Shown here: positions 1 through 64,000 of the stretch, piece by piece
Position numbering within the stretch: position 1 is the stretch's first letter
How the letters are laid out: each line of letters starts with the position of its first letter
NCBI GenBank assembly: GCA_965203375.1
Contig: OZ241886.1
Span: 28,818-92,817, forward strand
Reading direction: 5' to 3'
From: Candidatus Aldehydirespiratoraceae bacterium
Lineage (GTDB): Bacteria > Actinomycetota > Acidimicrobiia > Acidimicrobiales > Aldehydirespiratoraceae
DNA: 64,000 nt
Translations under genes and position numbers: made by a program
The notes under the pieces: model-generated
What the model was told of the DNA's origin: nothing
Seen by the model: the letters and a program-made list of their open reading frames with translations, nothing else
Database searches by the model: none

Positions 1-168
1 GGCCGAGCAGAAGACGCGCCCGGCGCCGCCGGCCGCCTTCAAGCGCTGTGGGCGCGACCAAGCCCGGGTCCCGCGGGCCTGTTCCATCTCGCACTCTGAC
101 ATCTACACTACGGCAGCCCTCCTGAAGACTTCAATTATCTGTGTAGAAAGTCAGAGGTGACCATCAAC

Positions 169-777
169 ATGCAGAAATTGGATAGGCTTGCCGTGTTCAT
201 TGACTATCAAAATGCTTACCGCGGTGCATGGCAAGCCTTCGGGGTCAATAACTACGATCATCATGTCGTCGGGCAGTTTGATCCGATCACGCTCTCCAAG
301 CTGATCGCTGCGCGCCACCCCAACTACCCGGGGGCGAAGCTGCGCAGGCTCGTGCAAGCATGGGTCTACAGAGGCATGCCCAGTTCGTCGAAGGACCCAG
401 TTGGCTACAGAGCCGCGCGCCGACAAGTGAGCCGATGGCAAAACTTGTCCAGTGGAACTGGGCCCCAACTGGAAATCTGCACACGGCCTCTTGACTACCG
501 CACTGGCCGCCCGCGCGAGAAAGGGATTGATGTGCAGATCGCCTTGGACCTCGCGTTTGGCGCAGTCGACGACGACTGCGACGTTGTGGTGCTGTTCTCG
601 GGTGACTCTGATCTCTTGCCAGCGTTGGAGCGGGCCGCTTCGGCCGGCGTTGTCTGCGAGACAGCCGCATGGGCAGCCGGAGGGCGTCGACTGCCGACGA
701 AGCCCTACATCAAGTGGGAGCACCGCCTTAGTCGTCACGACTACGACCAAGCCCGCGGTTCCTTCGGCTGCCGGTAG
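169..777 (+). CDS. NYN/LabA-like (DUF88) PIN-fold nuclease-domain protein, paralog 1
   Basis: ORF 157..777. Motifs LAVFIDYQN, EKGIDVQIALD and VVLFSGDSDLLPAL match the LabA/NYN layout. GAGGTGA lies 7 nt before ATG169 (GTG157 is an alternative start). Confidence 0.7.
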   Translation: MQKLDRLAVFIDYQNAYRGAWQAFGVNNYDHHVVGQFDPITLSKLIAARHPNYPGAKLRRLVQAWVYRGMPSSSKDPVGYRAARRQVSRWQNLSSGTGPQLEICTRPLDYRTGRPREKGIDVQIALDLAFGAVDDDCDVVVLFSGDSDLLPALERAASAGVVCETAAWAAGGRRLPTKPYIKWEHRLSRHDYDQARGSFGCR

Positions 778-822
778 GGGTTGCGCGCCGCCGCTGGGGC
801 TGTTGCGGTTGCCGCCAATCCT

Positions 823-872
823 CCCCGCCGTCCACCACCGCCCGTCGGTGGTGCACTGGCGGGGCTTTTCTT
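823..872 (+). terminator. Intrinsic terminator after NYN paralog 1 (copy 1)
   Basis: Compound stem CCCCGCC..CACCACCG-cccgt-CGGTGGTG..GGCGGGG followed by CTTTTCTT. Confidence 0.6.
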
Positions 873-956
873 GCAGCCGACCGAGCCCGCGACCCCTTCG
901 ACTACCGGTAGGGGTTGCGCGCCGCCGCTCGGGCTGCTACGGTTGTCGTCAATCCT

Positions 957-1006
957 CCCCGCCGTTCGGCACCGCTCGTCGGTGTTGAACTGGCGGGGCT
1001 TTTCTT
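957..1006 (+). terminator. Duplicated intrinsic terminator (copy 2)
   Basis: CCCCGCC...GGCGGGG stem with a partly mismatched inner stem, followed by CTTTTCTT. Same module as 823..872. Confidence 0.5.
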
Positions 1007-2177
1007 GTAGCCGATCAACCAGCTCCGCGGCTGAGCCCGCCATGCCCAGCGACATCGACCTCGTTGCCGGCTACGAGGGCCTCGACGGGCGGCGATGCCG
1101 AGTGGGCGCGCCTGGAAGGCTGGCGGCTTGGGTTCTGATCCGGGGCGGTCATTTCAGGGCGGCTGGTGTGCGGGCAGGCGGAGGCCGTTCAGCGGGTGGG
1201 CCGGAAGGCAAGCCCGCGGTTGCTTCGGCTGCCGGTGGGGGTTGCGGGCCGCTGTTTGGGCTGTTGGGGTTGTCGTCGGTGCTGGCCGCTGTCTGCTGTC
1301 GCCTGTCGGTGGTGCGTTGGCGGGGCTTCTCCCAGGCGGGTGGCACGAAGCGGGCGGGCGGGTCTGGGGGCTGGGGGCGCAGCGCGAGGCGGCGGTGCGT
1401 GTGGGTGTCGGCGCGGACCGGGGGCGGCGGCCTCGACGGGCGGCCGGGTCCTTGGCCGTCGCGGGCTGAGCGGCGACGGCTTCGGCGGGGCCGCGCCGCC
1501 CGCCGTCTCGGGCCGCCGCCGGGTTGGCGGTCGCGGCGGCGGTGTCGGCTGAGGCCGCAGTCCGGGCCGGGTCCGTTCCGTCGGGGGCGGAGGCCGGGCG
1601 GGCCGCGGCAGCGTCCCGCCGCGTGGCGGGCCCGGGGCGGCCACGGCGGTCCAGCACGGGGGCATCGGCGTTGTCTGCGGTGAGAACAACAACTCACCCC
1701 GTCGAAGAGGACACGCCGACAGCCCCGCCCGGCTCTGCCCGCTGCTCGGGTCGGCGGCCCGCGGCCGACCCGCCGAGGACAGCGACATCGGCCTCGCCGC
1801 CGTCTATGAGGACCTCCACGGGCGGCAACGCCGAAAGAGCACGCGAAGAGCCGACGACTCAGACCCCGATCCCGAAGGCGGGCCGCCTGTCGTCTGAGGC
1901 GGGCCGGAGTGAGCCCAAGCCGAGGCCGGCCAGGCGGGCGGCCAGAAGAGCCGATCCCGCGTGACGGCCCGGGCCAGCCGCCGCCGAGCCGCGCGTGCGG
2001 CCGCCCGGGCCCCGCCGGGCTGCTTCGAGGGAGCAGCCCCGAGCACAAGGGCCGCCGGTAGAGTCGGCTTCGGTGGCAGTGACGCTCGCTGAACCCGGGG
2101 CCCGGGTCGGGGCCGTTGCGCCGGCGCCGGCTGCCGGCCGGGCCGGCGGCGCGTCGATCACGGCCGGGGCGTGCGAG

Positions 2178-2309
2178 GTGCGGCTGTTCGGGTCGGCGGC
2201 TCGCGGCGAGCCCGCCAAAGACAACGACACCGATCCCGCCGCCGTTCATGCGGACCCTGATCACGCCCGGCGCTGGGGCCGCATGGATTCGCTCTGGACC
2301 GGACAGTGA
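2178..2309 (+). pseudogene. Truncated MNT-type (minimal) nucleotidyltransferase fragment
   Basis: VRLFGSAARGEPAKDNDTDP fits the GSxxRGE...DSDxD nucleotidyltransferase motif and ends after about 40 codons. Decayed copies of the same motif lie at 1021..1097 (SSAAEPAMPSDIDLV) and 1741..1832 (LLGSAARGRPAEDSDIGL). Confidence 0.35.
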
Positions 2310-3052
2310 GAATCCGGCTGGCATGGTCCGCCCTCGCCGTGGTCGCCGCGGTGACGGCGGCCTGGTTTCGCACCAGTCGACGATGCCGGCCGAGTTCTGA
2401 CCCAGACGGCCGCCACACGGGCCGCGACGAAGGATGCGGGCTTGTCAATGACCAGATCGACCCGGCCGGGGATGATCCCAGCTCTGGACCAGATGAGCCG
2501 CAAAGAGGTCCGAAGCCGCTAACCCAGAAAGATCTTCCGACCCGGAAGGCCGCGATCCGCATTTGGGGTGTTCCTGGACTGCTCGCAGCGGTCGCAGCTT
2601 ATTCATTAGGTATTTGGCTAGGGGGAGAGCACGATGACCATCTCCTACGTCTTATCACCCTCCTGATCGGGCCCTGCGCGGTGATGATCAGCGTGTCGAT
2701 TGTGGCGATCACCTTCACCGGTGGCTGGGAGATCACGACATCAGACCAGTCTAAACGACGCGACGATCTTTTCGTCCATTCACTCCTACTCATATGCATT
2801 ACAGTGCTGGCCATCGCGTTAGCAGGCGTCTACGTTGCGATGGCCCCCGTGTCCGACAGGTTGACTCTTTTGAATACCGACATAGTACAGGGTCTCGGTG
2901 CGTTAGCGGCCCTGTTTTTGGCATTAAGCCTTTCCGGCGTAATTATACAGGTTTACCGGATGGTCGAACTAGTTAGAAATCAAAGACCAGGTCCTAAAGA
3001 TGTTCCGCTTGCCGGTGAGCATCCAAACTTCCATGACAACATCAAGGCGTGA
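2306..3052 (+). CDS. Hypothetical polytopic membrane protein
   Basis: ORF with 4-5 hydrophobic helices (LITLLIGPCAVMISVSIVAITF, LLLICITVLAIALAGVYVAM, LGALAALFLALSLSGVIIQV). Composition switches from GC-rich to AT-rich near 2560, so the true start is uncertain. Confidence 0.4.
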   Translation: MRIRLAWSALAVVAAVTAAWFRTSRRCRPSSDPDGRHTGRDEGCGLVNDQIDPAGDDPSSGPDEPQRGPKPLTQKDLPTRKAAIRIWGVPGLLAAVAAYSLGIWLGGEHDDHLLRLITLLIGPCAVMISVSIVAITFTGGWEITTSDQSKRRDDLFVHSLLLICITVLAIALAGVYVAMAPVSDRLTLLNTDIVQGLGALAALFLALSLSGVIIQVYRMVELVRNQRPGPKDVPLAGEHPNFHDNIKA

Positions 3053-3060
3053 ACGCAGGT

Positions 3061-4752
3061 TTAGGACCCTTCAAAATCATATAAGAACACCAATCTATTG
3101 TCAGGGGTAAGTAAGCTATAACTTTCTTCAGTCCGTTCGCGCTTAACCATGAAACGAGGTGGGCGCATACGAATCGACGGTTCAGTGTCATTGAATGCTA
3201 TTCCGCTTCCCGATAGATAGTAATCTAAACCGTGCCGCACTCCGGCAAATTCAATATGAGGTGAGTAACTGTCTTCCATAGGAACGTGGACGTTTTCACC
3301 TCTGGTGATTGACCGAATTACTTCTAGGTCTTGAATGATTGCTTTATGGAATCTGATTTCTTCCTCATCCTGCCCTATACTACTCGCTTGATAGGTTGAA
3401 GATATAAAAACTAAAAGGGCAAGAATAGCCAAATAGGGCAAGAGAAAGTTACCGAATAGCCTCTGAACATACACCATAAGGATTGCGACAAAACCTAATG
3501 GAATGCCGATATAAAATACGGTCTCGTATTCATGAAAAATGGTATTGTAACGCATGGGTATTGTCCATAGAAACCCACTCACTAACAAGGTTAAGGTCAA
3601 CATCCGGTGATGCAGTAACCCAACTCCTCCTATGCAGGTGGCAAGTACTATACCTGTATAAAAGCTGAACTGAATCCATATATCGCTATTGGAAAGCAAT
3701 CGATAGAAGGAGAAAGGTATAGACATGACACCGATCTGGGCTAACTGCTGTTCTAAAAATGGGAACCATGTGAAACGATTTATTGATTCACCTTGAACTT
3801 GAAGATCCCCCAGCAAAGAAGGAGCCAATCCAGTTCTCCCTAGGAGCGATTTTACCGAAGGCAACTCAGTGATAGATATTCCTCTCATAGCATTCAAGGC
3901 AAAGTATTCTTGACCTATATTGTAGGCAAGGACGCCAATTGTTAGCACGATAACGATACCAGCTAGCAGGATATAACGATTACAAACTAGTTCCCTCCAT
4001 CCCATCTTGAGTAGTAACTTAAACTGCCACCACACATCGTAATTCTTCTTCTGCTGATGTAGGTGGCTCTTCTTCTTTCTCCGATTCCATATATGAAAGG
4101 CATTTCTTGCTAAGCCAAGAGTTATAAACGCTAGTAAGAGGCTAAGAACGTGCCAGTCTAAAAGAATAGCGATGCAAGATTTGGTAACTAGCTGTCTATA
4201 CCGACCCTCCTGTTCAAATATTATCATAGCGTGGAAAGTCAGGATCGTTCCAAATAGACCTATGGTTATTTCGTTTGAGATCATATCCATATAGTACATA
4301 CAATAGTATGACGAGAAGGCGACTAGCGTCGCCGTCAAACTAATCCATCTATTCGACGTGAGTCGATTAAGCGACCAGTACACTATTACTGCTGTCATAG
4401 CGAAGAACACCAACATCAATATCCTTGCCACAAAAATACGCGCCGATAGTTCCCCGAAGGGCAGCGTAGCTATTTTTATCAGTGCGTACCCTATAGGTGG
4501 GAAACGGTTGTAAGCGTCATACCAGGAGCCCTCACCATCCAAATATATCTGACGAGTGAAGACTAAGAAGTTGTGATGTGGAGAAAGATTGACAGCGTTA
4601 GTCAGGTGTTCAGATGATACCCAATTGTGATGACCATAGCGATAAAAAAATTTCCGTTCGCCACTGAATATGAATGCGGTAGATAGGCCTAGCAGTAGGT
4701 ATATCAGCGGCAATCGCGGTAGCAATGAGAGCTTCCACTTTGAGATACTCAT
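3061..4752 (-). CDS. GT-C fold (ArnT/PMT_2-like) membrane glycosyltransferase
   Basis: 563-aa ORF with more than 10 hydrophobic segments. The N-terminal region (YNRFPPIGYALIKI, ARILMLVFFAMTAVIVYW) resembles GT-C glycosyltransferases. Strongly AT-rich relative to the rest of the window. Confidence 0.55.
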   Translation of the reverse strand: MSISKWKLSLLPRLPLIYLLLGLSTAFIFSGERKFFYRYGHHNWVSSEHLTNAVNLSPHHNFLVFTRQIYLDGEGSWYDAYNRFPPIGYALIKIATLPFGELSARIFVARILMLVFFAMTAVIVYWSLNRLTSNRWISLTATLVAFSSYYCMYYMDMISNEITIGLFGTILTFHAMIIFEQEGRYRQLVTKSCIAILLDWHVLSLLLAFITLGLARNAFHIWNRRKKKSHLHQQKKNYDVWWQFKLLLKMGWRELVCNRYILLAGIVIVLTIGVLAYNIGQEYFALNAMRGISITELPSVKSLLGRTGLAPSLLGDLQVQGESINRFTWFPFLEQQLAQIGVMSIPFSFYRLLSNSDIWIQFSFYTGIVLATCIGGVGLLHHRMLTLTLLVSGFLWTIPMRYNTIFHEYETVFYIGIPLGFVAILMVYVQRLFGNFLLPYLAILALLVFISSTYQASSIGQDEEEIRFHKAIIQDLEVIRSITRGENVHVPMEDSYSPHIEFAGVRHGLDYYLSGSGIAFNDTEPSIRMRPPRFMVKRERTEESYSLLTPDNRLVFLYDFEGS

Positions 4753-4878
4753 AATACTTCCTGAGTGAATTGATGTGCCTGTATGAACCCTTTACCATTT
4801 TTCTCTAGTGCGATCGCTACCAGAATTATTTGAGCCTTGGAGGCGGAAATTTAACATAACCATGCTATACTCCGTACG

Positions 4879-7191
4879 GTGAATAGCCGAGGTGACACTG
4901 ACACTATACCTGCAACTGGTCTATCTGCCAACTCTTGCGATGAAGATCACATTGCACAGCGTCGAAAATTGGCCATGGTTTGGCTAACTGCAGGAAGCGC
5001 GGTTGCCTTCATGGTAGGGGCAGGTTGGCTTGATATTATCCGAAATGGTGGTGTACCACCAGGCGGTGACATGGTCGGCCACGCGGCCGCCGCAGAGTGG
5101 CTTAGGACTTTGCCATGGTGGAATTGGCGAGGCTGGTCGGATTGGTTTTACGGTGGTCAGGCCATCGGGATAAACTACCCGCCATTAGGTCTCAACTGGC
5201 TGCGCTTCACTCACTCGACCCATGGTCAGATGATGGCTGTGGCGCTTGGTTTGTTAGTGTTGCTGCCGTGGGGAACATTGCGCCTGACTCGATCGGTGAA
5301 CTATCCACCCCGACTGCAACGTATCTCAGTGGGAGCTGTTTTGGTGCTGACTGCCGCTTCAGGGGCTATGCACTGGGCGCTTCCTGGCTTCCATGCTTTG
5401 TATACCTTTTACAGTTCTTGGCCTTTCATGCTAGCGACGGTTATTGGCTTGTTTACTGCAGCTTGGGCGGCCCGATGTGATCGCCCCGTAGTTGCCGGAA
5501 TAATAGCCGGAGTAGCGTTGTTGTTGAACCCTACATCAGTTCCCGGTCTTAGCGTAGCGATCTTGGCGCTACTGGCCACCAGCGAGGCTTCGATTCGCCA
5601 GATCGTTCGTTGGATTATCACTGCTGGAGCCACTGCTTTGGTCGTTAGTGGTTGGTGGCTTATACCATTTTTGGCTTCATGGGATCGTCTTGTGCGCTGG
5701 GAAGTTCCGCTGCACCGATTCTGGGGCTTTGGAGGTATTTACCAGATACTGGTTCTTACTAGTGTGGGGATGGGGGCAGCATGGGCTAGTCGGTGGGATG
5801 GCCCATCTAGGCGGTTGTCAGGAGTGGCTGCCGCTGGCTTGACTGCTACTTTGTTGGCCGAATGGTTTGATTGGCTGCGCCCAGAGCGCTGGCTACCAAT
5901 AGCACTTCTTATAGCGACTATGGCCTGTGCCGGACTTGCCACGAGAGTGCCTATTTATCCGCCAACCAAGATCCGACCCGTCTGGAAATTACACGTTGTT
6001 CTAGGCTTGCTTCTTTTCGTAGTCCTCACCTTCCGATTTGAAGTCTTGGCACTTGCAGTGGGGGTGTTCCTCTTGCCGACACGTTCTTGGGCCTGGATGG
6101 GGGCTTTGGCATGGAGCGCGATTTTACTCTGGGGTGGCCTCTGGGGGGTTACGAGCGATGCACCAGATACATCAGCAGAGACCCCCACCGGAATTGTGTT
6201 AGCGCGGAGTGAACCCGATTCCAGTGGCTTGGTTTACATAGATAGAAAGATCATAGGTCAGACGAGTGACGTTCATAGATGTGGTTTAGGTCAACCCTGG
6301 TTGGACACGGCACGTACTGGCGGTCGTATCCGTCCATTGTTAGGGTTGTATAGAGAGACCAGCCCATCCTTTGAGTTTATTGCAACGGGACTTCTGATCA
6401 GCACCGGTCAATTGGGAGAGCGATACTCGGTGCGACCTCATTGGTTTGCAGTCTGGCAGGGTGCCGGAGCGCCCACGCTGGGCAGCCTTGCCGCTGCCGA
6501 GGCTCTGGGGGCCCGCTGGCACACGAGATGCGGCGAGGACGGCGACATCCTCCTGACCGACCTGTCAGGAGTGACGGCCAGCGGCGCGACTGTGGACGCT
6601 TATACATCTGAGGACGCGTGGCATCAAGCTGCGGCCCGATGGTGGATTCCGATCTCTGCCGGGGTCCGAACCGAACCGAAGACGTGGGAACCGGTGCCAA
6701 TCCGGGTTGAGGACGGTGATCCCAATCGTCCACTCAACCAGGCCGCGACCGGTGTGTGGATGCGCGCTGGCGACGGCCGCCTTACTGTGGGAGCGGATAC
6801 AGCGGGGTGGGTCTGGTTGCGCGTCCCTTGGGACCCCTACTGGCGTTTGTCGACTGGTGCCGCAGTACACAAGGGCGGCCCGGGTCATCTGATGGCCTGG
6901 GTCCCCGCTGGAGAAAGCGAGTTGACGTGGCAAGTGCCAGCCACGGTGAACGCCGCTGCCGTCGCCGTCACGGGGGTTGCCGCGCTCACGGTACTGGTCA
7001 TGGTCGTCGGGGACCGCCGTCGTCCAGAGCGTGGGCTAGATCTCAACCGTCCTAGTCCCGTCAGAGCCGCCGTCGGCCTGTACGCTGACACTGTGGACGA
7101 ATGGTTGGCCACCTTCGGCCGCTGGTCCCGGACTGCTGGCCGGCCGTTGAGCAGGATCATCGCTCGAACCCGCAACCGACGCCCTGGTTGA
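4879..7191 (+). CDS. Large polytopic membrane protein, GT-C-like / PTPS-related membrane family (tentative)
   Basis: 770-aa ORF with many TM segments in the first ~430 aa, a soluble C-terminal domain and a terminal TM helix. The N-terminal GGDMVGHAAAAEWL...GGQAIGINYPPLG motif is reminiscent of GT-C-like glycosyltransferases. GTG start; ATG4975 is an alternative. Confidence 0.45.
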   Translation: MNSRGDTDTIPATGLSANSCDEDHIAQRRKLAMVWLTAGSAVAFMVGAGWLDIIRNGGVPPGGDMVGHAAAAEWLRTLPWWNWRGWSDWFYGGQAIGINYPPLGLNWLRFTHSTHGQMMAVALGLLVLLPWGTLRLTRSVNYPPRLQRISVGAVLVLTAASGAMHWALPGFHALYTFYSSWPFMLATVIGLFTAAWAARCDRPVVAGIIAGVALLLNPTSVPGLSVAILALLATSEASIRQIVRWIITAGATALVVSGWWLIPFLASWDRLVRWEVPLHRFWGFGGIYQILVLTSVGMGAAWASRWDGPSRRLSGVAAAGLTATLLAEWFDWLRPERWLPIALLIATMACAGLATRVPIYPPTKIRPVWKLHVVLGLLLFVVLTFRFEVLALAVGVFLLPTRSWAWMGALAWSAILLWGGLWGVTSDAPDTSAETPTGIVLARSEPDSSGLVYIDRKIIGQTSDVHRCGLGQPWLDTARTGGRIRPLLGLYRETSPSFEFIATGLLISTGQLGERYSVRPHWFAVWQGAGAPTLGSLAAAEALGARWHTRCGEDGDILLTDLSGVTASGATVDAYTSEDAWHQAAARWWIPISAGVRTEPKTWEPVPIRVEDGDPNRPLNQAATGVWMRAGDGRLTVGADTAGWVWLRVPWDPYWRLSTGAAVHKGGPGHLMAWVPAGESELTWQVPATVNAAAVAVTGVAALTVLVMVVGDRRRPERGLDLNRPSPVRAAVGLYADTVDEWLATFGRWSRTAGRPLSRIIARTRNRRPG

Positions 7192-7281
7192 CGTTCGGTT
7201 AGTCTGGCTGTAGTATTCACCGCCACGTCGTTGCTGCACGAGCGGCAGCCCTGCAAATCGCAAGCTTGGGAGGCAGGAAAC

Positions 7282-7602
7282 ATGATGGCCGTTGCTCTGA
7301 TAGCTGTTGGAGTGCCGAGTCTGCTCGGAATCGCTTCGTTGGGATTGCGCAGGCGGTCACAGGCTACGTCCGCCGACAAGCGAGGCATTGCCCTTCAGAC
7401 TGTGATCATCATGGTGGTGCTGCTGATCATCGCCGGAGCAGTGGCGGGAGTGCTGATCACGCGAGGCGAAGAGGCGGTCACCGATCTTGAGAACCAAGAA
7501 ATCGGTTTGACCCCCGCCAGCTTCTCATCCAAGATCCTCTGCGAGAGCGCCAACTTCAGTTGGGACGACAACCGCGCCCTCGGCTCCAAGTGCTACCAGT
7601 AG
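7282..7602 (+). CDS. Pilin-like small secreted/membrane protein (putative Tad/type IV-type prepilin)
   Basis: GGGAGG lies 5-9 nt before ATG7282. ...ADKRG followed by IALQTVIIMVVLLIIAGAVAGVLI resembles a prepilin cleavage site plus hydrophobic helix. C-terminal Cys pair (ILCESANFSWDDNRALGSKCYQ). Sits directly upstream of the TadE-like genes. Confidence 0.5.
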   Translation: MMAVALIAVGVPSLLGIASLGLRRRSQATSADKRGIALQTVIIMVVLLIIAGAVAGVLITRGEEAVTDLENQEIGLTPASFSSKILCESANFSWDDNRALGSKCYQ

Positions 7603-7753
7603 TCCAGCCGCAACGTCAGCCGGGCCAGCACCAGCTTCAGTAGGGACGACAACGTCTGCGCTAGTTGGGGCCGATGTCTCGAGGCATCGGCTAAAGCAGG
7701 CCGCTCGGAAACAGGGCGCGTTCCGCCCGTCACCTGAAGAAGTCGGGTCTGGC

Positions 7754-8203
7754 CTGGCTGGCCGGTCTGCGAGTCAGGGCCGTCCGCTGGCGGGGCAGGC
7801 GGACACGCGGGGCGAGGCTCTGCCGGTCGCCATCTTGTTTCTGGGGGTGCTGTTCACGATCCTGATGGGGGTGCATGTGGTGGTGGTGGCTATGGCCCGC
7901 ACCGCCGTGCAGGCCGCCGCCGATGCTGCTGTCAACGCTGCACAAAACGCGGCGCCCGGTGATCGAGTGGACGAAGGCGTGCTGGCTGCCCGGCTCGCCC
8001 TGATCGCCGCCCGCAGCTCAGCCGTTGAGACCCGCCCTCCGGCGGTGGCCGTGGAGCCCGAGCGGGGCCAAGTGCAGGTCTTGGTGTTCGGCGGCACTAT
8101 CTCGCCGATCTTCGGCGGAGTGGAGATCAGCGCTTTGGCCTGCGGGCCTCTCGACGACATCGCCACATCGGCTCTCAGCAGCGCCGAGGCCTGGCGATGC
8201 TGA
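7754..8203 (+). CDS. TadE/TadG-like pseudopilin A, copy 1
   Basis: DTRGEALPVAILFLGVLFTILMGVHVVVVAMARTAVQAAADAAV matches the TadE-like N-terminal motif. Track ORF 7835..8203. Homology to copy 2 extends upstream to about 7754 (CTG aligns with the TTG start of copy 2), so the start is uncertain. Confidence 0.5.
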   Translation: MAGRSASQGRPLAGQADTRGEALPVAILFLGVLFTILMGVHVVVVAMARTAVQAAADAAVNAAQNAAPGDRVDEGVLAARLALIAARSSAVETRPPAVAVEPERGQVQVLVFGGTISPIFGGVEISALACGPLDDIATSALSSAEAWRC

Positions 8204-8748
8204 GACTCCGGCCGCAACCGGCTTGTCGCTGCCTGCTTGGAACTGCCGCCCCCTGCACGGGTACACGCCGCGGCGGCGAGGGGGGCTCGGGCACTGCTAT
8301 CGGGGTGGCGATGATGTTCCCGATGTTGATGCTGGTGATCATCCTCATCCAGATGTTGTCCGACACCACCCGGTCCGAGCAGGCGCTGCAGGCTGTCGCC
8401 AACCGGGCCGCTCGGACCGCCGCGCTGTGCTGCTACCGGGTGGACGGCACCGACGGCGCGGTGGCGGTGGTGCGGGCCGGGCTGGAGAGCGTGACCAGCG
8501 CCGCCGCGGGCAACCGGATCTATTGCAACAACGACATGGCCGGCACCGCCCGCGTCGTCTTCATCGATGTGGACGACAGCGAGGTCACCTCCGGCCCGGT
8601 GCCGCCGGGGGGCACGGCCTATGTGTTTTTGACCTGCCGAATTCCGCCCCAGATCATCGGCGGCTTCGGCATCCCCGCCCTCGACGCCGAACGCTTGCTG
8701 GTGGGGGCGGCCACCATCGACCCCTTCCGCTCCCGCTCCGGCACCTGA
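8197..8748 (+). CDS. TadE-like pseudopilin B, copy 1
   Basis: GSGTAIGVAMMFPMLMLVIILIQML is a TadE-type N-terminal helix. ATG overlaps the stop of A1 (ATGCTGA). Intact 183-aa ORF. Confidence 0.6.
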   Translation: MLRLRPQPACRCLLGTAAPCTGTRRGGEGGSGTAIGVAMMFPMLMLVIILIQMLSDTTRSEQALQAVANRAARTAALCCYRVDGTDGAVAVVRAGLESVTSAAAGNRIYCNNDMAGTARVVFIDVDDSEVTSGPVPPGGTAYVFLTCRIPPQIIGGFGIPALDAERLLVGAATIDPFRSRSGT

Positions 8749-8780
8749 CCCCGCCGCCCGCGCCCGAGCCCGCCACTCAG

Positions 8781-8909
8781 CGAGACACTGCCGTCACCGA
8801 TCTCGAGAGACAGGACGTCACTCAAAGTCCGAGCAGCTTCTCAACCGAGATTCTCTGTAGAGCCGCTGGCTGCACTTGGGCTGGGGCCACTCCCTCCTGC
8901 CAGTCGTAG
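8781..8909 (+). pseudogene. 5'-truncated pilin gene fragment (C-terminal cassette only)
   Basis: DTAVTDLERQDVTQSPSSFSTEILCRAAGCTWAGATPSCQS* aligns with EEAVTDLENQEIGLTPASFSSKILCES...CYQ* of 7282..7602. No start codon, signal or TM part. Confidence 0.5.
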
Positions 8910-8982
8910 GGTCCGCGGTCGCGGCACACCAGCCCAGCAGGTCGTTCAGTCGGGTTGCGGCCTCTCGCCTATGTGAGAGGTC

Positions 8983-9441
8983 TTGGCTGAATCCAGCGCA
9001 TCCGCCGTGAGCCGGTCCCGCCCGCTGAGAGGGCGGGCTGACACGCGGGGCGAGGTTCTGCCGGTCGCCATCTTGTTCTTGGGGGTGATCTTCACCATCC
9101 TGATCGGGGTGCATGTGATGGTGGTGGCCATTGCCCGCACCGCGGTGCAGGCTGCCGCGGACGCCGCTGTCAACGCCGCTCAGGTCGCAGCCCCCGGCGA
9201 CCGGGCAGACGAGGGGGTGCTGGCGGCCCGGATCGCTTTGGCCGCGGCCCGCAGCTCGATCATCGAGACCCGCACGCCGGCGGTGGCCGTGGAGCCCGAG
9301 CGGGGCCAGGTGCAGGTCTTGGTGTTCGGCGGCATCATCTCGCCGGTCTTCGGGGGGGTGGAGCTCAGCGCCCGGGCTTGTGGCCCCCTCGACGACATCG
9401 CCACCTCGGCTCTCAGCAACGCCGCGGCCTGGCAATGCTGA
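8983..9441 (+). CDS. TadE/TadG-like pseudopilin A, copy 2
   Basis: 152-aa ORF (TTG start) that is a close paralog of 7754..8203: DTRGEVLPVAILFLGVIFTILIGVHVMVVAIARTAVQAAADAAV. Confidence 0.6.
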   Translation: MAESSASAVSRSRPLRGRADTRGEVLPVAILFLGVIFTILIGVHVMVVAIARTAVQAAADAAVNAAQVAAPGDRADEGVLAARIALAAARSSIIETRTPAVAVEPERGQVQVLVFGGIISPVFGGVELSARACGPLDDIATSALSNAAAWQC

Positions 9442-9986
9442 GGCTCCGGCTGCGGCCTGCTCGTCGCTGCCTGCTTGGGGCTGCCGCCGCCCGCATGGGC
9501 TCACGTCGCCGCGGCGCGCACGGCTCGGGCACCGCAGTCGGGGTGGCGATGATGTTCCCGGTGCTGATGATGGTGATCGTTCTCATCCAGATGCTCTCTG
9601 ACACCACCCGAGCCGAGCAGGCGCTGCAGGCCACCGCCAACCGGGCAGCCCGGGTCGCCGCTTTGTGCTGCTACCGGGTGGACGGCGCCGGCGGCGCGGC
9701 GGCGACGGTGAGAGCCGGGCTTGAAAGCGTGACCGACGCAACCGCGGGCAACCGCATCTACTGCAACAACGACCTGGCCTCCGACGCCAACGTCGTGTTC
9801 ATCGACGTGGACGACAGCGAAGTCACCACCGGACCGGTGCCGCCGGGAGGCACGGCCTATGTGTTTTTGACCTGCCGAATCCCCCCTCAGGTGATCGGCG
9901 GTTTCGGCCTCCCCTTCATCGACGCCGAGCGCCTGCTGGTGGGCGTGGCCACCATCGACCCCTTCCGCTCCCGCTCCGGCACCTGA
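9435..9986 (+). CDS. TadE-like pseudopilin B, copy 2
   Basis: Close paralog of 8197..8748. ATG9435 overlaps the A2 stop in the same ATGCTGA arrangement. The track ORF begins at 9378. Confidence 0.6.
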   Translation: MLRLRLRPARRCLLGAAAARMGSRRRGAHGSGTAVGVAMMFPVLMMVIVLIQMLSDTTRAEQALQATANRAARVAALCCYRVDGAGGAAATVRAGLESVTDATAGNRIYCNNDLASDANVVFIDVDDSEVTTGPVPPGGTAYVFLTCRIPPQVIGGFGLPFIDAERLLVGVATIDPFRSRSGT

Positions 9987-10083
9987 CCCCGCCGCCGCGC
10001 CCCCGCCGGGGCCGGTTGCCCCGCGCTCGTCGCCCCGCCCGGGCCGAACTATCTGGCTTGTCGGCCGCGGGTGGAGCTTTCCA

Positions 10084-10614
10084 CTAGGGGCAGAAGACAG
10101 TTCGAATCTGCAGGTAGGCGGCGAAGCGGTCAGGGGCTCTGACATCCGCGTCCGCGATCACCAGGAACCGGCGATTGTCGCCCGCCGGTTCGCTGTGGCT
10201 CATGCTGTGCCGTCGGCCGCCTGGCTCGGCTTCGGGGGACAGCTCCTGGAACTGGGCGAGGTCGCGTTCGATCACGCCCGCGTGGGCTTTGATCCCGTCC
10301 GCGAGCCGGGTCAAGCACAACGCCTGCCCCTCTGGACCCGTCCCGGCGAGAGAGGCCCCGGTGTTGCCTATCCCGATGCCTGTCCCCCACAGGAGCCCGC
10401 CGCCGCGGTTGTCGAACGCGTCGAGCAGAGCCGGCACGCCGTCGGGGGAAGGCGCCTCCTCGCCCTCGCAGCCCGCCGAGGGGTGCGGCTCGCCCAGGTC
10501 CACCCGCACCCCGTTGTTTCTCATCCTGGTCAGCAGCGACCGGTCCTCGTGGAAGCAGCCGCGCAGCCGCCCGCGGGCGGCTTTGAGCATCTCCCTCATG
10601 GCGATGCCCATCAC
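10084..10614 (-). CDS. Hypothetical protein, no family recognised (convergent with TadE-like B2)
   Basis: 176-aa ORF with mixed, protein-like composition (GTGIGIGNTGASLAGTGPEG...RRFLVIADADVRAPDRFAAYLQIRTVFCP). The opposite-strand ORFs look like GC shadows. A paralog lies at 14893..15300. Confidence 0.45.
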   Translation of the reverse strand: MMGIAMREMLKAARGRLRGCFHEDRSLLTRMRNNGVRVDLGEPHPSAGCEGEEAPSPDGVPALLDAFDNRGGGLLWGTGIGIGNTGASLAGTGPEGQALCLTRLADGIKAHAGVIERDLAQFQELSPEAEPGGRRHSMSHSEPAGDNRRFLVIADADVRAPDRFAAYLQIRTVFCP

Positions 10615-10691
10615 CCCGGCGAACGTCTGCCCGGGCCTGGGCTCTTCTAAGGCCGGGAAAGGGCCTGCTTGTCGGATCGTTTCAGCTTGCC

Positions 10692-10892
10692 TTGGCAGCC
10701 GCCGCCGGTTCGGTCGTTGAGACCCGCCCGCCGGCGGTGGCCGTGGAAGAAGACCGGGGCCAGGTGCGGGCCTTGGTGTTCGGCGGCGCCATCTCGCCGG
10801 TCTTCGGCGGAGTGGAAATCAGCGCCCTGGCCTGCGGCCCCCTCGACGACATCGCCGCCTCGGCTCTCAGCAGCGAGGCCCGGCAGTGCTGA
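10692..10892 (+). pseudogene. TadE/TadG-like A, copy 3, 5'-truncated
   Basis: Only the C-terminal ~65 codons (VETRPPAVAVEEDRGQVRALVFGG...) are present. The N-terminal TM part is absent. Confidence 0.5.
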
Positions 10893-11434
10893 GGCTCCGG
10901 CTGCGGTCCGCCCGCCGCCGCTCGCTTCGGGCCCGCCGCCGCACCCTCCGGCCCCGGCCCCGGCGAGCACGGCTCAGGCGCCGCTATCGGGGTGGCGATG
11001 ATGTTCCCGATGCTGATGATGGCGATCGCCCTCACCCAGATGCCGTCTGACACCACCCGCTCCGAGCAGGCGCCGCAGGCCGCCGCCAACCGGGCCGCCC
11101 GGACCGCCGCTCTGTGCTGCTATCGGATCGACGGCGCCGGCGGGGCGGCGGCGACGGTGAGAGCCGGGCTGGAGAGCGTGACCAGCGCAGCCGCGGCAAC
11201 CGGATCTACTGCAACAACGACATGGCCGGCGACGCCAGCGTCTTCTTCATCGACGTCTCCGACAACGTGGTCACCACCGGCGCGGTGCCGCCAGGGGGCA
11301 CGGCCCACGTGTTCTTGACCCGCCGAATCCCGCCCCAGATCATCGGCGGCCTCGGCATCCCCGCCCTCGACGCCGAACGCCTCCTGGTGGGCGCAGCCGC
11401 CATCGACCCGTTCCGCTCCCGCTCCGGCGCCTGA
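10886..11434 (+). pseudogene. TadE-like B, copy 3, frameshifted
   Basis: Homologous throughout to B1/B2 but split between frames: 10992..11318 carries AMMFPMLMM...SVTSAAA, and 11114..11434 carries GNRIYCNNDMAG...DPFRSRSGA. The leader is also out of frame. Confidence 0.55.
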
Positions 11435-11540
11435 CCCCGCCGGGGGGCGCCCGCGCCCCGCCACTCGGCGGGATGCTGCCGTCGCCACCCCGGAGTGGGC
11501 GAGCATCGCGGCGCCTTCGTCCCCAAGCCTCATCGCTCGG

Positions 11541-11670
11541 CGGGACACTGCCGTCACCGGTCTCGAGAGACGGGGCGTCACTCGAAGTCCGGGCAGCTTC
11601 TCAACCGGGGATTCTCTGTAGGGCCGCCGGCTGCGCTTGGGCTGGGGCCGCTCCCTCCTGCCCGCCGCAG
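11541..11670 (+). pseudogene. Pilin C-terminal fragment, frameshifted
   Basis: Same cassette as 8781..8909, but TCAACCGGGGATTCTCTGTAG versus TCAACCGAGATTCTCTGTAGAGCC gives a 1-nt insertion and a premature stop. Confidence 0.45.
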
Positions 11671-11743
11671 GGTCCGCGGTCGCGGCACATCAGCCCAGCA
11701 GGCCGCTCAGCCGGGTTGCGGCCTCTCGCCCGTGTGAGAGGTC

Positions 11744-12500
11744 TTGGCTGAATCCGGCGCATCCGCCGTGAGCCGGTCCCGCCCGCTGAGAGGGCGGGCC
11801 GGCACGCGGGGCGAGGCTCTGGCGGTCGCCGTCTTGTTCTTGGGGGTGATCTTCACCATCTTTGATCGGGGTGCATGCGATGGCGGCGGCCACCGCCCGC
11901 ACCGCCGTGCAGGCCGCCGCGGACGCCGCCGCCGGCGCCGCCCAGATCACAGCCCCCAGCGACCGGGCAAACGAGGGCGCGCCGGCCGCCCGGATCGCTT
12001 CGGCCCGCAGCCCGCAGCCCGATCATCAAGACCCGCCCCCCCGGCGACGGCGGAGCCCGAGCGGAGCCAAGCGCAGATCCTGGCGTTCGACGGCATCATC
12101 TCGCCAGCCTTCGGCGGGAGCAGAGCTCAGCGCCCGGGCCTGCGGCCCCCTCGACGACACCACCACCCTCGGCTCCCAGCAACGCCGCGGCCCGGCAACG
12201 CCGAGGCACCGGCCGCGGCCCGCCCGCCGCCGCTCGCTTCGGGCCGCCGCCGCCCGCAGAGGCTCACGCCGCCGCGGCGAGGGCGGCACGGGCGCCGCCG
12301 TCGGGGCGGCGATGACGTTCCCGGCGCTGATGCCGGTGATCATCCTCACCCAGATGCTCTCTGACACCCGAGCCAAGCAGGCGCCGCAAGCTGTCGCCAA
12401 CCGGACAGCCCGGGTCGCCGCACTGTGCTGCTACCAGATCGACGGCACCAGCGGGGCGGCAGCGACAGTGCGAGCCGAGCTGGAAAGAGCAACCGACGCC
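11744..12500 (+). pseudogene. TadE-like A and B, copy 4, frameshifted and truncated
   Basis: MAESGASAVSRSRPLRGRAGTRGEALAVAVLFLGVIFTI, then a 1-nt indel (ATCTTTGATC versus ATCCTGATC in copy 2). Further frame breaks follow. The B part diverges after ...ELERATDAAGG near 12500. Confidence 0.5.
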
Positions 12501-12584
12501 GCCGGGGGGAAACGAGCCCACGTTCTCGGCCGTCTCGCTGTTGGCAGAGGCAGCGACGGCGAGGCATGGCACACTGGAGGGATC

Positions 12585-12797
12585 ATGAACGTCACGGCAG
12601 CAAGCGCGGTCGCCGCCTCCAGGCCAGCGGCGTCATCGCCCGGCGGCGACCAGGCGGCCTCCGGCCGGGCATCCGTCACAACAGCCTGCGGCGGCAAGGA
12701 AGCAGCACGGATGATCTCCCAAGGCGCGCAGAGCCTGGGAATGATCATTGCTCTGCTGACCTCCGGCGGACTGTTTCTTGTGATTCTCGCTCACTAG
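12585..12797 (+). CDS. Small hypothetical protein with C-terminal TM helix
   Basis: GGAGGG lies 5 nt before ATG12585. 70 codons ending in MIIALLTSGGLFLVILAH. It sits inside the longer chimeric track ORF 11862..12797. Confidence 0.35.
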   Translation: MNVTAASAVAASRPAASSPGGDQAASGRASVTTACGGKEAARMISQGAQSLGMIIALLTSGGLFLVILAH

Positions 12798-12819
12798 CAA
12801 GGAACAAGGGGCAAGCGAT

Positions 12820-13530
12820 ATGGGATGGGTTACGGGACTGATAATTTTAATTTCAACTGGTGGGGCGGGGTTTATTTGGACGTTTGAAAGACATGTTCCA
12901 AGCTTCCGCCAACATCTACCTGATCGAATCCATAAGCTGATCTATAGCAGCCTGATATTTGCAGTTCTCTATTCGTGGCCAATATACCTGGTATACACTT
13001 ATTACGTATCGCCCGACAATCGCCTTACATGGGGGGTGTGGCTAGGGCTGATAATGGCTGTAGTATTACCGCCTGTTCTGGGTGAGGTTGTAGGGATCTT
13101 TTGGGACAATATCCGCTCATACTGGGAACTAATACTCTATAAGGTATTCAAGCATAGACAGGAATGGCGTCCTCATATCCCCACGGGCTTTGATTATGTT
13201 ATCCGCTCATTGGTGAACCGACGAAAGTTGCGTCCGCTTGTTGTGATCCGCTTCACAGATACAGCAGGGGATAAGCCGTATCTTGTAATAGGACATCTGC
13301 TCCACGCTTCGTCGACGCCTAACCCGCAAGATATTTACCTAAATCCAATCTATTTCCTCGGGCCAGAAGAGAAGATATCGCACAAGAACGTAATCTTAGA
13401 TAAGCAAGATGAAGGATGCCTGATCAGCTATAAGGACGTCATATACACGAGGATCTTATTGCCCGAACCTCAGACAGACTCTTTCACGCACAGTCAACAA
13501 TCCATGGGAAGGGAATTGCACAATGCCTAG
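12820..13530 (+). CDS. Hypothetical membrane protein (N-terminal TM helices plus C-terminal soluble domain)
   Basis: 236-aa ORF in an AT-rich insertion with 3-4 TM helices, then VVIRFTDTAGDKPYLVIGHLLHASS...CLISYKDVIYTRILL. Confidence 0.55.
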   Translation: MGWVTGLIILISTGGAGFIWTFERHVPSFRQHLPDRIHKLIYSSLIFAVLYSWPIYLVYTYYVSPDNRLTWGVWLGLIMAVVLPPVLGEVVGIFWDNIRSYWELILYKVFKHRQEWRPHIPTGFDYVIRSLVNRRKLRPLVVIRFTDTAGDKPYLVIGHLLHASSTPNPQDIYLNPIYFLGPEEKISHKNVILDKQDEGCLISYKDVIYTRILLPEPQTDSFTHSQQSMGRELHNA

Positions 13531-13708
13531 AAGTCCAAGCGAACAACGACCAACCCGGAGCCGCCATAAAAGGTCCTTTGAGTACTGGGGCGGCCAAAAT
13601 GGCAAACCGCCAGATCAGATAGAAGTCTCTGATAACCTTCAACGGATCACTCCCGTGCCGTCTATCATGGAGGAATCCGACACACCAGAACCTACCAGCG
13701 ACGCCTGA
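13523..13708 (+). CDS. Small acidic hypothetical protein
   Basis: 61-aa ORF whose ATG overlaps the stop of 12820..13530 (AATGCCTAG). A paralog lies at 13942..14142. Confidence 0.4.
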   Translation: MPRSPSEQRPTRSRHKRSFEYWGGQNGKPPDQIEVSDNLQRITPVPSIMEESDTPEPTSDA

Positions 13709-13745
13709 TAATTCAGCCAGATCGGCCGCGACGCTCGGCGGCCGC

Positions 13746-13949
13746 CCAAGATATGCAGCGGCGAGTCCTCATCCATTAGATATCTATCTGAAGCCGGTGT
13801 TCTTCCACGGAACTAAGGAACTGTTGGCAGCCCGCGTGGGTGGCGATACACCTTATCTAGAACGTCAAGGACATGGTGTTCTAGTCCGATATGAGGATGT
13901 GTTGTTTACTATCGTATTGATCTCAGAAGAGGAGGAATCAAATGCCTAG
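13746..13949 (+). pseudogene. 5'-truncated paralog of 12820..13530
   Basis: SPHPLDIYLKPVFFHGTKE...VLVRYEDVLFTIVLISEEEESNA* aligns with TPNPQDIYLNPIYFLGPEE...LISYKDVIYTRILL...HNA*. No start codon or TM part. Confidence 0.5.
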
Positions 13950-14142
13950 AAACCGCACTAGAAACGAAGCAGCCGGGGTGGTCAGGACTGAGGGCCCTCC
14001 TGGATATTTATGGCCAGAGTATAACGGCCCTGACAGAATCCGGGTGCCTGACGCCATACTCTCGTGGCTTGATTCTTCGCCTCAAGGTGACAATTCCGGT
14101 GACGACTCCAACTCTCAGCAGGCATCAAAAAACGAGAAGTGA
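13942..14142 (+). CDS. Small acidic hypothetical protein (paralog of 13523..13708)
   Basis: 66-aa ORF with the same AATGCCTAG overlap junction. MPRN... versus MPRS..., and YNGPDRIRVPD versus NGKPPDQIEVSD. Confidence 0.4.
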   Translation: MPRNRTRNEAAGVVRTEGPPGYLWPEYNGPDRIRVPDAILSWLDSSPQGDNSGDDSNSQQASKNEK

Positions 14143-14354
14143 AGGAATCAACAAACCGGGTGCAAGACAGTAAGTCGAGGCCCTGCTGGATGTCGTTAAG
14201 ATGATTGCTGAAGAGGCAAGCGATTATGCTTATTCCTGTCAATTTCTGTGTTCGCTCTTTGGCGAGCCTCTTGACACGGGTTTCTTGATAAGCCATTGAC
14301 GTCAGCCCCAGAGGGGCTTACAGCAGCGAGCACAGCTCGGGCACCGCTGTTGGG

Positions 14355-14798
14355 GTGGCGATGATGTTCCCGGTGCTGATGATGGTGATTGTGCTCATCC
14401 AGATGCTGTCCGACACCACTCGTTCCGAGCAGGCGCTGCAGGCCGTCGCCAACCGGGCCGCCCGGGTCGCCGCTTTGTGTTGTTATCAGATCGACGGCGC
14501 CGGCGGGGCGGCGGCGACGGTGCGGGCCGGGCTGGAGAGAGTGACCGACGCAACCGCGGGCAACCGCATCTACTGCAACAACGACATGGCCGGCGACGCC
14601 AGCGTCGTGTTCATCGACGTTTCCGACAATGTGGTCGCCACCGGCGCGGTGCCGCCAGGGGGAACGGCCTACGTGTTCTTGACCTGCCGGATCCCGCCCC
14701 AGATCATCGGCGGCTTCGGCATCCCCGCCCTTGATGCCGAGCGCCTGCTGGTGGGCGCGGCCACCATCGACCCCTTCCGCTCCCGCTCCGGCACCTAA
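14355..14798 (+). CDS. TadE-like pseudopilin B, copy 5 (5' leader replaced at insertion junction)
   Basis: Intact ORF from VAMMFPVLMMVIVLIQML to DPFRSRSGT. Homology to B2 begins only near 14325, so it may be an expressed truncation or a pseudogene. Confidence 0.45.
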   Translation: MAMMFPVLMMVIVLIQMLSDTTRSEQALQAVANRAARVAALCCYQIDGAGGAAATVRAGLERVTDATAGNRIYCNNDMAGDASVVFIDVSDNVVATGAVPPGGTAYVFLTCRIPPQIIGGFGIPALDAERLLVGAATIDPFRSRSGT

Positions 14799-14892
14799 CC
14801 CCCACCCCCCACAGGGGGGGCCGGTTGCCCCGCGCTCGTCGCCCCGCCCGAGCCGAACTATCTGGCTTGTCGGCCGCGGGCGGAGCTTTCCA

Positions 14893-15300
14893 CTAGGGGC
14901 AGAAGACAGTTCGAATCTGCAGGTAGGCGGCGAAGCGGTCAGGGGCTCTGACATCCGCGTCCGCGATCACCAGGAACCGGCGATTGTCGCCCGCCGGTTC
15001 GCTGTGGCTCATGCTATGCCGTCGGCCGCCTGGCTCGGCTTCGGGGGACAGCTCCTGGAACTGGGCGAGGTCGCGCTCGATCACGTCCGCGTGGGCTTTG
15101 ATCCCGTCCGCGAGCCGGGTCAAGCACAACGCCTGCCCCTCTGGACCCGTCCCGGCGAGAGAGGCCCCGGCGTTGCCTATCCCGATGCTTGTCCCCCACA
15201 GGAGCCCGCCGCCGCCGCCGCCGCGGTTGTCGAACGCGTCGACCGGGGCCGGCACGCCGTCGGGGGAAAGGCGCCTCCTCGCCCTCGTAGCCCGCCGAGG
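14893..15300 (-). pseudogene. Paralog of 10084..10614, N-terminally disrupted
   Basis: The C-terminal 115 aa are nearly identical to 10084..10614. Upstream homology continues, but a 1-nt insertion and an in-frame stop (near 15260-15290) break the frame. Confidence 0.45.
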
Positions 15301-15585
15301 GGTGCGGTCTGAGGATGCCCCGCCGTCTGACCGCCCGTGAGCGAATCGAGGCGTCGATCCCAGAGGCCGACTTCTAGAGCCGATTCTGGGGCCGCTCCGA
15401 TCAGCGGCAGGCCCGGGTCATTGGAGCGGCAGCCGTCCGTGTTCGTTGGCGAATGCCTCGCTCAAAGCTTCCTGCCCGGCCGCCTGTGCCGCGCTCAGGG
15501 CCCGCTCGGCGGCGGCCCAGTCGGTGATCCAGTCTTTGTTGTCGGCGCGCATCCCCGAGATCGTTCCCGCTAGCTGAGACTCCTC

Positions 15586-15764
15586 TTAATCCTCTAGTTC
15601 TAGATCAGCCCAAGCCTGACCGCTCGGCCCAAGTACATGCTTTTCAAAAGCTTCCTTGACGGCACGATCTATGGATTCTTGTCGCCTATTGGTCTTAATT
15701 AGGGACGATATTTGGTTATGCGTCTCTTATCGACAATGCGTCTTTCTATTGTGCTGGTGAGCAC
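15586..15764 (-). pseudogene. Possible frameshifted small ORF downstream of the Ntn-like operon
   Basis: GTG15764 opens MLTSTIERRIVDKRRITKYRP*. The adjacent frame continues LIKTNRRQESIDRAVKEAFEKHVLGPSGQAWADLELED* with no start codon of its own. AT-rich like the island. Confidence 0.25.
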
Positions 15765-15786
15765 AGTATGCTGACCGAGGTTGAGA

Positions 15787-15981
15787 TCAGTCAGTTTCTC
15801 TTTGGCTTGACGTCCGATTCTCTGCTTCTTTCACGGCCTGCTCAAATATCTCTGCAGCAATACGCCGACCGAAAGCCCGCGGATCCTCGTGCGGTGTATC
15901 CTTAGGTATCTTATTCCTTTGGATAACTTTAGCAAGCCCCCGGAACTCTTGACGGAATGACTCTTCAGGTACTTGAGACAT
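15787..15981 (-). CDS. Small hypothetical protein (64 aa) coupled to the Ntn-like gene
   Basis: The ORF overlaps the 3' end of 15965..17320 by 17 nt on the same strand. AT-rich. Confidence 0.45.
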   Translation of the reverse strand: MSQVPEESFRQEFRGLAKVIQRNKIPKDTPHEDPRAFGRRIAAEIFEQAVKEAENRTSSQRETD

Positions 15982-17320
15982 CGTTCATCCTCCCTCGGAC
16001 TCGAACATCGTTCTTATCTTTATTTTCGGCTGGACTTAGGTTTCGGTTTAAGTACCTAAGGTTCAGCTCTGAGTCGAAATAGTGCTTACGCTTAATCCAT
16101 ATGAGGCCATCTCCTTTTGAGATAACAGCAACATCAATTGGACCACCGACATCTTCATACTCAGGCGTTACCCTACGCCGAAGTGATGTAAGAGATATAA
16201 GAGATTCCGCCATCTCAGCTAGCTCTTCTTTAGGCAGCAAATTAACTATAGACATAATTGGATCGGAATATTGATCCATAAGGTAACCACCAAGTTTATC
16301 TTGAAAGCTCTCAACTACTTCAGACCTAACTTTAGCCATTTCATCTAGTAGGTCCGAGTGCATAGAAGTTGAAATAGATTTCTTAATTTTATCTCCGAAG
16401 CGTTCAATAAGTCGCCCTATCACCTCATCAACAAAATCCTCAAGAACCAGACGATATTCAGGATGAATACCATCCATGAATGTTTCTATCATATCTCCTT
16501 GAGCAAATGGGCAAATAAAGGCAGACAATTCTACACCATTTGGATCTCTTACACCAATTTCAATACTCTTCAATAGGCGAGCCCTTATCTCTCTACCGGT
16601 GACACCATCAACCTCATAGTTCAATAGAGCAGGAAATAACTGGCTTGTACCGAATCCGACAACAACTACACCGCTAGAAAAAGGAGAAGCGACCTTAAGC
16701 GAAGCCCTTACCATAGCTTTAGCGCGTTGTCTGATTCTTTCACTTGATGGCAGGTCGCCCAAACATTCATCTACAAATTTTCTCCAATCGCCAACAGCCA
16801 AATTTATCTGTTTGCCAGCAGACACTTCACTTATCTCTTCAATTGACTCATACCTGCTAAGTTCATTGATTCTGGCTTCTATCTGGGAGATTACTTCATC
16901 ACGTATAACTTTCTTGCCGAGACGTTGAGACTTAGTACTCTTTTCTAGCAGCACTATTCTCACAGATTTACGTATATTGATCAACTCCCACATCGCTGTC
17001 TCAAAGATCCGTCTATACTGCTCGCTAGGATCGACAAATAAAGGTAACTTCCGGATAAAATCATCAGCATAGCCCTCAACTCTACTAAAATCATTTGATC
17101 CGAGATCACGTCGGTATTCTTTTACTATTGTCTCCCATGGTGTATGTCCGAAATTTGCTGATCCATAAACCATCACAGCAATTGGTTCATTCAATGAAAG
17201 GGGGAACAGCTTGTTAGCGGTGTTGTAGATCTTGCGGCCTTCAGGTCCGGTGAGCGTCACTGCGCTGTCGGCGGCAAGGGCTACTGCTTCTCGGTTGAGG
17301 ATTGCTACTTCAGCGGTCAC
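15965..17320 (-). CDS. Oversized proteasome-beta/HslV-like Ntn-hydrolase candidate with large insertions
   Basis: 451-aa ORF. MT-AEVAILNREAVALAADSAVT...NKLFPL...VYGSANF at the N-terminus, with VVVVGFG and GGPIDVAVISKGDGLIWIKRK near the C-terminus, follow the strand order and motifs of Thr1 Ntn hydrolases. The fold call is from motifs only. Confidence 0.5.
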   Translation of the reverse strand: MTAEVAILNREAVALAADSAVTLTGPEGRKIYNTANKLFPLSLNEPIAVMVYGSANFGHTPWETIVKEYRRDLGSNDFSRVEGYADDFIRKLPLFVDPSEQYRRIFETAMWELINIRKSVRIVLLEKSTKSQRLGKKVIRDEVISQIEARINELSRYESIEEISEVSAGKQINLAVGDWRKFVDECLGDLPSSERIRQRAKAMVRASLKVASPFSSGVVVVGFGTSQLFPALLNYEVDGVTGREIRARLLKSIEIGVRDPNGVELSAFICPFAQGDMIETFMDGIHPEYRLVLEDFVDEVIGRLIERFGDKIKKSISTSMHSDLLDEMAKVRSEVVESFQDKLGGYLMDQYSDPIMSIVNLLPKEELAEMAESLISLTSLRRRVTPEYEDVGGPIDVAVISKGDGLIWIKRKHYFDSELNLRYLNRNLSPAENKDKNDVRVRGRMNDVSST

Positions 17321-17448
17321 GGAATGCTCTCCAAGGTAAGCCGGGTTCGGACGGTCTGCTTGCTGAACAGGTCAATACGACGCCCGGCGAATCGTTCTCT
17401 GGGCAAGCCTACTCGGGCCTTGAAGCAATCGCAAGGTCTGAAAATAGT

Positions 17449-18030
17449 TCAGCCGGCGATGACGGTCACGCCGGCGGCGGCCATTTCGGCTAGGGCTGCC
17501 TCGGTGGTGGGTGCCGCCACTCCGGCGCAGTGCTCCAGCAGGACGGTGGTCTCGAAGCCCGCCCGGCGGGCGTCTAAGGCGGTGGCCCGCACGCAGTGGT
17601 CGGTGGCCAGGCCCACCACGTCGACCGCTTCCACATTCCGCTCGGACAGCCACGACCCCAGCGGCGTGGTCTCGTCTCCGGCCGCGGTCCCGTCGAAGCC
17701 GGTGTAGCTGGCGGTGTAGCGGCCCTTGAGGAATACCTCGTCGAGGGCCACATCGAGGTCGGGATGCAGCTCGGCGCCGGGCGAGGAGGCCACGCAGTGA
17801 ACCGGCCAGGTGTCGACGAAATTCGGGTCGGACCCTTCGGCGGCGAAGTGGTCGCCGGGGTCCACGTGCCAGTCCTTGGTGGCCACCACGTGCCGGTAGC
17901 GGCCCCCAGCCCGGTCGGCGCCCACCAAGCCGGCAACGGACCGGGCCACGGCCGCTCCTCCCTCCACGGCCAGGGCGCCCCCCTCGCAGAAGTCGTTCTG
18001 GACGTCGACGATTATCAACGCTCGGTTCAT
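17449..18030 (-). CDS. pncA: Nicotinamidase/pyrazinamidase (isochorismatase family)
   Basis: MNRALIIVDVQNDFCEGGALAV... and the ...ATDHCV motif (Cys nucleophile region) are typical of PncA. Confidence 0.85.
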   Translation of the reverse strand: MNRALIIVDVQNDFCEGGALAVEGGAAVARSVAGLVGADRAGGRYRHVVATKDWHVDPGDHFAAEGSDPNFVDTWPVHCVASSPGAELHPDLDVALDEVFLKGRYTASYTGFDGTAAGDETTPLGSWLSERNVEAVDVVGLATDHCVRATALDARRAGFETTVLLEHCAGVAAPTTEAALAEMAAAGVTVIAG

Positions 18031-18040
18031 GGCGCCTCTC

Positions 18041-19525
18041 CTATTCGTTCGGCGTGCTCTCGCTCGGTGGGCTCTCGCTCGGCGTGCTCTTCGGTCCGCT
18101 CTCGCTCGGTGTGCCTGCCTGAGCCGGGCCAGCGCCTGCGCCGGACGAGCGGGCGGGCACCTCCCCTGTATCTATCGGCTGTTCGACCCCCACCCAGACG
18201 GTGGGGACGGCCGGGGACCGGCGGGGATGGGGGACCCGGTCGGAGGGCCGCAGCCTCTCCCGGCGCTCCAGGCAGCGGGCCCGGGCCTCCCCCACGTCGC
18301 CGCAGGCCATGGGCTCGCCCGCGGTGATCAGGGCCCGCTGGGGCCGGTGCGAGCCCTCGGGGACTTCGACGGGCAGCACCGACAGCACCTCGGCCGACCA
18401 GAACCCGTCGGAGTCCACCGTGCGATGCACCTTCTTGCGGCCGCCGACGGTCGACTTGCCCGGCGAGAGCTTCCCCACCGCCCGCAGGGGCGCGGCCTCC
18501 TCGGCCGAGTCGGCGATGGCCACCAGCTTGTAGACCACCGAGGCGGTGGGATGGCCCGACCCGGTGACCAGGCTGGTGCCCACCAGGTAGGCGTCGATCG
18601 GGGCCCGGGCCTCCTCCAGCTCGGCCACCCGGTACTCGTCGAGATCGCCCGACGCCACGATCCGGCAGTTCGCCGCGCCCAGCTCGTCCAGCAGGGCCCG
18701 GGCCCGGATGCTGGAGGCCAGCAGGTTGCCGCTGTCGATGCGGACCGCCCCGATGCCGGGGCCGACCGCCGCCACCGCTCGCCGGATGCCCTCGAGAACA
18801 TCAAAGGTGTCGACCAGGTAGGTGGAGCCGGCACCGAGCACGTCCCGCTGGGCCTCGAAGGCGGCCGACTCGCCGGAGTGGGCCAGCACGAAGGCGTGGG
18901 CGGCGGTACCACCGGTGGGGATGCCGTGGCGGCGGCCGGTCTCGAGGTTGGAGGTGGTGTCGAAACCGCCCACGTGGGCGGCCCGGGCGGCGGCCACCGC
19001 CGCGTCGGGATCGGTGCGCCGGCTGCCGCCCTCAATGAGGAGGCGGCCGTTGGCCACATCGTGGACCCGGGCCGCGGCCGAGGCCACCGCGCAGTCGTGG
19101 TTGAGGATCGACAGCACCACCGTCTCCAGCACGACGCACTCGGCGAAGGACCCCTCGATGGTCAGCACCGGCGAATACGGGAAGAACAGCTCCCCGTCGG
19201 GGTAGCCGGTCACGTCCCCCCGGAACCGGTAACCGCGCAGCCACCGGGCCATGGGGCCGTCGGATATCACGCCCGCGCCGATCAGATAGCCGACGGCCTC
19301 GTCGTCGAAGCGGAACCGCCCGATGGCGTCCACCACCCGGTCGATGCCGGCCACCACCCCGTAGGCCCGGCCCTCGGGCAGCCGGCGGGCGAACGCCTCG
19401 AAGACGGCCCGGCGGTCGGCGATCCCCGACTCGAGCGAGGCGGCCACCATGGTGAGCTCGTAGTGGTCGGTCTGGAGGGCGACAACGGCGCCGCGGCCCA
19501 TCCCCCGAACGCTACCGGCCCGCAC
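18041..19525 (-). CDS. pncB: Nicotinate phosphoribosyltransferase
   Basis: LQTDHYELTMVAASL...AVFEAFARRLPEGRAYGVVAG is the NAPRTase N-terminus. Full-length, with a low-complexity tail (PSESGPKSTPSESPPSESTPNE). Confidence 0.85.
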   Translation of the reverse strand: MRAGSVRGMGRGAVVALQTDHYELTMVAASLESGIADRRAVFEAFARRLPEGRAYGVVAGIDRVVDAIGRFRFDDEAVGYLIGAGVISDGPMARWLRGYRFRGDVTGYPDGELFFPYSPVLTIEGSFAECVVLETVVLSILNHDCAVASAAARVHDVANGRLLIEGGSRRTDPDAAVAAARAAHVGGFDTTSNLETGRRHGIPTGGTAAHAFVLAHSGESAAFEAQRDVLGAGSTYLVDTFDVLEGIRRAVAAVGPGIGAVRIDSGNLLASSIRARALLDELGAANCRIVASGDLDEYRVAELEEARAPIDAYLVGTSLVTGSGHPTASVVYKLVAIADSAEEAAPLRAVGKLSPGKSTVGGRKKVHRTVDSDGFWSAEVLSVLPVEVPEGSHRPQRALITAGEPMACGDVGEARARCLERRERLRPSDRVPHPRRSPAVPTVWVGVEQPIDTGEVPARSSGAGAGPAQAGTPSESGPKSTPSESPPSESTPNE

Positions 19526-19571
19526 TCCGGCGGCCCGCAGCGAGCCCGGCCGCGACCTGCAACCCGTAGAG

Positions 19572-21302
19572 CTACCGCCGGTCGGCCGCCGCCGCGGTCC
19601 GAGCGATGGCGTCGAGCTTCTCGGTTATCTCCGGGTCAATCTCGTCGTCGGGGACATGGTCCGCCAGCACGTGGAAGTTGGTCTTCCTCATCAAGTTCGG
19701 CAAGGACAGCCGCCGATAATAGTCGTTGAACAAGGGAGTGAGGAAGTCGTCACTCACCTTTGTGTCGTCATCCCAGGGTGAACTCTGGCCCAGCGTCGCC
19801 ATCGCTCTTTCGATCTCATCTATCGCCTCGTTCATCGCCCCCATCCGCCTCTCGACTTCGGATTCGTCGAACAAGGGGCCGGGGTACTCGGCTTCAGCCG
19901 TGGCCGACGCGTACGATTCGAGCGCAGCCCGCGAGCAGAGATAGTTCTCGATCTCTCGCTGGTTCCAGCCCAGGCAACTGAAGTTTTTGTCGGATGGCTC
20001 AGCGACCGTCTCATCCAGGATCACGATCGCCCGCAAATGCGGAAGGGCCTCCTGCAACCCATGATAATGATTGCGAGCCTTCACAACCTGATTGCCGACA
20101 TAGTGAACGAAGGGCCGGTCGAGGGCCCGGGCTGCGTCGGCGTGTCCGAGCCGATCGGCGAAAGCTCTGAGGATGGCCAAATCGGTTGAGCCTTCAAGAT
20201 AGAGCACCCAGCCCGTCTGCTCGGCCTGGACATAGTGCTCGAAACCAATGTCTCTGAGCGCCTTATGTACCTGACTGCCACGGTCGTCAATGCGGTGGGG
20301 CAGGCCGACGAAAGCGACCACCACATCTTTGCCAGCGGCTTCGTTGAGCAGCGCTTCCGAATGGCTGGCCGCGATCACTTGACTGCCGCTGGACTCGGCC
20401 GTCTCCTGTATGCAGTGATAGATCTGGCGCTGCCTCAATATCTCGAGGTGGGCATCGGGCTCGTCCAGCATGAGCACAGCGCCAGGGTCGACGGCGTACA
20501 TGTAGGAGAGAATCAGCAGGGTCTGCTGAAGCCCTCGGCCGCTGGAGGAGAGGTCGAGCGAGGCACCGTTCTCCCGGTAGCTCATGGTGATCTCGCCTCG
20601 CTCATCCACGTAGCGGGGATCTTCGAGGCATGCGCCGAACAGGCTCTCAATCTGCTCGACTAGCCGTTCCCACTGCTCGGGGTGCTCGCGGTAGACGCGG
20701 AAGCAGAGGTTTCGCAGCACCTCGGCAGTCCGGCCTTCGCCGACTCGCACATTGATCGAGCCTGGATCGAGGCGCGTTTCAGTAGCAGCCAGACCCGACA
20801 TCGGCGGGAGGAAGGCCACTTCCACCAAGCCCGCCTCGGGCGGAACGGGCATTCGCTCGGAGGTCCGGCCCCTTCCGACCCGCAAGGGACGGCAGTAGAA
20901 CGACTCCTCGTTGGCGTAGTCAAACTCCAGCCCGCAGGACCACGCCTGGTTGCCGTCCACGCCGTCCACTGAGATCTCAATGCGGATGTTGCTCGTCTGG
21001 GGCCGTCCGTCGACCCGGCGCACGTTGCGGGTGTGGAGATCCCGCCACAGCAAGTTGGCGGCCGGCGTCGGGATGGCCATCAGGTCTCGACGGTTCACCG
21101 TGACTCCCGGCCGCTTCTCGGGCCCGGTCGAACGGGCCCGACGGGCATTCCAGCGCTTCAGCCCCGCGTTCCACAGCGCCAGCGCCTGCATGGCGGAGGT
21201 CTTGCCCGAGTTGTTGGGGCCGATGAACAAGACAGGGTCACCTAATTCGACCTCGACATGGTCGAAGCGCTTGAAGTTGCGGATGACGAGGTTGGTCAAC
21301 AC
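19572..21302 (-). CDS. OLD/PARIS-like ABC-type ATPase fused to DUF4435/Toprim-like domain
   Basis: Walker A GPNNSGKTS, SSSGRGLQQ, Walker B VLMLDEPDAHL and ASHSE. The C-terminal WVLYLEGSTDLAILRAF resembles the xEGxxD Toprim/DUF4435 core. Confidence 0.6.
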   Translation of the reverse strand: MLTNLVIRNFKRFDHVEVELGDPVLFIGPNNSGKTSAMQALALWNAGLKRWNARRARSTGPEKRPGVTVNRRDLMAIPTPAANLLWRDLHTRNVRRVDGRPQTSNIRIEISVDGVDGNQAWSCGLEFDYANEESFYCRPLRVGRGRTSERMPVPPEAGLVEVAFLPPMSGLAATETRLDPGSINVRVGEGRTAEVLRNLCFRVYREHPEQWERLVEQIESLFGACLEDPRYVDERGEITMSYRENGASLDLSSSGRGLQQTLLILSYMYAVDPGAVLMLDEPDAHLEILRQRQIYHCIQETAESSGSQVIAASHSEALLNEAAGKDVVVAFVGLPHRIDDRGSQVHKALRDIGFEHYVQAEQTGWVLYLEGSTDLAILRAFADRLGHADAARALDRPFVHYVGNQVVKARNHYHGLQEALPHLRAIVILDETVAEPSDKNFSCLGWNQREIENYLCSRAALESYASATAEAEYPGPLFDESEVERRMGAMNEAIDEIERAMATLGQSSPWDDDTKVSDDFLTPLFNDYYRRLSLPNLMRKTNFHVLADHVPDDEIDPEITEKLDAIARTAAAADRR

Positions 21303-21310
21303 GGCGGAAC

Positions 21311-21496
21311 CTCTTCGGCGGTTCCCACCACCCTAGGACTGAACGGGGGCGGAGGGGGCGGGACTTTCCCCGACCCCTCGGCGGTTCCCACCGAGCTACG
21401 GCTGAAAGCGGCTGGATGGGACTCCGCTGCCTCTTCGGCGGTTCCCACCAAAGCTACGGTTGAACAGCGCGGAGGGGGTCGGGACTTCGCCGGACC
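21311..21496. repeat. Three tandem ~55-65 bp repeats in a divergent intergenic region
   Basis: Units start at 21311, 21376 and 21431. Each has TCGGCGGTTCCCACC, then CTA(C/G)G(G/A)(C/T)TGAA, then a GGGACT-containing tail. Confidence 0.7.
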
Positions 21497-21569
21497 GCGT
21501 CAGGCCGTACGCGGACGGGGCGGTGGTCCGTAGGCTCGGCTTGGCGGATGCGGCGAGGAGGGTGAGGCC

Positions 21570-23432
21570 GTGGTGGCAGTCAGCGGATTCCACGTGATGT
21601 ACTCCATGTCCGCCGACACCTCGGACCTGGCCGGGCGGCGGATCGGGCGCGAGACCCGGCGGCGGGTGTGGGGGTTCGCCCGCCCCTACCGGCGCCTGAT
21701 CGCCGCCTTCATGGCCGCCGTGGTGGCCGCCACCTTCCTGGGCCTGCTGCCGCCCCTGCTCATACGCCAGGTCTTCGACGTGGCCATCGCCGACGGCAAC
21801 GGCCGCTACCTCAACGTCCTGTTCGCGGTGATAGTGGCCGCGGCCCTGGGCGAAGCCCTGCTCACGCTGCTGGAGCGGTGGCTGTCGGCCACGGTGGGCG
21901 AGGGACTGATATTCGACCTGAGGGCGGCGCTGTTCGACCATGTGCAGCGGATGCCGGTGCTGTTCTTCACCCGGACCCAGACCGGCACCCTGATCAGCCG
22001 GCTCAACAACGACGTGATCGGAGCCCAGCGGGCCTTCACCGGAACGCTGGGCACGGTGGTCAGCAACGTGATCACCCTGGTCGGCACCCTGGCCGCCATG
22101 TTCCTGCTCGAATGGCGGCTGACCCTGCTGGCCGTGGTCATCGTGCCGCTGTTCGTCCTGCCCGCCCGCCGGGTGGGCCGCCGCCTCCAGGCCATCACCC
22201 GAGAGGGGATGGACCTCAACGCCTCCATGAACGACACCATGACCGAGCGGTTCAACGTGGCCGGGGCCCTGCTGGTCAAGCTGTTCGGGCGCCACGACGG
22301 CGAGGCCCGCGACTTCGCCCGGCGGGCCGGGCGGGTGCGCGACATCGGGGTGCGCAGCGCCATGTACTCGCGGGTGTTCCTCATCGCCCTGACCTTCGTG
22401 GGGGCGGCCGGCACCGCCGTCGTCTACTGGCTGGGCGGCCACCTCACCATCGACGGCGCCCTGACTGCGGGCACCCTGGTGGCCCTCGGCCTGTACACGG
22501 TGCGGATCTACGTGCCGCTGACCAGCCTCTCCAACGCCAGGGTGGACGTGATGACCGCGTTCGTGAGCTTCGAGCGGGTGTTCGAGGTGCTCGACGCCCC
22601 CAACCCGATCACCGACGCCCCCGGCGCCCGGGACTTGGCCGACCCCGAAGGCCGGGTCCGCTTCGACCGGGTCCGCTTCGCCTTTCCGGCCGAGGCCGGG
22701 CCCGAGTCTCTGGGCTTCGGCGGGGGCGACGCCTCCGGCGACGTGCTGACCGATGTCGACCTCGAGATCCCCCCGGGCCGGATGGTGGCGGTGGTCGGCC
22801 CGTCGGGGGCGGGCAAGACCACGCTGGCGTCGCTGATCCCCCGGCTCCACGACGTGACCGGCGGGGCGGTGTCGGTGGACGGCGTCGACGTCCGCCAACT
22901 CACCCAGGACTCGCTGCGGGCGGCCATCGGGGTGGTGACCCAGGACCCGCACCTGTTCCACGACACCATCGCCGCCAACCTGCTCTACGCCCGCCCCGGC
23001 GCCTCGGCCGCCGAGCTGGAGGCGGCCTGCCGGGCCGCCCGCATCCACGACGTGATCGCGGCCCTGCCCGAGAGGTACGACACCGTGGTGGGCGAGCGGG
23101 GCTACCGGCTCTCCGGCGGCGAGAAGCAGCGGCTGGCCATCGCCCGGATGCTGCTCAAGGACCCGGCCATCGTCATCCTCGACGAGGCCACCTCCCACCT
23201 CGACAGCGAGAACGAGGCCCACGTCCAGGAGGCCCTGGCCGAGGCGCTGAGGGGCCGCACCTCGCTGGTGATCGCCCACCGCCTGTCCACCATCGCCGAC
23301 GCCGACGTGATCGTCGTGCTCGACGAGGGCCGGATCGTCGAGTCGGGGACCCACGAGGAGCTGCGCCGGGCCGGGGGCCTCTACGAGGAGCTGTACGAGA
23401 CCCTGATGCGGGCCGAGGCCGCGCCGGCATGA
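21570..23432 (+). CDS. ABC exporter, fused permease/ATPase (MsbA/multidrug type)
   Basis: Six-TM N-terminal half, then GPSGAGKTT, LSGGEKQRLAIARMLL and ILDEATSHLD. Confidence 0.85.
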   Translation: MVAVSGFHVMYSMSADTSDLAGRRIGRETRRRVWGFARPYRRLIAAFMAAVVAATFLGLLPPLLIRQVFDVAIADGNGRYLNVLFAVIVAAALGEALLTLLERWLSATVGEGLIFDLRAALFDHVQRMPVLFFTRTQTGTLISRLNNDVIGAQRAFTGTLGTVVSNVITLVGTLAAMFLLEWRLTLLAVVIVPLFVLPARRVGRRLQAITREGMDLNASMNDTMTERFNVAGALLVKLFGRHDGEARDFARRAGRVRDIGVRSAMYSRVFLIALTFVGAAGTAVVYWLGGHLTIDGALTAGTLVALGLYTVRIYVPLTSLSNARVDVMTAFVSFERVFEVLDAPNPITDAPGARDLADPEGRVRFDRVRFAFPAEAGPESLGFGGGDASGDVLTDVDLEIPPGRMVAVVGPSGAGKTTLASLIPRLHDVTGGAVSVDGVDVRQLTQDSLRAAIGVVTQDPHLFHDTIAANLLYARPGASAAELEAACRAARIHDVIAALPERYDTVVGERGYRLSGGEKQRLAIARMLLKDPAIVILDEATSHLDSENEAHVQEALAEALRGRTSLVIAHRLSTIADADVIVVLDEGRIVESGTHEELRRAGGLYEELYETLMRAEAAPA

Positions 23433-24763
23433 GCGCCGGCAGGCCGGGCGGGGCGGCCGGGCGGCCGGACACCGGGGCAGGCCGGGCCGGGGCAGGTCCG
23501 GGCGGGGGGCCGGGATCGCTCGGGGGGACCTACACGGTGGCCGAGCTGGCCGAGGCGCTGCGGAGCATGCTGGACGGGGCGTTCCCGACCGGGGTGTGGG
23601 TGGCGGGCGAGATCGGCGGCATCTCCCGGTCGGCTCGGGGGGCGGTGTTCTTCGACTTGGTCGAGCCGGGCGAGGCGCCGGGCCAGCCCCGGGCCAAGGT
23701 GTCGGTGGTGCTGTTCAGCCAGGACCGGGACCGGGTCAACGCGGTGATCCGCCGCCACGGCAACGCCATCCGGATGACCGAGGGGGTGAGGGTCCGCATC
23801 CAGGGGATGCTCGACTACCACCCCCCGACGGGGCGGCTCCAGGTCCGCATGACCGCCATCGACCCGGCCCACACCCTCGGGCTCATGGTGGCCGAGCGGG
23901 AGGTGCTGATGCAGGCCCTGGCCCGCGAGGGCCTGCTGCGGGCCAACGCCGGGCGGCCGCTGGCGCCGGTCCCGCTGCGGGTCGGTCTGGTGACCTCGAT
24001 GGACAGCGCCGCCCACGCCGACGTTATGAGGAGGCTCGCCTCCAGCGGCTTCGCCTTCAAGGTGACCGAGGTCCACGCCGCCGTGCAGGGGGCCAGAGCC
24101 CCCGAAGAGCTGGCCGCGGCCATCGCCGCCGCGGCCGGTGACGCCGATGTGGTGGCGGTGGTGAGAGGCGGCGGGAGCCGGACCGACTTGGCCGCCTTCG
24201 ACCACCAGACGGTGGCCCGGGCCATAGCCGCCTGCCCCCGGCCGGTGTTCACCGGCATCGGCCACGAGATCGACCGCAGCGTGGCCGACGAGGCGGCCCA
24301 CACCGCCTGCCCCACCCCCACCGCCGCGGCGGCGGCGCTGATCGAGCGGGTGGAGGGCTGGCTGGCCGGCTTGGACGAGACGGCCCGGGCGGTGGAAGCC
24401 CGCAGCCGCGCCGTCATCGCCGGGGCGGACCACGCCGTCGCCGCCGGGGCCGCGGCCCTAGCCGAGGCCTCTGCCGGAGCGGCGGACCGGGCCGACCGGC
24501 GCCTGACCGCCGCGGCCGCTGCGTTTGGCCGGGTCGGGGCCGCCGGCCTGGACCGGGCCGCGGCCCGCCTGGAGACGGCCTCGGCCCGTCTGGAGGCCCT
24601 GGACCCGGTCAAGGTGCTGAAGCGAGGCTGGTCCATCACCCGGCGGTCGGACGGACGGGTGGTGCGGTCCGTGGCCGACGCGGCGCCGGGCGAGGCGATA
24701 ACCACCACCGTCGCCGACGGCGCCCTCGTCAGTACCATTCGGGGCCCCGGCCCAACGGAGTGA
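23429..24763 (+). CDS. xseA: Exodeoxyribonuclease VII large subunit
   Basis: YTVAELAEALRSML...VWVAGEIGGISRS...RGGGSRTDLAAFD...PVFTGIGHEID. The ATG overlaps the upstream stop (ATGA). Same frame as track ORF 21668..24763. Confidence 0.85.
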   Translation: MSAGRPGGAAGRPDTGAGRAGAGPGGGPGSLGGTYTVAELAEALRSMLDGAFPTGVWVAGEIGGISRSARGAVFFDLVEPGEAPGQPRAKVSVVLFSQDRDRVNAVIRRHGNAIRMTEGVRVRIQGMLDYHPPTGRLQVRMTAIDPAHTLGLMVAEREVLMQALAREGLLRANAGRPLAPVPLRVGLVTSMDSAAHADVMRRLASSGFAFKVTEVHAAVQGARAPEELAAAIAAAAGDADVVAVVRGGGSRTDLAAFDHQTVARAIAACPRPVFTGIGHEIDRSVADEAAHTACPTPTAAAAALIERVEGWLAGLDETARAVEARSRAVIAGADHAVAAGAAALAEASAGAADRADRRLTAAAAAFGRVGAAGLDRAAARLETASARLEALDPVKVLKRGWSITRRSDGRVVRSVADAAPGEAITTTVADGALVSTIRGPGPTE

Positions 24764-24797
24764 CCGATGCCCGCCGACACCCCCAGCCCCGACCCCG

Positions 24798-25163
24798 TTG
24801 TATGACTCCATCACCGTCCGCAGACAAGCCGCCGAGAGGCGAGACCCCGAGGGCGCCGACGGCCCGACTGCGACCATGACCGGCGAGGCGGACCCCGCCA
24901 GCCCCGACCCCGAAGGTGCCGACGGCCCGGACGGCAACGACCCGGACGGCGACGGCGCCGAACTCGGCTATGCGGCGGCCCGGGCGGAACTCGACCTGAT
25001 CCTGGCCGAGCTGAGCGGCGACGACCTCGACGTGGACGTGCTGGCCGAGCGGGTGGAGCGGGCCTCGGCTCTGATCGAGATCTGCCGGGGCCGGATCGCC
25101 AACGCCCGCATCCAGGTGGAGCGGGTCATGGCCGCCGCACCCGGCCCGGGCGATCAGACGTGA
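24798..25163 (+). CDS. xseB: Exodeoxyribonuclease VII small subunit
   Basis: LGYAAARAELDLILAELSGDDLDVDVLAERVERASALIEICRGRIANARIQVERV. The start is uncertain (TTG24798 or a downstream ATG). Confidence 0.75.
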   Translation: MYDSITVRRQAAERRDPEGADGPTATMTGEADPASPDPEGADGPDGNDPDGDGAELGYAAARAELDLILAELSGDDLDVDVLAERVERASALIEICRGRIANARIQVERVMAAAPGPGDQT

Positions 25164-25296
25164 CCGGTCGGGCCCTCGCCGCTGCACTCGGACGGGACGA
25201 CCGGACCGGCCGACCCTCCGCCGCGGCACCCCTCCGCGGCCGACCAGACGTGACCGGCCGACACTCCGCCGCCGCGGCCTGCCCGGCCGGCGGCCT

Positions 25297-26343
25297 GTGA
25301 CTGAGGCTCCCCGGCAGCTCACCTCGATCGCGGCCGGGATCACCTCCGAGCTGGCCGACCTGCTGGCGGCCGAGACCCGGCGCTGGACCGAACTCGACCC
25401 GGCGCTGAGCGAGCCCCTCGGCGACCTGACCGACCTGGTGCTGGCCGGGGGCAAGCGCATCCGGCCCGCCTTCTGCCACTGGGGGTGGGTTCTGGGGGGC
25501 GGCGACCCCGACGGCGACGGGGCCGCGGCCGCGGGCTGCGCCCTGGAGCTGCTGCACGCCTTCGCCCTGATCCACGACGACGTGATGGACGGGTCGTCCA
25601 CCCGGCGGGGCGAGCCCACCGTGTGGCATCGGTTCGTGGACCGCCACCGGCGCCGGGGCTGGCAGGGCGAGGACCGGCGCTTCGGCGAGGCGGCCGCGGT
25701 GCTGGTGGGCGACATGGCCATGGTGCTGGCCGACCGCACCCTCGGGCCGGTGGCGCCGGAGGTCCGGGCGGTGTGGGACGAGCTGCGGGCCGAGCTGAAC
25801 ATGGGCCAGTACCTGGACGTGGCGGGCACGGCCGGCGGCCGGGTCACCGGTCCGCAGGCCCGGGTGATCGCCGAGCACAAGACGGCGGGCTACACCGTGG
25901 TGCGGCCCCTCCAGCTCGGCGCGGCCCTGGCCGGCCGCACCGATCTGCACCCCGCGCTGAGCGAGCACGGCCGGCCGCTCGGCATCGCCTACCAGCTCCG
26001 CGACGACGTGATCGGCGCCTTCGGCGACCCCGAGATCACCGGCAAGCCGGTGGGGGCCGACCTCCAGGAGGGCAAGCCGACGCTGCTGCTGGCCCGGGCC
26101 CGGGAGTCGGCCACCCCGGCCCAGCTCAAGGTGCTCGACACGGTGGGGGCCGGACTCGACAGCCGCTCCGTGGCCGCCGTCCAGCAGATACTGATCGACA
26201 CCGGGGCCCGTGCCCGGGTGGAAGAGGAGATCGACCGCCTGCTGCACCGGGCCCTCGACGCCCTGGCCCTCCTGCCCGACGTGCCCGAGGCCATCGGCGC
26301 CCTCGCCGCCCTGGCCCGTTACGCGGTGACCCGCGACACCTGA
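25297..26343 (+). CDS. Polyprenyl (geranylgeranyl) diphosphate synthase
   Basis: First DDxxD in LIHDDVMDGSSTRRG and second in QLRDDVIGAFGD. Confidence 0.85.
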   Translation: MTEAPRQLTSIAAGITSELADLLAAETRRWTELDPALSEPLGDLTDLVLAGGKRIRPAFCHWGWVLGGGDPDGDGAAAAGCALELLHAFALIHDDVMDGSSTRRGEPTVWHRFVDRHRRRGWQGEDRRFGEAAAVLVGDMAMVLADRTLGPVAPEVRAVWDELRAELNMGQYLDVAGTAGGRVTGPQARVIAEHKTAGYTVVRPLQLGAALAGRTDLHPALSEHGRPLGIAYQLRDDVIGAFGDPEITGKPVGADLQEGKPTLLLARARESATPAQLKVLDTVGAGLDSRSVAAVQQILIDTGARARVEEEIDRLLHRALDALALLPDVPEAIGALAALARYAVTRDT

Positions 26344-26352
26344 GACAGCGCC

Positions 26353-27990
<1,638 letters not shown>

Positions 27991-28003
27991 CGTCACCGTC
28001 GCC

Positions 28004-29545
28004 ATGACCGATCAGCCCGACACCGGCCAGCTCGACCAACCCGGCACCGCCCAGCCCGACGGCGGCGGTCAGCCCAACATCTTGTTGATCGTCTCCGACG
28101 AGGAGCGCCGCAACGACTGGCTGGAGGGGGTAGTGGACCTCCCGGCCCACCGGCGGTTACGGGACGACGGGCTGAGCTTCGACCGCTACTACACCCACTC
28201 CTCTCCCTGCTCGCCGGCCCGGGCCAGCCTCTACACCGGCCGCTACCTGGCCCAGCACGGCGTGGTGGACAACGTGAGCTTCCCCACCCACACCGCCCTC
28301 GACCCGGCCATCCCCACCGTCGGCGGCCTGCTGGCCGAGCGGGGCTACCGGTCCGGCTACCTGGGCAAATGGCACCTCAGCCACGACCGGCATCCCGACA
28401 TGGCCGCCCACGGCTACCTCGACTGGCAGGGCGACGACTACTGGTACACCGGCAACCCGTGGACGGGCCGGCACTTCGACCCGATCCTGGCCGGCCAGGC
28501 CGTCGAGTGGCTGGAGCGCCACGGGTCGGGGCGGCCCTGGTTCCTGACCGTGGCCCTGCTGAACCCCCACGACATCATGTGGTATCCGGCCGACCACGCC
28601 AGCTTCCTCGAAGACCACCCCGAGGCGGCCGAGGCCATCGACTTCATCCAGCGGGTCCGGCTGGGACCGGGGGCCGAGGACCTGCCGCTGGCCCCGCCGC
28701 CCGAGGACTACCCCCGCCGGTTCGAGAAGCTGCCGGAGAACTTCCACGACGACCTGCACACCAAGCCCGAGGTGCAGCGGGCCTGGCGCCACGTCCGCAA
28801 CCGGGAGCACTTCGTGGGGGCCATGGACCCCGCCGACCACGAGTCGTGGCTGCGCTACCTCGACTACTACGCCTACCTGCACGAGCAGCTCGACGCGGCC
28901 CTGGCCGAGCTGCTGGGCGCCCTGGACCGGCTCGGCCTCTACGACGACACTGCGGTGGTCTACACCTCCGACCACGGCGACGCCTGCGGCTCGCACGGCC
29001 TGCGGGCCAAGCTGCCCTGCGTGTACGAGGAGGTGATGGGGGTGCCTTTGGTGGTCAAGTTCCCGGGCGGACCGGCCGGGCGGCGCACCCGGGCCCTGGC
29101 CACCCACGTGGACTTGGCCGCCACCATCGCGGCCTGGGGCGGGGCGGGCCCAGGCGACGCGCCGAGCCTGTCGGGCCGGGACCTGGCCCCGGTGCTGGCC
29201 GATCCCGACGCGGCGGTGCGCGACTATGTGCTGTTCTCCCAGGACTCGGCCCAGTCCGGGCTGATCCGGTCGAGCCGCTACGCGGTGCGGGGCTTCTACG
29301 ACGGCGAGACCAAGTACGCCCGCTACTACGGGATCGGCGGGGGGATAGAGCGGGACGGCTCCCGGGCCGAGGGCGGCAAGGTGTTCGACGTCGACGCCGA
29401 CTTCGACGACCACGACCACGAGTGGTACGAGACGGCCGAGGACCCGCACGAACTGGTCAACCTGGCCGGCGACCGGGGCCGTCGCAACGAGCTGCGGGCC
29501 CTGTTCGACCGCCTGCTCGACTACGAGAAGGAGCTGGCCGCATGA
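28004..29545 (+). CDS. Sulfatase family protein
   Basis: PNILLIVSDE plus the formylglycine motif CSPARASLYTGR. Confidence 0.8.
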   Translation: MTDQPDTGQLDQPGTAQPDGGGQPNILLIVSDEERRNDWLEGVVDLPAHRRLRDDGLSFDRYYTHSSPCSPARASLYTGRYLAQHGVVDNVSFPTHTALDPAIPTVGGLLAERGYRSGYLGKWHLSHDRHPDMAAHGYLDWQGDDYWYTGNPWTGRHFDPILAGQAVEWLERHGSGRPWFLTVALLNPHDIMWYPADHASFLEDHPEAAEAIDFIQRVRLGPGAEDLPLAPPPEDYPRRFEKLPENFHDDLHTKPEVQRAWRHVRNREHFVGAMDPADHESWLRYLDYYAYLHEQLDAALAELLGALDRLGLYDDTAVVYTSDHGDACGSHGLRAKLPCVYEEVMGVPLVVKFPGGPAGRRTRALATHVDLAATIAAWGGAGPGDAPSLSGRDLAPVLADPDAAVRDYVLFSQDSAQSGLIRSSRYAVRGFYDGETKYARYYGIGGGIERDGSRAEGGKVFDVDADFDDHDHEWYETAEDPHELVNLAGDRGRRNELRALFDRLLDYEKELAA

Positions 29546-29630
29546 CCAGAACCGGGCGGCGCCCCGAAGCGAGGGGGGCTGACCGCATGAGCGGAGCGAC
29601 CGGCCGCGGGACAGGGAGGGGGCCGGGCGG

Positions 29631-30542
29631 ATGAGCGGCCCGCGGACCATCAAGTTGAGCGGAACAGACGCCTTCGTGGTGGTGGACCTGGACGGGGCCG
29701 AGGCCTCGTCCGGGCCAGTGCGGCGGGCCCGCAAGGTGCTACCCGGCGGGGTGAGGGACCTGGCCCGGTCCCAGACCTACACCTACGCGGCGCTGGGAAT
29801 GCGCCGGGGCGGGGCCTCGGCCGGGATCAACGCCGTTGACGCCGACCGGGCCGAGGCGGTGGCCGCCTTCGTGGAGCAGGCCGCGGCGCTGGTGGCCGAC
29901 CGCACCTATCTGCCCGACCCGGCCAAAGGCGTAGACGAGGCCGACCTGGCCCCGCTGCGGGCCGCCGACCCCCGCAGCCGGTCGGGGGCGTTTGCAGCCG
30001 AATGCGAGGCGCTGTCGGCCGCGGTCGCCGCGGAGGCCGCCATCGGGCTCGACGGGCGGACCGCAGCCATAGAGGGGGCCGGGTCCTGCGGTCCGACGCT
30101 GGCCGCGGCACTGGCCGAGCGGGGGGCCACCGTGGTCTCCACCGACCCCGAGACCTGGGCCTCCGCCCCGGTCGACATCGTGTTCGCCGGCTCGAAGATG
30201 GGAGCGGTGAACCACGGCTCAGCCGAAAGCCTCCAGGCCCGGCTGCTGGTCCCCTGCGGCCGGCTGCCGTTCACGGCCAAGGCCCTGGCCGTGTGCCGGC
30301 ACCGGGGCGTGCTGGCCCTGCCCGACTTCGTGACCCTGGCCGGCTCGACCATCGCGGCCTGGAACGACCCCGGCACCGCCGACGACGAGGTGCGCTCGGC
30401 GGTGACCGCTACGGTCACCGAGCTGGTGGCCGAGACCGTCAGCCACCCCGACGGCCCCTTCTTGGCCGCCTGCTACGCGGCCGAGTCCTTCCTGGCCACC
30501 TGGCAAGACGAGCTGCCCTTCGGCCGCCCCCTGGCCCCGTAA
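29631..30542 (+). CDS. Glu/Leu/Phe/Val dehydrogenase-like protein (divergent)
   Basis: LARSQTYTYAALGMRRGGASAGINA resembles the GDH-family core, but the expected Lys after GG is not obvious. Rossmann motif GAGSCGPTLAAALAERGATVVS. Confidence 0.45.
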   Translation: MSGPRTIKLSGTDAFVVVDLDGAEASSGPVRRARKVLPGGVRDLARSQTYTYAALGMRRGGASAGINAVDADRAEAVAAFVEQAAALVADRTYLPDPAKGVDEADLAPLRAADPRSRSGAFAAECEALSAAVAAEAAIGLDGRTAAIEGAGSCGPTLAAALAERGATVVSTDPETWASAPVDIVFAGSKMGAVNHGSAESLQARLLVPCGRLPFTAKALAVCRHRGVLALPDFVTLAGSTIAAWNDPGTADDEVRSAVTATVTELVAETVSHPDGPFLAACYAAESFLATWQDELPFGRPLAP

Positions 30543-30594
30543 TCCGGCCGGGAGCGCCAGCCCGGCCCCGAAGGCCCTAGCCTGGGAAGTTAGA

Positions 30595-30671
30595 GGGGCT
30601 GTAGCTCAGCCGGCTAGAGCACCTGCTTTGCAAGCAGGGGGTCGTGGGTTCGAGTCCCATCAGCTCCACCA
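30595..30671 (+). tRNA. tRNA-Ala (anticodon TGC)
   Basis: GGGGCTGTAGCTCAGCCGGCTAGAGCACCTGCTTTGCAAGCAGGGGGTCGTGGGTTCGAGTCCCATCAGCTCCACCA. Cloverleaf with the G3:U70 pair, TTCGAGT T-loop and encoded CCA. Confidence 0.9.
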
Positions 30672-30856
30672 ACTTGCGATGACAGTCAAGCCACGTGCTT
30701 GGCAACGATGGCGTCGTAAAACCGGATCTCCCCGTTTGTCGGCCAGAACGAACTGCCCGAGCCAGCGGTCCACGAGTGGGCGCTTGTCATCCTCGGTCAG
30801 CTCTCTTGGACCCTGTTCATGCACTGGAACTTGCCCCAAGTGTTCCGAATTGGGCT

Positions 30857-30930
30857 TGGAGCGGGTGAGGGGAATCGAACCCCCGTTCTCAGCTTGGGAA
30901 GCTGATGTTCTGCCTCTGAACTACACCCGC
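30857..30930 (-). tRNA. tRNA-Gly (anticodon CCC)
   Basis: The reverse complement reads GCGGGTGTAGTTCAGAGGCAGAACATCAGCTTCCCAAGCTGAGAACGGGGGTTCGATTCCCCTCACCCGCTCCA. Anticodon loop TTCCCAA. Confidence 0.9.
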
Positions 30931-31052
30931 GGGCTCGGCCAGGGTAACCCGGCCCAGGCCGCAGGCGCACGGCACCAGCGCACGGCGGCGATCCGGACGG
31001 GCCGGACGCTCTCGGGCGCAGGGTCGCGGGAAGCGGGGTCCAACGCGATTGA

Positions 31053-31682
31053 ATGGAGGGCGTGGGACATTCGGTCCCGGCTCGCAGGGCGCTGGTCCTG
31101 ACCGCGGCGGCGGTGGCCGTCTGCCTGGCCGCCGCGGCCTGCGGCCGGTCGGGATACCAGTACATCGAGAACGGCGACGACACCGTCTTCGTGAAGATCC
31201 CCGAGAACTGGGAGGTCGTCTCCGAGGGCGTGGTGGACTACACCGTCACCCCCGACGGGGACCTGCAGCTCCTGCCCGGCGACTCGGCCCTGCCCTGGCG
31301 GGCCACCTTCGTCGAGACCCCGCCGGGCGCGCCCGGCTCGCCCACCGGCATCACCGGGGCGGTGGAGATCCAGCCCGTCGACCGCCGGATGAGGGCCGAC
31401 CTGAACCCCTACCGCTTCTTCGGGATCGACCTCGACGACACCACCGACGGGATCGAGGTGGTGCGCCACGACCTGGTGGAGATGGACGGCATATCCGGGC
31501 CCCGGCTGGTCTGGAAGCAGACCAACGAGCAGGGCGAGGAGATGGTCGTCGACCGGCTGGTGATGACCGACAGCCTCAACCGGGTCGTCTACTCGGTGGG
31601 GATGGGCTGCAACTCCGGCTGCTACGACGACAACGTCTCCTCCATCGAGGAGGTCATGGCCACCTTCACGGTGAGGGGCTGA
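31053..31682 (+). CDS. Putative lipoprotein
   Basis: Signal peptide with lipobox-like LAAAAC|G (ALVLTAAAVAVCLAAAACGRS). Its stop lies 4 nt before the FtsH-like gene. Confidence 0.6.
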   Translation: MEGVGHSVPARRALVLTAAAVAVCLAAAACGRSGYQYIENGDDTVFVKIPENWEVVSEGVVDYTVTPDGDLQLLPGDSALPWRATFVETPPGAPGSPTGITGAVEIQPVDRRMRADLNPYRFFGIDLDDTTDGIEVVRHDLVEMDGISGPRLVWKQTNEQGEEMVVDRLVMTDSLNRVVYSVGMGCNSGCYDDNVSSIEEVMATFTVRG

Positions 31683-31685
31683 CCG

Positions 31686-34193
31686 GTGCGGCCCTTCCGG
31701 CGGAACCGACCGGCGGCAACAACCGCCCCGAAGGCCGAGACGATGATCGACCTGCGGGCCGCCCGGTCCCGGCCCCGGGAGGCCGAGCGCACCACCCGCC
31801 GACGGCTCGACCCGTGGGACCGGTCCAAGTACCTGGTGCTGGGCTCGGTCCTGTTCGGGTTCTTCTGGTGGCAGAAGCTGACCGGGCACCCGATCAAGTC
31901 GGTGGCCGACGGCTTCTGGGAAACCATCGAGCAGCAGACCTGGATCTGGGTCCTGATGGCCCTGGAGGCCGCCCGCCAGGCCCACTTCCTGATCGCCGAG
32001 CGCTGGCCGGCCTACTACCGGTTCTGGAAGGTCCGGGTGTTCGGGCGGTTCGAGAGCCGCCGGTCCCGCACCGACCCGTGGGTCCGGTTCCGCATCGGCC
32101 GGGTGATCAGGGTGCTGTTCTGGCTGCTGCTGGCCGGCGTGGTGGTGGGCCAGTTCACCGGCGAGAACCCGGTGCAGGCCCTCATCGGCCTGCCCGGCCG
32201 GCTCAACGACTGGCTGCCCTGGGCGGCCCGGCTGATCATCTACCCCCTGCTGCTGATCAGCCAGTTCGTGCTGCTGTTCTGGTTCCTGTCCCGGGGCGGC
32301 GTGGAGACCTACTTCCCCGACGACATCGACACCCGCTTCGACGACGTGTGGGGCCAGGACCCGGTGCGGGAGCGGGTCCGGGAGAACCTCATCTTCCTGG
32401 AGAACCCCGAGGCCATCGAGGAGGTGGGCGGCTACGCGCCGGGGGGCATCCTGCTGTACGGGCCGCCCGGCACCGGCAAGACGCTGCTGGCCGAGGCGGC
32501 CGCGGGCGAGACGGGCAAGCCCTTCGTGTTCGTGGAGCCGGGGGCGTTCATGAACATGTTCTTCGGCGTCGGCATCCTCAAGGTCAAGGGGCTGTTCCGC
32601 AAGCTGCGGAAGCTGGCTTTGCGCTACGGCGGGGTGGTGGCCTTCTTCGACGAGGCCGACGCGCTGGGCAACCGGGGGGCGTCGGTGGGCGGCGACGGCG
32701 GCTTCGGGTCGGCGCGGCTCGCCCGGTTCCTGGCCGACGCCGCCGAGCCGGGGGCGGCCTATCCGTACCTGTCGCCCGGCGCGCAGCAGGCCCTGCGCGA
32801 CGCGGCCACGGGATGCGACCCGGTGACGGGGCGCCCGTTGGCTGGGTCGCCGGGAGCGGGGCATCTAGGAGCGGGCGGGCTCCCGGCCACCGGCGACGGC
32901 CGGGGCGGGCCGGGCCGGGAGGCGATCATGATGATGGGCGGGGGCGGGGGCATGGGCACCCTCCAGGCTCTGCTGGCCGAGCTGTCGGGCCTGAAGAAGC
33001 CGAGGGGGTTCTTCAACCGGGTGGTGCGCAAGATGCTGGGGCTGCGGCCCAAGCCCCCGCCCCGCTACCGCATCCTGGTGATGATGGCGTCGAACCTCCC
33101 CGAGGCGCTGGACCCGGCCATGCTGCGGCCGGGCCGGATCGACCGCATCTACAAGGTCGGCTACCCCACCCAGGAGGGCCGCAAGCGCACCTACCAGGGC
33201 TACCTGGACAAGGTGGAGCACGTGCTGAGCGACGACGACGTCGAAAAGCTGGCCACCATCACCCCCTACGCCACCGGGGCCACCATCAAAGACATGGTCA
33301 ACGAGGCCCTGATCACCGCCATCCGGGACGGCCGCCGGGTCATCACCTGGGCCGACATCATCAAGGCCAAGCAGCTCAAGGAGCACGGCCTGGCCGACGA
33401 CTTCGACTACGTCGAGCACGAGCGCCACGCCCTGGCCATCCACGAGGCCTGCCACGCGGTGGCCCTGCACCGGGTCAGCCGCCACCGCATGATCGACATA
33501 GCCACCATCGAGCGGCGGGGCAACGTGGGCGGGTTCGTGTCCCACATCCCGCCCGAGGACCGCTTCACCCACTGGCGCTCCGAGTACGAGGCCGACCTGG
33601 AGGTGTCGCTGGCGTCGCTGGCCGGCGAGCGGCTCTTCTTCGGCGACGACAACTCCTCGGGGGTGGGCGGCGACCTCCGCAACGCCACCCAGCTCGCGGC
33701 CATGATGGCCGGCTACTGGGGCATGGGCGACACCCTGGCCAGCCACGCCGTGCAGCAGCAGTTCGGGATCGGCGGCGGTGGCCGGGGGCGGGGCGGCGAC
33801 GATGACGACGACCCGGAGCGGGAGCTGCTGCGCACCGGGCTGGGCGACCAGATCGAGCGGCGGATGACCGACCGCTACGACGCGGTGCGGGCGCTGCTGG
33901 AGGCGAACCGGCTGGAGGTCTTGGCCGTGGCCCACGCCCTGGAGACCCACCGGACCATCACCGGCGAGGACGTGAGCGCCATCGTCGAGCGGGAGATCGG
34001 GCCGTTCCTGGACGGCCGGGGCTACTACACGCCCGAGGCGGTCGAGGCCCTGGAGTCGTACCACCGGGCCGTGCTCGACCGGCGCGGCCAGGGCCGCACC
34101 GAACTGCCGCCGCTCCCCGAGATCGAAGGCGTCACCGGCCGACTGGTCGAGACCGTAGTAGCCCCGCCCGCACCGGCGGCCATGCCCGCCTGA
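31686..34193 (+). CDS. FtsH-like membrane AAA+ ATPase / M41 zinc metalloprotease with Gly-rich insertion
   Basis: N-terminal TM helices. Walker A GPPGTGKT, Walker B FFDEADALG, second region of homology LDPAMLRPGRIDR and HEXXH (HEACHAV). Confidence 0.8.
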   Translation: MRPFRRNRPAATTAPKAETMIDLRAARSRPREAERTTRRRLDPWDRSKYLVLGSVLFGFFWWQKLTGHPIKSVADGFWETIEQQTWIWVLMALEAARQAHFLIAERWPAYYRFWKVRVFGRFESRRSRTDPWVRFRIGRVIRVLFWLLLAGVVVGQFTGENPVQALIGLPGRLNDWLPWAARLIIYPLLLISQFVLLFWFLSRGGVETYFPDDIDTRFDDVWGQDPVRERVRENLIFLENPEAIEEVGGYAPGGILLYGPPGTGKTLLAEAAAGETGKPFVFVEPGAFMNMFFGVGILKVKGLFRKLRKLALRYGGVVAFFDEADALGNRGASVGGDGGFGSARLARFLADAAEPGAAYPYLSPGAQQALRDAATGCDPVTGRPLAGSPGAGHLGAGGLPATGDGRGGPGREAIMMMGGGGGMGTLQALLAELSGLKKPRGFFNRVVRKMLGLRPKPPPRYRILVMMASNLPEALDPAMLRPGRIDRIYKVGYPTQEGRKRTYQGYLDKVEHVLSDDDVEKLATITPYATGATIKDMVNEALITAIRDGRRVITWADIIKAKQLKEHGLADDFDYVEHERHALAIHEACHAVALHRVSRHRMIDIATIERRGNVGGFVSHIPPEDRFTHWRSEYEADLEVSLASLAGERLFFGDDNSSGVGGDLRNATQLAAMMAGYWGMGDTLASHAVQQQFGIGGGGRGRGGDDDDDPERELLRTGLGDQIERRMTDRYDAVRALLEANRLEVLAVAHALETHRTITGEDVSAIVEREIGPFLDGRGYYTPEAVEALESYHRAVLDRRGQGRTELPPLPEIEGVTGRLVETVVAPPAPAAMPA

Positions 34194-34354
34194 CAGGAAT
34201 GACCGCCTGACGAGGTGGACCGGCTCGGCGTGCGGGACCTGTAGGGCGCGGCAACGCTCGCCTGACAGGAATGGCCGCCTGACGGAATGACCGCACCTTC
34301 GCGGCGGTTGTCACACCCCCTCGAGAGAATAGGAGTTCGTCCCGTCACAACCTA

Positions 34355-34888
34355 TTGAGCGATCGGAACTTCATGAGAACGGCAATCGACTTCCCCCCTG
34401 ACCCCGACACCTTGGTCCTCTGCGACATCGAGAACCTGGCCGGCGCGGCCAGCCCCACCGCTCGAGACGTGCGCCAGATCGACGCCCTTATCCACCGAGC
34501 CTTCGGCGCGGGCCTGTTGGAGGTGCTGGCCTGCGACGCCCACAACGCCGAGGTGGTCTGGTTCAATTGGACCCACGAAGTCCGACGCCTGGTCGGGCGG
34601 GGTCCCGACGGCACCGACCTCGAGCTGATCGGCGTGCTCCGCCACGAAAGGATCGAGCAGCGGTTCCGGCGGGTGATCATCGGCTCCGGCGACCACATCT
34701 TCGCCGAGCCGGCCATGCGGCTGGCCGCAGCCGGAGTCCAAGTGGTGGTGGCCGTGGGCCGGGGCTACTGCTCGGCTCGTCTTCGCCAGGCGGTCGAAGA
34801 TGTGGTCCATCTGCCGCTGACCAGCCCGCACCGCCGCCCCGACCAAGCTCCGGCGACCGCGCCCCGACGCGGACGGCCCCGGCGGTGA
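34355..34888 (+). CDS. NYN/LabA-like domain protein, paralog 2 (divergent)
   Basis: LVLCDIENLAG...GRGPDGTDLELIGVL...RVIIGSGDHIFAEPAMRLAAAGVQVVVA follows the order of NYN acidic motifs. Confidence 0.5.
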   Translation: MSDRNFMRTAIDFPPDPDTLVLCDIENLAGAASPTARDVRQIDALIHRAFGAGLLEVLACDAHNAEVVWFNWTHEVRRLVGRGPDGTDLELIGVLRHERIEQRFRRVIIGSGDHIFAEPAMRLAAAGVQVVVAVGRGYCSARLRQAVEDVVHLPLTSPHRRPDQAPATAPRRGRPRR

Positions 34889-35095
34889 GACCCGTGGTCA
34901 GTTCAGCCCGATCCCGACCTCCCAGCAGGCAGCCACGGGCCCGGTGAGGCCGCACAGCGGCCGCCCGCGTCAGAGATGGGCGAGCACGCCTGACCGGGAG
35001 CGTTCGCGGCCACGGCGCAACGGTCCCCGCCCGGCGGTTACGATGCCGACGCCGTCTGGTTGATCGCGGCGCGACCCGAAATAGCGCGATCCGAG

Positions 35096-35124
35096 TTGCC
35101 CTTGGTCGCGGTGCCCGGTATAGT
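35096..35124 (+). promoter_or_regulatory. Candidate sigma-70/SigA-type promoter for NYN paralog 3
   Basis: TTGCCC, a 17-nt spacer, then TATAGT, about 85 nt upstream of GTG35208. Confidence 0.35.
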
Positions 35125-35138
35125 GGCGTGATCTGCTC

Positions 35139-35183
35139 CCTCCCCCATTGGGGAGGCAACGAGGGCCCGAAAGGGCCCTCGTT
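35139..35183 (+). promoter_or_regulatory. Twin stem-loops in the leader of NYN paralog 3
   Basis: CCTCCCC-catt-GGGGAGG (35139-35156) is immediately followed by the 11-bp stem AACGAGGGCCC-GAAA-GGGCCCTCGTT (35158-35183). Confidence 0.45.
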
Positions 35184-35207
35184 CTGTTCAGAAGGGTATG
35201 GTTTGCC

Positions 35208-36026
35208 GTGGACCGGTTCGCCGTGTTCGTTGACGCTGGCTACCTCTACGCGGAGGTTGGCAAGCTTTGTTGCGGGACCAGAGAACGGAAGTCGATCCAC
35301 TTAGATGGCTCGGGGGTCAACGATCTCCTAGTGCAACTGGCTGCGAAGGCTTGTGGCCTTCCCTCGCTCCGAACCTACTGGTATGACGGAGCCAGGAACG
35401 GAATCCCTACTTTGGAGCAGAAACGGATTGCCGCGCTCCCGAACGTGAAACTCCGGCTCGGCCGACTCAATATAAAGAACCAGCAAAAAGGCGTTGATGC
35501 CCTCATCTACCGTGATCTGATGACGCTGGCCCGCGAGCATGCCATCTGCGAAGCCTTCGTTCTCTCAGGGGATGAAGACCTGCGAGAGGGCGTTCGAACG
35601 GCTCAGGACTTAGGAACCAGAGTGACGCTGATCGGCGTCACCACAGGCGACTACACCCGGAATCAGTCTAGAGAACTCGTCGATGAGGCAGACGAAGCCA
35701 TCCTGTTGACCAAGCAGCAGCTAACGGCTTTGGTGAGACCGCTACAGCCTCCGCCGGGTGGTCGCCCCTCCGCCCATGCCGACCTCTCGGCTGATGTCTC
35801 AGCGACCGCGACCAGATACGCCCAGCAGTGGGTTGAACAGGCGACTGACGAGGAAATCAAGTCATTGCAAGCCAGGCGGCCGATAATCCCGAAACCGATG
35901 GACGCCAGCCTGCTCGGTTCGATCGAGAACGAGGTCGGCACAAGCCTGCGAGGGCGCGAAGAACTGCGGCGGGTGGCTCGACGAGCCTTCTGGGAGAAGA
36001 TCGCGCAAGACCTCCGGGCCCGGTGA
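35208..36026 (+). CDS. NYN/LabA-like (DUF88) domain protein, paralog 3
   Basis: FAVFVDAGYLY...QKGVDALIYRDL...FVLSGDEDLREGVRTAQDLGTRVTLIGV. GTG35208 is preceded by GAAGGG; the track ORF starts at 35148, inside the hairpins. Confidence 0.7.
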   Translation: MDRFAVFVDAGYLYAEVGKLCCGTRERKSIHLDGSGVNDLLVQLAAKACGLPSLRTYWYDGARNGIPTLEQKRIAALPNVKLRLGRLNIKNQQKGVDALIYRDLMTLAREHAICEAFVLSGDEDLREGVRTAQDLGTRVTLIGVTTGDYTRNQSRELVDEADEAILLTKQQLTALVRPLQPPPGGRPSAHADLSADVSATATRYAQQWVEQATDEEIKSLQARRPIIPKPMDASLLGSIENEVGTSLRGREELRRVARRAFWEKIAQDLRAR

Positions 36027-36041
36027 GCTGACGGTTGGCGA

Positions 36042-36230
36042 CCGCAGGTCAGTTGACGACCCGGTCCCGGCCTGCGCCGACGGCGGCTGAACCGGCGCAG
36101 TCTGACCGGGGCTGGGCCCCGCAGGTCAGTTGACGGCTCGGGCTCGGCCTGCGCCGCCAGCGGCTGGGACTGGCGCAGTCTGAAGGCTTGGCGGCCGCAG
36201 GTCAGTTGACGGCTCGGTCTCGGCCTTCCC
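36042..36230. repeat. Triplicated 3' end of the acyl-CoA ligase gene (~77-bp period)
   Basis: CCGCAGGTCAGTTGACG(A/G)C... occurs at 36042, 36119 and 36195. The third copy is the genuine gene end (stop TCA at 36202-36204 on the minus strand). Confidence 0.75.
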
Positions 36231-37770
36231 AGTAGGGCTTGCGCAGCTCGCGCTTTAGCACCTTCATGGCTCCTGACAGGGGCAGGGGCTCGGTCCGCAG
36301 CTCCACCGACTTGGGAACCTTGTAGCCGGCGATGAGGGACCGGGCGTGCTCGATCAGCTCGTCCTCGGTCGCTTCGGCCCCTCCCCGCAGCATCACGATG
36401 GCGTGGACCTGCTCGCCCCAGACGTCGTGGGGGATGCCGATCACGGCCGCCTGCTCCACCGCCGGGTGCTTGGACAGAGCCTGCTCCACCTCGGCCGAGT
36501 ACACGTTCTCCCCGCCGGTGACGATCATGTCCTTCACCCGGTCGACCAGGAACAGGTAGCCGCCGTCGTCGAGGTAGCCGGCGTCGCCGGTGCGGTACCA
36601 GCCGTCGCGGAAGGCCTCGGCGGTGGCCTCGGGCTTGTTCCAGTACTCGCGCATGAAGTTGCCGGCCCGGGCCCAGATCTCCCCCACCGTCCCCCGGGGC
36701 ACCTCGCGGCCGTCGGGGTCGCGGATCGACAGCGACACCCCGGCCACGGCCCGGCCGGCCGACTGCAGCCGGGGGCCGCCCAGGCGGTGGTCCCGGCCGC
36801 TGAGGAAGGTCAGCAGCGACGAGGCCTCGGTCATCCCGTAGCCCTGGGTGACGTCGAGGTCGGGGTACAGGCCCAGCAGCCGGTCGAGCAGGGCCGCGGG
36901 CATGGGCGAGGCGCCGTAGGTCAGCCGCTTGAGGGAGGCCAGGCGCTCGGGGGCGAAGTCGGGGTGGCCCAGCATCATGGCGATCATGGTCGGCACCATC
37001 AGGGTCTGGGTCACGCTGTGGCGCTCGATCAGGTCGATGACCGGGCCGGGGTCGAACAGCGGGATCGACACCGACAGCCCGCCCGAGGACGGGATGCCCA
37101 GCACACCGGCCATGGAGGCGGCGTGGAACATCGGGGTCTGGTGGAGGTAGACGGACTCCTGCTCCAGGGGGACGACCATGGCCACGTGGTAGAGGTTCAG
37201 CATCTCGGCCCGGCTGTCGACCAGCACCCCCTTGGGCAGGCCGGTGGTGCCGCCGGTGTACATCAGCACCACCGGGTCGGACTCCTCGGGCTCGTCGGGC
37301 GCCACCGGGTCGGCCGCGGCCAGCATGTCCTCGTAGCTCACGTCGTGGGGCACGTCGCCGCCGCCGATCAGCACCATGTGGCGGATGGGGCTGGGCTCGG
37401 GCGAGGAGGCCATGGCGTTGGCGAAGTGCTGGGCGAAGAAGGCGTCGACGAACACCACCTCGGTGCCGGAGTCGCGCACGATGTAGTCCAGCTCGGGGCC
37501 GGCCAGGCGCAGGTTCAGCGGGTTGATGACCCCGGCCCCCAGGAAGGCGGCGTGGTACAGCTCCAAGAACTGGTGGCTGTTGGTGGCCATGACCGCGAAC
37601 CGGTCGCCGGGCCGCACGCCCAGCTCTTGGCGCAGGGCCTGGCACAGGCGGAACACCCGGTCGCCGTGCTCGGCGAAGGTGCCCCGGTGGTCGCCGTCGA
37701 TGACGAAGGTCCGGTCGGCGTGGTTCTCGACGGCCGGCAGCAGCATGCGGTGGTAGACGAGTTCTTTCAT
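36202..37770 (-). CDS. AMP-dependent acyl-CoA synthetase/ligase (FadD-like)
   Basis: MKELVYHRML...; YTGGTTGLPKGV AMP-binding motif; ...GWYRTGD...; start taken at ATG37770 rather than the extended track start at 38055. Confidence 0.85.
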   Translation of the reverse strand: MKELVYHRMLLPAVENHADRTFVIDGDHRGTFAEHGDRVFRLCQALRQELGVRPGDRFAVMATNSHQFLELYHAAFLGAGVINPLNLRLAGPELDYIVRDSGTEVVFVDAFFAQHFANAMASSPEPSPIRHMVLIGGGDVPHDVSYEDMLAAADPVAPDEPEESDPVVLMYTGGTTGLPKGVLVDSRAEMLNLYHVAMVVPLEQESVYLHQTPMFHAASMAGVLGIPSSGGLSVSIPLFDPGPVIDLIERHSVTQTLMVPTMIAMMLGHPDFAPERLASLKRLTYGASPMPAALLDRLLGLYPDLDVTQGYGMTEASSLLTFLSGRDHRLGGPRLQSAGRAVAGVSLSIRDPDGREVPRGTVGEIWARAGNFMREYWNKPEATAEAFRDGWYRTGDAGYLDDGGYLFLVDRVKDMIVTGGENVYSAEVEQALSKHPAVEQAAVIGIPHDVWGEQVHAIVMLRGGAEATEDELIEHARSLIAGYKVPKSVELRTEPLPLSGAMKVLKRELRKPYWEGRDRAVN

Positions 37771-37934
37771 GGCCCGCAGGTTACGCCCACCCGGTGTGAG
37801 CTGCCGCCGGTGGAGGCGGTCCGGCCCGTCGGCGGCCCCGGGACCGACCGTCCGTCGGGCCGTCGGCCATCGGCATAGCCGAGCAGATCGACCCCGCCGA
37901 CCGGCCCGACCGACCGCTCCCTGCTTAGCCGCCT

Positions 37935-38714
37935 TCAGTGGTGGCGGACAAAGACGGGCTCGTCGGGGCGGGACCGGTCGGGGTCGTAGGCGTAGCCCAG
38001 GCCGGTGAAGTCCTGCAAGCCCCGGATCGACTTCAGTCGGCTGCGGATGATCCACCCGGCGGCGGCCCCCCGGGCCCGCTTGGCGAAGAAGGCGATCGTC
38101 TTGGGCTCGGCGCCGTCGCGGCTGTCGAGGAACTTGGGCGTGACCAGCCGCCCGTTGAGGCGGTCGGGGTTGACCGAGCGGAAGTACTCGTTGGAGGCCA
38201 GGTTGACGACGGCGTCCGGGCCGGGGCTGTCGGCCAGGTCGGCGTTGAGCACCTCGGTGATGCGGTCGCCCCAGAACTGGTACAGGTCCCGGCCCCGGTC
38301 GGTGGCCAGGGTGGAGCCCATCTCCAGCCGGTAGGGCTGCATCAGGTCGAGCGGGCGCAGCACCCCGTACAGGCCCGACAGGATGCGCAGCACCTTCTGG
38401 GCGTGGGTGTAGTCGCGCTCGGTGAAGGTGTTGGGCGCGTCCATGCCCATGTAGACGTCGCCGCTGAAGGCCAGCAGCGCGGGCCGGGCCGTGTTCGGCG
38501 TGAACGGCGCCTCCCAGTCCTGGAAGCGCTCGAAGTTCAGCTCGCCCAGCTCGGGGGAGATGCCCATCATGGCGCTGATCTCCTCGGGCGACTTGGCCGC
38601 CATGACCTCGGCCAGCGACTCGGCCTCGTTCAGCAGGCGGGGCTGGGAGTGCTTGCGGGTGGGCAGGGCCGAGGAGTAGTCGAGCGACTTGGCCGGAGAG
38701 ACGACGACCAGCAC
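37935..38714 (-). CDS. yaaA: Peroxide stress protein YaaA (DUF328/UPF0246)
   Basis: VLVVVSPAKSLDY...ISPELGELNFERFQDW.... GTG38714 is chosen because the upstream part of the track ORF runs into the palindromic repeats. Confidence 0.8.
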   Translation of the reverse strand: MLVVVSPAKSLDYSSALPTRKHSQPRLLNEAESLAEVMAAKSPEEISAMMGISPELGELNFERFQDWEAPFTPNTARPALLAFSGDVYMGMDAPNTFTERDYTHAQKVLRILSGLYGVLRPLDLMQPYRLEMGSTLATDRGRDLYQFWGDRITEVLNADLADSPGPDAVVNLASNEYFRSVNPDRLNGRLVTPKFLDSRDGAEPKTIAFFAKRARGAAAGWIIRSRLKSIRGLQDFTGLGYAYDPDRSRPDEPVFVRHH

Positions 38715-38796
38715 GCCCCCGTTATAGCGCCCCCCTCCCCCGGTTTCCCTCCCCGACCCCTTCGGCTCCCCGGGTCCCTCGGGTTTCTCCCTCGGG

Positions 38797-38968
38797 TTTT
38801 CTGAGCAAAAACCGTCGCTATACCGCAACGATCTGCTCAGAAAAGCCGGTCTCTCGGGTTTTCTGAGCAAAAATGGTCGCTATACGCCAACTTTCTGCTC
38901 AGAAAAGCCGGGCGCTCGGGTTTTCTGAGCAAAAATCGTCGCTATACCGCAACGATCTGCTCAGAAAA
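38797..38968. repeat. Three tandem 48-nt palindromic elements (62-bp period)
   Basis: TTTTCTGAGCA-N26-TGCTCAGAAAA at 38797-38844, 38859-38906 and 38921-38968. The inner part also pairs (ATCGTCGC..GCAACGAT), giving a long hairpin. Confidence 0.85.
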
Positions 38969-38991
38969 CGCGAGAGCGGAAGGCGGACGGG

Positions 38992-40167
38992 TCAGGACAG
39001 GGCGGGCAGGGCTCGGCGGAGGCTGCGGACGGCCTGCTGGATGCGCTGCTCGTTCTCGATGAGGGCGAAGCGCACATGGCCCTCGCCGCCGGAGCCGAAC
39101 CCGACGCCGGGCGACACCGCCACCTGGGCCTCGGTGACCAGGCGGGAGGCGAACTCGATGGAGCCCAGCCCGGCGTAGGGCTCCGGTATCGGCGCCCACA
39201 CGAACATGGTGCCCCGGGGCCTCTCCACCTCCCAGCCGATCCGGTTCAGGCCGTCGCACAGGGCGTTGCGGCGGGCCTCGTAGACGGCGGCGGCCTCAGC
39301 CGGGTAGTCGGGCAGGTCCCGCAGGGTGACCGTGGCCGCGATCTGGATGGGCTGGAAGCTCCCGTAGTCGAGGTAGCTCTTCAGCTTGGCCAGGGCCGCC
39401 ACCACGTCGGCTTGGCCCAGCATGAACGCCACCCGCCAGCCCGCCATCGAGAACGACTTGGTCATCGAATAGAGCTCGACCGCGCACTCCCGGGCTCCCT
39501 CGGCCTGCAGGATCGACGGGGGCCGGTAGCCGTTGAAGCCGAGGTCGGCGTAGGCGTTGTCGTGAACGATGAGCAGGTCCCGGCCGCGGGCGAAGTCCAC
39601 CACCTTCTGCATGAAGGCGAGGTCGACGCAGGCGGTGGTGGGGTTGTGGGGGAACGACATGACCGCCACCCGGGGCTTGGGCCAGCACTGCTGCCAGGCG
39701 GCGTGCAGCCGGTCGAAGAACTCCTCGCCCGCGCCCAGGGGAACCTCGCGGATGTCGGCGCCGGCGAACAGCGGCCCGTAAATGTGGATCGGGTAGCTCG
39801 GCGCCGGCACCAGGCAGGTGTCGCCGGGCTGAAGCAGCACCCACATGAGGTGGCTGAACCCCTCCTTGGCCCCGATGGTGTTGATCACCTCGGTGTCGGG
39901 GTCGAGCTCCACGCCGAACCGGCGCCGGTAAAGGTCGGCCATCGCCTCGCGCAGCCGGGGCAGGCCCCGGCTGGAGGAGTAGCGATGGTTGCGGGGGTTG
40001 CGGACCGCCTCGGCCAGCTTGTCCACCGCCGCATCGGGCGAGGGCAGGTCCGGGTTGCCGAAGCCCAAGTCGATGATGTCGGTTCCGGCCCGGCGGGCCT
40101 CGATCTTCAGGTCGTTGATGATGGTGAAGACGTAGGGGGGCAGGCCCTTGATGCGCCGGAACTCCAT
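38992..40167 (-). CDS. Class I/II aminotransferase (alanine/aspartate aminotransferase-like)
   Basis: MEFRRIKGLPPYVFTIINDLKIEARRAGTDIIDLGFGNPDLPSP...SMTKSFSMAGWRVAF (PLP Lys region). Confidence 0.85.
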   Translation of the reverse strand: MEFRRIKGLPPYVFTIINDLKIEARRAGTDIIDLGFGNPDLPSPDAAVDKLAEAVRNPRNHRYSSSRGLPRLREAMADLYRRRFGVELDPDTEVINTIGAKEGFSHLMWVLLQPGDTCLVPAPSYPIHIYGPLFAGADIREVPLGAGEEFFDRLHAAWQQCWPKPRVAVMSFPHNPTTACVDLAFMQKVVDFARGRDLLIVHDNAYADLGFNGYRPPSILQAEGARECAVELYSMTKSFSMAGWRVAFMLGQADVVAALAKLKSYLDYGSFQPIQIAATVTLRDLPDYPAEAAAVYEARRNALCDGLNRIGWEVERPRGTMFVWAPIPEPYAGLGSIEFASRLVTEAQVAVSPGVGFGSGGEGHVRFALIENEQRIQQAVRSLRRALPALS

Positions 40168-40233
40168 GGGCGCGAGGGTAGGCGCTTCAGTTCCCCGCCC
40201 TCAGCACCCTTCCTTCGGGCCTCCGGCGGCCCG

Positions 40234-41037
40234 CTAGTACCTCTCCTCCACGAAGGTCTGGTCTGACAGCGGGGGCCGGACGTAGCCGGTGGCGGACTGG
40301 GGCTCGGGCAGTTCGACCTCCTCCCAGGGCATGTGCTCGTAGGGGATCTGGCCCAGCAGATGGGCGATGCAGTTCAGCCGGGCCGCCTTCTTGTCGTCGG
40401 CGCCGACGACGTACCACGGCGCCTGCTTGATGTCGGTGTGGGCGAACAGGGTGTCCTTGGCCTTGGAGAAGTCCACCCAGCGGGTCCGGGCCTGCAGGTC
40501 CATGGGCGACAGCTTCCAGCGCCTCACCGGGTCGGTGATCCGGTTGCGGAACCGGCGCTCCTGCTCGGAGTCGCTGATCGAGAACCAGTACTTGATCAGG
40601 ATGATCCCCGACCGCACCAGCATCCGCTCGAACTCGGGGCAGGACCGCAGGAACTCCCGGTACTCGTCCTCGGTGCAGAACCCCATGACCGGCTCGACCA
40701 GCCCCCGGTTGTACCAGCTCCGGTCGAACAGGACCATCTCGCCCGCGGCGGGGAGCTCGGCCACGTAGCGCTGGAACCACCACTGGGTCTTCTCCCGGTC
40801 GCTGGGGGTTCCCAGGGCGACCACCCGGGCCACCCGGGGGTTCAGCCGCTCGGTGATCCGCTTGATGACCCCGCCCTTGCCGGCGGCGTCGCGGCCCTCG
40901 AAGATGACCACCACCTTCAGGCCCCGATGGCGGATCCAGCGCTGGAGCCGGACCAGCTCTTCTTGGAGGCGGGCCAGCTCCTTCTCATAGGCCTTGCGGT
41001 TCAGCTTCGGTCTCGGGCTCTCCGGCTTTGCGCTCAC
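40234..41037 (-). CDS. ppk2: Polyphosphate kinase 2
   Basis: KAYEKELARLQEELVRLQ...VVIFEGRDAAGKGGVIKRI...FDRSWYNR. GTG41037 is chosen; the track ORF extends to 41526 through a GC-rich minisatellite. Confidence 0.8.
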   Translation of the reverse strand: MSAKPESPRPKLNRKAYEKELARLQEELVRLQRWIRHRGLKVVVIFEGRDAAGKGGVIKRITERLNPRVARVVALGTPSDREKTQWWFQRYVAELPAAGEMVLFDRSWYNRGLVEPVMGFCTEDEYREFLRSCPEFERMLVRSGIILIKYWFSISDSEQERRFRNRITDPVRRWKLSPMDLQARTRWVDFSKAKDTLFAHTDIKQAPWYVVGADDKKAARLNCIAHLLGQIPYEHMPWEEVELPEPQSATGYVRPPLSDQTFVEERY

Positions 41038-41085
41038 CCCGCCGATCCTAACGAGAGCCCCGCGGGCTACCTCAAGCCCACACAC

Positions 41086-41460
41086 GGCGGGTCGGCGGGA
41101 CGGCGGGGACGGGCAGGGACGGCGGGGACGGCGGACGGCGGGGACGGCGGACGGCGGGGACGGCGGGGGGACCGGCGGACGGCGGGGACGGCGGGGGGAC
41201 CGGCGGACGGCGGGGACGGCGGGGACGGGCAGGGACGGCGGGGACGGCGGACGGCGGGGACGGCGGACGGCGGGGACGGCGGACGGCGGGGACGGCGGAC
41301 GGCGGGGACGGCGGACGGCGGGGACGGCGGACGGCGGGGACGGCGGGGGGACCGGCGGACGGCGGGGACGGCGGGGACGGCGGGGGGACCGGCGGACGGC
41401 GGGGACGGCGGGGACGGCGGGGGGACCGGCGGACGGCGGGGACGGCGGGACGGCGGGACG
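41086..41460. repeat. G-rich minisatellite (GGACGGCGG / GGGGACGGCGG units)
   Basis: About 375 bp of imperfect 7-9-nt units with many GGGG runs on the plus strand. Translates on the minus strand as (PSPPSAVPAVRRPRRP)n. Confidence 0.85.
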
Positions 41461-41501
41461 CTGCCCGGTCACCCTCGCCCGCCCGCCTCCCCGATCAGCG
41501 T

Positions 41502-41549
41502 TTTTCTGAGCAACCGTTTGCGGCATACCTACATCGGATGCTCAGAAAA
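41502..41549. repeat. Fourth copy of the 48-nt palindromic element (inverted orientation)
   Basis: TTTTCTGAGCA-N26-TGCTCAGAAAA. The inner CGTTTGCGGCATACCTAC resembles the reverse complement of the core in the 38.8-kb copies. Confidence 0.75.
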
Positions 41550-41668
41550 CCAGAGGGATGTAGGGTCGGCGCGATGGCGAAGCGCCTACTTGACCGCGCC
41601 CGGACGGAAGGCGGGGCGTTGATCCCGTCGGACCCGACGGCCCGGACGAGTGCGCCAACCCGGGCGGA

Positions 41669-42256
41669 ATGCGGCCGGATCGGGAGGCGGCGTTGATCCT
41701 GTCGGACCGCTCGATCCGGGAGGCCCTGGAGTCGGGACGCATCGCCATCGACCCCCTCGACCCGGCCAGCATCCAGCCGTCGTCGGTGGACCTGCGGCTC
41801 GACCGCTCGTTCCGGGTGTTCCGCAACCACACCCTGGGCCACATCGACGTGCGCAAAGACCTCAGCGACCTGACCACCCTGCTGCGCGCCGACGAGGCCG
41901 ACCCGTTCATCCTGCACCCGGGCGAGTTCGTGCTCGGATGCACCCTGGAGCGGGTGGCCCTGCCCGACGACTTGGTGGGCCGGCTGGAGGGCAAGTCGTC
42001 GCTGGGCCGGCTGGGCCTGCTGATCCACTCGACCGCCGGGTTCGTGGACGCCGGCTTCGACGGCCAGCTCACCCTGGAGCTGTCCAACGTGGCCAGCCTG
42101 CCCATCACCCTGTTCCCCGGCATGAAGATCGGCCAGGTCAGCTTCCACCAGATGACCACCCCGGCCGACAACCCCTACGGCGCCGGGGAGCTGCGCTCGA
42201 AGTACCAGAGCCAGCGCGGCCCCATGCCCTCCCGATACTGGGAGAACTTCGCCTGA
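41669..42256 (+). CDS. dcd: dCTP deaminase
   Basis: [36 protein letters not shown]...[15 protein letters not shown]. The exact start is uncertain. Confidence 0.85.
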
Positions 42257-42330
42257 GCCTCCGAGGCTTGCACCGGCGTCCATGACGACCCCCTCCCGAT
42301 ACTGGGAGAACTTCGCCTGAGCCTCCGAGG
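42227..42330. repeat. Perfect 40-nt direct repeat of the dcd 3' end including the stop codon
   Basis: CCCTCCCGATACTGGGAGAACTTCGCCTGAGCCTCCGAGG at 42227-42266 and 42291-42330, separated by 24 nt. Confidence 0.9.
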
Positions 42331-42406
42331 GGGTCCGAAGAGGCCCGTCGGGCTGACCCTGCGCCCCCTGAGTCCCCGCCCCCGGCGGGCGGCCTATCCT
42401 GTGGCC

Positions 42407-42691
42407 ATGGCGAAACCGGTGAAGCGGCGGGTGCAGGCCGGCGGGCGGACAACCCCCAAGGGCACCCGACCCGAGGGCTACACCCCGGAGCGATCAAGCC
42501 ACACCGGCTTCGACGCGCTCCCCTCCAGCCCGGTCTGGGTGGCCGTGCTGCTGTTCGGGCTGCTCGGCCTGGGGGTGGCCACCATCGTCGTCAACTACCT
42601 GGGGGTGCTGTGGGACACCTCCAACCTGATCCTGCTGCTGGGCCTCGGCTTCGTCCTAGGCGGCATCATCACCGCCACCCAGTACCGGTGA
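42407..42691 (+). CDS. crgA: Cell division/septation protein CrgA
   Basis: Basic N-terminus MAKPVKRRVQAGGRTTPKG followed by two TM helices (VWVAVLLFGLLGLGVATIVV; LILLLGLGFVLGGIITATQY). Size and layout match CrgA. Confidence 0.7.
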   Translation: MAKPVKRRVQAGGRTTPKGTRPEGYTPERSSHTGFDALPSSPVWVAVLLFGLLGLGVATIVVNYLGVLWDTSNLILLLGLGFVLGGIITATQYR

Positions 42692-42824
42692 CGCTCGTCC
42701 GCCGGGGCCGCTAGCCGCCAGTGACCTGGCGAAGCACTGTTAATGCCGTCTGGCAACGGCACTAACCGATACCGGTGACGCTGATTACTCGGTTGTAACT
42801 ACATGAGTGTGATTCATCCCCCGA

Positions 42825-42845
42825 TTGTCCACAGCTTGTGGATAA
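42825..42845. promoter_or_regulatory. Pair of head-to-head DnaA-box-like sequences
   Basis: TTGTCCACA (42825-42833), then gcT, then TGTGGATAA (42837-42845, which is TTATCCACA on the other strand). Confidence 0.4.
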
Positions 42846-42867
42846 CCCTGCAGGCCGGGGGCGGCGC

Positions 42868-43158
42868 TCACTCGGACCAGTCGATGGGGGTGACCAGATC
42901 CATGTCGTCCTGGCAGTGCCGGGGCGGGTCGGGGTCCTCGTTGGGGGCGACGGTCATGCGGACCTCGGCGCCACAGATCCGGCAGGCGTAATCAAGGCGC
43001 ACCTTGCGGAGCTCGCCCGGGGGCGGGGGCTCGGGCAGTGGTCGGGCCAGGCCGCGCAGCATCCCCCACCCGATCTTGACGATCAGCCAGCCGGCAAAGA
43101 CGGCGATGACCACATTGAGGACGTTCACCCGGACCTCCCCGAAGCGGCCCAAGAGCAC
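42868..43158 (-). CDS. Small membrane-anchored protein with CxxC...C zinc-ribbon-like C-terminus
   Basis: 96-aa ORF. TM helix VLNVVIAVFAGWLIVKIGWG, then YACRICGAEV...PRHCQDD. Confidence 0.5.
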   Translation of the reverse strand: MLLGRFGEVRVNVLNVVIAVFAGWLIVKIGWGMLRGLARPLPEPPPPGELRKVRLDYACRICGAEVRMTVAPNEDPDPPRHCQDDMDLVTPIDWSE

Positions 43159-43230
43159 CCCGCGATCAGCCGGATAAGCGTCCTGTCGGGCTGAGGATCG
43201 GGGCGGGAGGGACCGGACATCGGGTCCAGG

Positions 43231-43395
43231 CTAAGAGCGCCCGCAAATGGGAGCCACGCTTTCATGCCTTCCCCAGGTCAAGCCATTCGCTCACGCTTTG
43301 CTGCGCGGCTTCTAAGAGCGTCCGTAAATAGGCCCCCACCCCTTCGGCCTTCACCTGGTCAGGCTTGTTTCGCTCCGCCTAGCGCGCCCTCTAAG
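43231..43395. repeat. Two degenerate ~80-bp tandem units abutting the stop codon of the thiolase-like gene
   Basis: CTAAG occurs at 43231, 43312 and 43391. The unit cores CTAAGAGCG(C/T)CCG(C/T)AAAT(G/A)GG and CC(A/T)GGTCA(A/G)GC are shared. The last CTA is the gene's stop codon. Confidence 0.5.
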
Positions 43396-44575
43396 CCCCA
43401 GCCCGGTTTAGACCAGAGCCGCCGCCGTGCCGCCACACTGTGGCGACCGACCCGGTGGGACCGGCGCTGATGGTCAGCAGGTGTTGGCCGGGCTCGAGGC
43501 CGACTAGGCCGTCGGCGATCAGGCGCAGTTCCTCGGCCGACCCGGCGTCGCCGGTGGCCAGCGCGCCGCCAGCCCGGTTGATCCGGGCCGGGTCGATGCC
43601 CAGGGCCTGGCCGGCCAGGATCGGCGCTGCCGCGGTCGGCTCGGTGACGGCGACGGCATCCATGTCGGTGATCTCCAGTCCCGCCATGGCCAGAGCCCGG
43701 TCGGCCGCGGCCTGCACCCCGCCGATGGGGTCGAACGGGTCGCCCGCCGACCGGCCCGTGCCTGCCACTGACGCCGTCTGAGGTTCTCCGGTCTCTGGTG
43801 GTTCGCCGGTTCGCAGCAGCAGGGCCGCCACCGCGTCGGCGGGCGGGGCGAAAGTGGCGGCGGTGAGCAGGCCGCCCTCGCCGAAGGCGGGGGGCAGATC
43901 GGCTACGGCGCCGAGGTCGCGGACCCGGTCGGCCGCCACCGGCGTCGGCCAGCGGATATCCGGCCTGGCCCCGGCGAAGCGGGCGGCGACGGCCACGATC
44001 GAGCCGCACCGGTCATGATCCCGGCGCCGTCGGCACGACTCCTCGGCGACCGCGTCCAGTTCGGCCCGGGCGATGCCAGCCTCGGCCGCGGCCCGCTCGG
44101 CCAGCCGGGGAGGGGGCAGCAGGCCGCCCCGGTCGGCCAGGCGCTCGGCCACCCCGCCCCACGGGGCGCCGTAGGTCCGGCCCATGGCCCCGGCGCCGGG
44201 GGGGACCACCGAAGACAGGCCCAGGCCGATCACCAGCACCATCCGGGCCTGGCCGGAGGCGACGGCGGCCGCGGCGGCCTGCACGGCCATGGCCCCGCTG
44301 GTCTCGGCCCGGTCGATCCCGCAGCCGCCGATCCGGTGAGGCCACCCGGCGGCCAGCACCACCGCCCGGGCCGCGTCGGCCCCGTTGGCCCCCACCAGCT
44401 CGGCGCTGCCGACGATCACCTCGTCCACCTGCGACGGGTCGGTCCCGGTGCGGTCCAGCACCTCCTGGCCGACCGCGGCGGCCAGTTCCACGGGATGCCA
44501 GCCCGACAATTCGGCGTCGACAGGGCGCACCGCGGTGCGGGCCGCCCCGGCCAGCCACACCGGCGCCGGGCTCAC
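43391..44575 (-). CDS. Thiolase-like protein lacking canonical catalytic residues
   Basis: Thiolase-like length and layout, but AETSGAMAV replaces CxSG, ATGDAGSAEE replaces GHPxGxxG, and ISAGPTGS replaces CxGxG. Confidence 0.6.
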   Translation of the reverse strand: MSPAPVWLAGAARTAVRPVDAELSGWHPVELAAAVGQEVLDRTGTDPSQVDEVIVGSAELVGANGADAARAVVLAAGWPHRIGGCGIDRAETSGAMAVQAAAAAVASGQARMVLVIGLGLSSVVPPGAGAMGRTYGAPWGGVAERLADRGGLLPPPRLAERAAAEAGIARAELDAVAEESCRRRRDHDRCGSIVAVAARFAGARPDIRWPTPVAADRVRDLGAVADLPPAFGEGGLLTAATFAPPADAVAALLLRTGEPPETGEPQTASVAGTGRSAGDPFDPIGGVQAAADRALAMAGLEITDMDAVAVTEPTAAAPILAGQALGIDPARINRAGGALATGDAGSAEELRLIADGLVGLEPGQHLLTISAGPTGSVATVWRHGGGSGLNRAGA

Positions 44576-44654
44576 GCCGCCAACGCCTCCCGGCTCACGT
44601 CAGCCCCGGCCCTACACTGGCGGCAGAATCGGAGCCCGGAGCCGGAGGAGGAAC

Positions 44655-45182
44655 ATGGACCTGGATCTCACGGCCGATCAGAATCTCGCCTTTCTGGTTC
44701 TGCGCCTGGCGCTCGGGCTCATGATCATCGTCCACGGCTACAACAAGATCTTCAAGGGCGGGAAGCTGGCCGGCACCGGCCGCTGGTTCGAGTCGATGGG
44801 CATGAGGCCGGGCCGGGTCCACGCCCGGCTGGCCGCCTTCTCCGAGGTCGGCTCGGGCCTGCTGCTGGCTTTGGGCCTGCTCACCACGCTGGGGGCGGCC
44901 GCCTTGATCGGCATCATGGTTGTGGCCTTCTGGACGGTGCATGCCCGCAAGGGCTTCCTCATCACCAAGGAGGGCTGGGAGTACGTGGCCCTGATCTCGG
45001 TGATGGCCTGGGTGGTGGCCATCGTGGGGCCGGGCGAGTACTCGGTGGACAATGCGCTGGACATCGCCGGTTACTGGGACGGCTGGAAGGGGCTGTGGAT
45101 CGCGCTGATCCTAGGGGTGGGCGGCGGCGTGGCCCAGTTGGCGCTGTTCTACCGCCCGGGCTCGGTCCGGGCCGACGCCTGA
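44655..45182 (+). CDS. DoxX family membrane protein
   Basis: GGAGGAGGA precedes ATG44655. LAFLVLRLALGLMIIVHGYNKIF...LAAFSEVGSGLLLALGL is typical of DoxX. Confidence 0.8.
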   Translation: MDLDLTADQNLAFLVLRLALGLMIIVHGYNKIFKGGKLAGTGRWFESMGMRPGRVHARLAAFSEVGSGLLLALGLLTTLGAAALIGIMVVAFWTVHARKGFLITKEGWEYVALISVMAWVVAIVGPGEYSVDNALDIAGYWDGWKGLWIALILGVGGGVAQLALFYRPGSVRADA

Positions 45183-45281
45183 CCGCCGCCCGGCGCCGGG
45201 TCTTGGAACCTCGACGGGATCGGATGACACGGCCATGACCGGCATCGGCGGCAGCGGCGGCGCCGGTGGGATCGGCGGGAC

Positions 45282-46430
45282 ATGGACATAGCCGGCATCG
45301 ACGACGTGCTGAGCACCACCAGGGCGGTCCGGCGGCGGCTCGACTTGGACCGGCCGGTGCCCCATGACCTGATCCTGGAGTGCGTGGACCTGGCCGAGCA
45401 GGCCCCGACCGGCGGAAACCAGCCCAGCCGTCGCTGGCTGGTGGTCACCGATGCCGATCTGAAGCGGTCCATCGCCGATATCTACCGCCGGGCGGCGGGC
45501 GACTCGATGATCGCCGCCGCCGATGCTCTGGCCGGCACCGGCGGCGACCGGGAGCGCACCATGGCCTCGGCCGCCCACTTGGCCCGCCATCTCCAGGACG
45601 TGCCCGCCCTGGTGATCGCCACCATCTACGGACTCCACGACGGCAGCGGCCGGCCCGGGCTGTTCGACTCGGTCATCCAGTCGGCCTGGAGCTTCTGCCT
45701 GGCGCTGCGGGCCCGGGGGCTGGGCACGGTGTGGACCACGGCCTGGCTGAGCCACCAGGACGAGGTGGCCGAGCTGTTGGGCATTCCGGCCGGGGTGACC
45801 CAGGTGGTGATGCTGCCGGTGGCCTACACCGTCGGCGACGACTTCCGGCCCGCCCCCCGGCGGCCCGCCCGCCAGGTCGTCTGGCTCAACGGCTGGGGCC
45901 TCACCGTCGAGCGAGCCCCGGCCGGCGGCCGGCCGGTGATGGCCGACGGTCCCGGCGTGGCGGTGGAGACCGACATCGAGGCCCCGCCGGAGCGGGTGTG
46001 GCCGGTGGTGACCGACCTCGACGCCCCGGCCGGCTTCAGCCGGGAGTTCCTGGGGGCGGAATGGCTGGACGAGCCCGGCGAGGGGGCCCGGTTCGTGGGC
46101 CGCAACCGGCTCGGGGAGCGGGAGTGGGAGGCCGAATGCCGGGTGGCGGAGTGGGCGCCCGGCCGCCGGTTTTCCTGGCACGTGGGCGACCCTGCTGCGC
46201 CCGGCGCCCGCTGGAGTTTCGAGCTCGAGCCCCTGGTGGGCGGCGCCACCCGGCTCCGGTTCTCAGTCGGCCTCGGCCCCGGCCCATCGGGCCTGACCGC
46301 GGCCATCGAAGCCGACCCCGACGCCGAGGCCGACATCGTGGCCCGGCGCTGCACCTGGCACCGCCGCAACATGACCGCCACCATCCAAGGCATCAAATCC
46401 CTAGCCGAGTCCCCCTCCCCCACCGGGTGA
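45282..46430 (+). CDS. Nitroreductase-family domain fused to SRPBCC (START/polyketide-cyclase-like) domain
   Basis: N-terminus: TTRAVRRRLDLDRPVPHDLILECVDLAEQAPTGGNQ. C-terminus: VAVETDIEAPPERVWPVVTDLDA...WSFELEPLVGGATRL. Confidence 0.7.
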   Translation: MDIAGIDDVLSTTRAVRRRLDLDRPVPHDLILECVDLAEQAPTGGNQPSRRWLVVTDADLKRSIADIYRRAAGDSMIAAADALAGTGGDRERTMASAAHLARHLQDVPALVIATIYGLHDGSGRPGLFDSVIQSAWSFCLALRARGLGTVWTTAWLSHQDEVAELLGIPAGVTQVVMLPVAYTVGDDFRPAPRRPARQVVWLNGWGLTVERAPAGGRPVMADGPGVAVETDIEAPPERVWPVVTDLDAPAGFSREFLGAEWLDEPGEGARFVGRNRLGEREWEAECRVAEWAPGRRFSWHVGDPAAPGARWSFELEPLVGGATRLRFSVGLGPGPSGLTAAIEADPDAEADIVARRCTWHRRNMTATIQGIKSLAESPSPTG

Positions 46431-46457
46431 GGCTTCTCAACCGGAGCGGCTTGACCG

Positions 46458-46680
46458 ATGGAGAGATCCGACCTTACGGAACTCCACTACATCACGCCGA
46501 TCTCAAACGTCGCATCCATTCTCGACCGAGGAATCCTGAGCCACGACTCAGCAGCCCAGGTTGACCCCGACTCCATCGCTGACAAGAGCGTGCAGGCACG
46601 ACGCTCACGCGTTCCAGTGCTAGGTGGGGCAAACTCCATGATTATGCCAATCTCTAACGGCAGGAGGGCACGATAATCAA
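46458..46680 (+). pseudogene. darT (DUF4433) remnant, frameshifted and truncated
   Basis: MERSDLTELHYITPISNVASILDRGILSH aligns with the MRRTDIRELYYIAPIDNLPSIFKLGILSH of 47732..48382. After ~55 codons the homolog of PLHEYVPLYF reads KLHDYANL* in another frame. Confidence 0.65.
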
Positions 46681-46802
46681 GATGTTACAAGACGATCTGT
46701 TCGCCTCATCGGAGCATTTGGAGATCACCTAGTTTGAGCCGACAAATTCTCGGAGTTTGCCTTGTTAGTTGAACTAACTTTCGATCATTTCAAAGGCGGA
46801 CT

Positions 46803-47759
46803 TTATCGGGCTCTAGAGGTCGCACGGCGATCAATCTCCTCGATCAGCCTTTTGGAGGCTACTCTGATTGCTTCTTTATCAGGGTCGCCTTGTTCGCGGC
46901 GCCAGTCGATGGACGTTTTGAATGTCGGCCCGGGTGCCAACAGAACTGAAACATCTAGCGACCTCCCCTCCGTCGGGTCACACTCGTAGCCGATGACCCC
47001 GTTGTTGACTAGCCGCTTGCGCACCTGTCCAAAGAAATCGGGTCGCACGCCGTCAAAGTCCGGGAGCTCGAAGCAGGCCGCGGCCATCACTTTGGAGAAC
47101 ACGGTGGTGCTGACTCCCATGTCTTGCCCGGCTAACCTTTCCCCAGCGGCAGCCATGGCTTCGGCCATGTCTATCCAGCCCAGTTTGATCCTGCCCGGTT
47201 CGCCTACCCCATCCGGCGGGGCATGCAACTCTACCTCCACGGTCGGGAACCGCTCTTCGAGCCAAGTCAGCAGGGTCGGCCGGATCAGGTCCCAGTTGAG
47301 CCGTCCGTTGCCACATCCCAGCGCCGGGACAGCCATCGATTTGATCTTCCATTCCTCGTTCTGGTCAGCGGCGTAGGAGAGTCCTCGGTCTATGTCGGAA
47401 AGCCGCGACTGGGGCTGTTTCCAGTGGTCTTTGGTCGGGAAGTTCAGCACATGCTTCACCGACAGTGACGGCGCAGACTCGAGAGTGTCCCCGTCAAACA
47501 AGATGCCTTGCTCTGAGTCTGGTGTCGGCGGATCAGGTCGCCACAGATACGGCCGCCCGAGCTTTACCTCGCCAGCGGCACATTTCTTCTCGTATTCGGC
47601 GACCATCTCAGCATAGGCGGCGTTCTCGCGGAACAATGCCGCTACTCCCTTGCCCATCACCCCCCGACAATTCACCGTGTTCACCAAGGTTCGCGCGGAC
47701 GAAGCAAGCAAGTCGCCTGACTCTCGGAGTGTCACGCCCATGACCGATCCCGCTCCCAA
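46803..47759 (-). CDS. darG: DarG antitoxin (macrodomain ADP-ribosylglycohydrolase plus C-terminal domain)
   Basis: LVNTVNCRGVMGKGVAALF...VPALGCGNGRL macrodomain motifs. Overlaps the upstream darT. Confidence 0.8.
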   Translation of the reverse strand: MGAGSVMGVTLRESGDLLASSARTLVNTVNCRGVMGKGVAALFRENAAYAEMVAEYEKKCAAGEVKLGRPYLWRPDPPTPDSEQGILFDGDTLESAPSLSVKHVLNFPTKDHWKQPQSRLSDIDRGLSYAADQNEEWKIKSMAVPALGCGNGRLNWDLIRPTLLTWLEERFPTVEVELHAPPDGVGEPGRIKLGWIDMAEAMAAAGERLAGQDMGVSTTVFSKVMAAACFELPDFDGVRPDFFGQVRKRLVNNGVIGYECDPTEGRSLDVSVLLAPGPTFKTSIDWRREQGDPDKEAIRVASKRLIEEIDRRATSRAR

Positions 47760-48382
47760 TCGTGGAATAACGCTGGGTCAATCGACACCTTGAAGGATTC
47801 GCGTAAACTGCTTGCGGCAGCCGCCGCTGATCGGACGCGATCATAGTGGTCGAACAACGGCGGCTGAGGCAGATGCGACCCTAATCCCACGACCGCGCCG
47901 ATCAACATGTCTGGCCCCACCGAATCTGGGATCAGTGCTTCGGCTTGTGATCGCTCATTCGGGGGACGGGCGAACACCCGCTCCGCATCCAGCTTGTCCA
48001 AGCCTAAATCGACATGCTTGTAGAACTTAGCTTTGTCCCTAGCGGCGTTAAATACAGAAACCACAGCACCCGTGACATCCAGAACGTTAGAAGAGATCTT
48101 CAGCACACACACCGACGCGTCTCCCTCTGACCCCAGTACCTCGCGCAGCATCCAGTTGTGAGCCGTAAAATAGAGGGGCACATACTCGTGCAGCGGCTTG
48201 CGCCCACCGCCACGCACCGACACCTCTTTCGCAGCACGCCTCTTCTGGACCTCTTCATCAGCCACGGAGCAATGCAGTATCTCATCAGCGGATTTGTGGC
48301 TGAGAATGCCTAGTTTGAAGATGGAAGGCAGGTTATCGATCGGGGCGATGTAGTACAATTCTCGGATGTCAGTGCGGCGCAC
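47732..48382 (-). CDS. darT: DarT DNA ADP-ribosyltransferase toxin (DUF4433)
   Basis: ELYYIAPIDNLPSIFKLGILSH...HEYVPLYF...SQAEALIPDSV layout typical of DUF4433/DarT. Followed by the macrodomain gene. Confidence 0.8.
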   Translation of the reverse strand: MRRTDIRELYYIAPIDNLPSIFKLGILSHKSADEILHCSVADEEVQKRRAAKEVSVRGGGRKPLHEYVPLYFTAHNWMLREVLGSEGDASVCVLKISSNVLDVTGAVVSVFNAARDKAKFYKHVDLGLDKLDAERVFARPPNERSQAEALIPDSVGPDMLIGAVVGLGSHLPQPPLFDHYDRVRSAAAAASSLRESFKVSIDPALFHDWERDRSWA

Positions 48383-48687
48383 TGGTCGTATGCCTCCTGA
48401 CCGTCGGGCAGCAGTTATCGAATGGGGTAGGCATCATAGACCGCTGTCCGATGATGTTCTCAATGGGATCGCCGCCCATGGAGCGGGTATCCACGGCTCG
48501 CTCTAGGATACGATCGCCGCTGACAGAGCGGGATGTGGCTGAGGCCACGCGCTCAACATCCCGGGTTGGCTCCGCGCCGAGCCATCCGAAGACTCGACCT
48601 CACCCCCGACATCACCGCTGATGCCCCCTTTTTGGCGGTTGCGTCGTTCTGGCCCTGGCTTGGGGTGTCACACCTCCGCTCTCGTGG

Positions 48688-50112
48688 TCAAGCCGGGAAG
48701 AGGGCGGGGGCTGTTTGCAGTGGCGGGTCGGGGCCGTTGGCCGGGTGGGCTGATCCGGGGCGGGTCGGGGCCGGTTGGGCACGGGCTCTGGCTGGTTGCG
48801 GGCTGCGGCTCGGCTGTGAGTTGCGGCTCGGTCGTGGTCGTCGGGATTCGCGGGGGTGTCGGTCGTGGGGGTGTCGGCCGTCGGCGGGTCCGGGCGGAGC
48901 GAGCGGGTCGGGCGGTTGCAGGGCGGGTTTGCCGTTGCGGTGGACGACTCGCCAGTGGTGGTCGTGGATGTTGTGGTGGCAGCGCCAGCAGACGAGGACG
49001 AGGTTTTCGATGTCGGTGCGCCGTAGTCGGGCGTAGGGGACGATGTGGTGGGCCTGGCATTGGCCGGGTTCGGCACCGCAGCCGACGCAGCCGCGGTCGC
49101 GGGCGATGAGCATCCGCCATTGGGCGGTGGTGGCGGTGCGCACCGTGGCCCCGTGGCGCAGCGGTTTGCCGTCGCTGAAAAGGAGCCCGGTGAGCTGGGC
49201 GTCGCAGGCTATGCGCTGTAGCACCTCAGGGGGAACAGGCCCGGTGCCGGGGATCTCGCAGCGCCCGGCGGGATCGTCGCCGGTGAGGGCACCGATGTCG
49301 GCCACCACGATGACCTCGGCCTTGGGCCGCCCACCGGCGCCGCCGCGTCCCTTGTCGTCGGCGGCACCAGATGTGAGCCGATCGAGGGCGTCGGCCCGGA
49401 GCTGGTCCCAAGTCCGGCTCTCGCTTTCGTCGGGTCTGTTGCCAGCGGCTGCGCTGTCGCGGTTGCGGGCTGTTTGCTGGTCTTGGCAGCGGAGCTCTTC
49501 GGCGGTGTCTTGGAGGCGGTTGCAGATGCGGGTGCCGGTCTCGGGGTCCAACAGGCCGTCGAGGCGGACCATGCCGTCTTGTTGCTTCCAGGTCTTGAGG
49601 TACCGCCGCCGGCGCTTGTTGACCCAGTCGCCGTGGCCGTGGTCGCTTTGGTGGCGCTGAGTCCAAGCGCTGACTTCGCGGGCGAACCGGTCGGGGGACA
49701 GTTCCTTGGCCATGGCCAGCAGATCAGCCGCGGAATCAACCGCTTTAGGGGCTGTGTGCTTGGCCGCGTCAGCCAGGCGCTCGGCATTGGCCAATGACAC
49801 TTCCCCGGAATCGACCGACGAGCGCAGCGAGGGCATCTCGTCGAGAACCTCAGCGGCACCCAGGCTGCGGCGAGCCTGAACCCTCGACTTGCCGGCCTGG
49901 TCGCGCAGCACCGAGGCTCCGCCGTCGCCGTGTCCCTCCCGGGCTGAGATGGATCGGGCGGCGTCGGTCTGCAAGGCGGCCACATTGGCCTCCCAGGACC
50001 GGGTGACCGCGATCAGTTCCTTCAGGCGAACTACCGGCAGTTCCCCGGCCCGGACCGCTTCCAGCAGCCGGGCCAGTCCCCCGTTGACACATTCGACCGT
50101 TTCAGTGAACAT
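48688..50112 (-). CDS. DUF222 domain / HNH endonuclease (13E12-repeat-like) protein
   Basis: The N-terminal DUF222-like helical region is followed by RGCVGCGAEPGQCQAHHIVPY...LVLVCWRCHHNIH (HNH). Confidence 0.8.
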   Translation of the reverse strand: MFTETVECVNGGLARLLEAVRAGELPVVRLKELIAVTRSWEANVAALQTDAARSISAREGHGDGGASVLRDQAGKSRVQARRSLGAAEVLDEMPSLRSSVDSGEVSLANAERLADAAKHTAPKAVDSAADLLAMAKELSPDRFAREVSAWTQRHQSDHGHGDWVNKRRRRYLKTWKQQDGMVRLDGLLDPETGTRICNRLQDTAEELRCQDQQTARNRDSAAAGNRPDESESRTWDQLRADALDRLTSGAADDKGRGGAGGRPKAEVIVVADIGALTGDDPAGRCEIPGTGPVPPEVLQRIACDAQLTGLLFSDGKPLRHGATVRTATTAQWRMLIARDRGCVGCGAEPGQCQAHHIVPYARLRRTDIENLVLVCWRCHHNIHDHHWRVVHRNGKPALQPPDPLAPPGPADGRHPHDRHPRESRRPRPSRNSQPSRSPQPARARAQPAPTRPGSAHPANGPDPPLQTAPALFPA

Positions 50113-50379
50113 GTGATCACTCTACAACATGGGTGAGACAATCACACCCCTTATCCCGATATTTTCTGAAATTTTCTGAGATTTCTTTGAATGCATCCGA
50201 AACATCCCCCAACAACGGGTCAGACCTGCCACCACATCGGACGAGCCGCACATGGGAGTCGGAGCGAACCGGGCAGTTCGTGTGAGCGGGAGCCCCAGCA
50301 CCAAGCGCCCAGGCCGGGGGTGGCACGGGGGCGGAGTCACGCCAATTCAGTGTTGCCGTGAAGGCCTCCGTGCATACTC

Positions 50380-51153
50380 CTAGTGCAGGCCGGCCGTTTG
50401 GCCGGCGTCGATGACGAAGCACTGGCCGGTTATGAATCGGGCCGCGTCGCTGGCGAGGAAGACGACCAGCGATGCGACGTCGCCGGGGCCGATGGTTCCG
50501 GGGAGCGTCTGGTAGCGCTCAATGTAGCCGGCCACCTGCTGGGCGGTGAGGTGGCTGGTCAACGGGGTGTCGACGAGTCCTGGGCAGATGGCGTTGGCCC
50601 GTATGTTGTCGGCGCCGTAGTCGAGCGCCACCGACCGGGTGAGGCTGATGGCCCCGGCCTTGGCCGCCGCGTAGGCGGCCTTCTCCCGCGAGGGCCGCAG
50701 GCCGAGGGTTCCCGCGGTCACCAAGAACACACCGCCCCCTCGCCTGATCAGAGCCGGGATCGCGTGTCTGGCGCTCAGGAAGACGCTGGTGAGGTTGGTG
50801 GCGATGCACCGGTCCCATTCCGCCTCCGAGGTCTGGGTGACGCTGCCCTCGGGGCTGATGCCAGCGTTGTTGAAATACACGTCGAGGCCGCCGAACGAGT
50901 CCTGGGTGAAGGCGAGGAGACCGGCGATGTCGGCGTCGTCGGTCACGTCTGCTCGATGGCTGCGGGCCTGACCGCCGGCGGCGTTGATCTCGTCGGCCAC
51001 CTCGGAGATGCCGTCCTGAGTCCGGCCCGCGGCGACAACGGCGGCGCCGGCGGCGGCCAGAGCGACGCTGGCGGCCCGGCCGATGCCGGAGCCCGCGCCG
51101 GTGACGACGGCGACTCGGCCGTCGAGCCGGAGATCGGCCGGCCTAGCGGTCAT
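50380..51153 (-). CDS. SDR family oxidoreductase
   Basis: VAVVTGAGSGIGRA (TGxxxGxG), NNAG and YAAAKAG (YxxxK). Confidence 0.85.
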   Translation of the reverse strand: MTARPADLRLDGRVAVVTGAGSGIGRAASVALAAAGAAVVAAGRTQDGISEVADEINAAGGQARSHRADVTDDADIAGLLAFTQDSFGGLDVYFNNAGISPEGSVTQTSEAEWDRCIATNLTSVFLSARHAIPALIRRGGGVFLVTAGTLGLRPSREKAAYAAAKAGAISLTRSVALDYGADNIRANAICPGLVDTPLTSHLTAQQVAGYIERYQTLPGTIGPGDVASLVVFLASDAARFITGQCFVIDAGQTAGLH

Positions 51154-51291
51154 GGCCAGCCGGAGCCCATGCCGGGCGGCTCAGCGGTCATGGCCAGCCG
51201 AACTGATGCCGGTCGGGACTGAGGCCGGTCGGAGCCGATGCGGTCGGAACTGAGGCCCGGTCGGGGCCCATGCCGGGCGGAAGTGGCGAGA

Positions 51292-52119
51292 TCATCGGGG
51301 TTGATCGAAGAAGTCGCGCTTGATCACGGTCGAGAGCCAGTCGACGATGACCGCGTAGCCCTTCTCGCCGGTTTCGGGCTTGGCCAGCGTGGGGTCTCCG
51401 ATGTGGCCATAGGGCGTTACCTCCCGGTAGCTGCGGGTGCCGTAGTAGATGCCGCCGCCGGCCTTGACGTGATCGGGCCCCTGGATCTTGCGCATGACGT
51501 CCGGGTCGATGTGATGGGCGCCGGCCCGCTCGGGATGCACCAGCTCGGGGTGGGTGACGAGCAGCCGAGAGGTCTCGCCCTCGCCGCCGTGGCCCTCGCC
51601 CTTCGTCGAGGTCTGGACGGTGTGGTAGACGGCGCTGAGGGCCGCCAGCCAGTTGCACACCACCGCCTTGGCGTCGGGGGTGGCATCGACCACCTCCTGG
51701 GCGGCCACCATCATCGAGGAGAGGTTCCCGTCGTGGCCGTGGATGAACACGAAATCGCGGAATCCCCCTTCATAGAGGCTCATGGCGATCTCGCGCAATA
51801 GCGCGACGAGCGTTGCCGAGCTGATGGTGATCGTTCCGGCGAACCCCATGTGAAAGCTCGACGTGCCGAAGGGAACCGCCGGCGCGATCATCACCGGGCA
51901 TCCCATCTCCTCGAGCCGCACGGCGGTGCGGCGGCAGATCTCGCGGCCCTCCATCGTGTCGGTTCCGAGGGGCAGGTGGGGCCCGTGCTCCTCGGTGGCG
52001 CCGACCGGGATCAAAACGGTTCGGGTGACCTCGAGCCGCTCGCGAACCTCGGCGCCGGTCATCTCCGCCAGCGTCGGCGGCGCCTTCTGGACATAGAGCA
52101 CTTGGTCGTCCCGGGTCAT
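51292..52119 (-). CDS. Creatininase-family amidohydrolase
   Basis: AGGAGG precedes ATG52119. LIPVGATEEHGPHLPLGTD...FIHGHDGN. The track ORF extends spuriously to 52857. Confidence 0.8.
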   Translation of the reverse strand: MTRDDQVLYVQKAPPTLAEMTGAEVRERLEVTRTVLIPVGATEEHGPHLPLGTDTMEGREICRRTAVRLEEMGCPVMIAPAVPFGTSSFHMGFAGTITISSATLVALLREIAMSLYEGGFRDFVFIHGHDGNLSSMMVAAQEVVDATPDAKAVVCNWLAALSAVYHTVQTSTKGEGHGGEGETSRLLVTHPELVHPERAGAHHIDPDVMRKIQGPDHVKAGGGIYYGTRSYREVTPYGHIGDPTLAKPETGEKGYAVIVDWLSTVIKRDFFDQPR

Positions 52120-52197
52120 CACGCCTCCTGGCCAGTCCCTAGATTTAGCCATTATTTTGACGATCTTGACACTTCGTCTAAACCAGGTTAGCTTGCC

Positions 52198-52929
52198 GTG
52201 ACCGTGAACGCCAAGGGTGACGCCATGAGCGACGAGCGCCAGAGGACACTCGAACTGCTGCGGCAGCTCGCCGCCGCCATCGAGCGGTTGTTCTCGCCGC
52301 TGTGCGAGGTGGTGATCCACGACTTCACCGATTTCGAGCATTCGATCGTGCATCTCGAAGGCGATGTCAGCCACCGCCACCTCGGCGGGGCGGCGACGGA
52401 TCTGCTGTTGAAGCGGGCCCGGGCCAGCGAGACCGACGAAGACCTCTACTGCTACAAGACGCAGCTTCCCGGCGACCGGACCATGAAGTCGAGCACCGTC
52501 TTTTTGCGCGACGAGTCCGGGGCCGCCTACGGGGCTTTCTGCATCAACTACGACATCACCGCCCTCACCGGGTTCGAGAAGGTGATCGGGGCGATGACGC
52601 TCAACGGCGTCGAAGAGTCGGTGTCCGAGGTGCTGTCCGACGACATCAACCAGACGATCGGAGGGATCATCGCCGAGACTCTGGCCGAGATCGGCGACGA
52701 GCCGCGCTTCATGAACCGGGGCGGCAAGGTCGATCTGATCGCCCGCCTCGACGCCAAGGGAGTCTTCCAGGTCAAGAAGGCGGCGCCCATCCTCGCCGAA
52801 CAGCTCGGCCTCAGCCGGGCCACCATCTACAACTACCTGCGAGAGGCGCGAGAGCAAGCGGGAGCGCCGCTTTCAGAGGCCGGGCCCACCGCCGACGGGC
52901 TGTTGAACGAGGCGGGCGGCCATGAATAG
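52198..52929 (+). CDS. YheO-like PAS domain / HTH transcriptional regulator
   Basis: LFSPLCEVVIHDFTDFEHSIVHLEGDVSHR (YheO-like) and a C-terminal LGLSRATIYNYLRE HTH. ATG52225 is an alternative start. Confidence 0.6.
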   Translation: MTVNAKGDAMSDERQRTLELLRQLAAAIERLFSPLCEVVIHDFTDFEHSIVHLEGDVSHRHLGGAATDLLLKRARASETDEDLYCYKTQLPGDRTMKSSTVFLRDESGAAYGAFCINYDITALTGFEKVIGAMTLNGVEESVSEVLSDDINQTIGGIIAETLAEIGDEPRFMNRGGKVDLIARLDAKGVFQVKKAAPILAEQLGLSRATIYNYLREAREQAGAPLSEAGPTADGLLNEAGGHE

Positions 52930-54202
52930 GCCCGGCGAGGTGCGCAGCCCCCGGGCCGCCCCACCGCCGAGCGCGCACAGCCAAGCCATAGCGGCGGAGG
53001 TCCTCCGCCATCTGGACCCGGCGGAGCCGGTGGAGTTGGCCCGGGAGCTGATCCGGGTGCCGTCGCCGCTGTGGGGCGAATCCGAAGTCGCCCGCTGGCT
53101 GGAGCGCTGGTTCCTCGAACGCGGCTACGGCGTCGATCTCCAAGAGGTGGCGCACGAAACCCACGTCACCCACCAGGCCATCGCCACCTTGCCCGGAGAC
53201 GGGTCCGGACCGTCGCTGATGCTGTGCGGGCACACCGACACCAGCGACTGGAACGGCCGCCCCTTCAGAGAGGACGAGTGGACCCGCGACCCGTTCGGCG
53301 GAGAGATCGACGACGGCTACCTCTACGGCCTGGGCGCCATCAACATGAAGGCCGGCGTCGCTGCCAACCTCGCGGCCGCGGAGGCGGTCCGCCGGTCGGG
53401 GCGGCCGCTCAAAGGAGATCTCGTCGTGGCCTGCGTGGTGGCCGAGACGGGCGGCGGGGTCGGAGCGCTGCATCTGATCGAGAGCGGCTGCCGGCCCGAC
53501 TATTGCATCGTCTCCGAGGCCGGGGACCTCGACGTGGGGGTGATCTCGGTCGGCTACGTCCAGGGCAAGGTCCGCGTCATCGGCGAGTTCAAGGCCCGGG
53601 TTCCCTACGTAAACCCCATCGAGAAGGCGGCGAAGGTCCTCGAGGCCTTCGGCCCGGCCTATGTGCCCCTCAAGCCGGCGGGCGAGGGCGGCTGGATCAA
53701 CTTCGACCCCCACCCGCTGATCCCCGGGTTCCCGAGAATGGCCGTGCGCGACATATCCCACCATCAGGACGCGACCACGCTCACCTTCGACCTTCGGATC
53801 GTTCCGGGGATGACCGAGGAGAGCGTCGTCGCCGACCTGACCGCGCTGTTGGATCAGATAGCGGCGCGAGACGAAGACTTCGCTTACGAGCTGGTCGTGC
53901 CCCAGTCCCCCCGGCAGCCGAACATGCCGGCCCGGCCCGAGACGCCCGCCGACGAACCGGTCGTGGCCGAGCTCATCGGCGCCCATCGGGCCGTGACCGG
54001 CGCCGATCCCGCAGTGGGGGCGGGCCACCGCATCGGCGCCACGGCCGACACCTGCCACTTCAAGGGAGCGGGCATCACCTGCGTGGAGTACGGCCCCGGC
54101 TACATCCCGACGTGGCCCATGGTCGACGAGCGCATCGAGGTCGAGCAGATCGTCACGGCCGCGCGGGTCCTCGCGGTCACGGCGGCGGCGGTGCTGACAT
54201 GA
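52922..54202 (+). CDS. M20 family metallopeptidase/deacylase (ArgE/DapE/CPG2-like)
   Basis: ELIRVPSPLWGE...LMLCGHTDT...VAETGGG, with an M20-like dimerisation insert. Confidence 0.7.
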   Translation: MNRPGEVRSPRAAPPPSAHSQAIAAEVLRHLDPAEPVELARELIRVPSPLWGESEVARWLERWFLERGYGVDLQEVAHETHVTHQAIATLPGDGSGPSLMLCGHTDTSDWNGRPFREDEWTRDPFGGEIDDGYLYGLGAINMKAGVAANLAAAEAVRRSGRPLKGDLVVACVVAETGGGVGALHLIESGCRPDYCIVSEAGDLDVGVISVGYVQGKVRVIGEFKARVPYVNPIEKAAKVLEAFGPAYVPLKPAGEGGWINFDPHPLIPGFPRMAVRDISHHQDATTLTFDLRIVPGMTEESVVADLTALLDQIAARDEDFAYELVVPQSPRQPNMPARPETPADEPVVAELIGAHRAVTGADPAVGAGHRIGATADTCHFKGAGITCVEYGPGYIPTWPMVDERIEVEQIVTAARVLAVTAAAVLT

Positions 54203-55206
54203 CCGCCGCAGCCGCCGCCCCAGCCAAGGAGACGATCGCGGCCGAGACCGTGCTGAGCATCTACCGGCACTGCGTCCGCATCCGCCGCTTCGAGGAGAGG
54301 GTCGCCCGGCTCTTCAAGCAGGGGCTGCTCCCGGGGTTCGTCCACCTCTACATAGGCGAAGAGGCGGTGGCGGCCGGAGTGGGAGCGGCGCTGCGGGGCG
54401 ACGATCACATCGTCTCGACTCACCGCGGCCACGGGCACGTCATCGCCAAGGGCGGCGACCTGAACCGCATGATGGCCGAGCTGTTCGGCAAGGCCGCCGG
54501 CTACTGCAAGGGCAAGGGTGGGTCGATGCACATCGCCGACTTCTCCATCGGAATGCTGGGGGCCTGCGGGATCGTGGGCGGCGGCATCCCCATCGCCCTG
54601 GGCGCGGCCTTGAGCAGCGCGACCCGCGGCACAGATCAGGTGGCGGTGACCTTCTTCGGCGACGGCGCCGCCAACGAGGGCAGCTTCCACGAGTCTCTGA
54701 ACCTGGCGTCGGTGCTGGGCCTCCCGGTGCTGTTCGTGTGCGAGAACAACCACTACGGGGAGTTCACGCCCGCCGCCGAGGCGATGAACATCACCGACGT
54801 GGCCGACCGGGCCGCTGGCTACGGGATCCCCGGCGTCGTCGTCGACGGCGCCGACCCGCTGGCGGTGCATCTGGCCGCGGCCGACGCGGCGGAGCGGGGG
54901 CGGAGGGGCGGGGGCCCGACCCTCATAGAGGCCAAGACCCACCGGGGCGACCACGCCGAGGGCGAGAAGGCGTTCCTCGCCGGTCAGCCCTACCGCGACG
55001 AGCAGGAACTCGAGCAGGCCGCGGCCAACGACCCGATCGAGCGGCTGGCCGCCGACATCGCCCGGCTCGGCCTCTTCGGCGCCGATGTCCTCGAAGCCAT
55101 CGACCGCGAGGCGGCCGCCGCGGTGGAGGAGGCGGTGGAGTTCGCCCGAGCCAGCCCCGACCCCGGCCCCGAGGTGCTCATGGAGGACCGGTGGGCGTCG
55201 GGATGA
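54199..55206 (+). CDS. TPP-dependent 2-oxoacid/acetoin dehydrogenase E1 alpha subunit
   Basis: IRRFEERVARLFKQGLLPGFVHLYIGEEAVAAG...THRGHGH...GKGGSMH...FFGDGAANEG. Confidence 0.85.
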   Translation: MTAAAAAPAKETIAAETVLSIYRHCVRIRRFEERVARLFKQGLLPGFVHLYIGEEAVAAGVGAALRGDDHIVSTHRGHGHVIAKGGDLNRMMAELFGKAAGYCKGKGGSMHIADFSIGMLGACGIVGGGIPIALGAALSSATRGTDQVAVTFFGDGAANEGSFHESLNLASVLGLPVLFVCENNHYGEFTPAAEAMNITDVADRAAGYGIPGVVVDGADPLAVHLAAADAAERGRRGGGPTLIEAKTHRGDHAEGEKAFLAGQPYRDEQELEQAAANDPIERLAADIARLGLFGADVLEAIDREAAAAVEEAVEFARASPDPGPEVLMEDRWASG

Positions 55207-55216
55207 GGCGATTCTC

Positions 55217-56200
55217 ATGTCGCAGAAGACCTACGTAGCCGCCATCCGAGAGGCGCTCGGAGAGGAGATGAGGCGGGACGGGCGCGTCCTGCTCATCGGC
55301 GAGGACGTCCGGCTGGGCGTGTTCGCCGGCACGCGGGGCCTGCACGGCGAGTTCGGGCCCGGGCGCGTGGTGAACACGCCGATCTCGGAGCTGGCGGTGG
55401 CCGGCATGGGCGTGGGCGCGGCGGTGACCGGGCTGCGGCCCGTCGTCGACCTCATGTTCGGGACGTTCCTGTATCTGGCCATGGACCAGATCGCCAACCA
55501 GGCCGGCTGCATGCGCTACATGTTCGGCGGCCAGGCGAAGGTCCCGGTCGTCTTCATGGCCCAGAACGGCGGCGGCCTCTCCGCCGGCCCCCACCACAGC
55601 CAGCCCATGCACCCGCTGTTCATGAACATGCCCTTGATCAAGGTGATCGCGCCGAGCAACCCCTACGACGCCAAGGGGCTGCTGAAGGCGGCCGTCCGCG
55701 ACGATGACCCGGTCGTCTTCTTGAGCCAACTGTCGTCGGGCGGCAAGCGGGCCGAGGTGCCCGACGAGGAGTACACCATCCCGATCGGCGCCGGAGAGGT
55801 CAAGCGAGCCGGCGCCGACGTCACCGTCTGCAGCGCCGGTCTGGCGGTGCATCGCGCCCTGGAGGCGGCTTCGCTGCTCGCCGAGGACGGCATCGACGCC
55901 GAGGTCGTCGACCTGCGCACCTTGAAGCCGTGGGACGAGGCCATGGTGCTGGAGAGCGTGGCCAAGACCGGGCGCTTCGTGGCCGTCGACGAGAGCTATC
56001 CGACCTGCGGGGCGGCCAGCGAATGGGCCGCGACCGTGGCCGAGAAGGCGTTCGGGGACCTTCGGGCCCCGGTTCAGCGGGTTTCCAACCGGCCGGTGCC
56101 GATGCCGTTCAGCCCCGGGCTCGAACGCGAAGCGCTCCCCTCCGCGGCCGATGTGGTGGAGGCGGTGCGCCGAACGATGGCGTCGGCTGAAAGCGGATGA
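55217..56200 (+). CDS. 2-oxoacid/acetoin dehydrogenase E1 beta subunit
   Basis: TYVAAIREALGEEMRRDGRVLLIGEDV...RVVNTPISELAVAGMGVGAA. Confidence 0.85.
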   Translation: MSQKTYVAAIREALGEEMRRDGRVLLIGEDVRLGVFAGTRGLHGEFGPGRVVNTPISELAVAGMGVGAAVTGLRPVVDLMFGTFLYLAMDQIANQAGCMRYMFGGQAKVPVVFMAQNGGGLSAGPHHSQPMHPLFMNMPLIKVIAPSNPYDAKGLLKAAVRDDDPVVFLSQLSSGGKRAEVPDEEYTIPIGAGEVKRAGADVTVCSAGLAVHRALEAASLLAEDGIDAEVVDLRTLKPWDEAMVLESVAKTGRFVAVDESYPTCGAASEWAATVAEKAFGDLRAPVQRVSNRPVPMPFSPGLEREALPSAADVVEAVRRTMASAESG

Positions 56201-57042
56201 ACGGGATGCCGCCCGAGCCCGAGCCCGGACCCGAGGTGGCCGCCGACCGGCCGGACCCGCCCGCGGCGAGCCCCGACGGCGGGATCTCCGTCGACGGGCT
56301 GTCGATGACCTTCGGCAAGGAGCCCGCCGCCGTTCACGCGCTCGACGACGTGTCCTTCCACGTCCCCAGGGGCGGATTCACGGCCCTGATCGGCCCGAGC
56401 GGCTGTGGCAAGTCCACCATCCTGAGGCTGCTGGCCGACTTGTTGCAGCCCACCGCCGGGCGGGTGGCCATATCGGGCCAGGCGCCGAGCGTCCTGCGCA
56501 AGCAGCGCCGCATCGGCTTCGTCTTCCAGGAGCACGCCCTGCTCCCGTGGCGCAGCGTGGTCGACAACATCCGGCTGCCGCTGCAGTTGTCGGGCCAGGG
56601 CAAGCGGAGCCCCGCCTCAACGGTAAGCGACCTGATCTCCCTGGTGGGCCTTGAGGGCTTTGAGAACTCGAAGCCCTCAGAGCTCTCCGGCGGGATGCGC
56701 CAGCGGGTGTCGATCGCCAGGGCCATAACCCTGTCGCCCGAGGTCCTGCTGTTGGACGAGCCGTTCGGCGCCCTCGACGAGATCACCCGCCAGACCCTCA
56801 ACATCGAGCTTCTGAGAATCCTGTCCGAGACGGGCACGACCGCCGTGCTGGTCACGCACTCCCTGAACGAGGCCACCCTGCTGGCCGACGAGGTGATCGT
56901 CTTGTCGCCGCGGCCGGGACGGGTGGAGGCCCGGATCGAGGTGCCGCTGGAGCGCCCGCGGACGCTGGCCATGATGAAGGCGCCGGAGTTCTTCCACACC
57001 GAGAACCTCATCCGCGAGGCTCTCTTCGGCAGGCACTCATGA
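56197..57042 (+). CDS. ABC transporter ATP-binding protein (NitT/TauT type)
   Basis: GPSGCGKST, LSGGMRQRVSIARA and LLLDEPFGALD. Confidence 0.85.
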   Translation: MNGMPPEPEPGPEVAADRPDPPAASPDGGISVDGLSMTFGKEPAAVHALDDVSFHVPRGGFTALIGPSGCGKSTILRLLADLLQPTAGRVAISGQAPSVLRKQRRIGFVFQEHALLPWRSVVDNIRLPLQLSGQGKRSPASTVSDLISLVGLEGFENSKPSELSGGMRQRVSIARAITLSPEVLLLDEPFGALDEITRQTLNIELLRILSETGTTAVLVTHSLNEATLLADEVIVLSPRPGRVEARIEVPLERPRTLAMMKAPEFFHTENLIREALFGRHS

Positions 57043-57809
57043 GCGCCGGGGCCCTGCGCCGGGTCCTCGACATCGGCGTGCCGCGCCTGGTCATGGCGGC
57101 CTTGGTCGTGGGGTGGGAGGCGGCCCACCGAGCCGGGCTGCTGCCCAGCTCGGTGGCGTCTCCGGCCCAGATCTGGACCGAGCTCACCGAGAGCTACAAC
57201 CTCCTCTGGCGCCATGCCCGGCCCACCCTGTCCTCGGCCGTCTGGGGATTCGCCGCCGCGGTGCTGATCGCCTTCGCCTTGGCCCTCGTGGTCGCCTTCG
57301 TCCCCAAGTTGAACCGAACCGTCTACACCTCGGCTGTTCTGGTCGCTTCGGTCCCGTTGATCGCGCTGACCCCGATTCTGGTGCTGTGGCTCCAGCGGGG
57401 CGCCCAGGTTCGGATCACCATCGCCGCCATAGCCAGCTTCTTTCCGATCCTGATCGGATGCATCGAAGGGCTCCGCCAGGTCCGGCACGACCAGGCTGAA
57501 CTCTTCGAGGTCTTGTCCGCCCCCCGGTGGCAGCGGATACTGCGGCTTCAGATTCCCAGCGCCGTGCCGCTGACCGTGGCCGGGCTGCGGGCCGCCGCGG
57601 CCGGCGCGGTGCTGGGCGCCATCATCGCCGAGTGGTCCGGCGGGGGCGGGGCGCTGGGCTTGGGCGCGCTCATGTCGAGCGCCCTGTTCTCGTTCAACGT
57701 TCCGCTGACCTGGCTGACCATCACCGCCGCCGTCGTCTTGTCCGTCGGGGCGTACTTCGTCGTGATGGCCCTGACCGTCCTCATGAGCCGGAAGGTGCGC
57801 AGTGGCTAG
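57039..57809 (+). CDS. ABC transporter permease
   Basis: Polytopic, with an EAA-like region (AELFEVLSAPRWQRILRLQIPSAVP). Start overlaps the upstream stop. Confidence 0.8.
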   Translation: MSAGALRRVLDIGVPRLVMAALVVGWEAAHRAGLLPSSVASPAQIWTELTESYNLLWRHARPTLSSAVWGFAAAVLIAFALALVVAFVPKLNRTVYTSAVLVASVPLIALTPILVLWLQRGAQVRITIAAIASFFPILIGCIEGLRQVRHDQAELFEVLSAPRWQRILRLQIPSAVPLTVAGLRAAAAGAVLGAIIAEWSGGGGALGLGALMSSALFSFNVPLTWLTITAAVVLSVGAYFVVMALTVLMSRKVRSG

Positions 57810-58569
57810 CGGGCTTCTGGTCCGTGCGGCCGCGGGCGCCGCCAAAGCCGGGGTCGCGGTCCTCGCCATCGTGGTCATCTGGTGGGCGGTCATCCACGGA
57901 TTCGGCATCGAGCCGTTCTTCATGCCGGGCCCGGCAGTCACCTTCGAGAGCCTGTGGGAGGACCGCGGCGAGTTGGCGAGCGCCGCGTGGGTCACCCTGA
58001 AGGGCGGCCTCGTCGGCTTGGCCGCCTCCACTGCCTTCGCGTCGATCCTGGCCGTCCTGGTCGTCCGCTCGACCGCGCTGAGGCGGACCGTCCTGCCCAT
58101 CGCCATCGTGATACGCAACGTCCCGATCATCGCCATCGCCCCCCTCATCACCCTGGTGATCGGGCGAGGCCTCAAGACCAGCGTCGTCGCCGTCACCATC
58201 GTGACGTTCTTCCCGATCTTCGCCTATCTGTCCGAGGGCTTCTGCGCGGTCACCAGCGAGATGAACGAACTCATGCGCCTCTACGACGCCACGTTCATGC
58301 AGAAGCTGCGCCATGTTCGGGTGCGGGTGGCGCTGCCCTTCCTGTTCGCCGGACTCCAAGACGGCGCCCGGGCCGCGGTGCTGGCCGCCATGTTGGCCGA
58401 GTGGCTGACCGGGACCGAAGGCCTCGGCGTGGAACTGGCCCGGGCCGCCTCGGCCCGGCGCAGCGACCTGGTGTGGGCCGTGGTGATCGTGGCCACCGCG
58501 CTGGCGCTGGCCATGTTCTACACGACGAAAGTCCTCGAACAAGAGGTGAACAAACGATCAACCATCTAG
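57802..58569 (+). CDS. ABC transporter permease (second)
   Basis: Paralogous permease (ELMRLYDATFMQKLRHVRVRVALPF). Overlaps the upstream gene. Confidence 0.8.
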   Translation: MASGLLVRAAAGAAKAGVAVLAIVVIWWAVIHGFGIEPFFMPGPAVTFESLWEDRGELASAAWVTLKGGLVGLAASTAFASILAVLVVRSTALRRTVLPIAIVIRNVPIIAIAPLITLVIGRGLKTSVVAVTIVTFFPIFAYLSEGFCAVTSEMNELMRLYDATFMQKLRHVRVRVALPFLFAGLQDGARAAVLAAMLAEWLTGTEGLGVELARAASARRSDLVWAVVIVATALALAMFYTTKVLEQEVNKRSTI

Positions 58570-58669
58570 CCGCGCAACGGCTCGGCCCGACCGAGATGCG
58601 AGCCGGAGACTTTCGGCGAGGAGCCCACAGCCCCAGACAACAAGACAAGCCAACAGAGGGAGGCAACCC

Positions 58670-59770
58670 ATGACCAGAACCCGACACCAACCGCTCAACG
58701 AACATCTGCTCACCCGGCGCCAGATCCTGCAGAGATCGGCGGTGGCCGGCGGGGCGCTGCTGGCCGGGCCGGCGGTGCTGGCCGCCTGCGGCGGCGACGA
58801 CGACAGCGCCCCGGCAACGACGACGGCGGCGGCGGGGACGACGGCAGCCCCGACGACGCAAGCCCCGGTGAGCATGGCCGACATCAGCTTCCAGTTGGGC
58901 TGGCTGAAGCTGGTCCAGTTCGGCGGCCATTTCATGGCTGAGGAGATGGGCTACTTCGAGGAGGAGAACGTCAACGCGAACTTCATCTCGGGCGGCCCGG
59001 GCATCGACCCGATCGCCGACGTGGCATCGGGGGCGGCGCTCATCGGAGACGGCCCGGTGTCGGGCATCCTGCTGGCCCGGGCCGGCGGGGCCCCGCTGGT
59101 GGCGATCGGGGCGATCTTCAACCGGTCGCCGCTGTCGTTCATGAGCTTCGCCGACAACCCGATCCTCACGCTGCAGGACATGGTGGGCCAGACCGTCGCC
59201 GTCCAGGACCGCTATCGGACCCAGCTCGAATCCCTGCTCGAAGGGGCGGGCATCGACCCGGCCGATGTGGACCTCGTGCCCGGCACCGGGGACCCCGCTG
59301 TTCTGGTCAACGGCCAGGTCGACAGCTTTCAGGGGTTCTCCACCAGCCAGGGGGTGGCGCTGGAGCAGCAGGGGTTCGAGCTGGCCATAGCCCACGTCGC
59401 CGATCTGGGCGATCCCAGCTACTCGAACGTGTTCTACGTGACCGAAGACACCCTGGCCAACCGCAAGGACGAGCTGATCCGATGGATGCGCGCCGACCAG
59501 CGGGGTCACCAGTACGCGGTGGACAACCCCGAGGAGACGGCCCGCATCGTCCAGGACCTCTACGGGGACGAGAACGGCCAGAGCATCGAGGAGGCCACCG
59601 GCTCGGCCCTGGCCCAGGTCGATCTGTTCAAGGGCCACCCCAACGGGCTGCTGTGGATCGACGAGGAGGTGTTCGCCTCGGTCGAGCAGTTCCTCTGGGA
59701 CTCCGGCGGCATCGAGACCCGGGTGCCGGCCGGCGAGGCCATGACCACGGAGATCCTGGAAGGGATCTGA
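58670..59770 (+). CDS. ABC substrate-binding protein (NMT1/THI5-like) with Tat/lipoprotein signal
   Basis: TRRQILQRSAVAGGALLAGPAVLAAC. FQLGWLKLVQFGGHFMA is typical of the NMT1/SsuA-like fold. Confidence 0.8.
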   Translation: MTRTRHQPLNEHLLTRRQILQRSAVAGGALLAGPAVLAACGGDDDSAPATTTAAAGTTAAPTTQAPVSMADISFQLGWLKLVQFGGHFMAEEMGYFEEENVNANFISGGPGIDPIADVASGAALIGDGPVSGILLARAGGAPLVAIGAIFNRSPLSFMSFADNPILTLQDMVGQTVAVQDRYRTQLESLLEGAGIDPADVDLVPGTGDPAVLVNGQVDSFQGFSTSQGVALEQQGFELAIAHVADLGDPSYSNVFYVTEDTLANRKDELIRWMRADQRGHQYAVDNPEETARIVQDLYGDENGQSIEEATGSALAQVDLFKGHPNGLLWIDEEVFASVEQFLWDSGGIETRVPAGEAMTTEILEGI

Positions 59771-59793
59771 CCGCCGGCGGGCCGCGGCCGGCC

Positions 59794-61287
59794 ATGCCGG
59801 GTTCTTCCGGCCCGGAGAGGCGCCGCATCCGCGCCGACATGGTGGTGCCGGCGCGGGGCGATCCCCGGCCGATCGGCGGCCTAGTCGTCGGCGCGGGCGC
59901 GGTGGAGGCGGTCGAACCGGCGGCAGTCGGCAAGGGCGGCAAGGAGGGGGTGCAGCGGGTGGCGTTGTGCCCCCTGGCCAACGCCCACGATCACGGCCGC
60001 CCCCGCGGCCCCGACCGCTACGGGGTCCGCGACGACTCCTTGGAGGTGTGGCTGGCCGGGCTGGCGACGATGCCCGCCCTCGACCCGCACCTCACCGCCG
60101 CGGCGGCGCTGTGCCAGGCGGCGCGGGGCGGGGTGTCGTCGGTGGTTCACGTCCACGACCCCGACGACAGCGGCGACATCGTCTCCGAAGCCCGCCAGGT
60201 TTTGAGAGCGGCCGCCGACGTGGGCGTGCGCACGGCGTTCGTGGTCCCGATCGTGGACTGCGGCCATTCCGTCTACGGCCGGGCCGAGGACCTGATGGAG
60301 CGCATCCCGTCTCGCCGGCGCTCGGCGGCGGACGAGAGGTGGGGCGCCCCGCGGCCCCCGCTGGGGCAGCAGCTCGAATGGGTGGAGGCCATAGCGGAGG
60401 CGGCGCCCGATTTGGTCGACGTCCAGATCGGGCCCGCCGCGCCCCAGTGGTGCAGCGACGAGGCGTTGCGCTCCGTCGCCGAGCTGTCGGACGCGACGGG
60501 CCGACGGGTGCATATGCACCTGCTCGAGAGCGTCCGTCAGCGCCAATGGGCCGACTCCGCCTTTCCCGGCGGGATCGTCGGCCATCTCGACGGCCTCGGC
60601 CTGCTCTCTCCTCGGCTCGCCGTCGCCCACGGGGTGTGGCTGCGCCCGGCCGAACTCGACGTGCTGGCCGACCGCGGGGTCACGGTGGTCGCGAACACGA
60701 GCTCGAATCTGAGGCTGCGCTCGGGCGTGGCCCCGGTGCGGGACTTCGCCGCCAGCGGGGTCGGCGCGGCGCTCGGGCTGGACAGCCTGCCGCTGCTCGG
60801 GCCGGGCGACATGCTGGCGGAATGGGAGCTGGGTCGGATGGTGCATCAAGTGGGCGACGGAACGGCCTTGGACCACTGGATGCGCGAAGCCGCGGTCGTT
60901 CACGGCCACGCGGTCGCCGGCTTTCCCCGGCCGGGCCAGCTCACGGAGGGCTGTCCCGCCGACATGGTCGTCATGTCTTGGGACCCGGTCGCCGACGGGC
61001 CGCTGTCCGCCGACGCGGCCTGGGCGGAGCTGCGGCGCCGGGGAGGGGCCGGAGTCGAGGATCTCTTCGTCGCCGGACGGCCGGTGATCGCCGGCGGCAA
61101 GATGGTGACCGTGGACGAGGAAGGCCTCTTCGAGGAGCTGGACTCAGCGATCGCCCGCTCAACCGGGGCCCGTCCCCCCGCCGATCCTCTCACCGACGAC
61201 TACCGGAACGCCGTCCGGCGCTTCTACCGCGACGGATGCCATTTGCGCGACGACCGCGGCCACGGCGCCGGCCGGGGACGTCAATAG
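59794..61287 (+). CDS. Amidohydrolase-superfamily deaminase/chlorohydrolase-like enzyme
   Basis: Metal ligands: NAHDHG (HxH), VHMHLLES, VAHGVWL and LGLDS. ATG59794 lies in the frame of track ORF 59482..61287. Confidence 0.65.
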   Translation: MPGSSGPERRRIRADMVVPARGDPRPIGGLVVGAGAVEAVEPAAVGKGGKEGVQRVALCPLANAHDHGRPRGPDRYGVRDDSLEVWLAGLATMPALDPHLTAAAALCQAARGGVSSVVHVHDPDDSGDIVSEARQVLRAAADVGVRTAFVVPIVDCGHSVYGRAEDLMERIPSRRRSAADERWGAPRPPLGQQLEWVEAIAEAAPDLVDVQIGPAAPQWCSDEALRSVAELSDATGRRVHMHLLESVRQRQWADSAFPGGIVGHLDGLGLLSPRLAVAHGVWLRPAELDVLADRGVTVVANTSSNLRLRSGVAPVRDFAASGVGAALGLDSLPLLGPGDMLAEWELGRMVHQVGDGTALDHWMREAAVVHGHAVAGFPRPGQLTEGCPADMVVMSWDPVADGPLSADAAWAELRRRGGAGVEDLFVAGRPVIAGGKMVTVDEEGLFEELDSAIARSTGARPPADPLTDDYRNAVRRFYRDGCHLRDDRGHGAGRGRQ

Positions 61288-61295
61288 GCGGGGCG

Positions 61296-62090
61296 ATGTC
61301 GCGGCTGGCGGGCAAGACCGCAGTCATCACCGGCGCGGCCCGAGGGATAGGGGCGGCCATCGCCGCCCAGTTCGCGGCCGAGGGGTGCTCGCTGGCCATC
61401 GCCGACATCGACGAGCCGACCCTGGCCGGCGCCGAGGCTCGGCTGTCCGCCGACGGCGCCCGGGTGGTCGGGGTCCGGGCCGACGTCACCGACCGGGCGG
61501 ACGTCGAGGCGCTGTTCTCGGCGGCGGAGTCTCGGTTCGGGGCGGTGGACATCGTGGTCAACAACGCGGGCATCTTCGGCAACGTCAGGTTCGAGGAGAT
61601 GACCGACGACCAGTGGGACGCGATGCTCCGGGTGAACGCGGGCGGCGTCTTCGCCGTCAGCCAGACCGCCATCCGGCGGTGGCTGGCCCGAGGGCGGCCC
61701 GGCGTGTTGGTGAACATGGCGTCGGTGAGCGCCCGGGTCGCCTTCACCGACTCGGCCCACTACAGCGCCAGCAAGGCCGCCGTGGCCGCGCTGACCCGCT
61801 GCCTGGCCGCCGAGTTCGGGCCTGTGGGGATCCGGGCGAACGCCATCGCGCCCGGGATCATCGAGACGGAGATGACAGCCGACGGGCTGGCCGACGAAGA
61901 GCTGTCGGCGGCTTGGACGCTTCGCATCCCCTCGCGCCGCTTCGGCACGGCCGAGGACGTGGCCCAGTTGGCCGTCTTCTTGGCCTCCCCCGAGTCGAGC
62001 TACATCAACGGAGAGGTGATCACCGTCGACGGAGGCGCGTCCCCGAGCTGGCCCAAGCCCAGCGACCAAACCCGCACCCCCCGCCCTTAG
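61296..62090 (+). CDS. SDR family oxidoreductase
   Basis: KTAVITGAARGIGAAIA, NNAG and YSASKAAV. In the frame of track ORF 59967..62090. Confidence 0.85.
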   Translation: MSRLAGKTAVITGAARGIGAAIAAQFAAEGCSLAIADIDEPTLAGAEARLSADGARVVGVRADVTDRADVEALFSAAESRFGAVDIVVNNAGIFGNVRFEEMTDDQWDAMLRVNAGGVFAVSQTAIRRWLARGRPGVLVNMASVSARVAFTDSAHYSASKAAVAALTRCLAAEFGPVGIRANAIAPGIIETEMTADGLADEELSAAWTLRIPSRRFGTAEDVAQLAVFLASPESSYINGEVITVDGGASPSWPKPSDQTRTPRP

Positions 62091-62119
62091 GAGTCAAGTA
62101 CCGAAAGCTTGCCGCCGGC

Positions 62120-63328
62120 CTAGTCGTTGGGCCAGTCGATGCCGGGCAGGGGTTGACCGCCGGGCGGCGGATCGGGCACTCCGACTAAATCGGCTCCGTA
62201 CTGGTGGTCTAGCGCCAGTTCTCTGATCGGATCGTTTGCGAACTCGACTGCGCCCCGGCCCGCGGCGGCGATCACGCCGTCTTCGATGAGCCGCCTTCGC
62301 TGCGTGTTGATGACGGACTTCTTGGCGCTCGTGCGATGGGCGATGTCGTCGATCAGAGAGGGGCCGTCGTCGTAGGACATGGCGATCAGGAACAGTTGCT
62401 TCTGCGGCGACAGCCGGTCCCAGATCGGCGCCATCACCTTGTCCATCAAGTCTTGGCGCATCTTGGCCACGGCGCCGCTCAACGCCGACGCCGGGACGGA
62501 CCGGCCCGCCGTCGCCTCCCACAGATGGAATCCCAGGGACTGGATGCCGAAAGGGTGGCCGTTGGCGGCCGTGCAAGCCCGGTGAAGCAGGGGCTCGCTG
62601 AACTCCACTCCGTTTTCTGCGAAAGGCCAGTGAAGCGCCTGACGGGTCTGCGGCATGGTCAGACGGCCCATCCGGTGGCGATGGCACCGGTTGAAGAACG
62701 TGAATCCCTTGTGGGGCAGCAGCTTGGACTCCAAATGCGGGAGCCCGGCGCCGATGAATCCGAGATGCTTGTCGCTGCTTCGGGCGTTCTGAACCATGGA
62801 GGCGACCGCGCTGGCGTCTTTGGGCACCATGTTGTGGAACTCGTCGATGATCACCACCACCCCGGCGCCGCTCCCGTCATGCACCACCATGTCGACGAGC
62901 TCCAGCAAAGTGCGCTGCATCACCCGCGTCCGCCTCGGCGCCGCCCCGGGATTGTCCCAGCCCGCACCGACCGGGCCGAGGCTGAGCCGGTTCATCCGCC
63001 GGCCCGGAGGCGGGGAGCGCCGATCCATCTCGTCCAGGGCCTCTTCGGTGATCGTTTCCTGTATCGGCAGGTCGGCGCCCTTCACCAGTGCGTCCGTTTT
63101 GCAGACCACCCATCCGCTCGCCTGCAGTCGTTCGGTGAGGAGCAGCAGCAGCGTGGTCTTGCCGGTGCCGCGGGCGCCGAGAACCAGGGAGGCGAAGCCC
63201 GGATGCCCCGGCCCCGCCGCGAGGGCGGCGCAGATCTCGTCCACCTCTTCATCGCGCCCGGCCGGGTAGGGGGGCAGAATGCCGAAACCGGGTCTGAACG
63301 GGTTGGCTGGCTTCGATCCGACGGTCAC
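62120..63328 (-). CDS. ORC/Cdc6- or STAND-like P-loop ATPase with C-terminal winged-helix-like region
   Basis: NPFRPGFGILPPYPAGRDEE, Walker A GARGTGKTTLLL and Walker B VVVIIDEFHNM. The C-terminal segment LSPQKQLFLIAMS...INTQRRRLIEDGVI looks like a wHTH. GTG start. Confidence 0.6.
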   Translation of the reverse strand: MTVGSKPANPFRPGFGILPPYPAGRDEEVDEICAALAAGPGHPGFASLVLGARGTGKTTLLLLLTERLQASGWVVCKTDALVKGADLPIQETITEEALDEMDRRSPPPGRRMNRLSLGPVGAGWDNPGAAPRRTRVMQRTLLELVDMVVHDGSGAGVVVIIDEFHNMVPKDASAVASMVQNARSSDKHLGFIGAGLPHLESKLLPHKGFTFFNRCHRHRMGRLTMPQTRQALHWPFAENGVEFSEPLLHRACTAANGHPFGIQSLGFHLWEATAGRSVPASALSGAVAKMRQDLMDKVMAPIWDRLSPQKQLFLIAMSYDDGPSLIDDIAHRTSAKKSVINTQRRRLIEDGVIAAAGRGAVEFANDPIRELALDHQYGADLVGVPDPPPGGQPLPGIDWPND

Positions 63329-63334
63329 CGTCCC

Positions 63335-63391
63335 AAATATAACAAATGAAACAACATTTTTTCCGGCGGTTTTGTTTCATTTGTTATATTT
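63335..63391. promoter_or_regulatory. Perfect 20-bp AT-rich inverted repeat immediately upstream of the ATPase gene
   Basis: AAATATAACAAATGAAACAA (63335-63354), a 17-nt spacer, then TTGTTTCATTTGTTATATTT (63372-63391). The left arm ends 7 nt from GTG63328. Confidence 0.85.
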
Positions 63392-63436
63392 CTCGGTTGC
63401 TCGCCGCCGGGGGCGAGCCGGCACCCGGTCGGGGGC

Positions 63437-63916
63437 TCAGGCGTCGGCGGCGAACATGGCGGCGGTCGCGGCTTCGATCTCCTCGGGCGGGACGTCGCGT
63501 ATGTGGGTGGCGAAGGACCACTCGTGGCCGAACGGGTCACGGACCCGGCCGAAGCGGTCGCCCCAGAACATGTCGTCCACCGGGAAGGTGATCTCTGCGC
63601 CGGCGGCCACCGCCCGGGCCACGGCCGCGTCGCAGTCGGGCACGTAGCAGTGCATGCTCACGGTGGTTCCCCCCAGGCCGGTGGGCGACGACTCCTTGCC
63701 GCCCATCATCTCGGGGAAGTCGTCGGCCACGAACACCGGCAGGCCGCCGATGTCCATCTCGGCATGCACGATCCTCCCGTCGGGGGCGGACATCCGCATG
63801 GTCTCGACGGCGCCGAAGGCCTCGGCGTAAAAGGCGATGGCCTCGTCCGCCCCCTCCACGCACAAGTAGGGCACGGCGTGGCCGCGGTTCTCGGGGACGG
63901 GCTGTGCTTCGGTCAT
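63437..63916 (-). CDS. VOC (glyoxalase/bleomycin-resistance, PhnB-like) family protein
   Basis: GGAGG precedes ATG63916. VPYLCVEGADEAIAFYAEAFGA...FWGDRFGRVRDPFGHEWSFATH. Confidence 0.8.
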   Translation of the reverse strand: MTEAQPVPENRGHAVPYLCVEGADEAIAFYAEAFGAVETMRMSAPDGRIVHAEMDIGGLPVFVADDFPEMMGGKESSPTGLGGTTVSMHCYVPDCDAAVARAVAAGAEITFPVDDMFWGDRFGRVRDPFGHEWSFATHIRDVPPEEIEAATAAMFAADA

Positions 63917-63929
63917 CGGAGCCTCCAGT

Positions 63930-63983
63930 GGTCGGTTGGTCGGTCGGGGCCGGTCGGGGCCGGTCGGGCGGTCGGGGTCGGTC
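63930..63983. repeat. GGTCGG(GG) microsatellite
   Basis: GGTCGGTTGGTCGGTCGGGGCCGGTCGGGGCCGGTCGGGCGGTCGGGGTCGGTC lies upstream of the VOC gene. Several GGGG runs. Confidence 0.7.
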
Positions 63984-64000
63984 AAATCAATGGCGGCGGA

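Follow-up and report, generated by a model that had tools for sequence, protein, structure and literature searches.

The gene and its locus

A complete gene occupies positions 19572..21302 of the window, the whole 64,000-nucleotide stretch of an Acidimicrobiales genome that was analysed. It is read from the minus strand, as are all its parts described below. It starts with GTG, ends with TAG and encodes 576 amino acids: an ABC ATPase, then a Toprim-like domain, then a helical tail. The N-terminus, V/M-LTNLVIRNFKRF, agrees with the consensus start of the homologues, MLTxLTIRNFKRF. An exact-sequence look-up of the protein recorded no identical entry. The reading frame is confirmed as a genuine gene with intact ABC-ATPase motifs.

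The 5' leader (21303..21486) is built from a unit of about 57-63 nt that is present three times in tandem, and in the last copy a putative ribosome-binding site, GAAGAGG, immediately precedes the GTG codon. Close relatives have a single copy. The leader repeats contain no significant RNA structure, no sigma-70-like promoter was found, and an Rfam scan of positions 19300-21800 returned no family.

In the window the gene stands between an ABC exporter and pncB (18041-19525); pncA lies at 17449-18030. The gap between the gene and pncB is 46 nt, exactly as in an earlier reading of the DNA, here called the sequence-only reading. It contains no terminator-like site, and the gene may be co-transcribed with pncB-pncA. 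An open reading frame with 40% GC is located about 2.2 kb away (15965-17320). The gene is not bordered by direct, inverted or terminal repeats, and no target-site duplication was found.

Three close relatives hold the gene at the identical site. In two more distant relatives, L091 and L095, the ABC exporter directly adjoins pncB, that is, the site is empty. Thus the gene is not universally syntenic, and the comparison of relatives proposed in the sequence-only reading revealed both presence and absence. The gene entered this site, with the ABC exporter on one side and pncB on the other, by insertion in a single clade of Acidimicrobiales. None of the 80 surveyed pncB loci carries it, and it is found beside pncB only in the clade of the window itself. 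A functional tie to pncB-pncA or NAD, a tempting idea that the sequence-only reading offered as speculation, is therefore unsupported and was rejected; the association is lineage-specific.

The claim that the gene is a singleton held in 83 loci: all-versus-all clustering of open reading frames found no shared neighbour. Among 128 flanking open reading frames, a Pfam census identified 169 families, each in at most three loci. Giant upstream genes recur in just two or three loci each, and a conserved partner gene was rejected. Neither a GajB/UvrD-like helicase (window neighbours and surveyed loci) nor a reverse transcriptase or non-coding RNA (neighbour census; Rfam, 19300-21800) lies beside the gene. 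Most neighbours are ordinary metabolic genes, and no mobility genes were seen near the copies in the surveyed loci. One copy (L085) adjoins Dsr1, type I restriction-modification and MNT/HEPN genes, copies in three loci adjoin PDC-M54A-like giant proteins, and HsdS is a neighbour in three of about 75 loci.

The ATPase domain

Residues 1-330 (20313..21302) form an OLD/AriA-type ABC ATPase. The full protein matches the Pfam families AAA_15 (E 3.3e-19, 70.2 bits) and AAA_21 (E 5.4e-19, 69.8 bits), as well as SMC_N and AAA_23. Its best PADLOC matches are NsnB, AriA, mad3 and AriAB. The top PDB sequence match is the class 1 OLD protein of Thermus scotoductus, 6p74, and Foldseek with the whole model retrieves PtuA, 6p74 and GajA. 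The sequence-only reading had proposed an SMC/ABC-type head, and these searches agree with it and specify the type.

All motifs it had quoted were located: GPNNSGKTS at residues 28-36, SSSGRGLQQ at 252-260, VLMLDEPDAHL at 276-286 and ASHSE at 312-316. The Walker A motif G28-PNNSGK34-T35 is encoded at 21198..21221 (G28, G33 and K34 invariant). It is separated by an insertion from the ABC signature region L251-SSSGRGLQQ260 at 20523..20552 (G257 and Q260 invariant). Then follow the Walker B motif and D-loop V276-LMLDEPDAH285 at 20448..20477, with D280 and E281 (E281, P282 and H285 invariant), and the H-loop A311-ASHSE316 at 20355..20372 (H314 invariant). In 48 relatives, down to 36% identity, the residues K34, G257, Q260, E281, H285 and H314 are invariant, together with D374 of the C-terminal half. 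The domain should bind and hydrolyse ATP.

The C-terminal domain

The sequence-only reading had compared the segment WVLYLEGSTDLAILRAFADRLGH, located at residues 365-387, with the core of DUF4435/OLD Toprim nucleases. This claim is borne out by fold and by remote homology, but not by the Pfam profiles. AAA_15 and AAA_21 match the protein, whereas the DUF4435 and Toprim models do not. With the C-terminus alone (250 aa) no relevant Pfam family, these models included, was found at E up to 10, and 48 diverse relatives yielded only ATPase families at E up to 0.01. Similarly, the AriA and AriAB models of PADLOC match the full protein, but no relevant model, those of AriB included, matches the C-terminus alone.

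The AF2 model of the C-terminal region has a pLDDT of 95.4. Residues 360-457 (19932..20225) are predicted to form a Toprim-like core with the order beta-alpha-beta-alpha-beta-beta-alpha: beta1 365-369, helices, beta2 399-401, a helix, beta3 424-429, beta4 441-445 and a helix. The gap between beta3 and beta4 is about 11 residues. There is no large helical insertion within the modelled core; helices follow it. The all-helical C-terminal region, residues 458-576 (19575..19931), closes with a conserved helix IDPEV..KLDAI. The top four Foldseek matches of the C-terminal model among 350,542 PDB chains are AriB (8ux9_A and 8v46_D) and the C-terminal part of the Xanthomonas OLD protein, Xcc OLD (6njx and 6njv; probability 0.94-0.97, TM 0.38-0.49), and these four matches are marginal (E 0.011-0.064, TM 0.22-0.49). 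Nothing meaningful was found in the viral BFVD set.

Profile comparison points in the same direction. Hhalign aligns the C-terminal profile with the C-terminus of a Nostoc ATPase that is AriAB-like and encoded within a BREX operon (93.5% probability, E 2.4e-7, 205 columns). LYLEGSTD of the window protein pairs with FLEDSD of this AriAB-like family and, in another alignment, with LLVEGKTE of P2 Old. The similarity to the P2 Old C-terminus is restricted to the EG motif and is not significant (hhalign probability 0.9%); the AriAB-like profile itself does not match P2 Old by hhalign. Searched against PDB sequences, the C-terminal alignment profile yielded only chance matches (FIC proteins, E 0.23) and the AriAB-like profile yielded nothing. 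Taken together, the model and the alignments support a Toprim-like C-terminal part.

Short database entries of the C-terminal domain are mostly fragments starting inside the ATPase tail. One entry of 236 aa (P0188) might be a stand-alone C-terminal domain.

Five acidic residues, E370, D374, D430, E450 and E452, are each conserved in at least 90% of the family, whose mean column identity is 38%. E370-G-S-T-D374 (20181..20195) contains the candidate Toprim glutamate and a second acid, D374, which is invariant. D430 (20013..20015), at the end of beta3, is the sole conserved acid at the DxD position in the alignment of relatives; the residue at +2 varies (T, L, Q, N, I, D, G, P, C). The AriAB-like family has RDGD here, and hhalign places D430 opposite its first D. 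E450-I-E452-N-Y454 (19941..19955), with candidate ExE ligands of a second metal, is common to both families. The spacing of the five residues resembles that of the two-metal sites of AriB (E26/D30/D88/E90/E122; PMC11464382) and Cran1 (E338/E341/D393/E409/E411; PMC12796447). Cran1 is an active nickase although its DxD is replaced by LxD (L391-x-D393; PMC12796447), and thus the reduced DxD of the window protein does not exclude catalysis.

Distribution and divergence

There are thousands of full-length homologues. The family is very large and well conserved; a single scan found members in at least 492 species-level genomes. Homologues with 57-75% identity are spread over more than 15 phyla; with the archaeal copy, which is 58% identical, one comparison gives 57-73%. 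The window protein is closer to copies from Dehalococcoidia than to those of other Acidimicrobiia. The distribution is patchy, and the phylogeny of the gene disagrees with taxonomy. Since such similar proteins occur in so many phyla, horizontal transfer is indicated, and the sequence comparison shows spread of the family across phyla. A search of 72,556 plasmids and 50,697 phage records revealed no member.

As the sequence-only reading had noticed, the GC content of the gene is below that of its flanks, 62.7% against 72-76%. The respective GC3 values are 79% and 93-97%. The base composition is foreign to the host. In the clade of the window, the gene is inherited stably and vertically. Comparison with syntenic orthologues gives dN/dS of 0.12-0.15, lower than in the housekeeping flanks, and the gene is under strong purifying selection. 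Among close relatives the flanks are 98-99% identical while the gene differs by 10-14%, with mosaic tracts, and the excess divergence is restricted to this gene. The excess in dS is 3-6-fold, and either allele swapping or amelioration may be its cause.

Comparison with known systems

By definition, the gene of a class 1 OLD protein stands alone and has no fixed partner (PMC10568477). The class 1 proteins of phage P2, T. scotoductus (6p74) and Vibrio cholerae have the same single chain of about 520-590 aa, with an inserted ABC ATPase and a C-terminal Toprim domain. The window family is likewise encoded by a lone gene, without a helicase, reverse transcriptase or other partner, and 6p74 is both the best PDB sequence match and a top fold match of the whole model. 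P2 Old shares the strand-end motif EGxx[DE]; otherwise no sequence similarity of the C-terminal domains is detectable. However, unlike class 1 OLD, the window protein has a C-terminus missed by Pfam and a DxD motif cut to one aspartate, and its family is not found on the plasmids and phages searched. Typical OLD proteins are also far less conserved across phyla.

In PARIS, an AAA_15/AAA_21 ATPase (AriA) is likewise combined with a Toprim-type domain (AriB, DUF4435), and single-gene AriAB fusions are known (PMC9122126). The Pfam thresholds for PARIS are 32/27 bits for AAA_15/AAA_21 and at least 27 bits for DUF4435 (PF14491) (PMC9122126). The ATPase exceeds the former. DUF4435 has no match in the full protein, its C-terminus or 48 relatives. 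The PADLOC AriAB model PDLC02981 matches with 50.8 bits (E 2.7e-14), residues 219-456 being aligned to positions 270-522 of 694, a partial coverage. This alignment runs through the Toprim core, although the score is probably driven by the ATPase part. AriB is the top Foldseek match of the C-terminal model, and the pattern E-x3-D ... D ... E recalls E26/D30/D88/E122 of AriB (PMC11464382), whereas the counterpart of E90 is missing. Another difference concerns activation, which in PARIS consists in a trigger-induced release of AriB from AriA, as a dimer that cleaves tRNA. A covalently tethered nuclease could not be released without proteolysis, and its activation would be conformational or by oligomerisation.

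The closest annotated relative found is WP_114083283.1, the Nostoc protein mentioned above (Nostoc sp. ATCC 53789, plasmid pNsp_c; BLASTP 25% identity over residues 1-457, E 4e-26). Its best PADLOC match is AriAB (E 2.2e-32). The C-terminal domains are homologous over the whole length by hhalign, including EIENY and the terminal helix. However, WP_114083283.1 retains the full DxD (RDGD), which the window family does not, and its gene is flanked by pglX and pglZ in a BREX-1 operon, whereas the window family is solitary.

Cran1, a class 5 OLD protein of Sulfolobales, has the same OLD architecture and is an example of a non-defence role for these enzymes. It also has a single aspartate, D393, with the ExE residues E409/E411 about 16-18 residues further on (PMC12796447), to be compared with D430 and E450/E452 of the window protein. 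A helical insertion in the Toprim domain, a conserved gene neighbourhood and vertical inheritance in one archaeal order are specific to Cran1; the window family, in contrast, is patchy and horizontally spread and has no conserved neighbours. GajA (class 2 OLD) and the effectors of retron Eco8 type (class 3 OLD) have the same ATPase and Toprim fold, and appear among the lower-ranked Foldseek matches and among the PADLOC matches.

Possible function

The model and the alignments show an ATPase joined to a domain that is probably of Toprim type and has a cluster of conserved acids. The protein resembles the anti-virus enzymes OLD and PARIS, as a divergent member of that kind. By genomic context it is class-1-like; its sequence comes nearest to fused PARIS (AriAB). 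It is somewhat more probable than even that the protein is a solitary class-1-like OLD defence nuclease, in which a divergent Toprim nuclease and a helical tail follow the ABC ATPase in one chain. If it works like P2 Old, the T. scotoductus and V. cholerae OLD proteins, GajA and PARIS, the ATPase would serve as sensor and gate and answer to a phage protein, to nucleic acid or to the nucleotide state. Upon infection it would license the Toprim site for two-metal cleavage of nucleic acid, E370 and D430 being the proposed ligands of one metal, and D374, E450 and E452 those of the other. Phage replication or host growth would then stop as DNA or tRNA is cut. The nuclease would stay tethered throughout, activated by a conformational change or oligomerisation rather than by release.

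In favour of defence we count the empty sites, the foreign GC and GC3, the spread across phyla, the mosaic divergence confined to the locus, and the copies beside Dsr1, restriction-modification, MNT/HEPN, PDC-M54A-like and HsdS genes. A solitary gene also fits the definition of class 1 OLD (PMC10568477). Against it are the C-terminus without a Pfam or PADLOC nuclease match, the marginal Foldseek E-values, the loss of the second DxD acid, the empty profile search of PDB sequences and the non-significant hhalign result for the P2 Old C-terminus. The absence from the plasmid and phage sets, the metabolic neighbours, the stable inheritance, the dN/dS below that of the flanks and the identity of 57-75% across phyla, unusually high for a defence gene, also count against it.

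Several of the latter observations would suit a cellular OLD enzyme with a role outside defence, for instance an ATP-gated nickase in DNA repair, chromosome maintenance or RNA processing that is kept for direct benefit to the host. Strong constraint, cross-phylum identity, stable synteny in three relatives, possible co-transcription with pncB-pncA across a 46-nt gap without a terminator-like site, mainly metabolic neighbours and absence from the plasmid and phage collections are all consistent with this. Cran1, active with LxD for DxD (PMC12796447) and having a role in the cell cycle, provides a precedent. However, such a role is unlikely given the patchy distribution with empty sites between the same flanks, the conflict of phylogeny with taxonomy (including the archaeal copy at 58% identity), the foreign GC and GC3, the mosaic excess divergence confined to the locus among near-identical genomes and the copies within defence islands; nor is there a conserved neighbourhood as in cran1. 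It is distinctly improbable, though in a lesser degree than the last alternative below, that the C-terminal domain is no nuclease at all, and instead serves an ABC/SMC-like ATPase in regulation or oligomerisation, the protein acting by ATP-dependent binding in place of cleavage and the likeness to Toprim being convergent or vestigial. The missing Pfam and PADLOC matches (Pfam also in the 48 relatives), the empty PDB profile search, Foldseek E of 0.01-0.06 with TM of at most 0.5, the uninformative BFVD search, the incomplete DxD and the helical content of more than half of the domain, to which no function is assigned, would agree with that. On the other hand, the structures that resemble the domain most are precisely nuclease domains, those of AriB and OLD, the 93.5% hhalign match is to a family with canonical E, DxD and ExE motifs, and five acids, placed where the strands should end, reach a conservation of at least 90% in a family with a mean column identity of only 38%; moreover, Cran1 is an active nuclease although only one aspartate of its DxD is present (PMC12796447).

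A selfish addiction or self-spreading element, whose own nuclease or ATPase activity would penalise loss or drive insertion or allele conversion without host defence, seems very improbable. Solitary, intergenic copies that lie in a range of unrelated surroundings away from mobility genes, the wide horizontal spread at high conservation and the mosaic alleles among close relatives could be so explained. However, the gene has neither flanking terminal repeats or a target-site duplication nor an antitoxin-like partner, and is inherited stably and vertically in the window's clade. We know of no OLD-family member with selfish or self-spreading behaviour.

To our knowledge, the solitary class 1 is the least understood of the OLD classes. 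The family adds sequences from at least 492 species-level genomes to it. Owing to its high conservation, the family can be aligned cleanly and modelled with confidence, which is a good basis for mutagenesis of the proposed two-metal site. As Pfam and PADLOC miss the nuclease domain, defence censuses of environmental and symbiont genomes probably undercount the family.

A more specific proposal, which we regard as doubtful, is that the family is a distinct, unnamed OLD-type class: a one-chain PARIS-like system with a single-Asp Toprim domain missed by profile models, horizontally spread across more than 15 phyla (mostly uncultured bacteria and at least one archaeon) and maintained by allele swapping at fixed chromosomal sites. 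Such a class would combine sensing and killing in one tethered protein, with an activation logic unlike the AriA/AriB release or GajA/GajB. The filled and empty Acidimicrobiales site, together with the mosaic divergence, offers a case of the entry and turnover of single-gene immune modules in streamlined, high-GC uncultured bacteria.

Gene and insertion site

The gene at 19572-21302 (minus strand) belongs to a known kind, the OLD/PARIS ATPase-Toprim enzymes, as a divergent new member with a putative function; it does not represent a new kind of system. It encodes a protein of 576 aa, and its GTG start agrees with the conserved N-terminus MLTxLTIRNFKRF of the homologues. All motifs quoted in the sequence-only reading were found in this ORF at the places assigned to them, and the 46-nt gap to pncB-pncA is borne out, the ATPase gene being upstream of pncB (18041-19525; pncA, 17449-18030). 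On the other side there is a divergent ABC exporter gene (21570-23432), and beyond it xseA, xseB, a polyprenyl synthase gene and prfC. The lower GC content noticed earlier is real: 62.7% versus 72-76% in the neighbouring genes, and 79% versus 93-97% in GC3.

The 5' leader (21303-21486, minus strand) consists of three tandem imperfect copies of a repeat, 57-63 nt each, whose unit ends with GGTGGGAACCGCCGAAGAGG. The last copy is directly followed by the GTG start. Only one copy is present in the close relatives L001, L002 and L004. The repeats have neither an Rfam match nor a significant predicted structure.

The gene occupies the same site in these three close relatives, with neighbours 85-97% identical. 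In two less closely related genomes (72-78% identity in pncB, 75-78% in the exporter), the gene is absent and the exporter lies 188 bp from pncB. The synteny comparison proposed in the sequence-only reading thus does show presence/absence polymorphism, the gene being accessory and not universal at this site. None of 80 pncB loci contains it. Therefore the adjacency to pncB-pncA is a lineage-specific insertion site, and the functional link with NAD salvage, offered earlier as speculation, has no support.

Collinearity with the close relatives stops at the end of pncA (approximately 17448). To the left (about 15500-17448), the window has a segment of 40% GC in the place where a peroxiredoxin and an EamA transporter are encoded in the relatives. 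The segment contains a 451-aa ORF (15965-17320, minus strand) with no Pfam match, and is probably a separate foreign insertion.

Divergence among syntenic genomes

The four syntenic copies (window 19572-21302, L001:8001-9731, L002:8001-9773, L004:6001-7760) were compared. By their flanking genes the genomes form two sister pairs, window-L001 (95-97% nucleotide identity) and L002-L004 (97-99%). Within these pairs, the identity of the ATPase gene falls to 86.3% and 89.4%, respectively, and the window copy is nearest to that of L004 (89.9%), in conflict with the topology of the flanks. Overall, the gene differs by 10-14% between genomes with flanks 95-99% identical. Its dS is 0.36-0.57 versus 0.08-0.26 in the flanks, that is, 3-6 times higher, and the dN/dS of 0.12-0.15 demonstrates purifying selection. 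The drop in identity is limited to this gene and is mosaic: 60 of the 173 differences between L002 and L004 fall within 195 nt encoding residues 380-445, a clustering reached in none of 200 permutations. The simplest reading would be recombination with divergent alleles (allele exchange). Faster synonymous change in a gene off compositional equilibrium may also contribute.

The ATPase half

The N-terminal half matches Pfam families AAA_15 (E = 3.3e-19) and AAA_21 (E = 5.4e-19) and, more weakly, SMC_N and AAA_23. Among PADLOC models, NsnB, AriA, mad3 and the fused AriAB are on top, followed by GajA, AbiLi and Old. The top PDB sequence match is 6p74, the class 1 OLD from Thermus scotoductus, and an AlphaFold model of the whole protein (pLDDT 69) matches PtuA, Ts OLD and GajA. 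The ATPase motifs are intact: K34 of Walker A, G257 and Q260 of the signature, E281 of Walker B, H285 and H314 of the H-loop are invariant across 48 relatives, with identities as low as 36%. Thus this half should bind and hydrolyse ATP.

The C-terminal domain

The C-terminal half alone has no match in Pfam or PADLOC, none of the 48 relatives matches DUF4435 or Toprim models, and a profile search against PDB sequences was empty. A HMMER search with residues 331-576 against 1.84 billion representatives yielded 740 clusters. In nearly all full-length members, which are about 580 aa long, the domain spans roughly residues 320-575, and thus fusion with the ATPase is the rule in the family.

The domain modelled alone from a diverse alignment (pLDDT 95.4, pTM 0.91) has the order beta1, helix, helix, beta2, helix, beta3, beta4, helix, then a helical bundle. 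Of 350,542 PDB chains searched with Foldseek, the first four places go to AriB of PARIS (8ux9_A, 8v46_D) and the Xanthomonas OLD C-terminal region (6njx, 6njv), with GajA and retron Eco8 lower in rank. The E-values are marginal (0.011-0.064); nonetheless, the matches are specific.

Independent evidence comes from the best plasmid match, a distant homologue. It is an AriAB-like 625-aa ATPase-Toprim protein encoded between pglX and pglZ in the BREX-1 operon of Nostoc sp. ATCC 53789 plasmid pNsp_c (L088:4001-5878). It is 25% identical to the window protein across residues 1-457, and its top PADLOC model is AriAB (E = 2.2e-32). By hhalign, the C-terminal families of the two align over 205 columns (probability 93.5%, E = 2.4e-7). 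The Nostoc family has the motifs FLEDSD, RDGD and EIENY, and the window family LYLEG-S-T-D (E370, D374), F/L-D430-x-x and R-E450-I-E452-N-Y. In a full-length comparison, LYLEGSTD aligns with LLVEGKTE of P2 Old.

The conserved acidic cluster resembles, in pattern and spacing, E26/D30/D88/E90/E122 of AriB (PMC11464382) and both metal sites of Cran1, the class 5 OLD of Sulfolobales (metal A: E338, L391, D393; metal B: E341, E409, E411; PMC12796447). In the window family, DxD has no conserved second acid; in Cran1, a single Asp at this position is compatible with activity (PMC12796447). We conclude that the C-terminal half is a predicted divergent Toprim domain of the OLD/AriB type, very probably catalytic. 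The proposed ATPase-Toprim fusion holds as regards the ATPase and the predicted Toprim-type fold, and fails as regards a match to the Pfam DUF4435/Toprim models; the domain is outside DUF4435 as currently defined.

Distribution and possible function

At least 492 relatives turned up in a scan in which each species was represented by a single genome. The best 80 of these have 57-91% identity across their entire length and come from Acidimicrobiia, Dehalococcoidia, Latescibacterota, Nitrospira, Acidobacteriota, Alpha- and Gammaproteobacteria, Rhodothermales, Planctomycetota, Poribacteria, Verrucomicrobiota and others, with one copy in a Bathyarchaeota MAG (58%). The 91% match is in an uncultured Acidimicrobiales MAG (L004). 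The Dehalococcoidia copies are 72-73% identical to that of the window versus 59-66% for other Acidimicrobiia copies, which indicates horizontal transfer of the gene. Searches of 72,556 plasmids and 50,697 phage records revealed no family members. Judging by their names (Poribacteria, Poriferisodalis, Poriferihabitaceae, Latescibacterota, Dehalococcoidia), several carrier genomes may belong to lineages associated with sponges or to other uncultured lineages from the environment, and there are no cultured model organisms among the best 80 carriers.

By analogy with class 1 OLD or fused PARIS proteins, the ATPase would be a sensor or gate, the Toprim site would cut DNA or tRNA via two-metal catalysis, and the cleavage would abort infection. 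Both P2 Old and AriB cut tRNA (PMC12445682, PMC12409363), and a Vibrio class 1 OLD nicks DNA (PMC12392090). Activation by release, as in PARIS, would be excluded here, because the nuclease is tethered to the ATPase. The main rival to defence is a cellular role similar to that of Cran1. The strong conservation of the gene and its ordinary neighbours agree with such a role; however, patchy distribution, empty sites, foreign base composition and transfer between domains of life argue against it.

Neighbours of the homologues

The gene is a singleton, as suggested from the sequence: ORF clustering revealed no conserved partner in 83 loci. When 128 flanking ORFs were classified with Pfam, 169 families emerged, each in at most three loci (Sulfatase, 3; type I HsdS, 3; PIN, 2). 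A few homologues follow giant genes: in two loci the product has about 1000 aa, and in three it is PDC-M54A-like and has about 1500 aa. In the latter, from unrelated genomes (L084:2446-6987, L086:2227-6966, L048:1430-5947), the homologue is 14-54 nt downstream, and the large protein has no Pfam domain and a weak likeness to the PADLOC candidate PDC-M54A (E = 4e-14). This could be an optional two-gene arrangement. One further homologue (L085:1-8743) that follows a giant gene is in a defence island with type I RM (HsdM, HsdS) and an MNT/HEPN pair, immediately downstream of a 1274-aa Dsr1 SIR2 protein.

Follow-up and report, generated by a model that had tools for sequence, protein, structure and literature searches.

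A previously undescribed hairpin family recently inserted and multiplied between genes in an Acidimicrobiales group

We have identified a previously undescribed hairpin family that has recently inserted and multiplied between genes in an Acidimicrobiales group. Four palindromes in the window, the 64,000-nt stretch of DNA analyzed here, are probably copies of this non-autonomous insertional repeat, which would be kin to the REP, RPE and TRIT elements. Comparison of filled and empty sites shows insertion of units into short intergenic spacers, and at least once into a tolerant protein linker, with no visible target duplication; after entry they multiply locally and form direct tandem arrays. The same sites occur as empty, single, double and triple alleles in genomes that are 93-98.5% identical in nucleotide sequence, which, together with an in-frame intragenic copy and arms under measurable purifying selection, makes for an unusually clean natural experiment.

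Short interspersed palindromes such as REP, TRIT and RPE are widespread, and their movement and role are still debated. They have hardly been described in Actinomycetota outside Mycobacterium, and Acidimicrobiia is an understudied class. In the literature searched, the arm sequence is unreported, as are REP or RAYT in Acidimicrobiia and Actinobacteria. The family explains odd AT-rich islands and variable spacers in these MAGs, as well as inflated ORF calls (a 430-aa 'ppk2' and a 311-aa 'yaaA'). Its copies could act as strain markers, and the practical consequences are modest. Two questions become directly testable: the identity of the protein that reads the arm, and whether the host benefits from the copies.

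Anatomy and setting of the hairpin unit

A preliminary description of the window reported three tandem copies of a palindrome with a 62-bp period between an aminotransferase gene and yaaA, and a fourth, inverted copy with the same spacer length between the divergent ppk2 and dcd genes (Table 1). All of this was borne out. The pattern TTTTCTGAGCA-N26-TGCTCAGAAAA has exactly four exact matches in the window, one of them the fourth copy, and none in shuffled sequence (0 expected); the 11-mer arm is found 8 times, where 0.28 occurrences would be expected. TRF and a repeat search both recovered the 62-nt period over 2.9 copies of 88-90% identity. The inversion of copy 4 shows in a covariance model, which prefers opposite strands for it and for the trio: the trio scores 65/56/53 bits on minus versus 50/32/33 on plus, and copy 4 scores 52.8 bits on plus versus 44.3 on minus.

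Table 1. Coordinates of the hairpin copies and of associated features in the window
Feature	Position	Strand	Basis or remark
Hairpin element copy 1, 48-nt core	38797..38844	family orientation (-)	exact pattern; covariance model 55.9 bits on minus; fold z = -5.9 to -6.5
Hairpin element copy 2	38859..38906	(-)	exact pattern; covariance model 65 bits on minus; fold
Hairpin element copy 3	38921..38968	(-)	exact pattern; covariance model 52.9 bits on minus; fold
Hairpin element copy 4, inverted vs trio, inner part diverged	41502..41549	(+)	exact pattern; covariance model; fold
Tandem array, period 62 nt, 2.9 units (48-nt core + 14-nt linker)	38791..38968		TRF score 300; repeat search
Lineage-specific insertion block of ~260 nt, aminotransferase-yaaA spacer	38730..38989		relatives' shorter spacer
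yaaA, downstream flank of trio	37935..38714	(-)	Pfam H2O2_YaaD; GTG start set from called orthologues of 259 aa
Class I/II aminotransferase, upstream flank of trio	38992..40167	(-)	Pfam; homologues
ppk2, 267 aa	40234..41037	(-)	Pfam; orthologue calls; sequence
dcd (dCTP deaminase), TTG start	41693..42256	(+)	Pfam DCD; orthologue calls; sequence
DUF222+HNH endonuclease gene, multi-copy family, speculative trans-acting partner	48688..50112	(-)	Pfam; paralogue list; L027 context
Arm-like words CTCAGAAAAT / TTCAGAAAAT, just 5' of DUF222-HNH promoter block	50160..50190	(-)	possibly related, no copy

The trio fills part of the 277-nt spacer between the stop side of the aminotransferase gene and the start side of the co-directional yaaA. 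It lies in a lineage-specific block composed of a C/T-rich lead-in, the three elements and a G/A-rich tail. Between the divergent ppk2 and dcd genes, copy 4 is separated from ppk2 by 464 nt and from dcd by 143 nt. A longer ppk2 ORF reaching 41526 was rejected as an artefact that reads through a GC-rich repeat.

Across the family the unit measures ~61-65 nt and reads CCCnCGG-TTTTCTGAGCA-(25-26 nt interior)-TGCTCAGAAAA-CCGnGGG, with a core of 47-48 nt. Its interior consists of an internal loop, an inner stem and a pentaloop. All members share one architecture: a GG(G/T)TTTTCTGAGCA outer stem, a symmetric internal loop of 4-5 nt, a covarying inner stem of 5-6 bp whose sequence is genome-specific, and a TATAG-type loop. 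Folding of this two-tier hairpin, which the family has in common, gives z = -7.6 to -9.2. In the inner helix both sides have changed in 5 of 6 pairs, and 87.5% of cells are paired versus 36-51% when the alignment is slid. Terminal inverted repeats are present as perfect arms of 11-15 bp. The consensus ends are CCCnCGGnTTTT... and ...AAAACCCGnGGG, and carry no GTAG or CGTC tag.

The earlier reading of each copy as a nearly perfect hairpin holds for the outer 11 bp and 3-4 flanking pairs, which are perfect. The inner part is imperfect, and approaches perfection solely on the minus-strand RNA of the trio by means of G-U pairs (-33 kcal/mol versus -27 kcal/mol on plus); this G-U pattern is a local feature. 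As first noted, no U-tract follows in either orientation. An intrinsic terminator was rejected, as a T-run precedes the stem and an A-run follows it on both strands, and a scan for sigma-70 promoter and terminator consensus sequences found nothing at the elements.

Insertion polymorphism and distribution of the family

At the yaaA site, syntenic relatives with 93-94% nucleotide identity (L063/L064, L065/L066 and L067) are empty and carry a spacer of only 17-19 nt, tgaCCCGCTATAACGGGGGGCgtg. One copy occupies the site in a 97% relative (L069), and three occupy it in the window and in L059-L062. Local amplification of the trio follows from the single unit that L069 holds at the same site; all three copies go back to a single insertion, which took place in the common ancestor of the window species and the 97% relative. 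At the dcd-ppk2 junction, GACCCTACATCC^GCGA, no copy is present in L063 or L065; the window clade has a single diverged copy there, and L067 a pair of canonical ones. Copy 4 sits exactly after GACCCTACATCC and is a separate insertion. No target-site duplication was found at three analyzable junctions when filled and empty alleles were compared, with at most an ambiguous 1-2 nt at the yaaA and dcd-ppk2 sites. A further element (L025) lies within an in-frame insertion of ~31 aa in the interdomain linker of MutA. This linker is 7 aa long in M. tuberculosis, and the insertion is missing from homologues that are 82-85% identical. It is the only intragenic copy seen.

A pattern search beyond the window recovered further copies with the same arms and a 25-nt gap: 16 in CATQHS010000001.1, 6 in MAG OFTM10, 3 in CAXMSE and 1 in L038. 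CATQHS010000001.1 is a 3.27-Mb Acidimicrobiales chromosome and thus carries at least 16 copies. A merely local duplication, with no other copies and no conservation in relatives, is clearly not what was found. The copy number is modest, at 16 exact-arm copies per 3.27 Mb. Only 1-2 family members turned up when metagenomes were scanned with the pattern, the same scan of viral sequences gave chance matches only, and blastn against plasmids and phages gave no match. Degenerate relics were sought with a fuzzy regular expression, which found none, and with the covariance model, which returned intact copies only (window with filters off; 425 kb of loci). On the 3.27-Mb contig the orientations are mixed with no strand bias, and the GC skew of 8-kb blocks is too weak to place the origin.

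Nearly all copies are intergenic and lie 3-90 nt from gene ends. The contexts comprise ~8 convergent, ~13 tandem and 2-3 divergent gene pairs, with about one third of the sites between convergent genes; the copies in divergent promoter regions are window copy 4, L026 and L020. Copies at gene ends lie 3-44 nt from the stops, and at L014, L034 and L038 the stop TGA is inside the arm. The element would form a stable stem-loop immediately downstream of stop codons or in the gap between cistrons, and a stop codon can even come from its left arm. At L005 and L015 a separate classical hairpin with its own T-tract follows the element, which is therefore not the terminator there.

The ~45 immediate neighbours annotated with Pfam include aconitase, sigma-70, DAHP synthase, a class I tRNA synthetase, RNase H, helicases and SDRs, among others. 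No shared function and no transposase were found among them. Several candidate identities were rejected: the operator of a transcription factor regulon (functionally unrelated neighbours, ~1/3 of sites convergent), a CRISPR array (the 14-nt linkers repeat as well, and outside the array copies stand alone), and integron attC sites (a consensus without RYYYAAC...GTTRRRY cores, and housekeeping genes rather than cassettes as neighbours). Two copies bracket one gene at L021, which was considered as a REPtron and rejected, as the gene encodes a lipoprotein and no transposase.

Constraint on the arms and competing explanations

The 11-bp arms are sequence-invariant in situ within the species. None of 88 arm sites segregates among strains, compared with 9 of 104 inner sites, 19 of 64 flanking sites and 110 of 1631 third codon positions (6.7%; P = 0.002-0.006). 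The loci used for this count were retrieved by protein, which renders it free of pattern ascertainment. Purifying selection on the arms is measurable, while the remainder of the element changes about as fast as the spacer around it. Arms that are invariant while all around them varies argue for sequence-specific recognition, and in this modified form the initial suggestion of a protein-binding palindrome survives. Selection in situ, unlike the decay of a purely selfish repeat, also indicates function site by site. Function at each site is a rival to the selfish-repeat view, and the two are not mutually exclusive.

We hypothesize that the arms are recognized by a trans-acting protein, which may be a mobilizing enzyme, a host factor or both. 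The intermediate in movement would be a single strand folded into a hairpin, of the kind used by HUH/Y1 systems (REP-RAYT, IS200/IS605), with no DDE cut-and-paste; the basis for this is solely the anatomy of the unit and the absent target duplication. Any influence on adjacent genes would be orientation-independent. The REP-associated tyrosine transposase named at the outset as an example to look for did not emerge: no Y1/RAYT homologue was found in the 718 kb searched, ~5% of each genome, by tblastn with E. coli RayT or as an HUH...YxxxNP motif.

The strongest competitor to an insertional repeat, with a minority share of the probability, is a TRIT-type host hairpin. Here the transcribed element is a conserved dsRNA stem at gene ends that is bound by a dedicated factor, mobility serves only to create sites, and the roles envisaged are factor-assisted bidirectional termination, 3'-end protection or intercistronic processing. 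Purifying selection on the arms in situ and the strong preference for post-stop positions and convergent spacers fit this. Either orientation would work because the arms are palindromic, and there is a precedent in the 147 conserved TRIT palindromes at Mycobacterium gene ends, for which a dsRNA-binding factor has been proposed (PMC3152330). However, 2-3 copies lie in divergent promoter regions and one inside a coding region (L025), a separate terminator hairpin and T-tract follows the element at L005/L015, and the elements themselves have no U-tract. Sense RNA is the more stable strand in just 11 of 20 copies, close relatives have no element at the same sites, and in Term-seq TRIT coincided with few mapped 3' ends.

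Much less probable is the view that the units are dsDNA binding sites, operators or nucleoid-organizing sites, for a palindrome-recognizing protein, with the hairpin potential incidental. Such a role would suit the sequence invariance of the inverted 11-bp arms, the modest site count of each genome and the presence of related words in front of HNH promoters, but the half-site centres are 36-37 bp apart and the pairing of the inner stem is kept by covariation. In addition, one third of the sites are convergent, the neighbours share no function, coding DNA is avoided, unlike in parS/matS/SBS-type sites, and sites arise as whole-unit insertions.

An ordinary MITE, in the sense of a deletion derivative of a DDE-transposase IS mobilized via its terminal inverted repeats, is more improbable still, although the unit is small, has inverted arms at its ends, is spread between genes and is polymorphic for presence/absence. 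The strict MITE interpretation raised in the preliminary description fails on the lack of a visible target-site duplication at the three analyzable junctions. No IS with GGTTTTCTGAGCA ends was found in the loci searched, the palindrome runs without a break through the entire unit and has a structured interior, and amplification yields tandem arrays of direct repeats.

Small structured RNAs were a further early suggestion. An RNA gene of this kind, or a cis-regulatory RNA, that is specific to yaaA and dcd/ppk2 might be favoured by the better-folding minus-strand RNA of the trio and its place in the yaaA leader, but is effectively refuted by the distribution of copies. Other copies lie next to unrelated genes and are transcribed in either orientation, no general sense-strand advantage exists (11/20), relatives have no element at yaaA and dcd/ppk2, and Rfam, at gathering and permissive thresholds, matched only two tRNAs in the window, the best match to the element being an unrelated eukaryotic hairpin (28.6 bits vs a threshold of 47).

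Returning to the insertional repeat, one speculative candidate for the trans-acting partner is the family of DUF222-HNH endonucleases that co-occurs with it. The arm TTTTCTGAGCA may be their recognition word and the hairpins their non-autonomous partners, which we consider unlikely. At least 8 DUF222-HNH paralogues are present in the window genome, at least 3 in CATQHS and at least 5 in its sister contig, and those of CATQHS and the sister contig are 73-76% identical to the window copy. CATQHS is absent among the top aminotransferase matches (all ≥77% identity) despite this HNH similarity. Arm-like words occur just 5' of a conserved HNH promoter block in both the window and L073, where the HNH copy is flanked by ~110-nt inverted repeats, and in OFTM10 the HNH promoter block is separated by 12 nt from the end of a complete element. 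Outside elements, TTTCTGAG occurs only 3 times in 410 kb, two of these in HNH upstream regions. In the window, a stretch at about 50167-50190 had been listed as related to the palindromes. It proved to be no copy, as 50160-50190 is a 10-nt direct repeat (ATTTTCTGAA/ATTTTCTGAG/ATTTCTTTGA) that has only a 9-mer in common with the arm and was missed by the covariance model, and it may still be related. Three observations count against the link: L074 is without the exact word, no element flanks HNH genes in the window or in CATQHS, and the HNH upstream patches are AT-rich and partly homologous, which means that these events are not independent. A search of viral contigs gave no further HNH loci.

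Comparison with known systems

The REP/REPIN-RAYT systems of E. coli and Pseudomonas (Di Nocera 2013, PMC3733652) share with the family short interspersed imperfect palindromes whose stems are broken by mismatches, an extragenic placement mostly downstream of genes with occasional intragenic copies, species-specific sequence families that differ between close strains, and a lack of target duplication; REPs are thought to be moved as single-strand hairpins. Many interspersed extragenic copies situated mainly downstream of coding regions are found in the family as well. The REP-like character suggested early on is well supported by interspersion in several Acidimicrobiales genomes, presence/absence polymorphism, tandem amplification and the missing U-tract. 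Strict REP membership fails, as size and tag differ, and the sampled DNA yielded no RAYT. The core is 47-48 nt (~61-65 nt with flanks) versus 20-40 nt for REPs, and the family ends are without the GTAG or CGTC tetranucleotide that the definition of a REP includes at one end of the palindrome (PMC3733652). Clusters are direct tandem repeats rather than alternating BIME-type arrays, each genome has only tens of exact copies with no RAYT in the 718 kb searched, and the host phylum, Actinomycetota, is without reported GTAG REPs in the survey of PMC3733652.

TRIT, the 'Tuberculosis Rho-independent terminator' (Gardner et al. 2011, PMC3152330), is likewise an actinobacterial palindromic hairpin conserved in sequence and structure that has no U-tail, is bidirectional, and is tied to gene ends where it overlaps stop codons. 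Conservation of its stem sequence was taken to suggest a binding factor (PMC3152330). The family, too, presents a conserved hairpin at gene termini that abuts or overlaps stops. It is, however, a different sequence family, in Acidimicrobiia rather than Mycobacterium (Rfam 15 has no TRIT model to compare against), with ~10-fold fewer copies and with documented insertion polymorphism, tandem amplification and in-frame intragenic insertion.

Rickettsia palindromic elements can also enter coding genes in-frame at tolerant positions, comparable to the mutA linker of L025, but they are 100-150 bp long, CGTC-tagged and frequently intragenic, against one intragenic copy seen here. The Correia/NEMIS MITEs of Neisseria are similarly small, non-autonomous intergenic repeats with inverted ends and long hairpins that are co-transcribed. 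MITEs, however, generate target-site duplications (TA in the case of Correia) and originate from DDE IS, neither of which was found for the family. As to the REP13E12/DUF222-HNH cassettes of Mycobacterium (Gordon et al. 1999, as cited in PMC10589994), the window and CATQHS genomes also carry multi-copy DUF222+HNH genes. No short hairpin repeat is known to have been linked to REP13E12, and the HNH-hairpin link drawn here is new and only circumstantial. If true, the pairing would be an analogue of REP-RAYT with a different enzyme class, and would provide a function for the long-unexplained REP13E12/DUF222 proteins of Actinobacteria.

Intact copies of the element in the window and in other genomes

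The preliminary description had claimed four palindromes of the form TTTTCTGAGCA-N26-TGCTCAGAAAA, and exactly four exact matches were found in the window, with none in shuffled sequence. The 11-mer arm occurs eight times against 0.28 expected. Copies 1 to 3 form the claimed tandem trio, with an array period of 62 nt (2.9 units, 88-90% identity). Gene context was fixed by Pfam matches and orthologue gene calls, and the resulting coordinates and strands place the trio in a 277-nt spacer between co-directional genes; the same calls bear out that the spacer of copy 4 is divergent. The 311-aa 'yaaA' and 430-aa 'ppk2' ORFs that enter the elements were rejected as longest-ORF artefacts. G+C is 53-60% in the element region versus roughly 70% for the genome.

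Positions and sequences of the features discussed (window coordinates; L073 and L074 are further HNH loci)
Feature	Position	Strand	Basis or sequence
Element copy 1	38797-38844		exact TTTTCTGAGCA-N26-TGCTCAGAAAA match
Element copy 2	38859-38906		exact TTTTCTGAGCA-N26-TGCTCAGAAAA match
Element copy 3	38921-38968		exact TTTTCTGAGCA-N26-TGCTCAGAAAA match
Element copy 4	41502-41549		exact TTTTCTGAGCA-N26-TGCTCAGAAAA match
yaaA	37935-38714	-	Pfam/orthologue calls
Aminotransferase	38992-40167	-	Pfam/orthologue calls
ppk2	40234-41037	-	Pfam/orthologue calls
dcd	41693-42256	+	Pfam/orthologue calls
DarG-like (Macro domain)	46803-47759	-	
DarT	47732-48382	-	
DUF222+HNH endonuclease	48688-50112	-	Pfam
AT-rich patch 5' of HNH block	window		ATCTCAGAAAATTTCAGAAAAT
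AT-rich patch 5' of HNH block	L073		ATTTCTGAGTTATCTCAGGTAT
AT-rich patch 5' of HNH block	L074		only ATTTCTAGATAATTTCAGG

The dcd-ppk2 spacer also carries a 9-nt tandem repeat, (ACGGCGGGG)n, which adjoins copy 4 (41084-41457; ~43 copies, ~87% G+C), varies in length and sequence among the same-species strains L059, L060 and L061, is absent in the 97% relative L069, and falsely lengthens the ppk2 ORF by 163 aa at its N-terminus. Ahead of the true start of dcd, the 5' end of the gene together with its upstream region (~70 nt, ...GGTC(C/G)GACAGGATCAACGCC...) has been duplicated two to three times, in strain-variable copy number (window 41560-41700; L059 8678-8880). Elsewhere in the window, large ORFs of 391, 248, 563, 770, 311, 252 and 451 aa lacking a Pfam match occupy 1149-7191 and 11862-17320, where third-position G+C is below that of the rest and one neighbouring ORF matches DUF6338; these segments may be a foreign island.

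A genome-wide pattern search had been proposed, and TTTCTGAGCA-N22-30-TGCTCAGAAA was scanned over one genome per prokaryotic species. About half of the 43 loci were unrelated low-GC chance matches. Family members number 16 on one contig (CATQHS010000001.1, 3.27 Mb, hereafter CATQHS) from an uncultured Acidimicrobiales MAG, six in the Acidimicrobiales MAG OFTM10, three in bin CAXMSE and one in locus L038; judged by the names of its homologues, the window also comes from Acidimicrobiales. The element is an interspersed family. A covariance model built on 30 members and run with filters off recovered only the four intact copies in the window and, over 425 kb of loci, only known copies, all intact. 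Nothing but two atypical long-gap hairpins scored between ~13 and 32 bits, and a regular expression allowing two substitutions per arm gave no additional copy. The family is without decaying relics.

The 16 CATQHS copies (loci L009-L043), all with exact arms, lie within 0.21-0.89 Mb and 1.97-3.12 Mb. The intervening 1.08 Mb, copy-free with a rough chance of ~0.04, could be an origin or terminus region; GC skew is too weak to tell. In locus L013 (4325-4375), direct but incomplete duplications of the left arm and its flank (CCTACTAGGTTTTCTAAC / CCTACTTGGGTTTTTCTGAGCA, and GGTTTTCTGATG) lie a short way upstream of an entire element; no other solo-arm fragments were seen. CAXMSE (loci L005, L031 and L042) is labelled 'uncultured Gammaproteobacteria', yet has 65% G+C, ~91% nucleotide identity to OFTM10 across the sigma-70/DAHP synthase locus, a beta-lactamase locus in common with it, and the same elements; L038, labelled 'Binatia', has a CATQHS-type element. 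These contigs are likely mis-binned or mislabelled.

Folding was well beyond that of shuffled sequence for the window units (z = -3.6 to -8.1 as RNA, -4.6 to -6.8 as DNA). The hairpin had been described as nearly perfect, which holds for the outer 11 bp and a few flanking pairs; the remainder is imperfect. All members have in common an outer stem, GG(G/T)TTTTCTGAGCA / TGCTCAGAAAA(C/A)CC, often lengthened by CCCnCGG / CCGnGGG, followed by an internal loop, symmetric and unpaired, with 4-5 nt on each side, an inner stem of 5-6 bp, and a pentaloop that reads TATAG or, in complement, CTATA. The inner stem differs by genome (TTGTCG:CGACAA in CATQHS, GCGCG:CGCGC in OFTM10 and CAXMSE, a shifted register in the window trio) and covaries, with 5/6 pairs changed on both sides and 87.5% of its cells paired versus 36-51% with the partner slid. 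In loci L067 and L010 the pentaloop is flipped relative to the internal loop, as is typical of DNA hairpin-loop inversion.

Within the inner part of copy 4 (41513-41538), CCTACATC is the exact reverse complement of GATGTAGG, which sits in the ancestral flank just beyond the copy (41555-41566); the canonical element of L067 at this site has GATTGTCG instead. The change looks like a multi-base templated event (quasi-palindrome, template-switch), and sets up a second pairing in competition with the main hairpin.

Insertion history and genomic context

Syntenic loci were obtained via aminotransferase homologues, independently of the repeat pattern. In the flanking genes, nucleotide identity to the window is ~98.5% for strains L059-L062, 97% for L069, 93-94% for L063, L065 and L067 (96% among themselves) and 85% for L068. 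Absence of further copies and of conservation in relatives had been named as counting against a family; besides the copies elsewhere, the relatives supplied a series of alleles. The aminotransferase-yaaA site measures 17-19 nt (tgaC(T)CCGCTATAACGGGGGGCgtg) in L063/L064, L065/L066 and L067, 146 nt with one element in L069, and 241-278 nt with three in the window species. A single insertion thus took place in the ancestor that the window species shares with L069, and amplification from one copy to three came after it. In L068 (11177-11277) this spacer has a different repeat, two ~37-nt units (GGCCTGGCCTGAACCGAACCGGGTT...), and seems prone to gaining repeats.

At the dcd-ppk2 site, all filled alleles start exactly after GACCCTACATCC and stop before G(C/A)GA(A/G)G. 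The site is empty in L063 and L065 (87-93 nt), holds one copy with a diverged inner part and a gap of 26 in the window clade and L069, and two tandem canonical copies in L067 (gap 25, period 60), their inner part only ~65% identical to copy 4. Either one junction was hit twice independently, or an old insertion underwent precise loss and replacement; under both readings the process is active and site-precise. No target-site duplication is visible at any analysed junction.

One copy is intragenic. At L025 (1374-1418) the element is read in-frame (GFSEHPLSYGDNPCSEN peptide) within the linker between the domains of a MutA-like protein, a methylmalonyl-CoA mutase small subunit. The linker has 38 aa, whereas that of M. 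tuberculosis MutA (6oxc_B) has 7 aa. Only a sister genome of 96-97% identity has the peptide as well; homologues of 82-85% identity do not. Unrelated insertions of up to ~45 aa occupy this linker in other homologues.

Genes around the copies were called with a GC3-based caller and ~45 neighbours were checked by Pfam. Nearly all copies are intergenic, 3-90 nt from gene ends and often filling the entire spacer, in convergent (~8), co-directional (~13) or divergent (2-3: copy 4, L026, L020) arrangements and in either orientation relative to transcription. A regulon was rejected because the genes alongside are housekeeping genes with no relation to one another. A general G-U strand pattern was also rejected: that of the trio is local, and sense RNA is stabler than antisense in only 11/20 copies.

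Arm constraint and a candidate partner

Among window-species strains, 0/88 arm positions segregate (binomial P = 0.002); the corresponding counts are 9/104 for the inner part, 19/64 for the 8-nt flanks, and 110/1631 for third codon positions in the five flanking genes. Fisher P is 0.004 for arms versus inner positions and 4e-6 versus inner plus flank positions, but most inner variation lies in one 4-nt patch that resembles shuffling between array members, and the comparison with third codon positions (P = 0.0055) is therefore safer. Nor do the arms differ in L069 or L067. Because arm variation is nil and near-miss copies are lacking, the arm sequence itself is maintained in situ, beyond pairing, and we infer that some factor reads it. 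A purely selfish, decaying repeat would not predict this.

The patch (ACGA / CCGA / ACCA / ATGA / ACGG ...) lies on one inner-stem side of the trio (38815-38822, 38877-38884, 38939-38946) and is uncompensated. Its variants recur at different array positions among strains, which suggests exchange between members rather than point mutation.

A stretch at 50167-50190 had been flagged as related; it shares arm-like words, lies 50-80 nt upstream of a DUF222+HNH gene and has no covariance-model match. That gene belongs to a multi-copy family, with at least eight paralogues on the window's own 3,744,278-bp contig, six or more on a close relative's 3.66-Mb contig, at least three on CATQHS and at least five on its sister contig. 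Those of CATQHS have 73-76% identity to the window copy, yet the genomes themselves look distant: CATQHS does not appear among the aminotransferase top matches listed (77% identity or more), and its MutA has only ~54% identity to that of a 3,545,664-bp genome, in which the aminotransferase and that of the window are 80% identical.

A promoter block, GGGGTGTGATTGTCTCACC...TGTTGTA(G/T)AGTGATCA(C/T)ATG, is common to the three canonical HNH loci read (48688-50380 in the window); its end suggests a leaderless or very short-leader mRNA, and an AT-rich patch lies directly 5' of it. A distant DUF222-HNH gene in OFTM10 (L027) has the homologous block, and a full element ends 12 nt away from it. Outside elements, TTTCTGAG occurs only three times in 410 kb, twice in these patches. 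The link is circumstantial, since the patches share some homology and are rich in A/T. No element brackets HNH genes in the window or CATQHS. DUF222-HNH is the only candidate for the factor reading the arm, and an improbable one.

A CATQHS copy of the gene lies between ~110-nt inverted repeats (L073 3745-3895 and 5600-5740), with three 70-nt tandem repeats after it, an arrangement that resembles a transposon-like cassette. In the window, a DarT/DarG-like toxin-antitoxin pair is directly downstream of the HNH gene; locus L065 has DarT/Macro and a second DarT, the HNH gene being absent within the stretch read.

Mode of spread and relation to known repeats

These observations show that the element spreads by insertion without target duplication, amplifies in tandem, prefers gene ends and tolerates either orientation, under constraint on its arms. 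The unit may move in single-stranded, folded form, with a sequence-specific nuclease or transposase acting on it as in the REP-RAYT and IS200/IS605 systems, and once transcribed would be an orientation-independent stem-loop only. No Y1/RAYT signal was found in 718 kb, ~5% of each genome.

The main rival reading sees in the hairpin chiefly a host device of TRIT type (PMC3152330). Such a role would account for the arm constraint and for position at stop codons, exemplified by L014, L034 and L038, where the TGA of the upstream gene falls within the left arm (GTT TTC TGA); it fits poorly with divergent and intragenic copies and with sites empty in close relatives, and TRITs themselves overlap mapped 3' ends poorly. 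Moreover, loci L005 and L015 have a separate classical hairpin and T-tract after the element, with compensatory changes between the two, so the element is not the terminator there. Mobile repeat and TRIT-type device are compatible, not exclusive. The additional terminator-like hairpin of L005 (5545-5590) and L015 (reverse complement), CCGGAGTCCCGC...GCGGGACTCCGG then CCGTTTTC, directly follows the element in the spacer that separates the genes for sigma-70 and DAHP synthase.

The closest known elements are REP/REPIN elements, TRIT, RPEs and MITEs. An intrinsic terminator is excluded since, as claimed, no T-run follows the elements on either strand; a consensus scan placed no promoter or terminator on them. 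MITE membership fails for want of a target duplication. The element works like a REP, but fails strict membership on size and is without the GTAG/CGTC tag. No Rfam family matches it, and a literature search returned nothing on the arm sequence, nor on REP or RAYT in Acidimicrobiia or Actinobacteria. The element belongs to a familiar kind, short interspersed palindromic repeats, with no description found in the literature. What the family offers is a clean series of empty, one-, two- and three-copy alleles in near-identical genomes, together with one intragenic copy read in-frame, selection that can be measured on the recognition arm, and a testable, unusual candidate partner.
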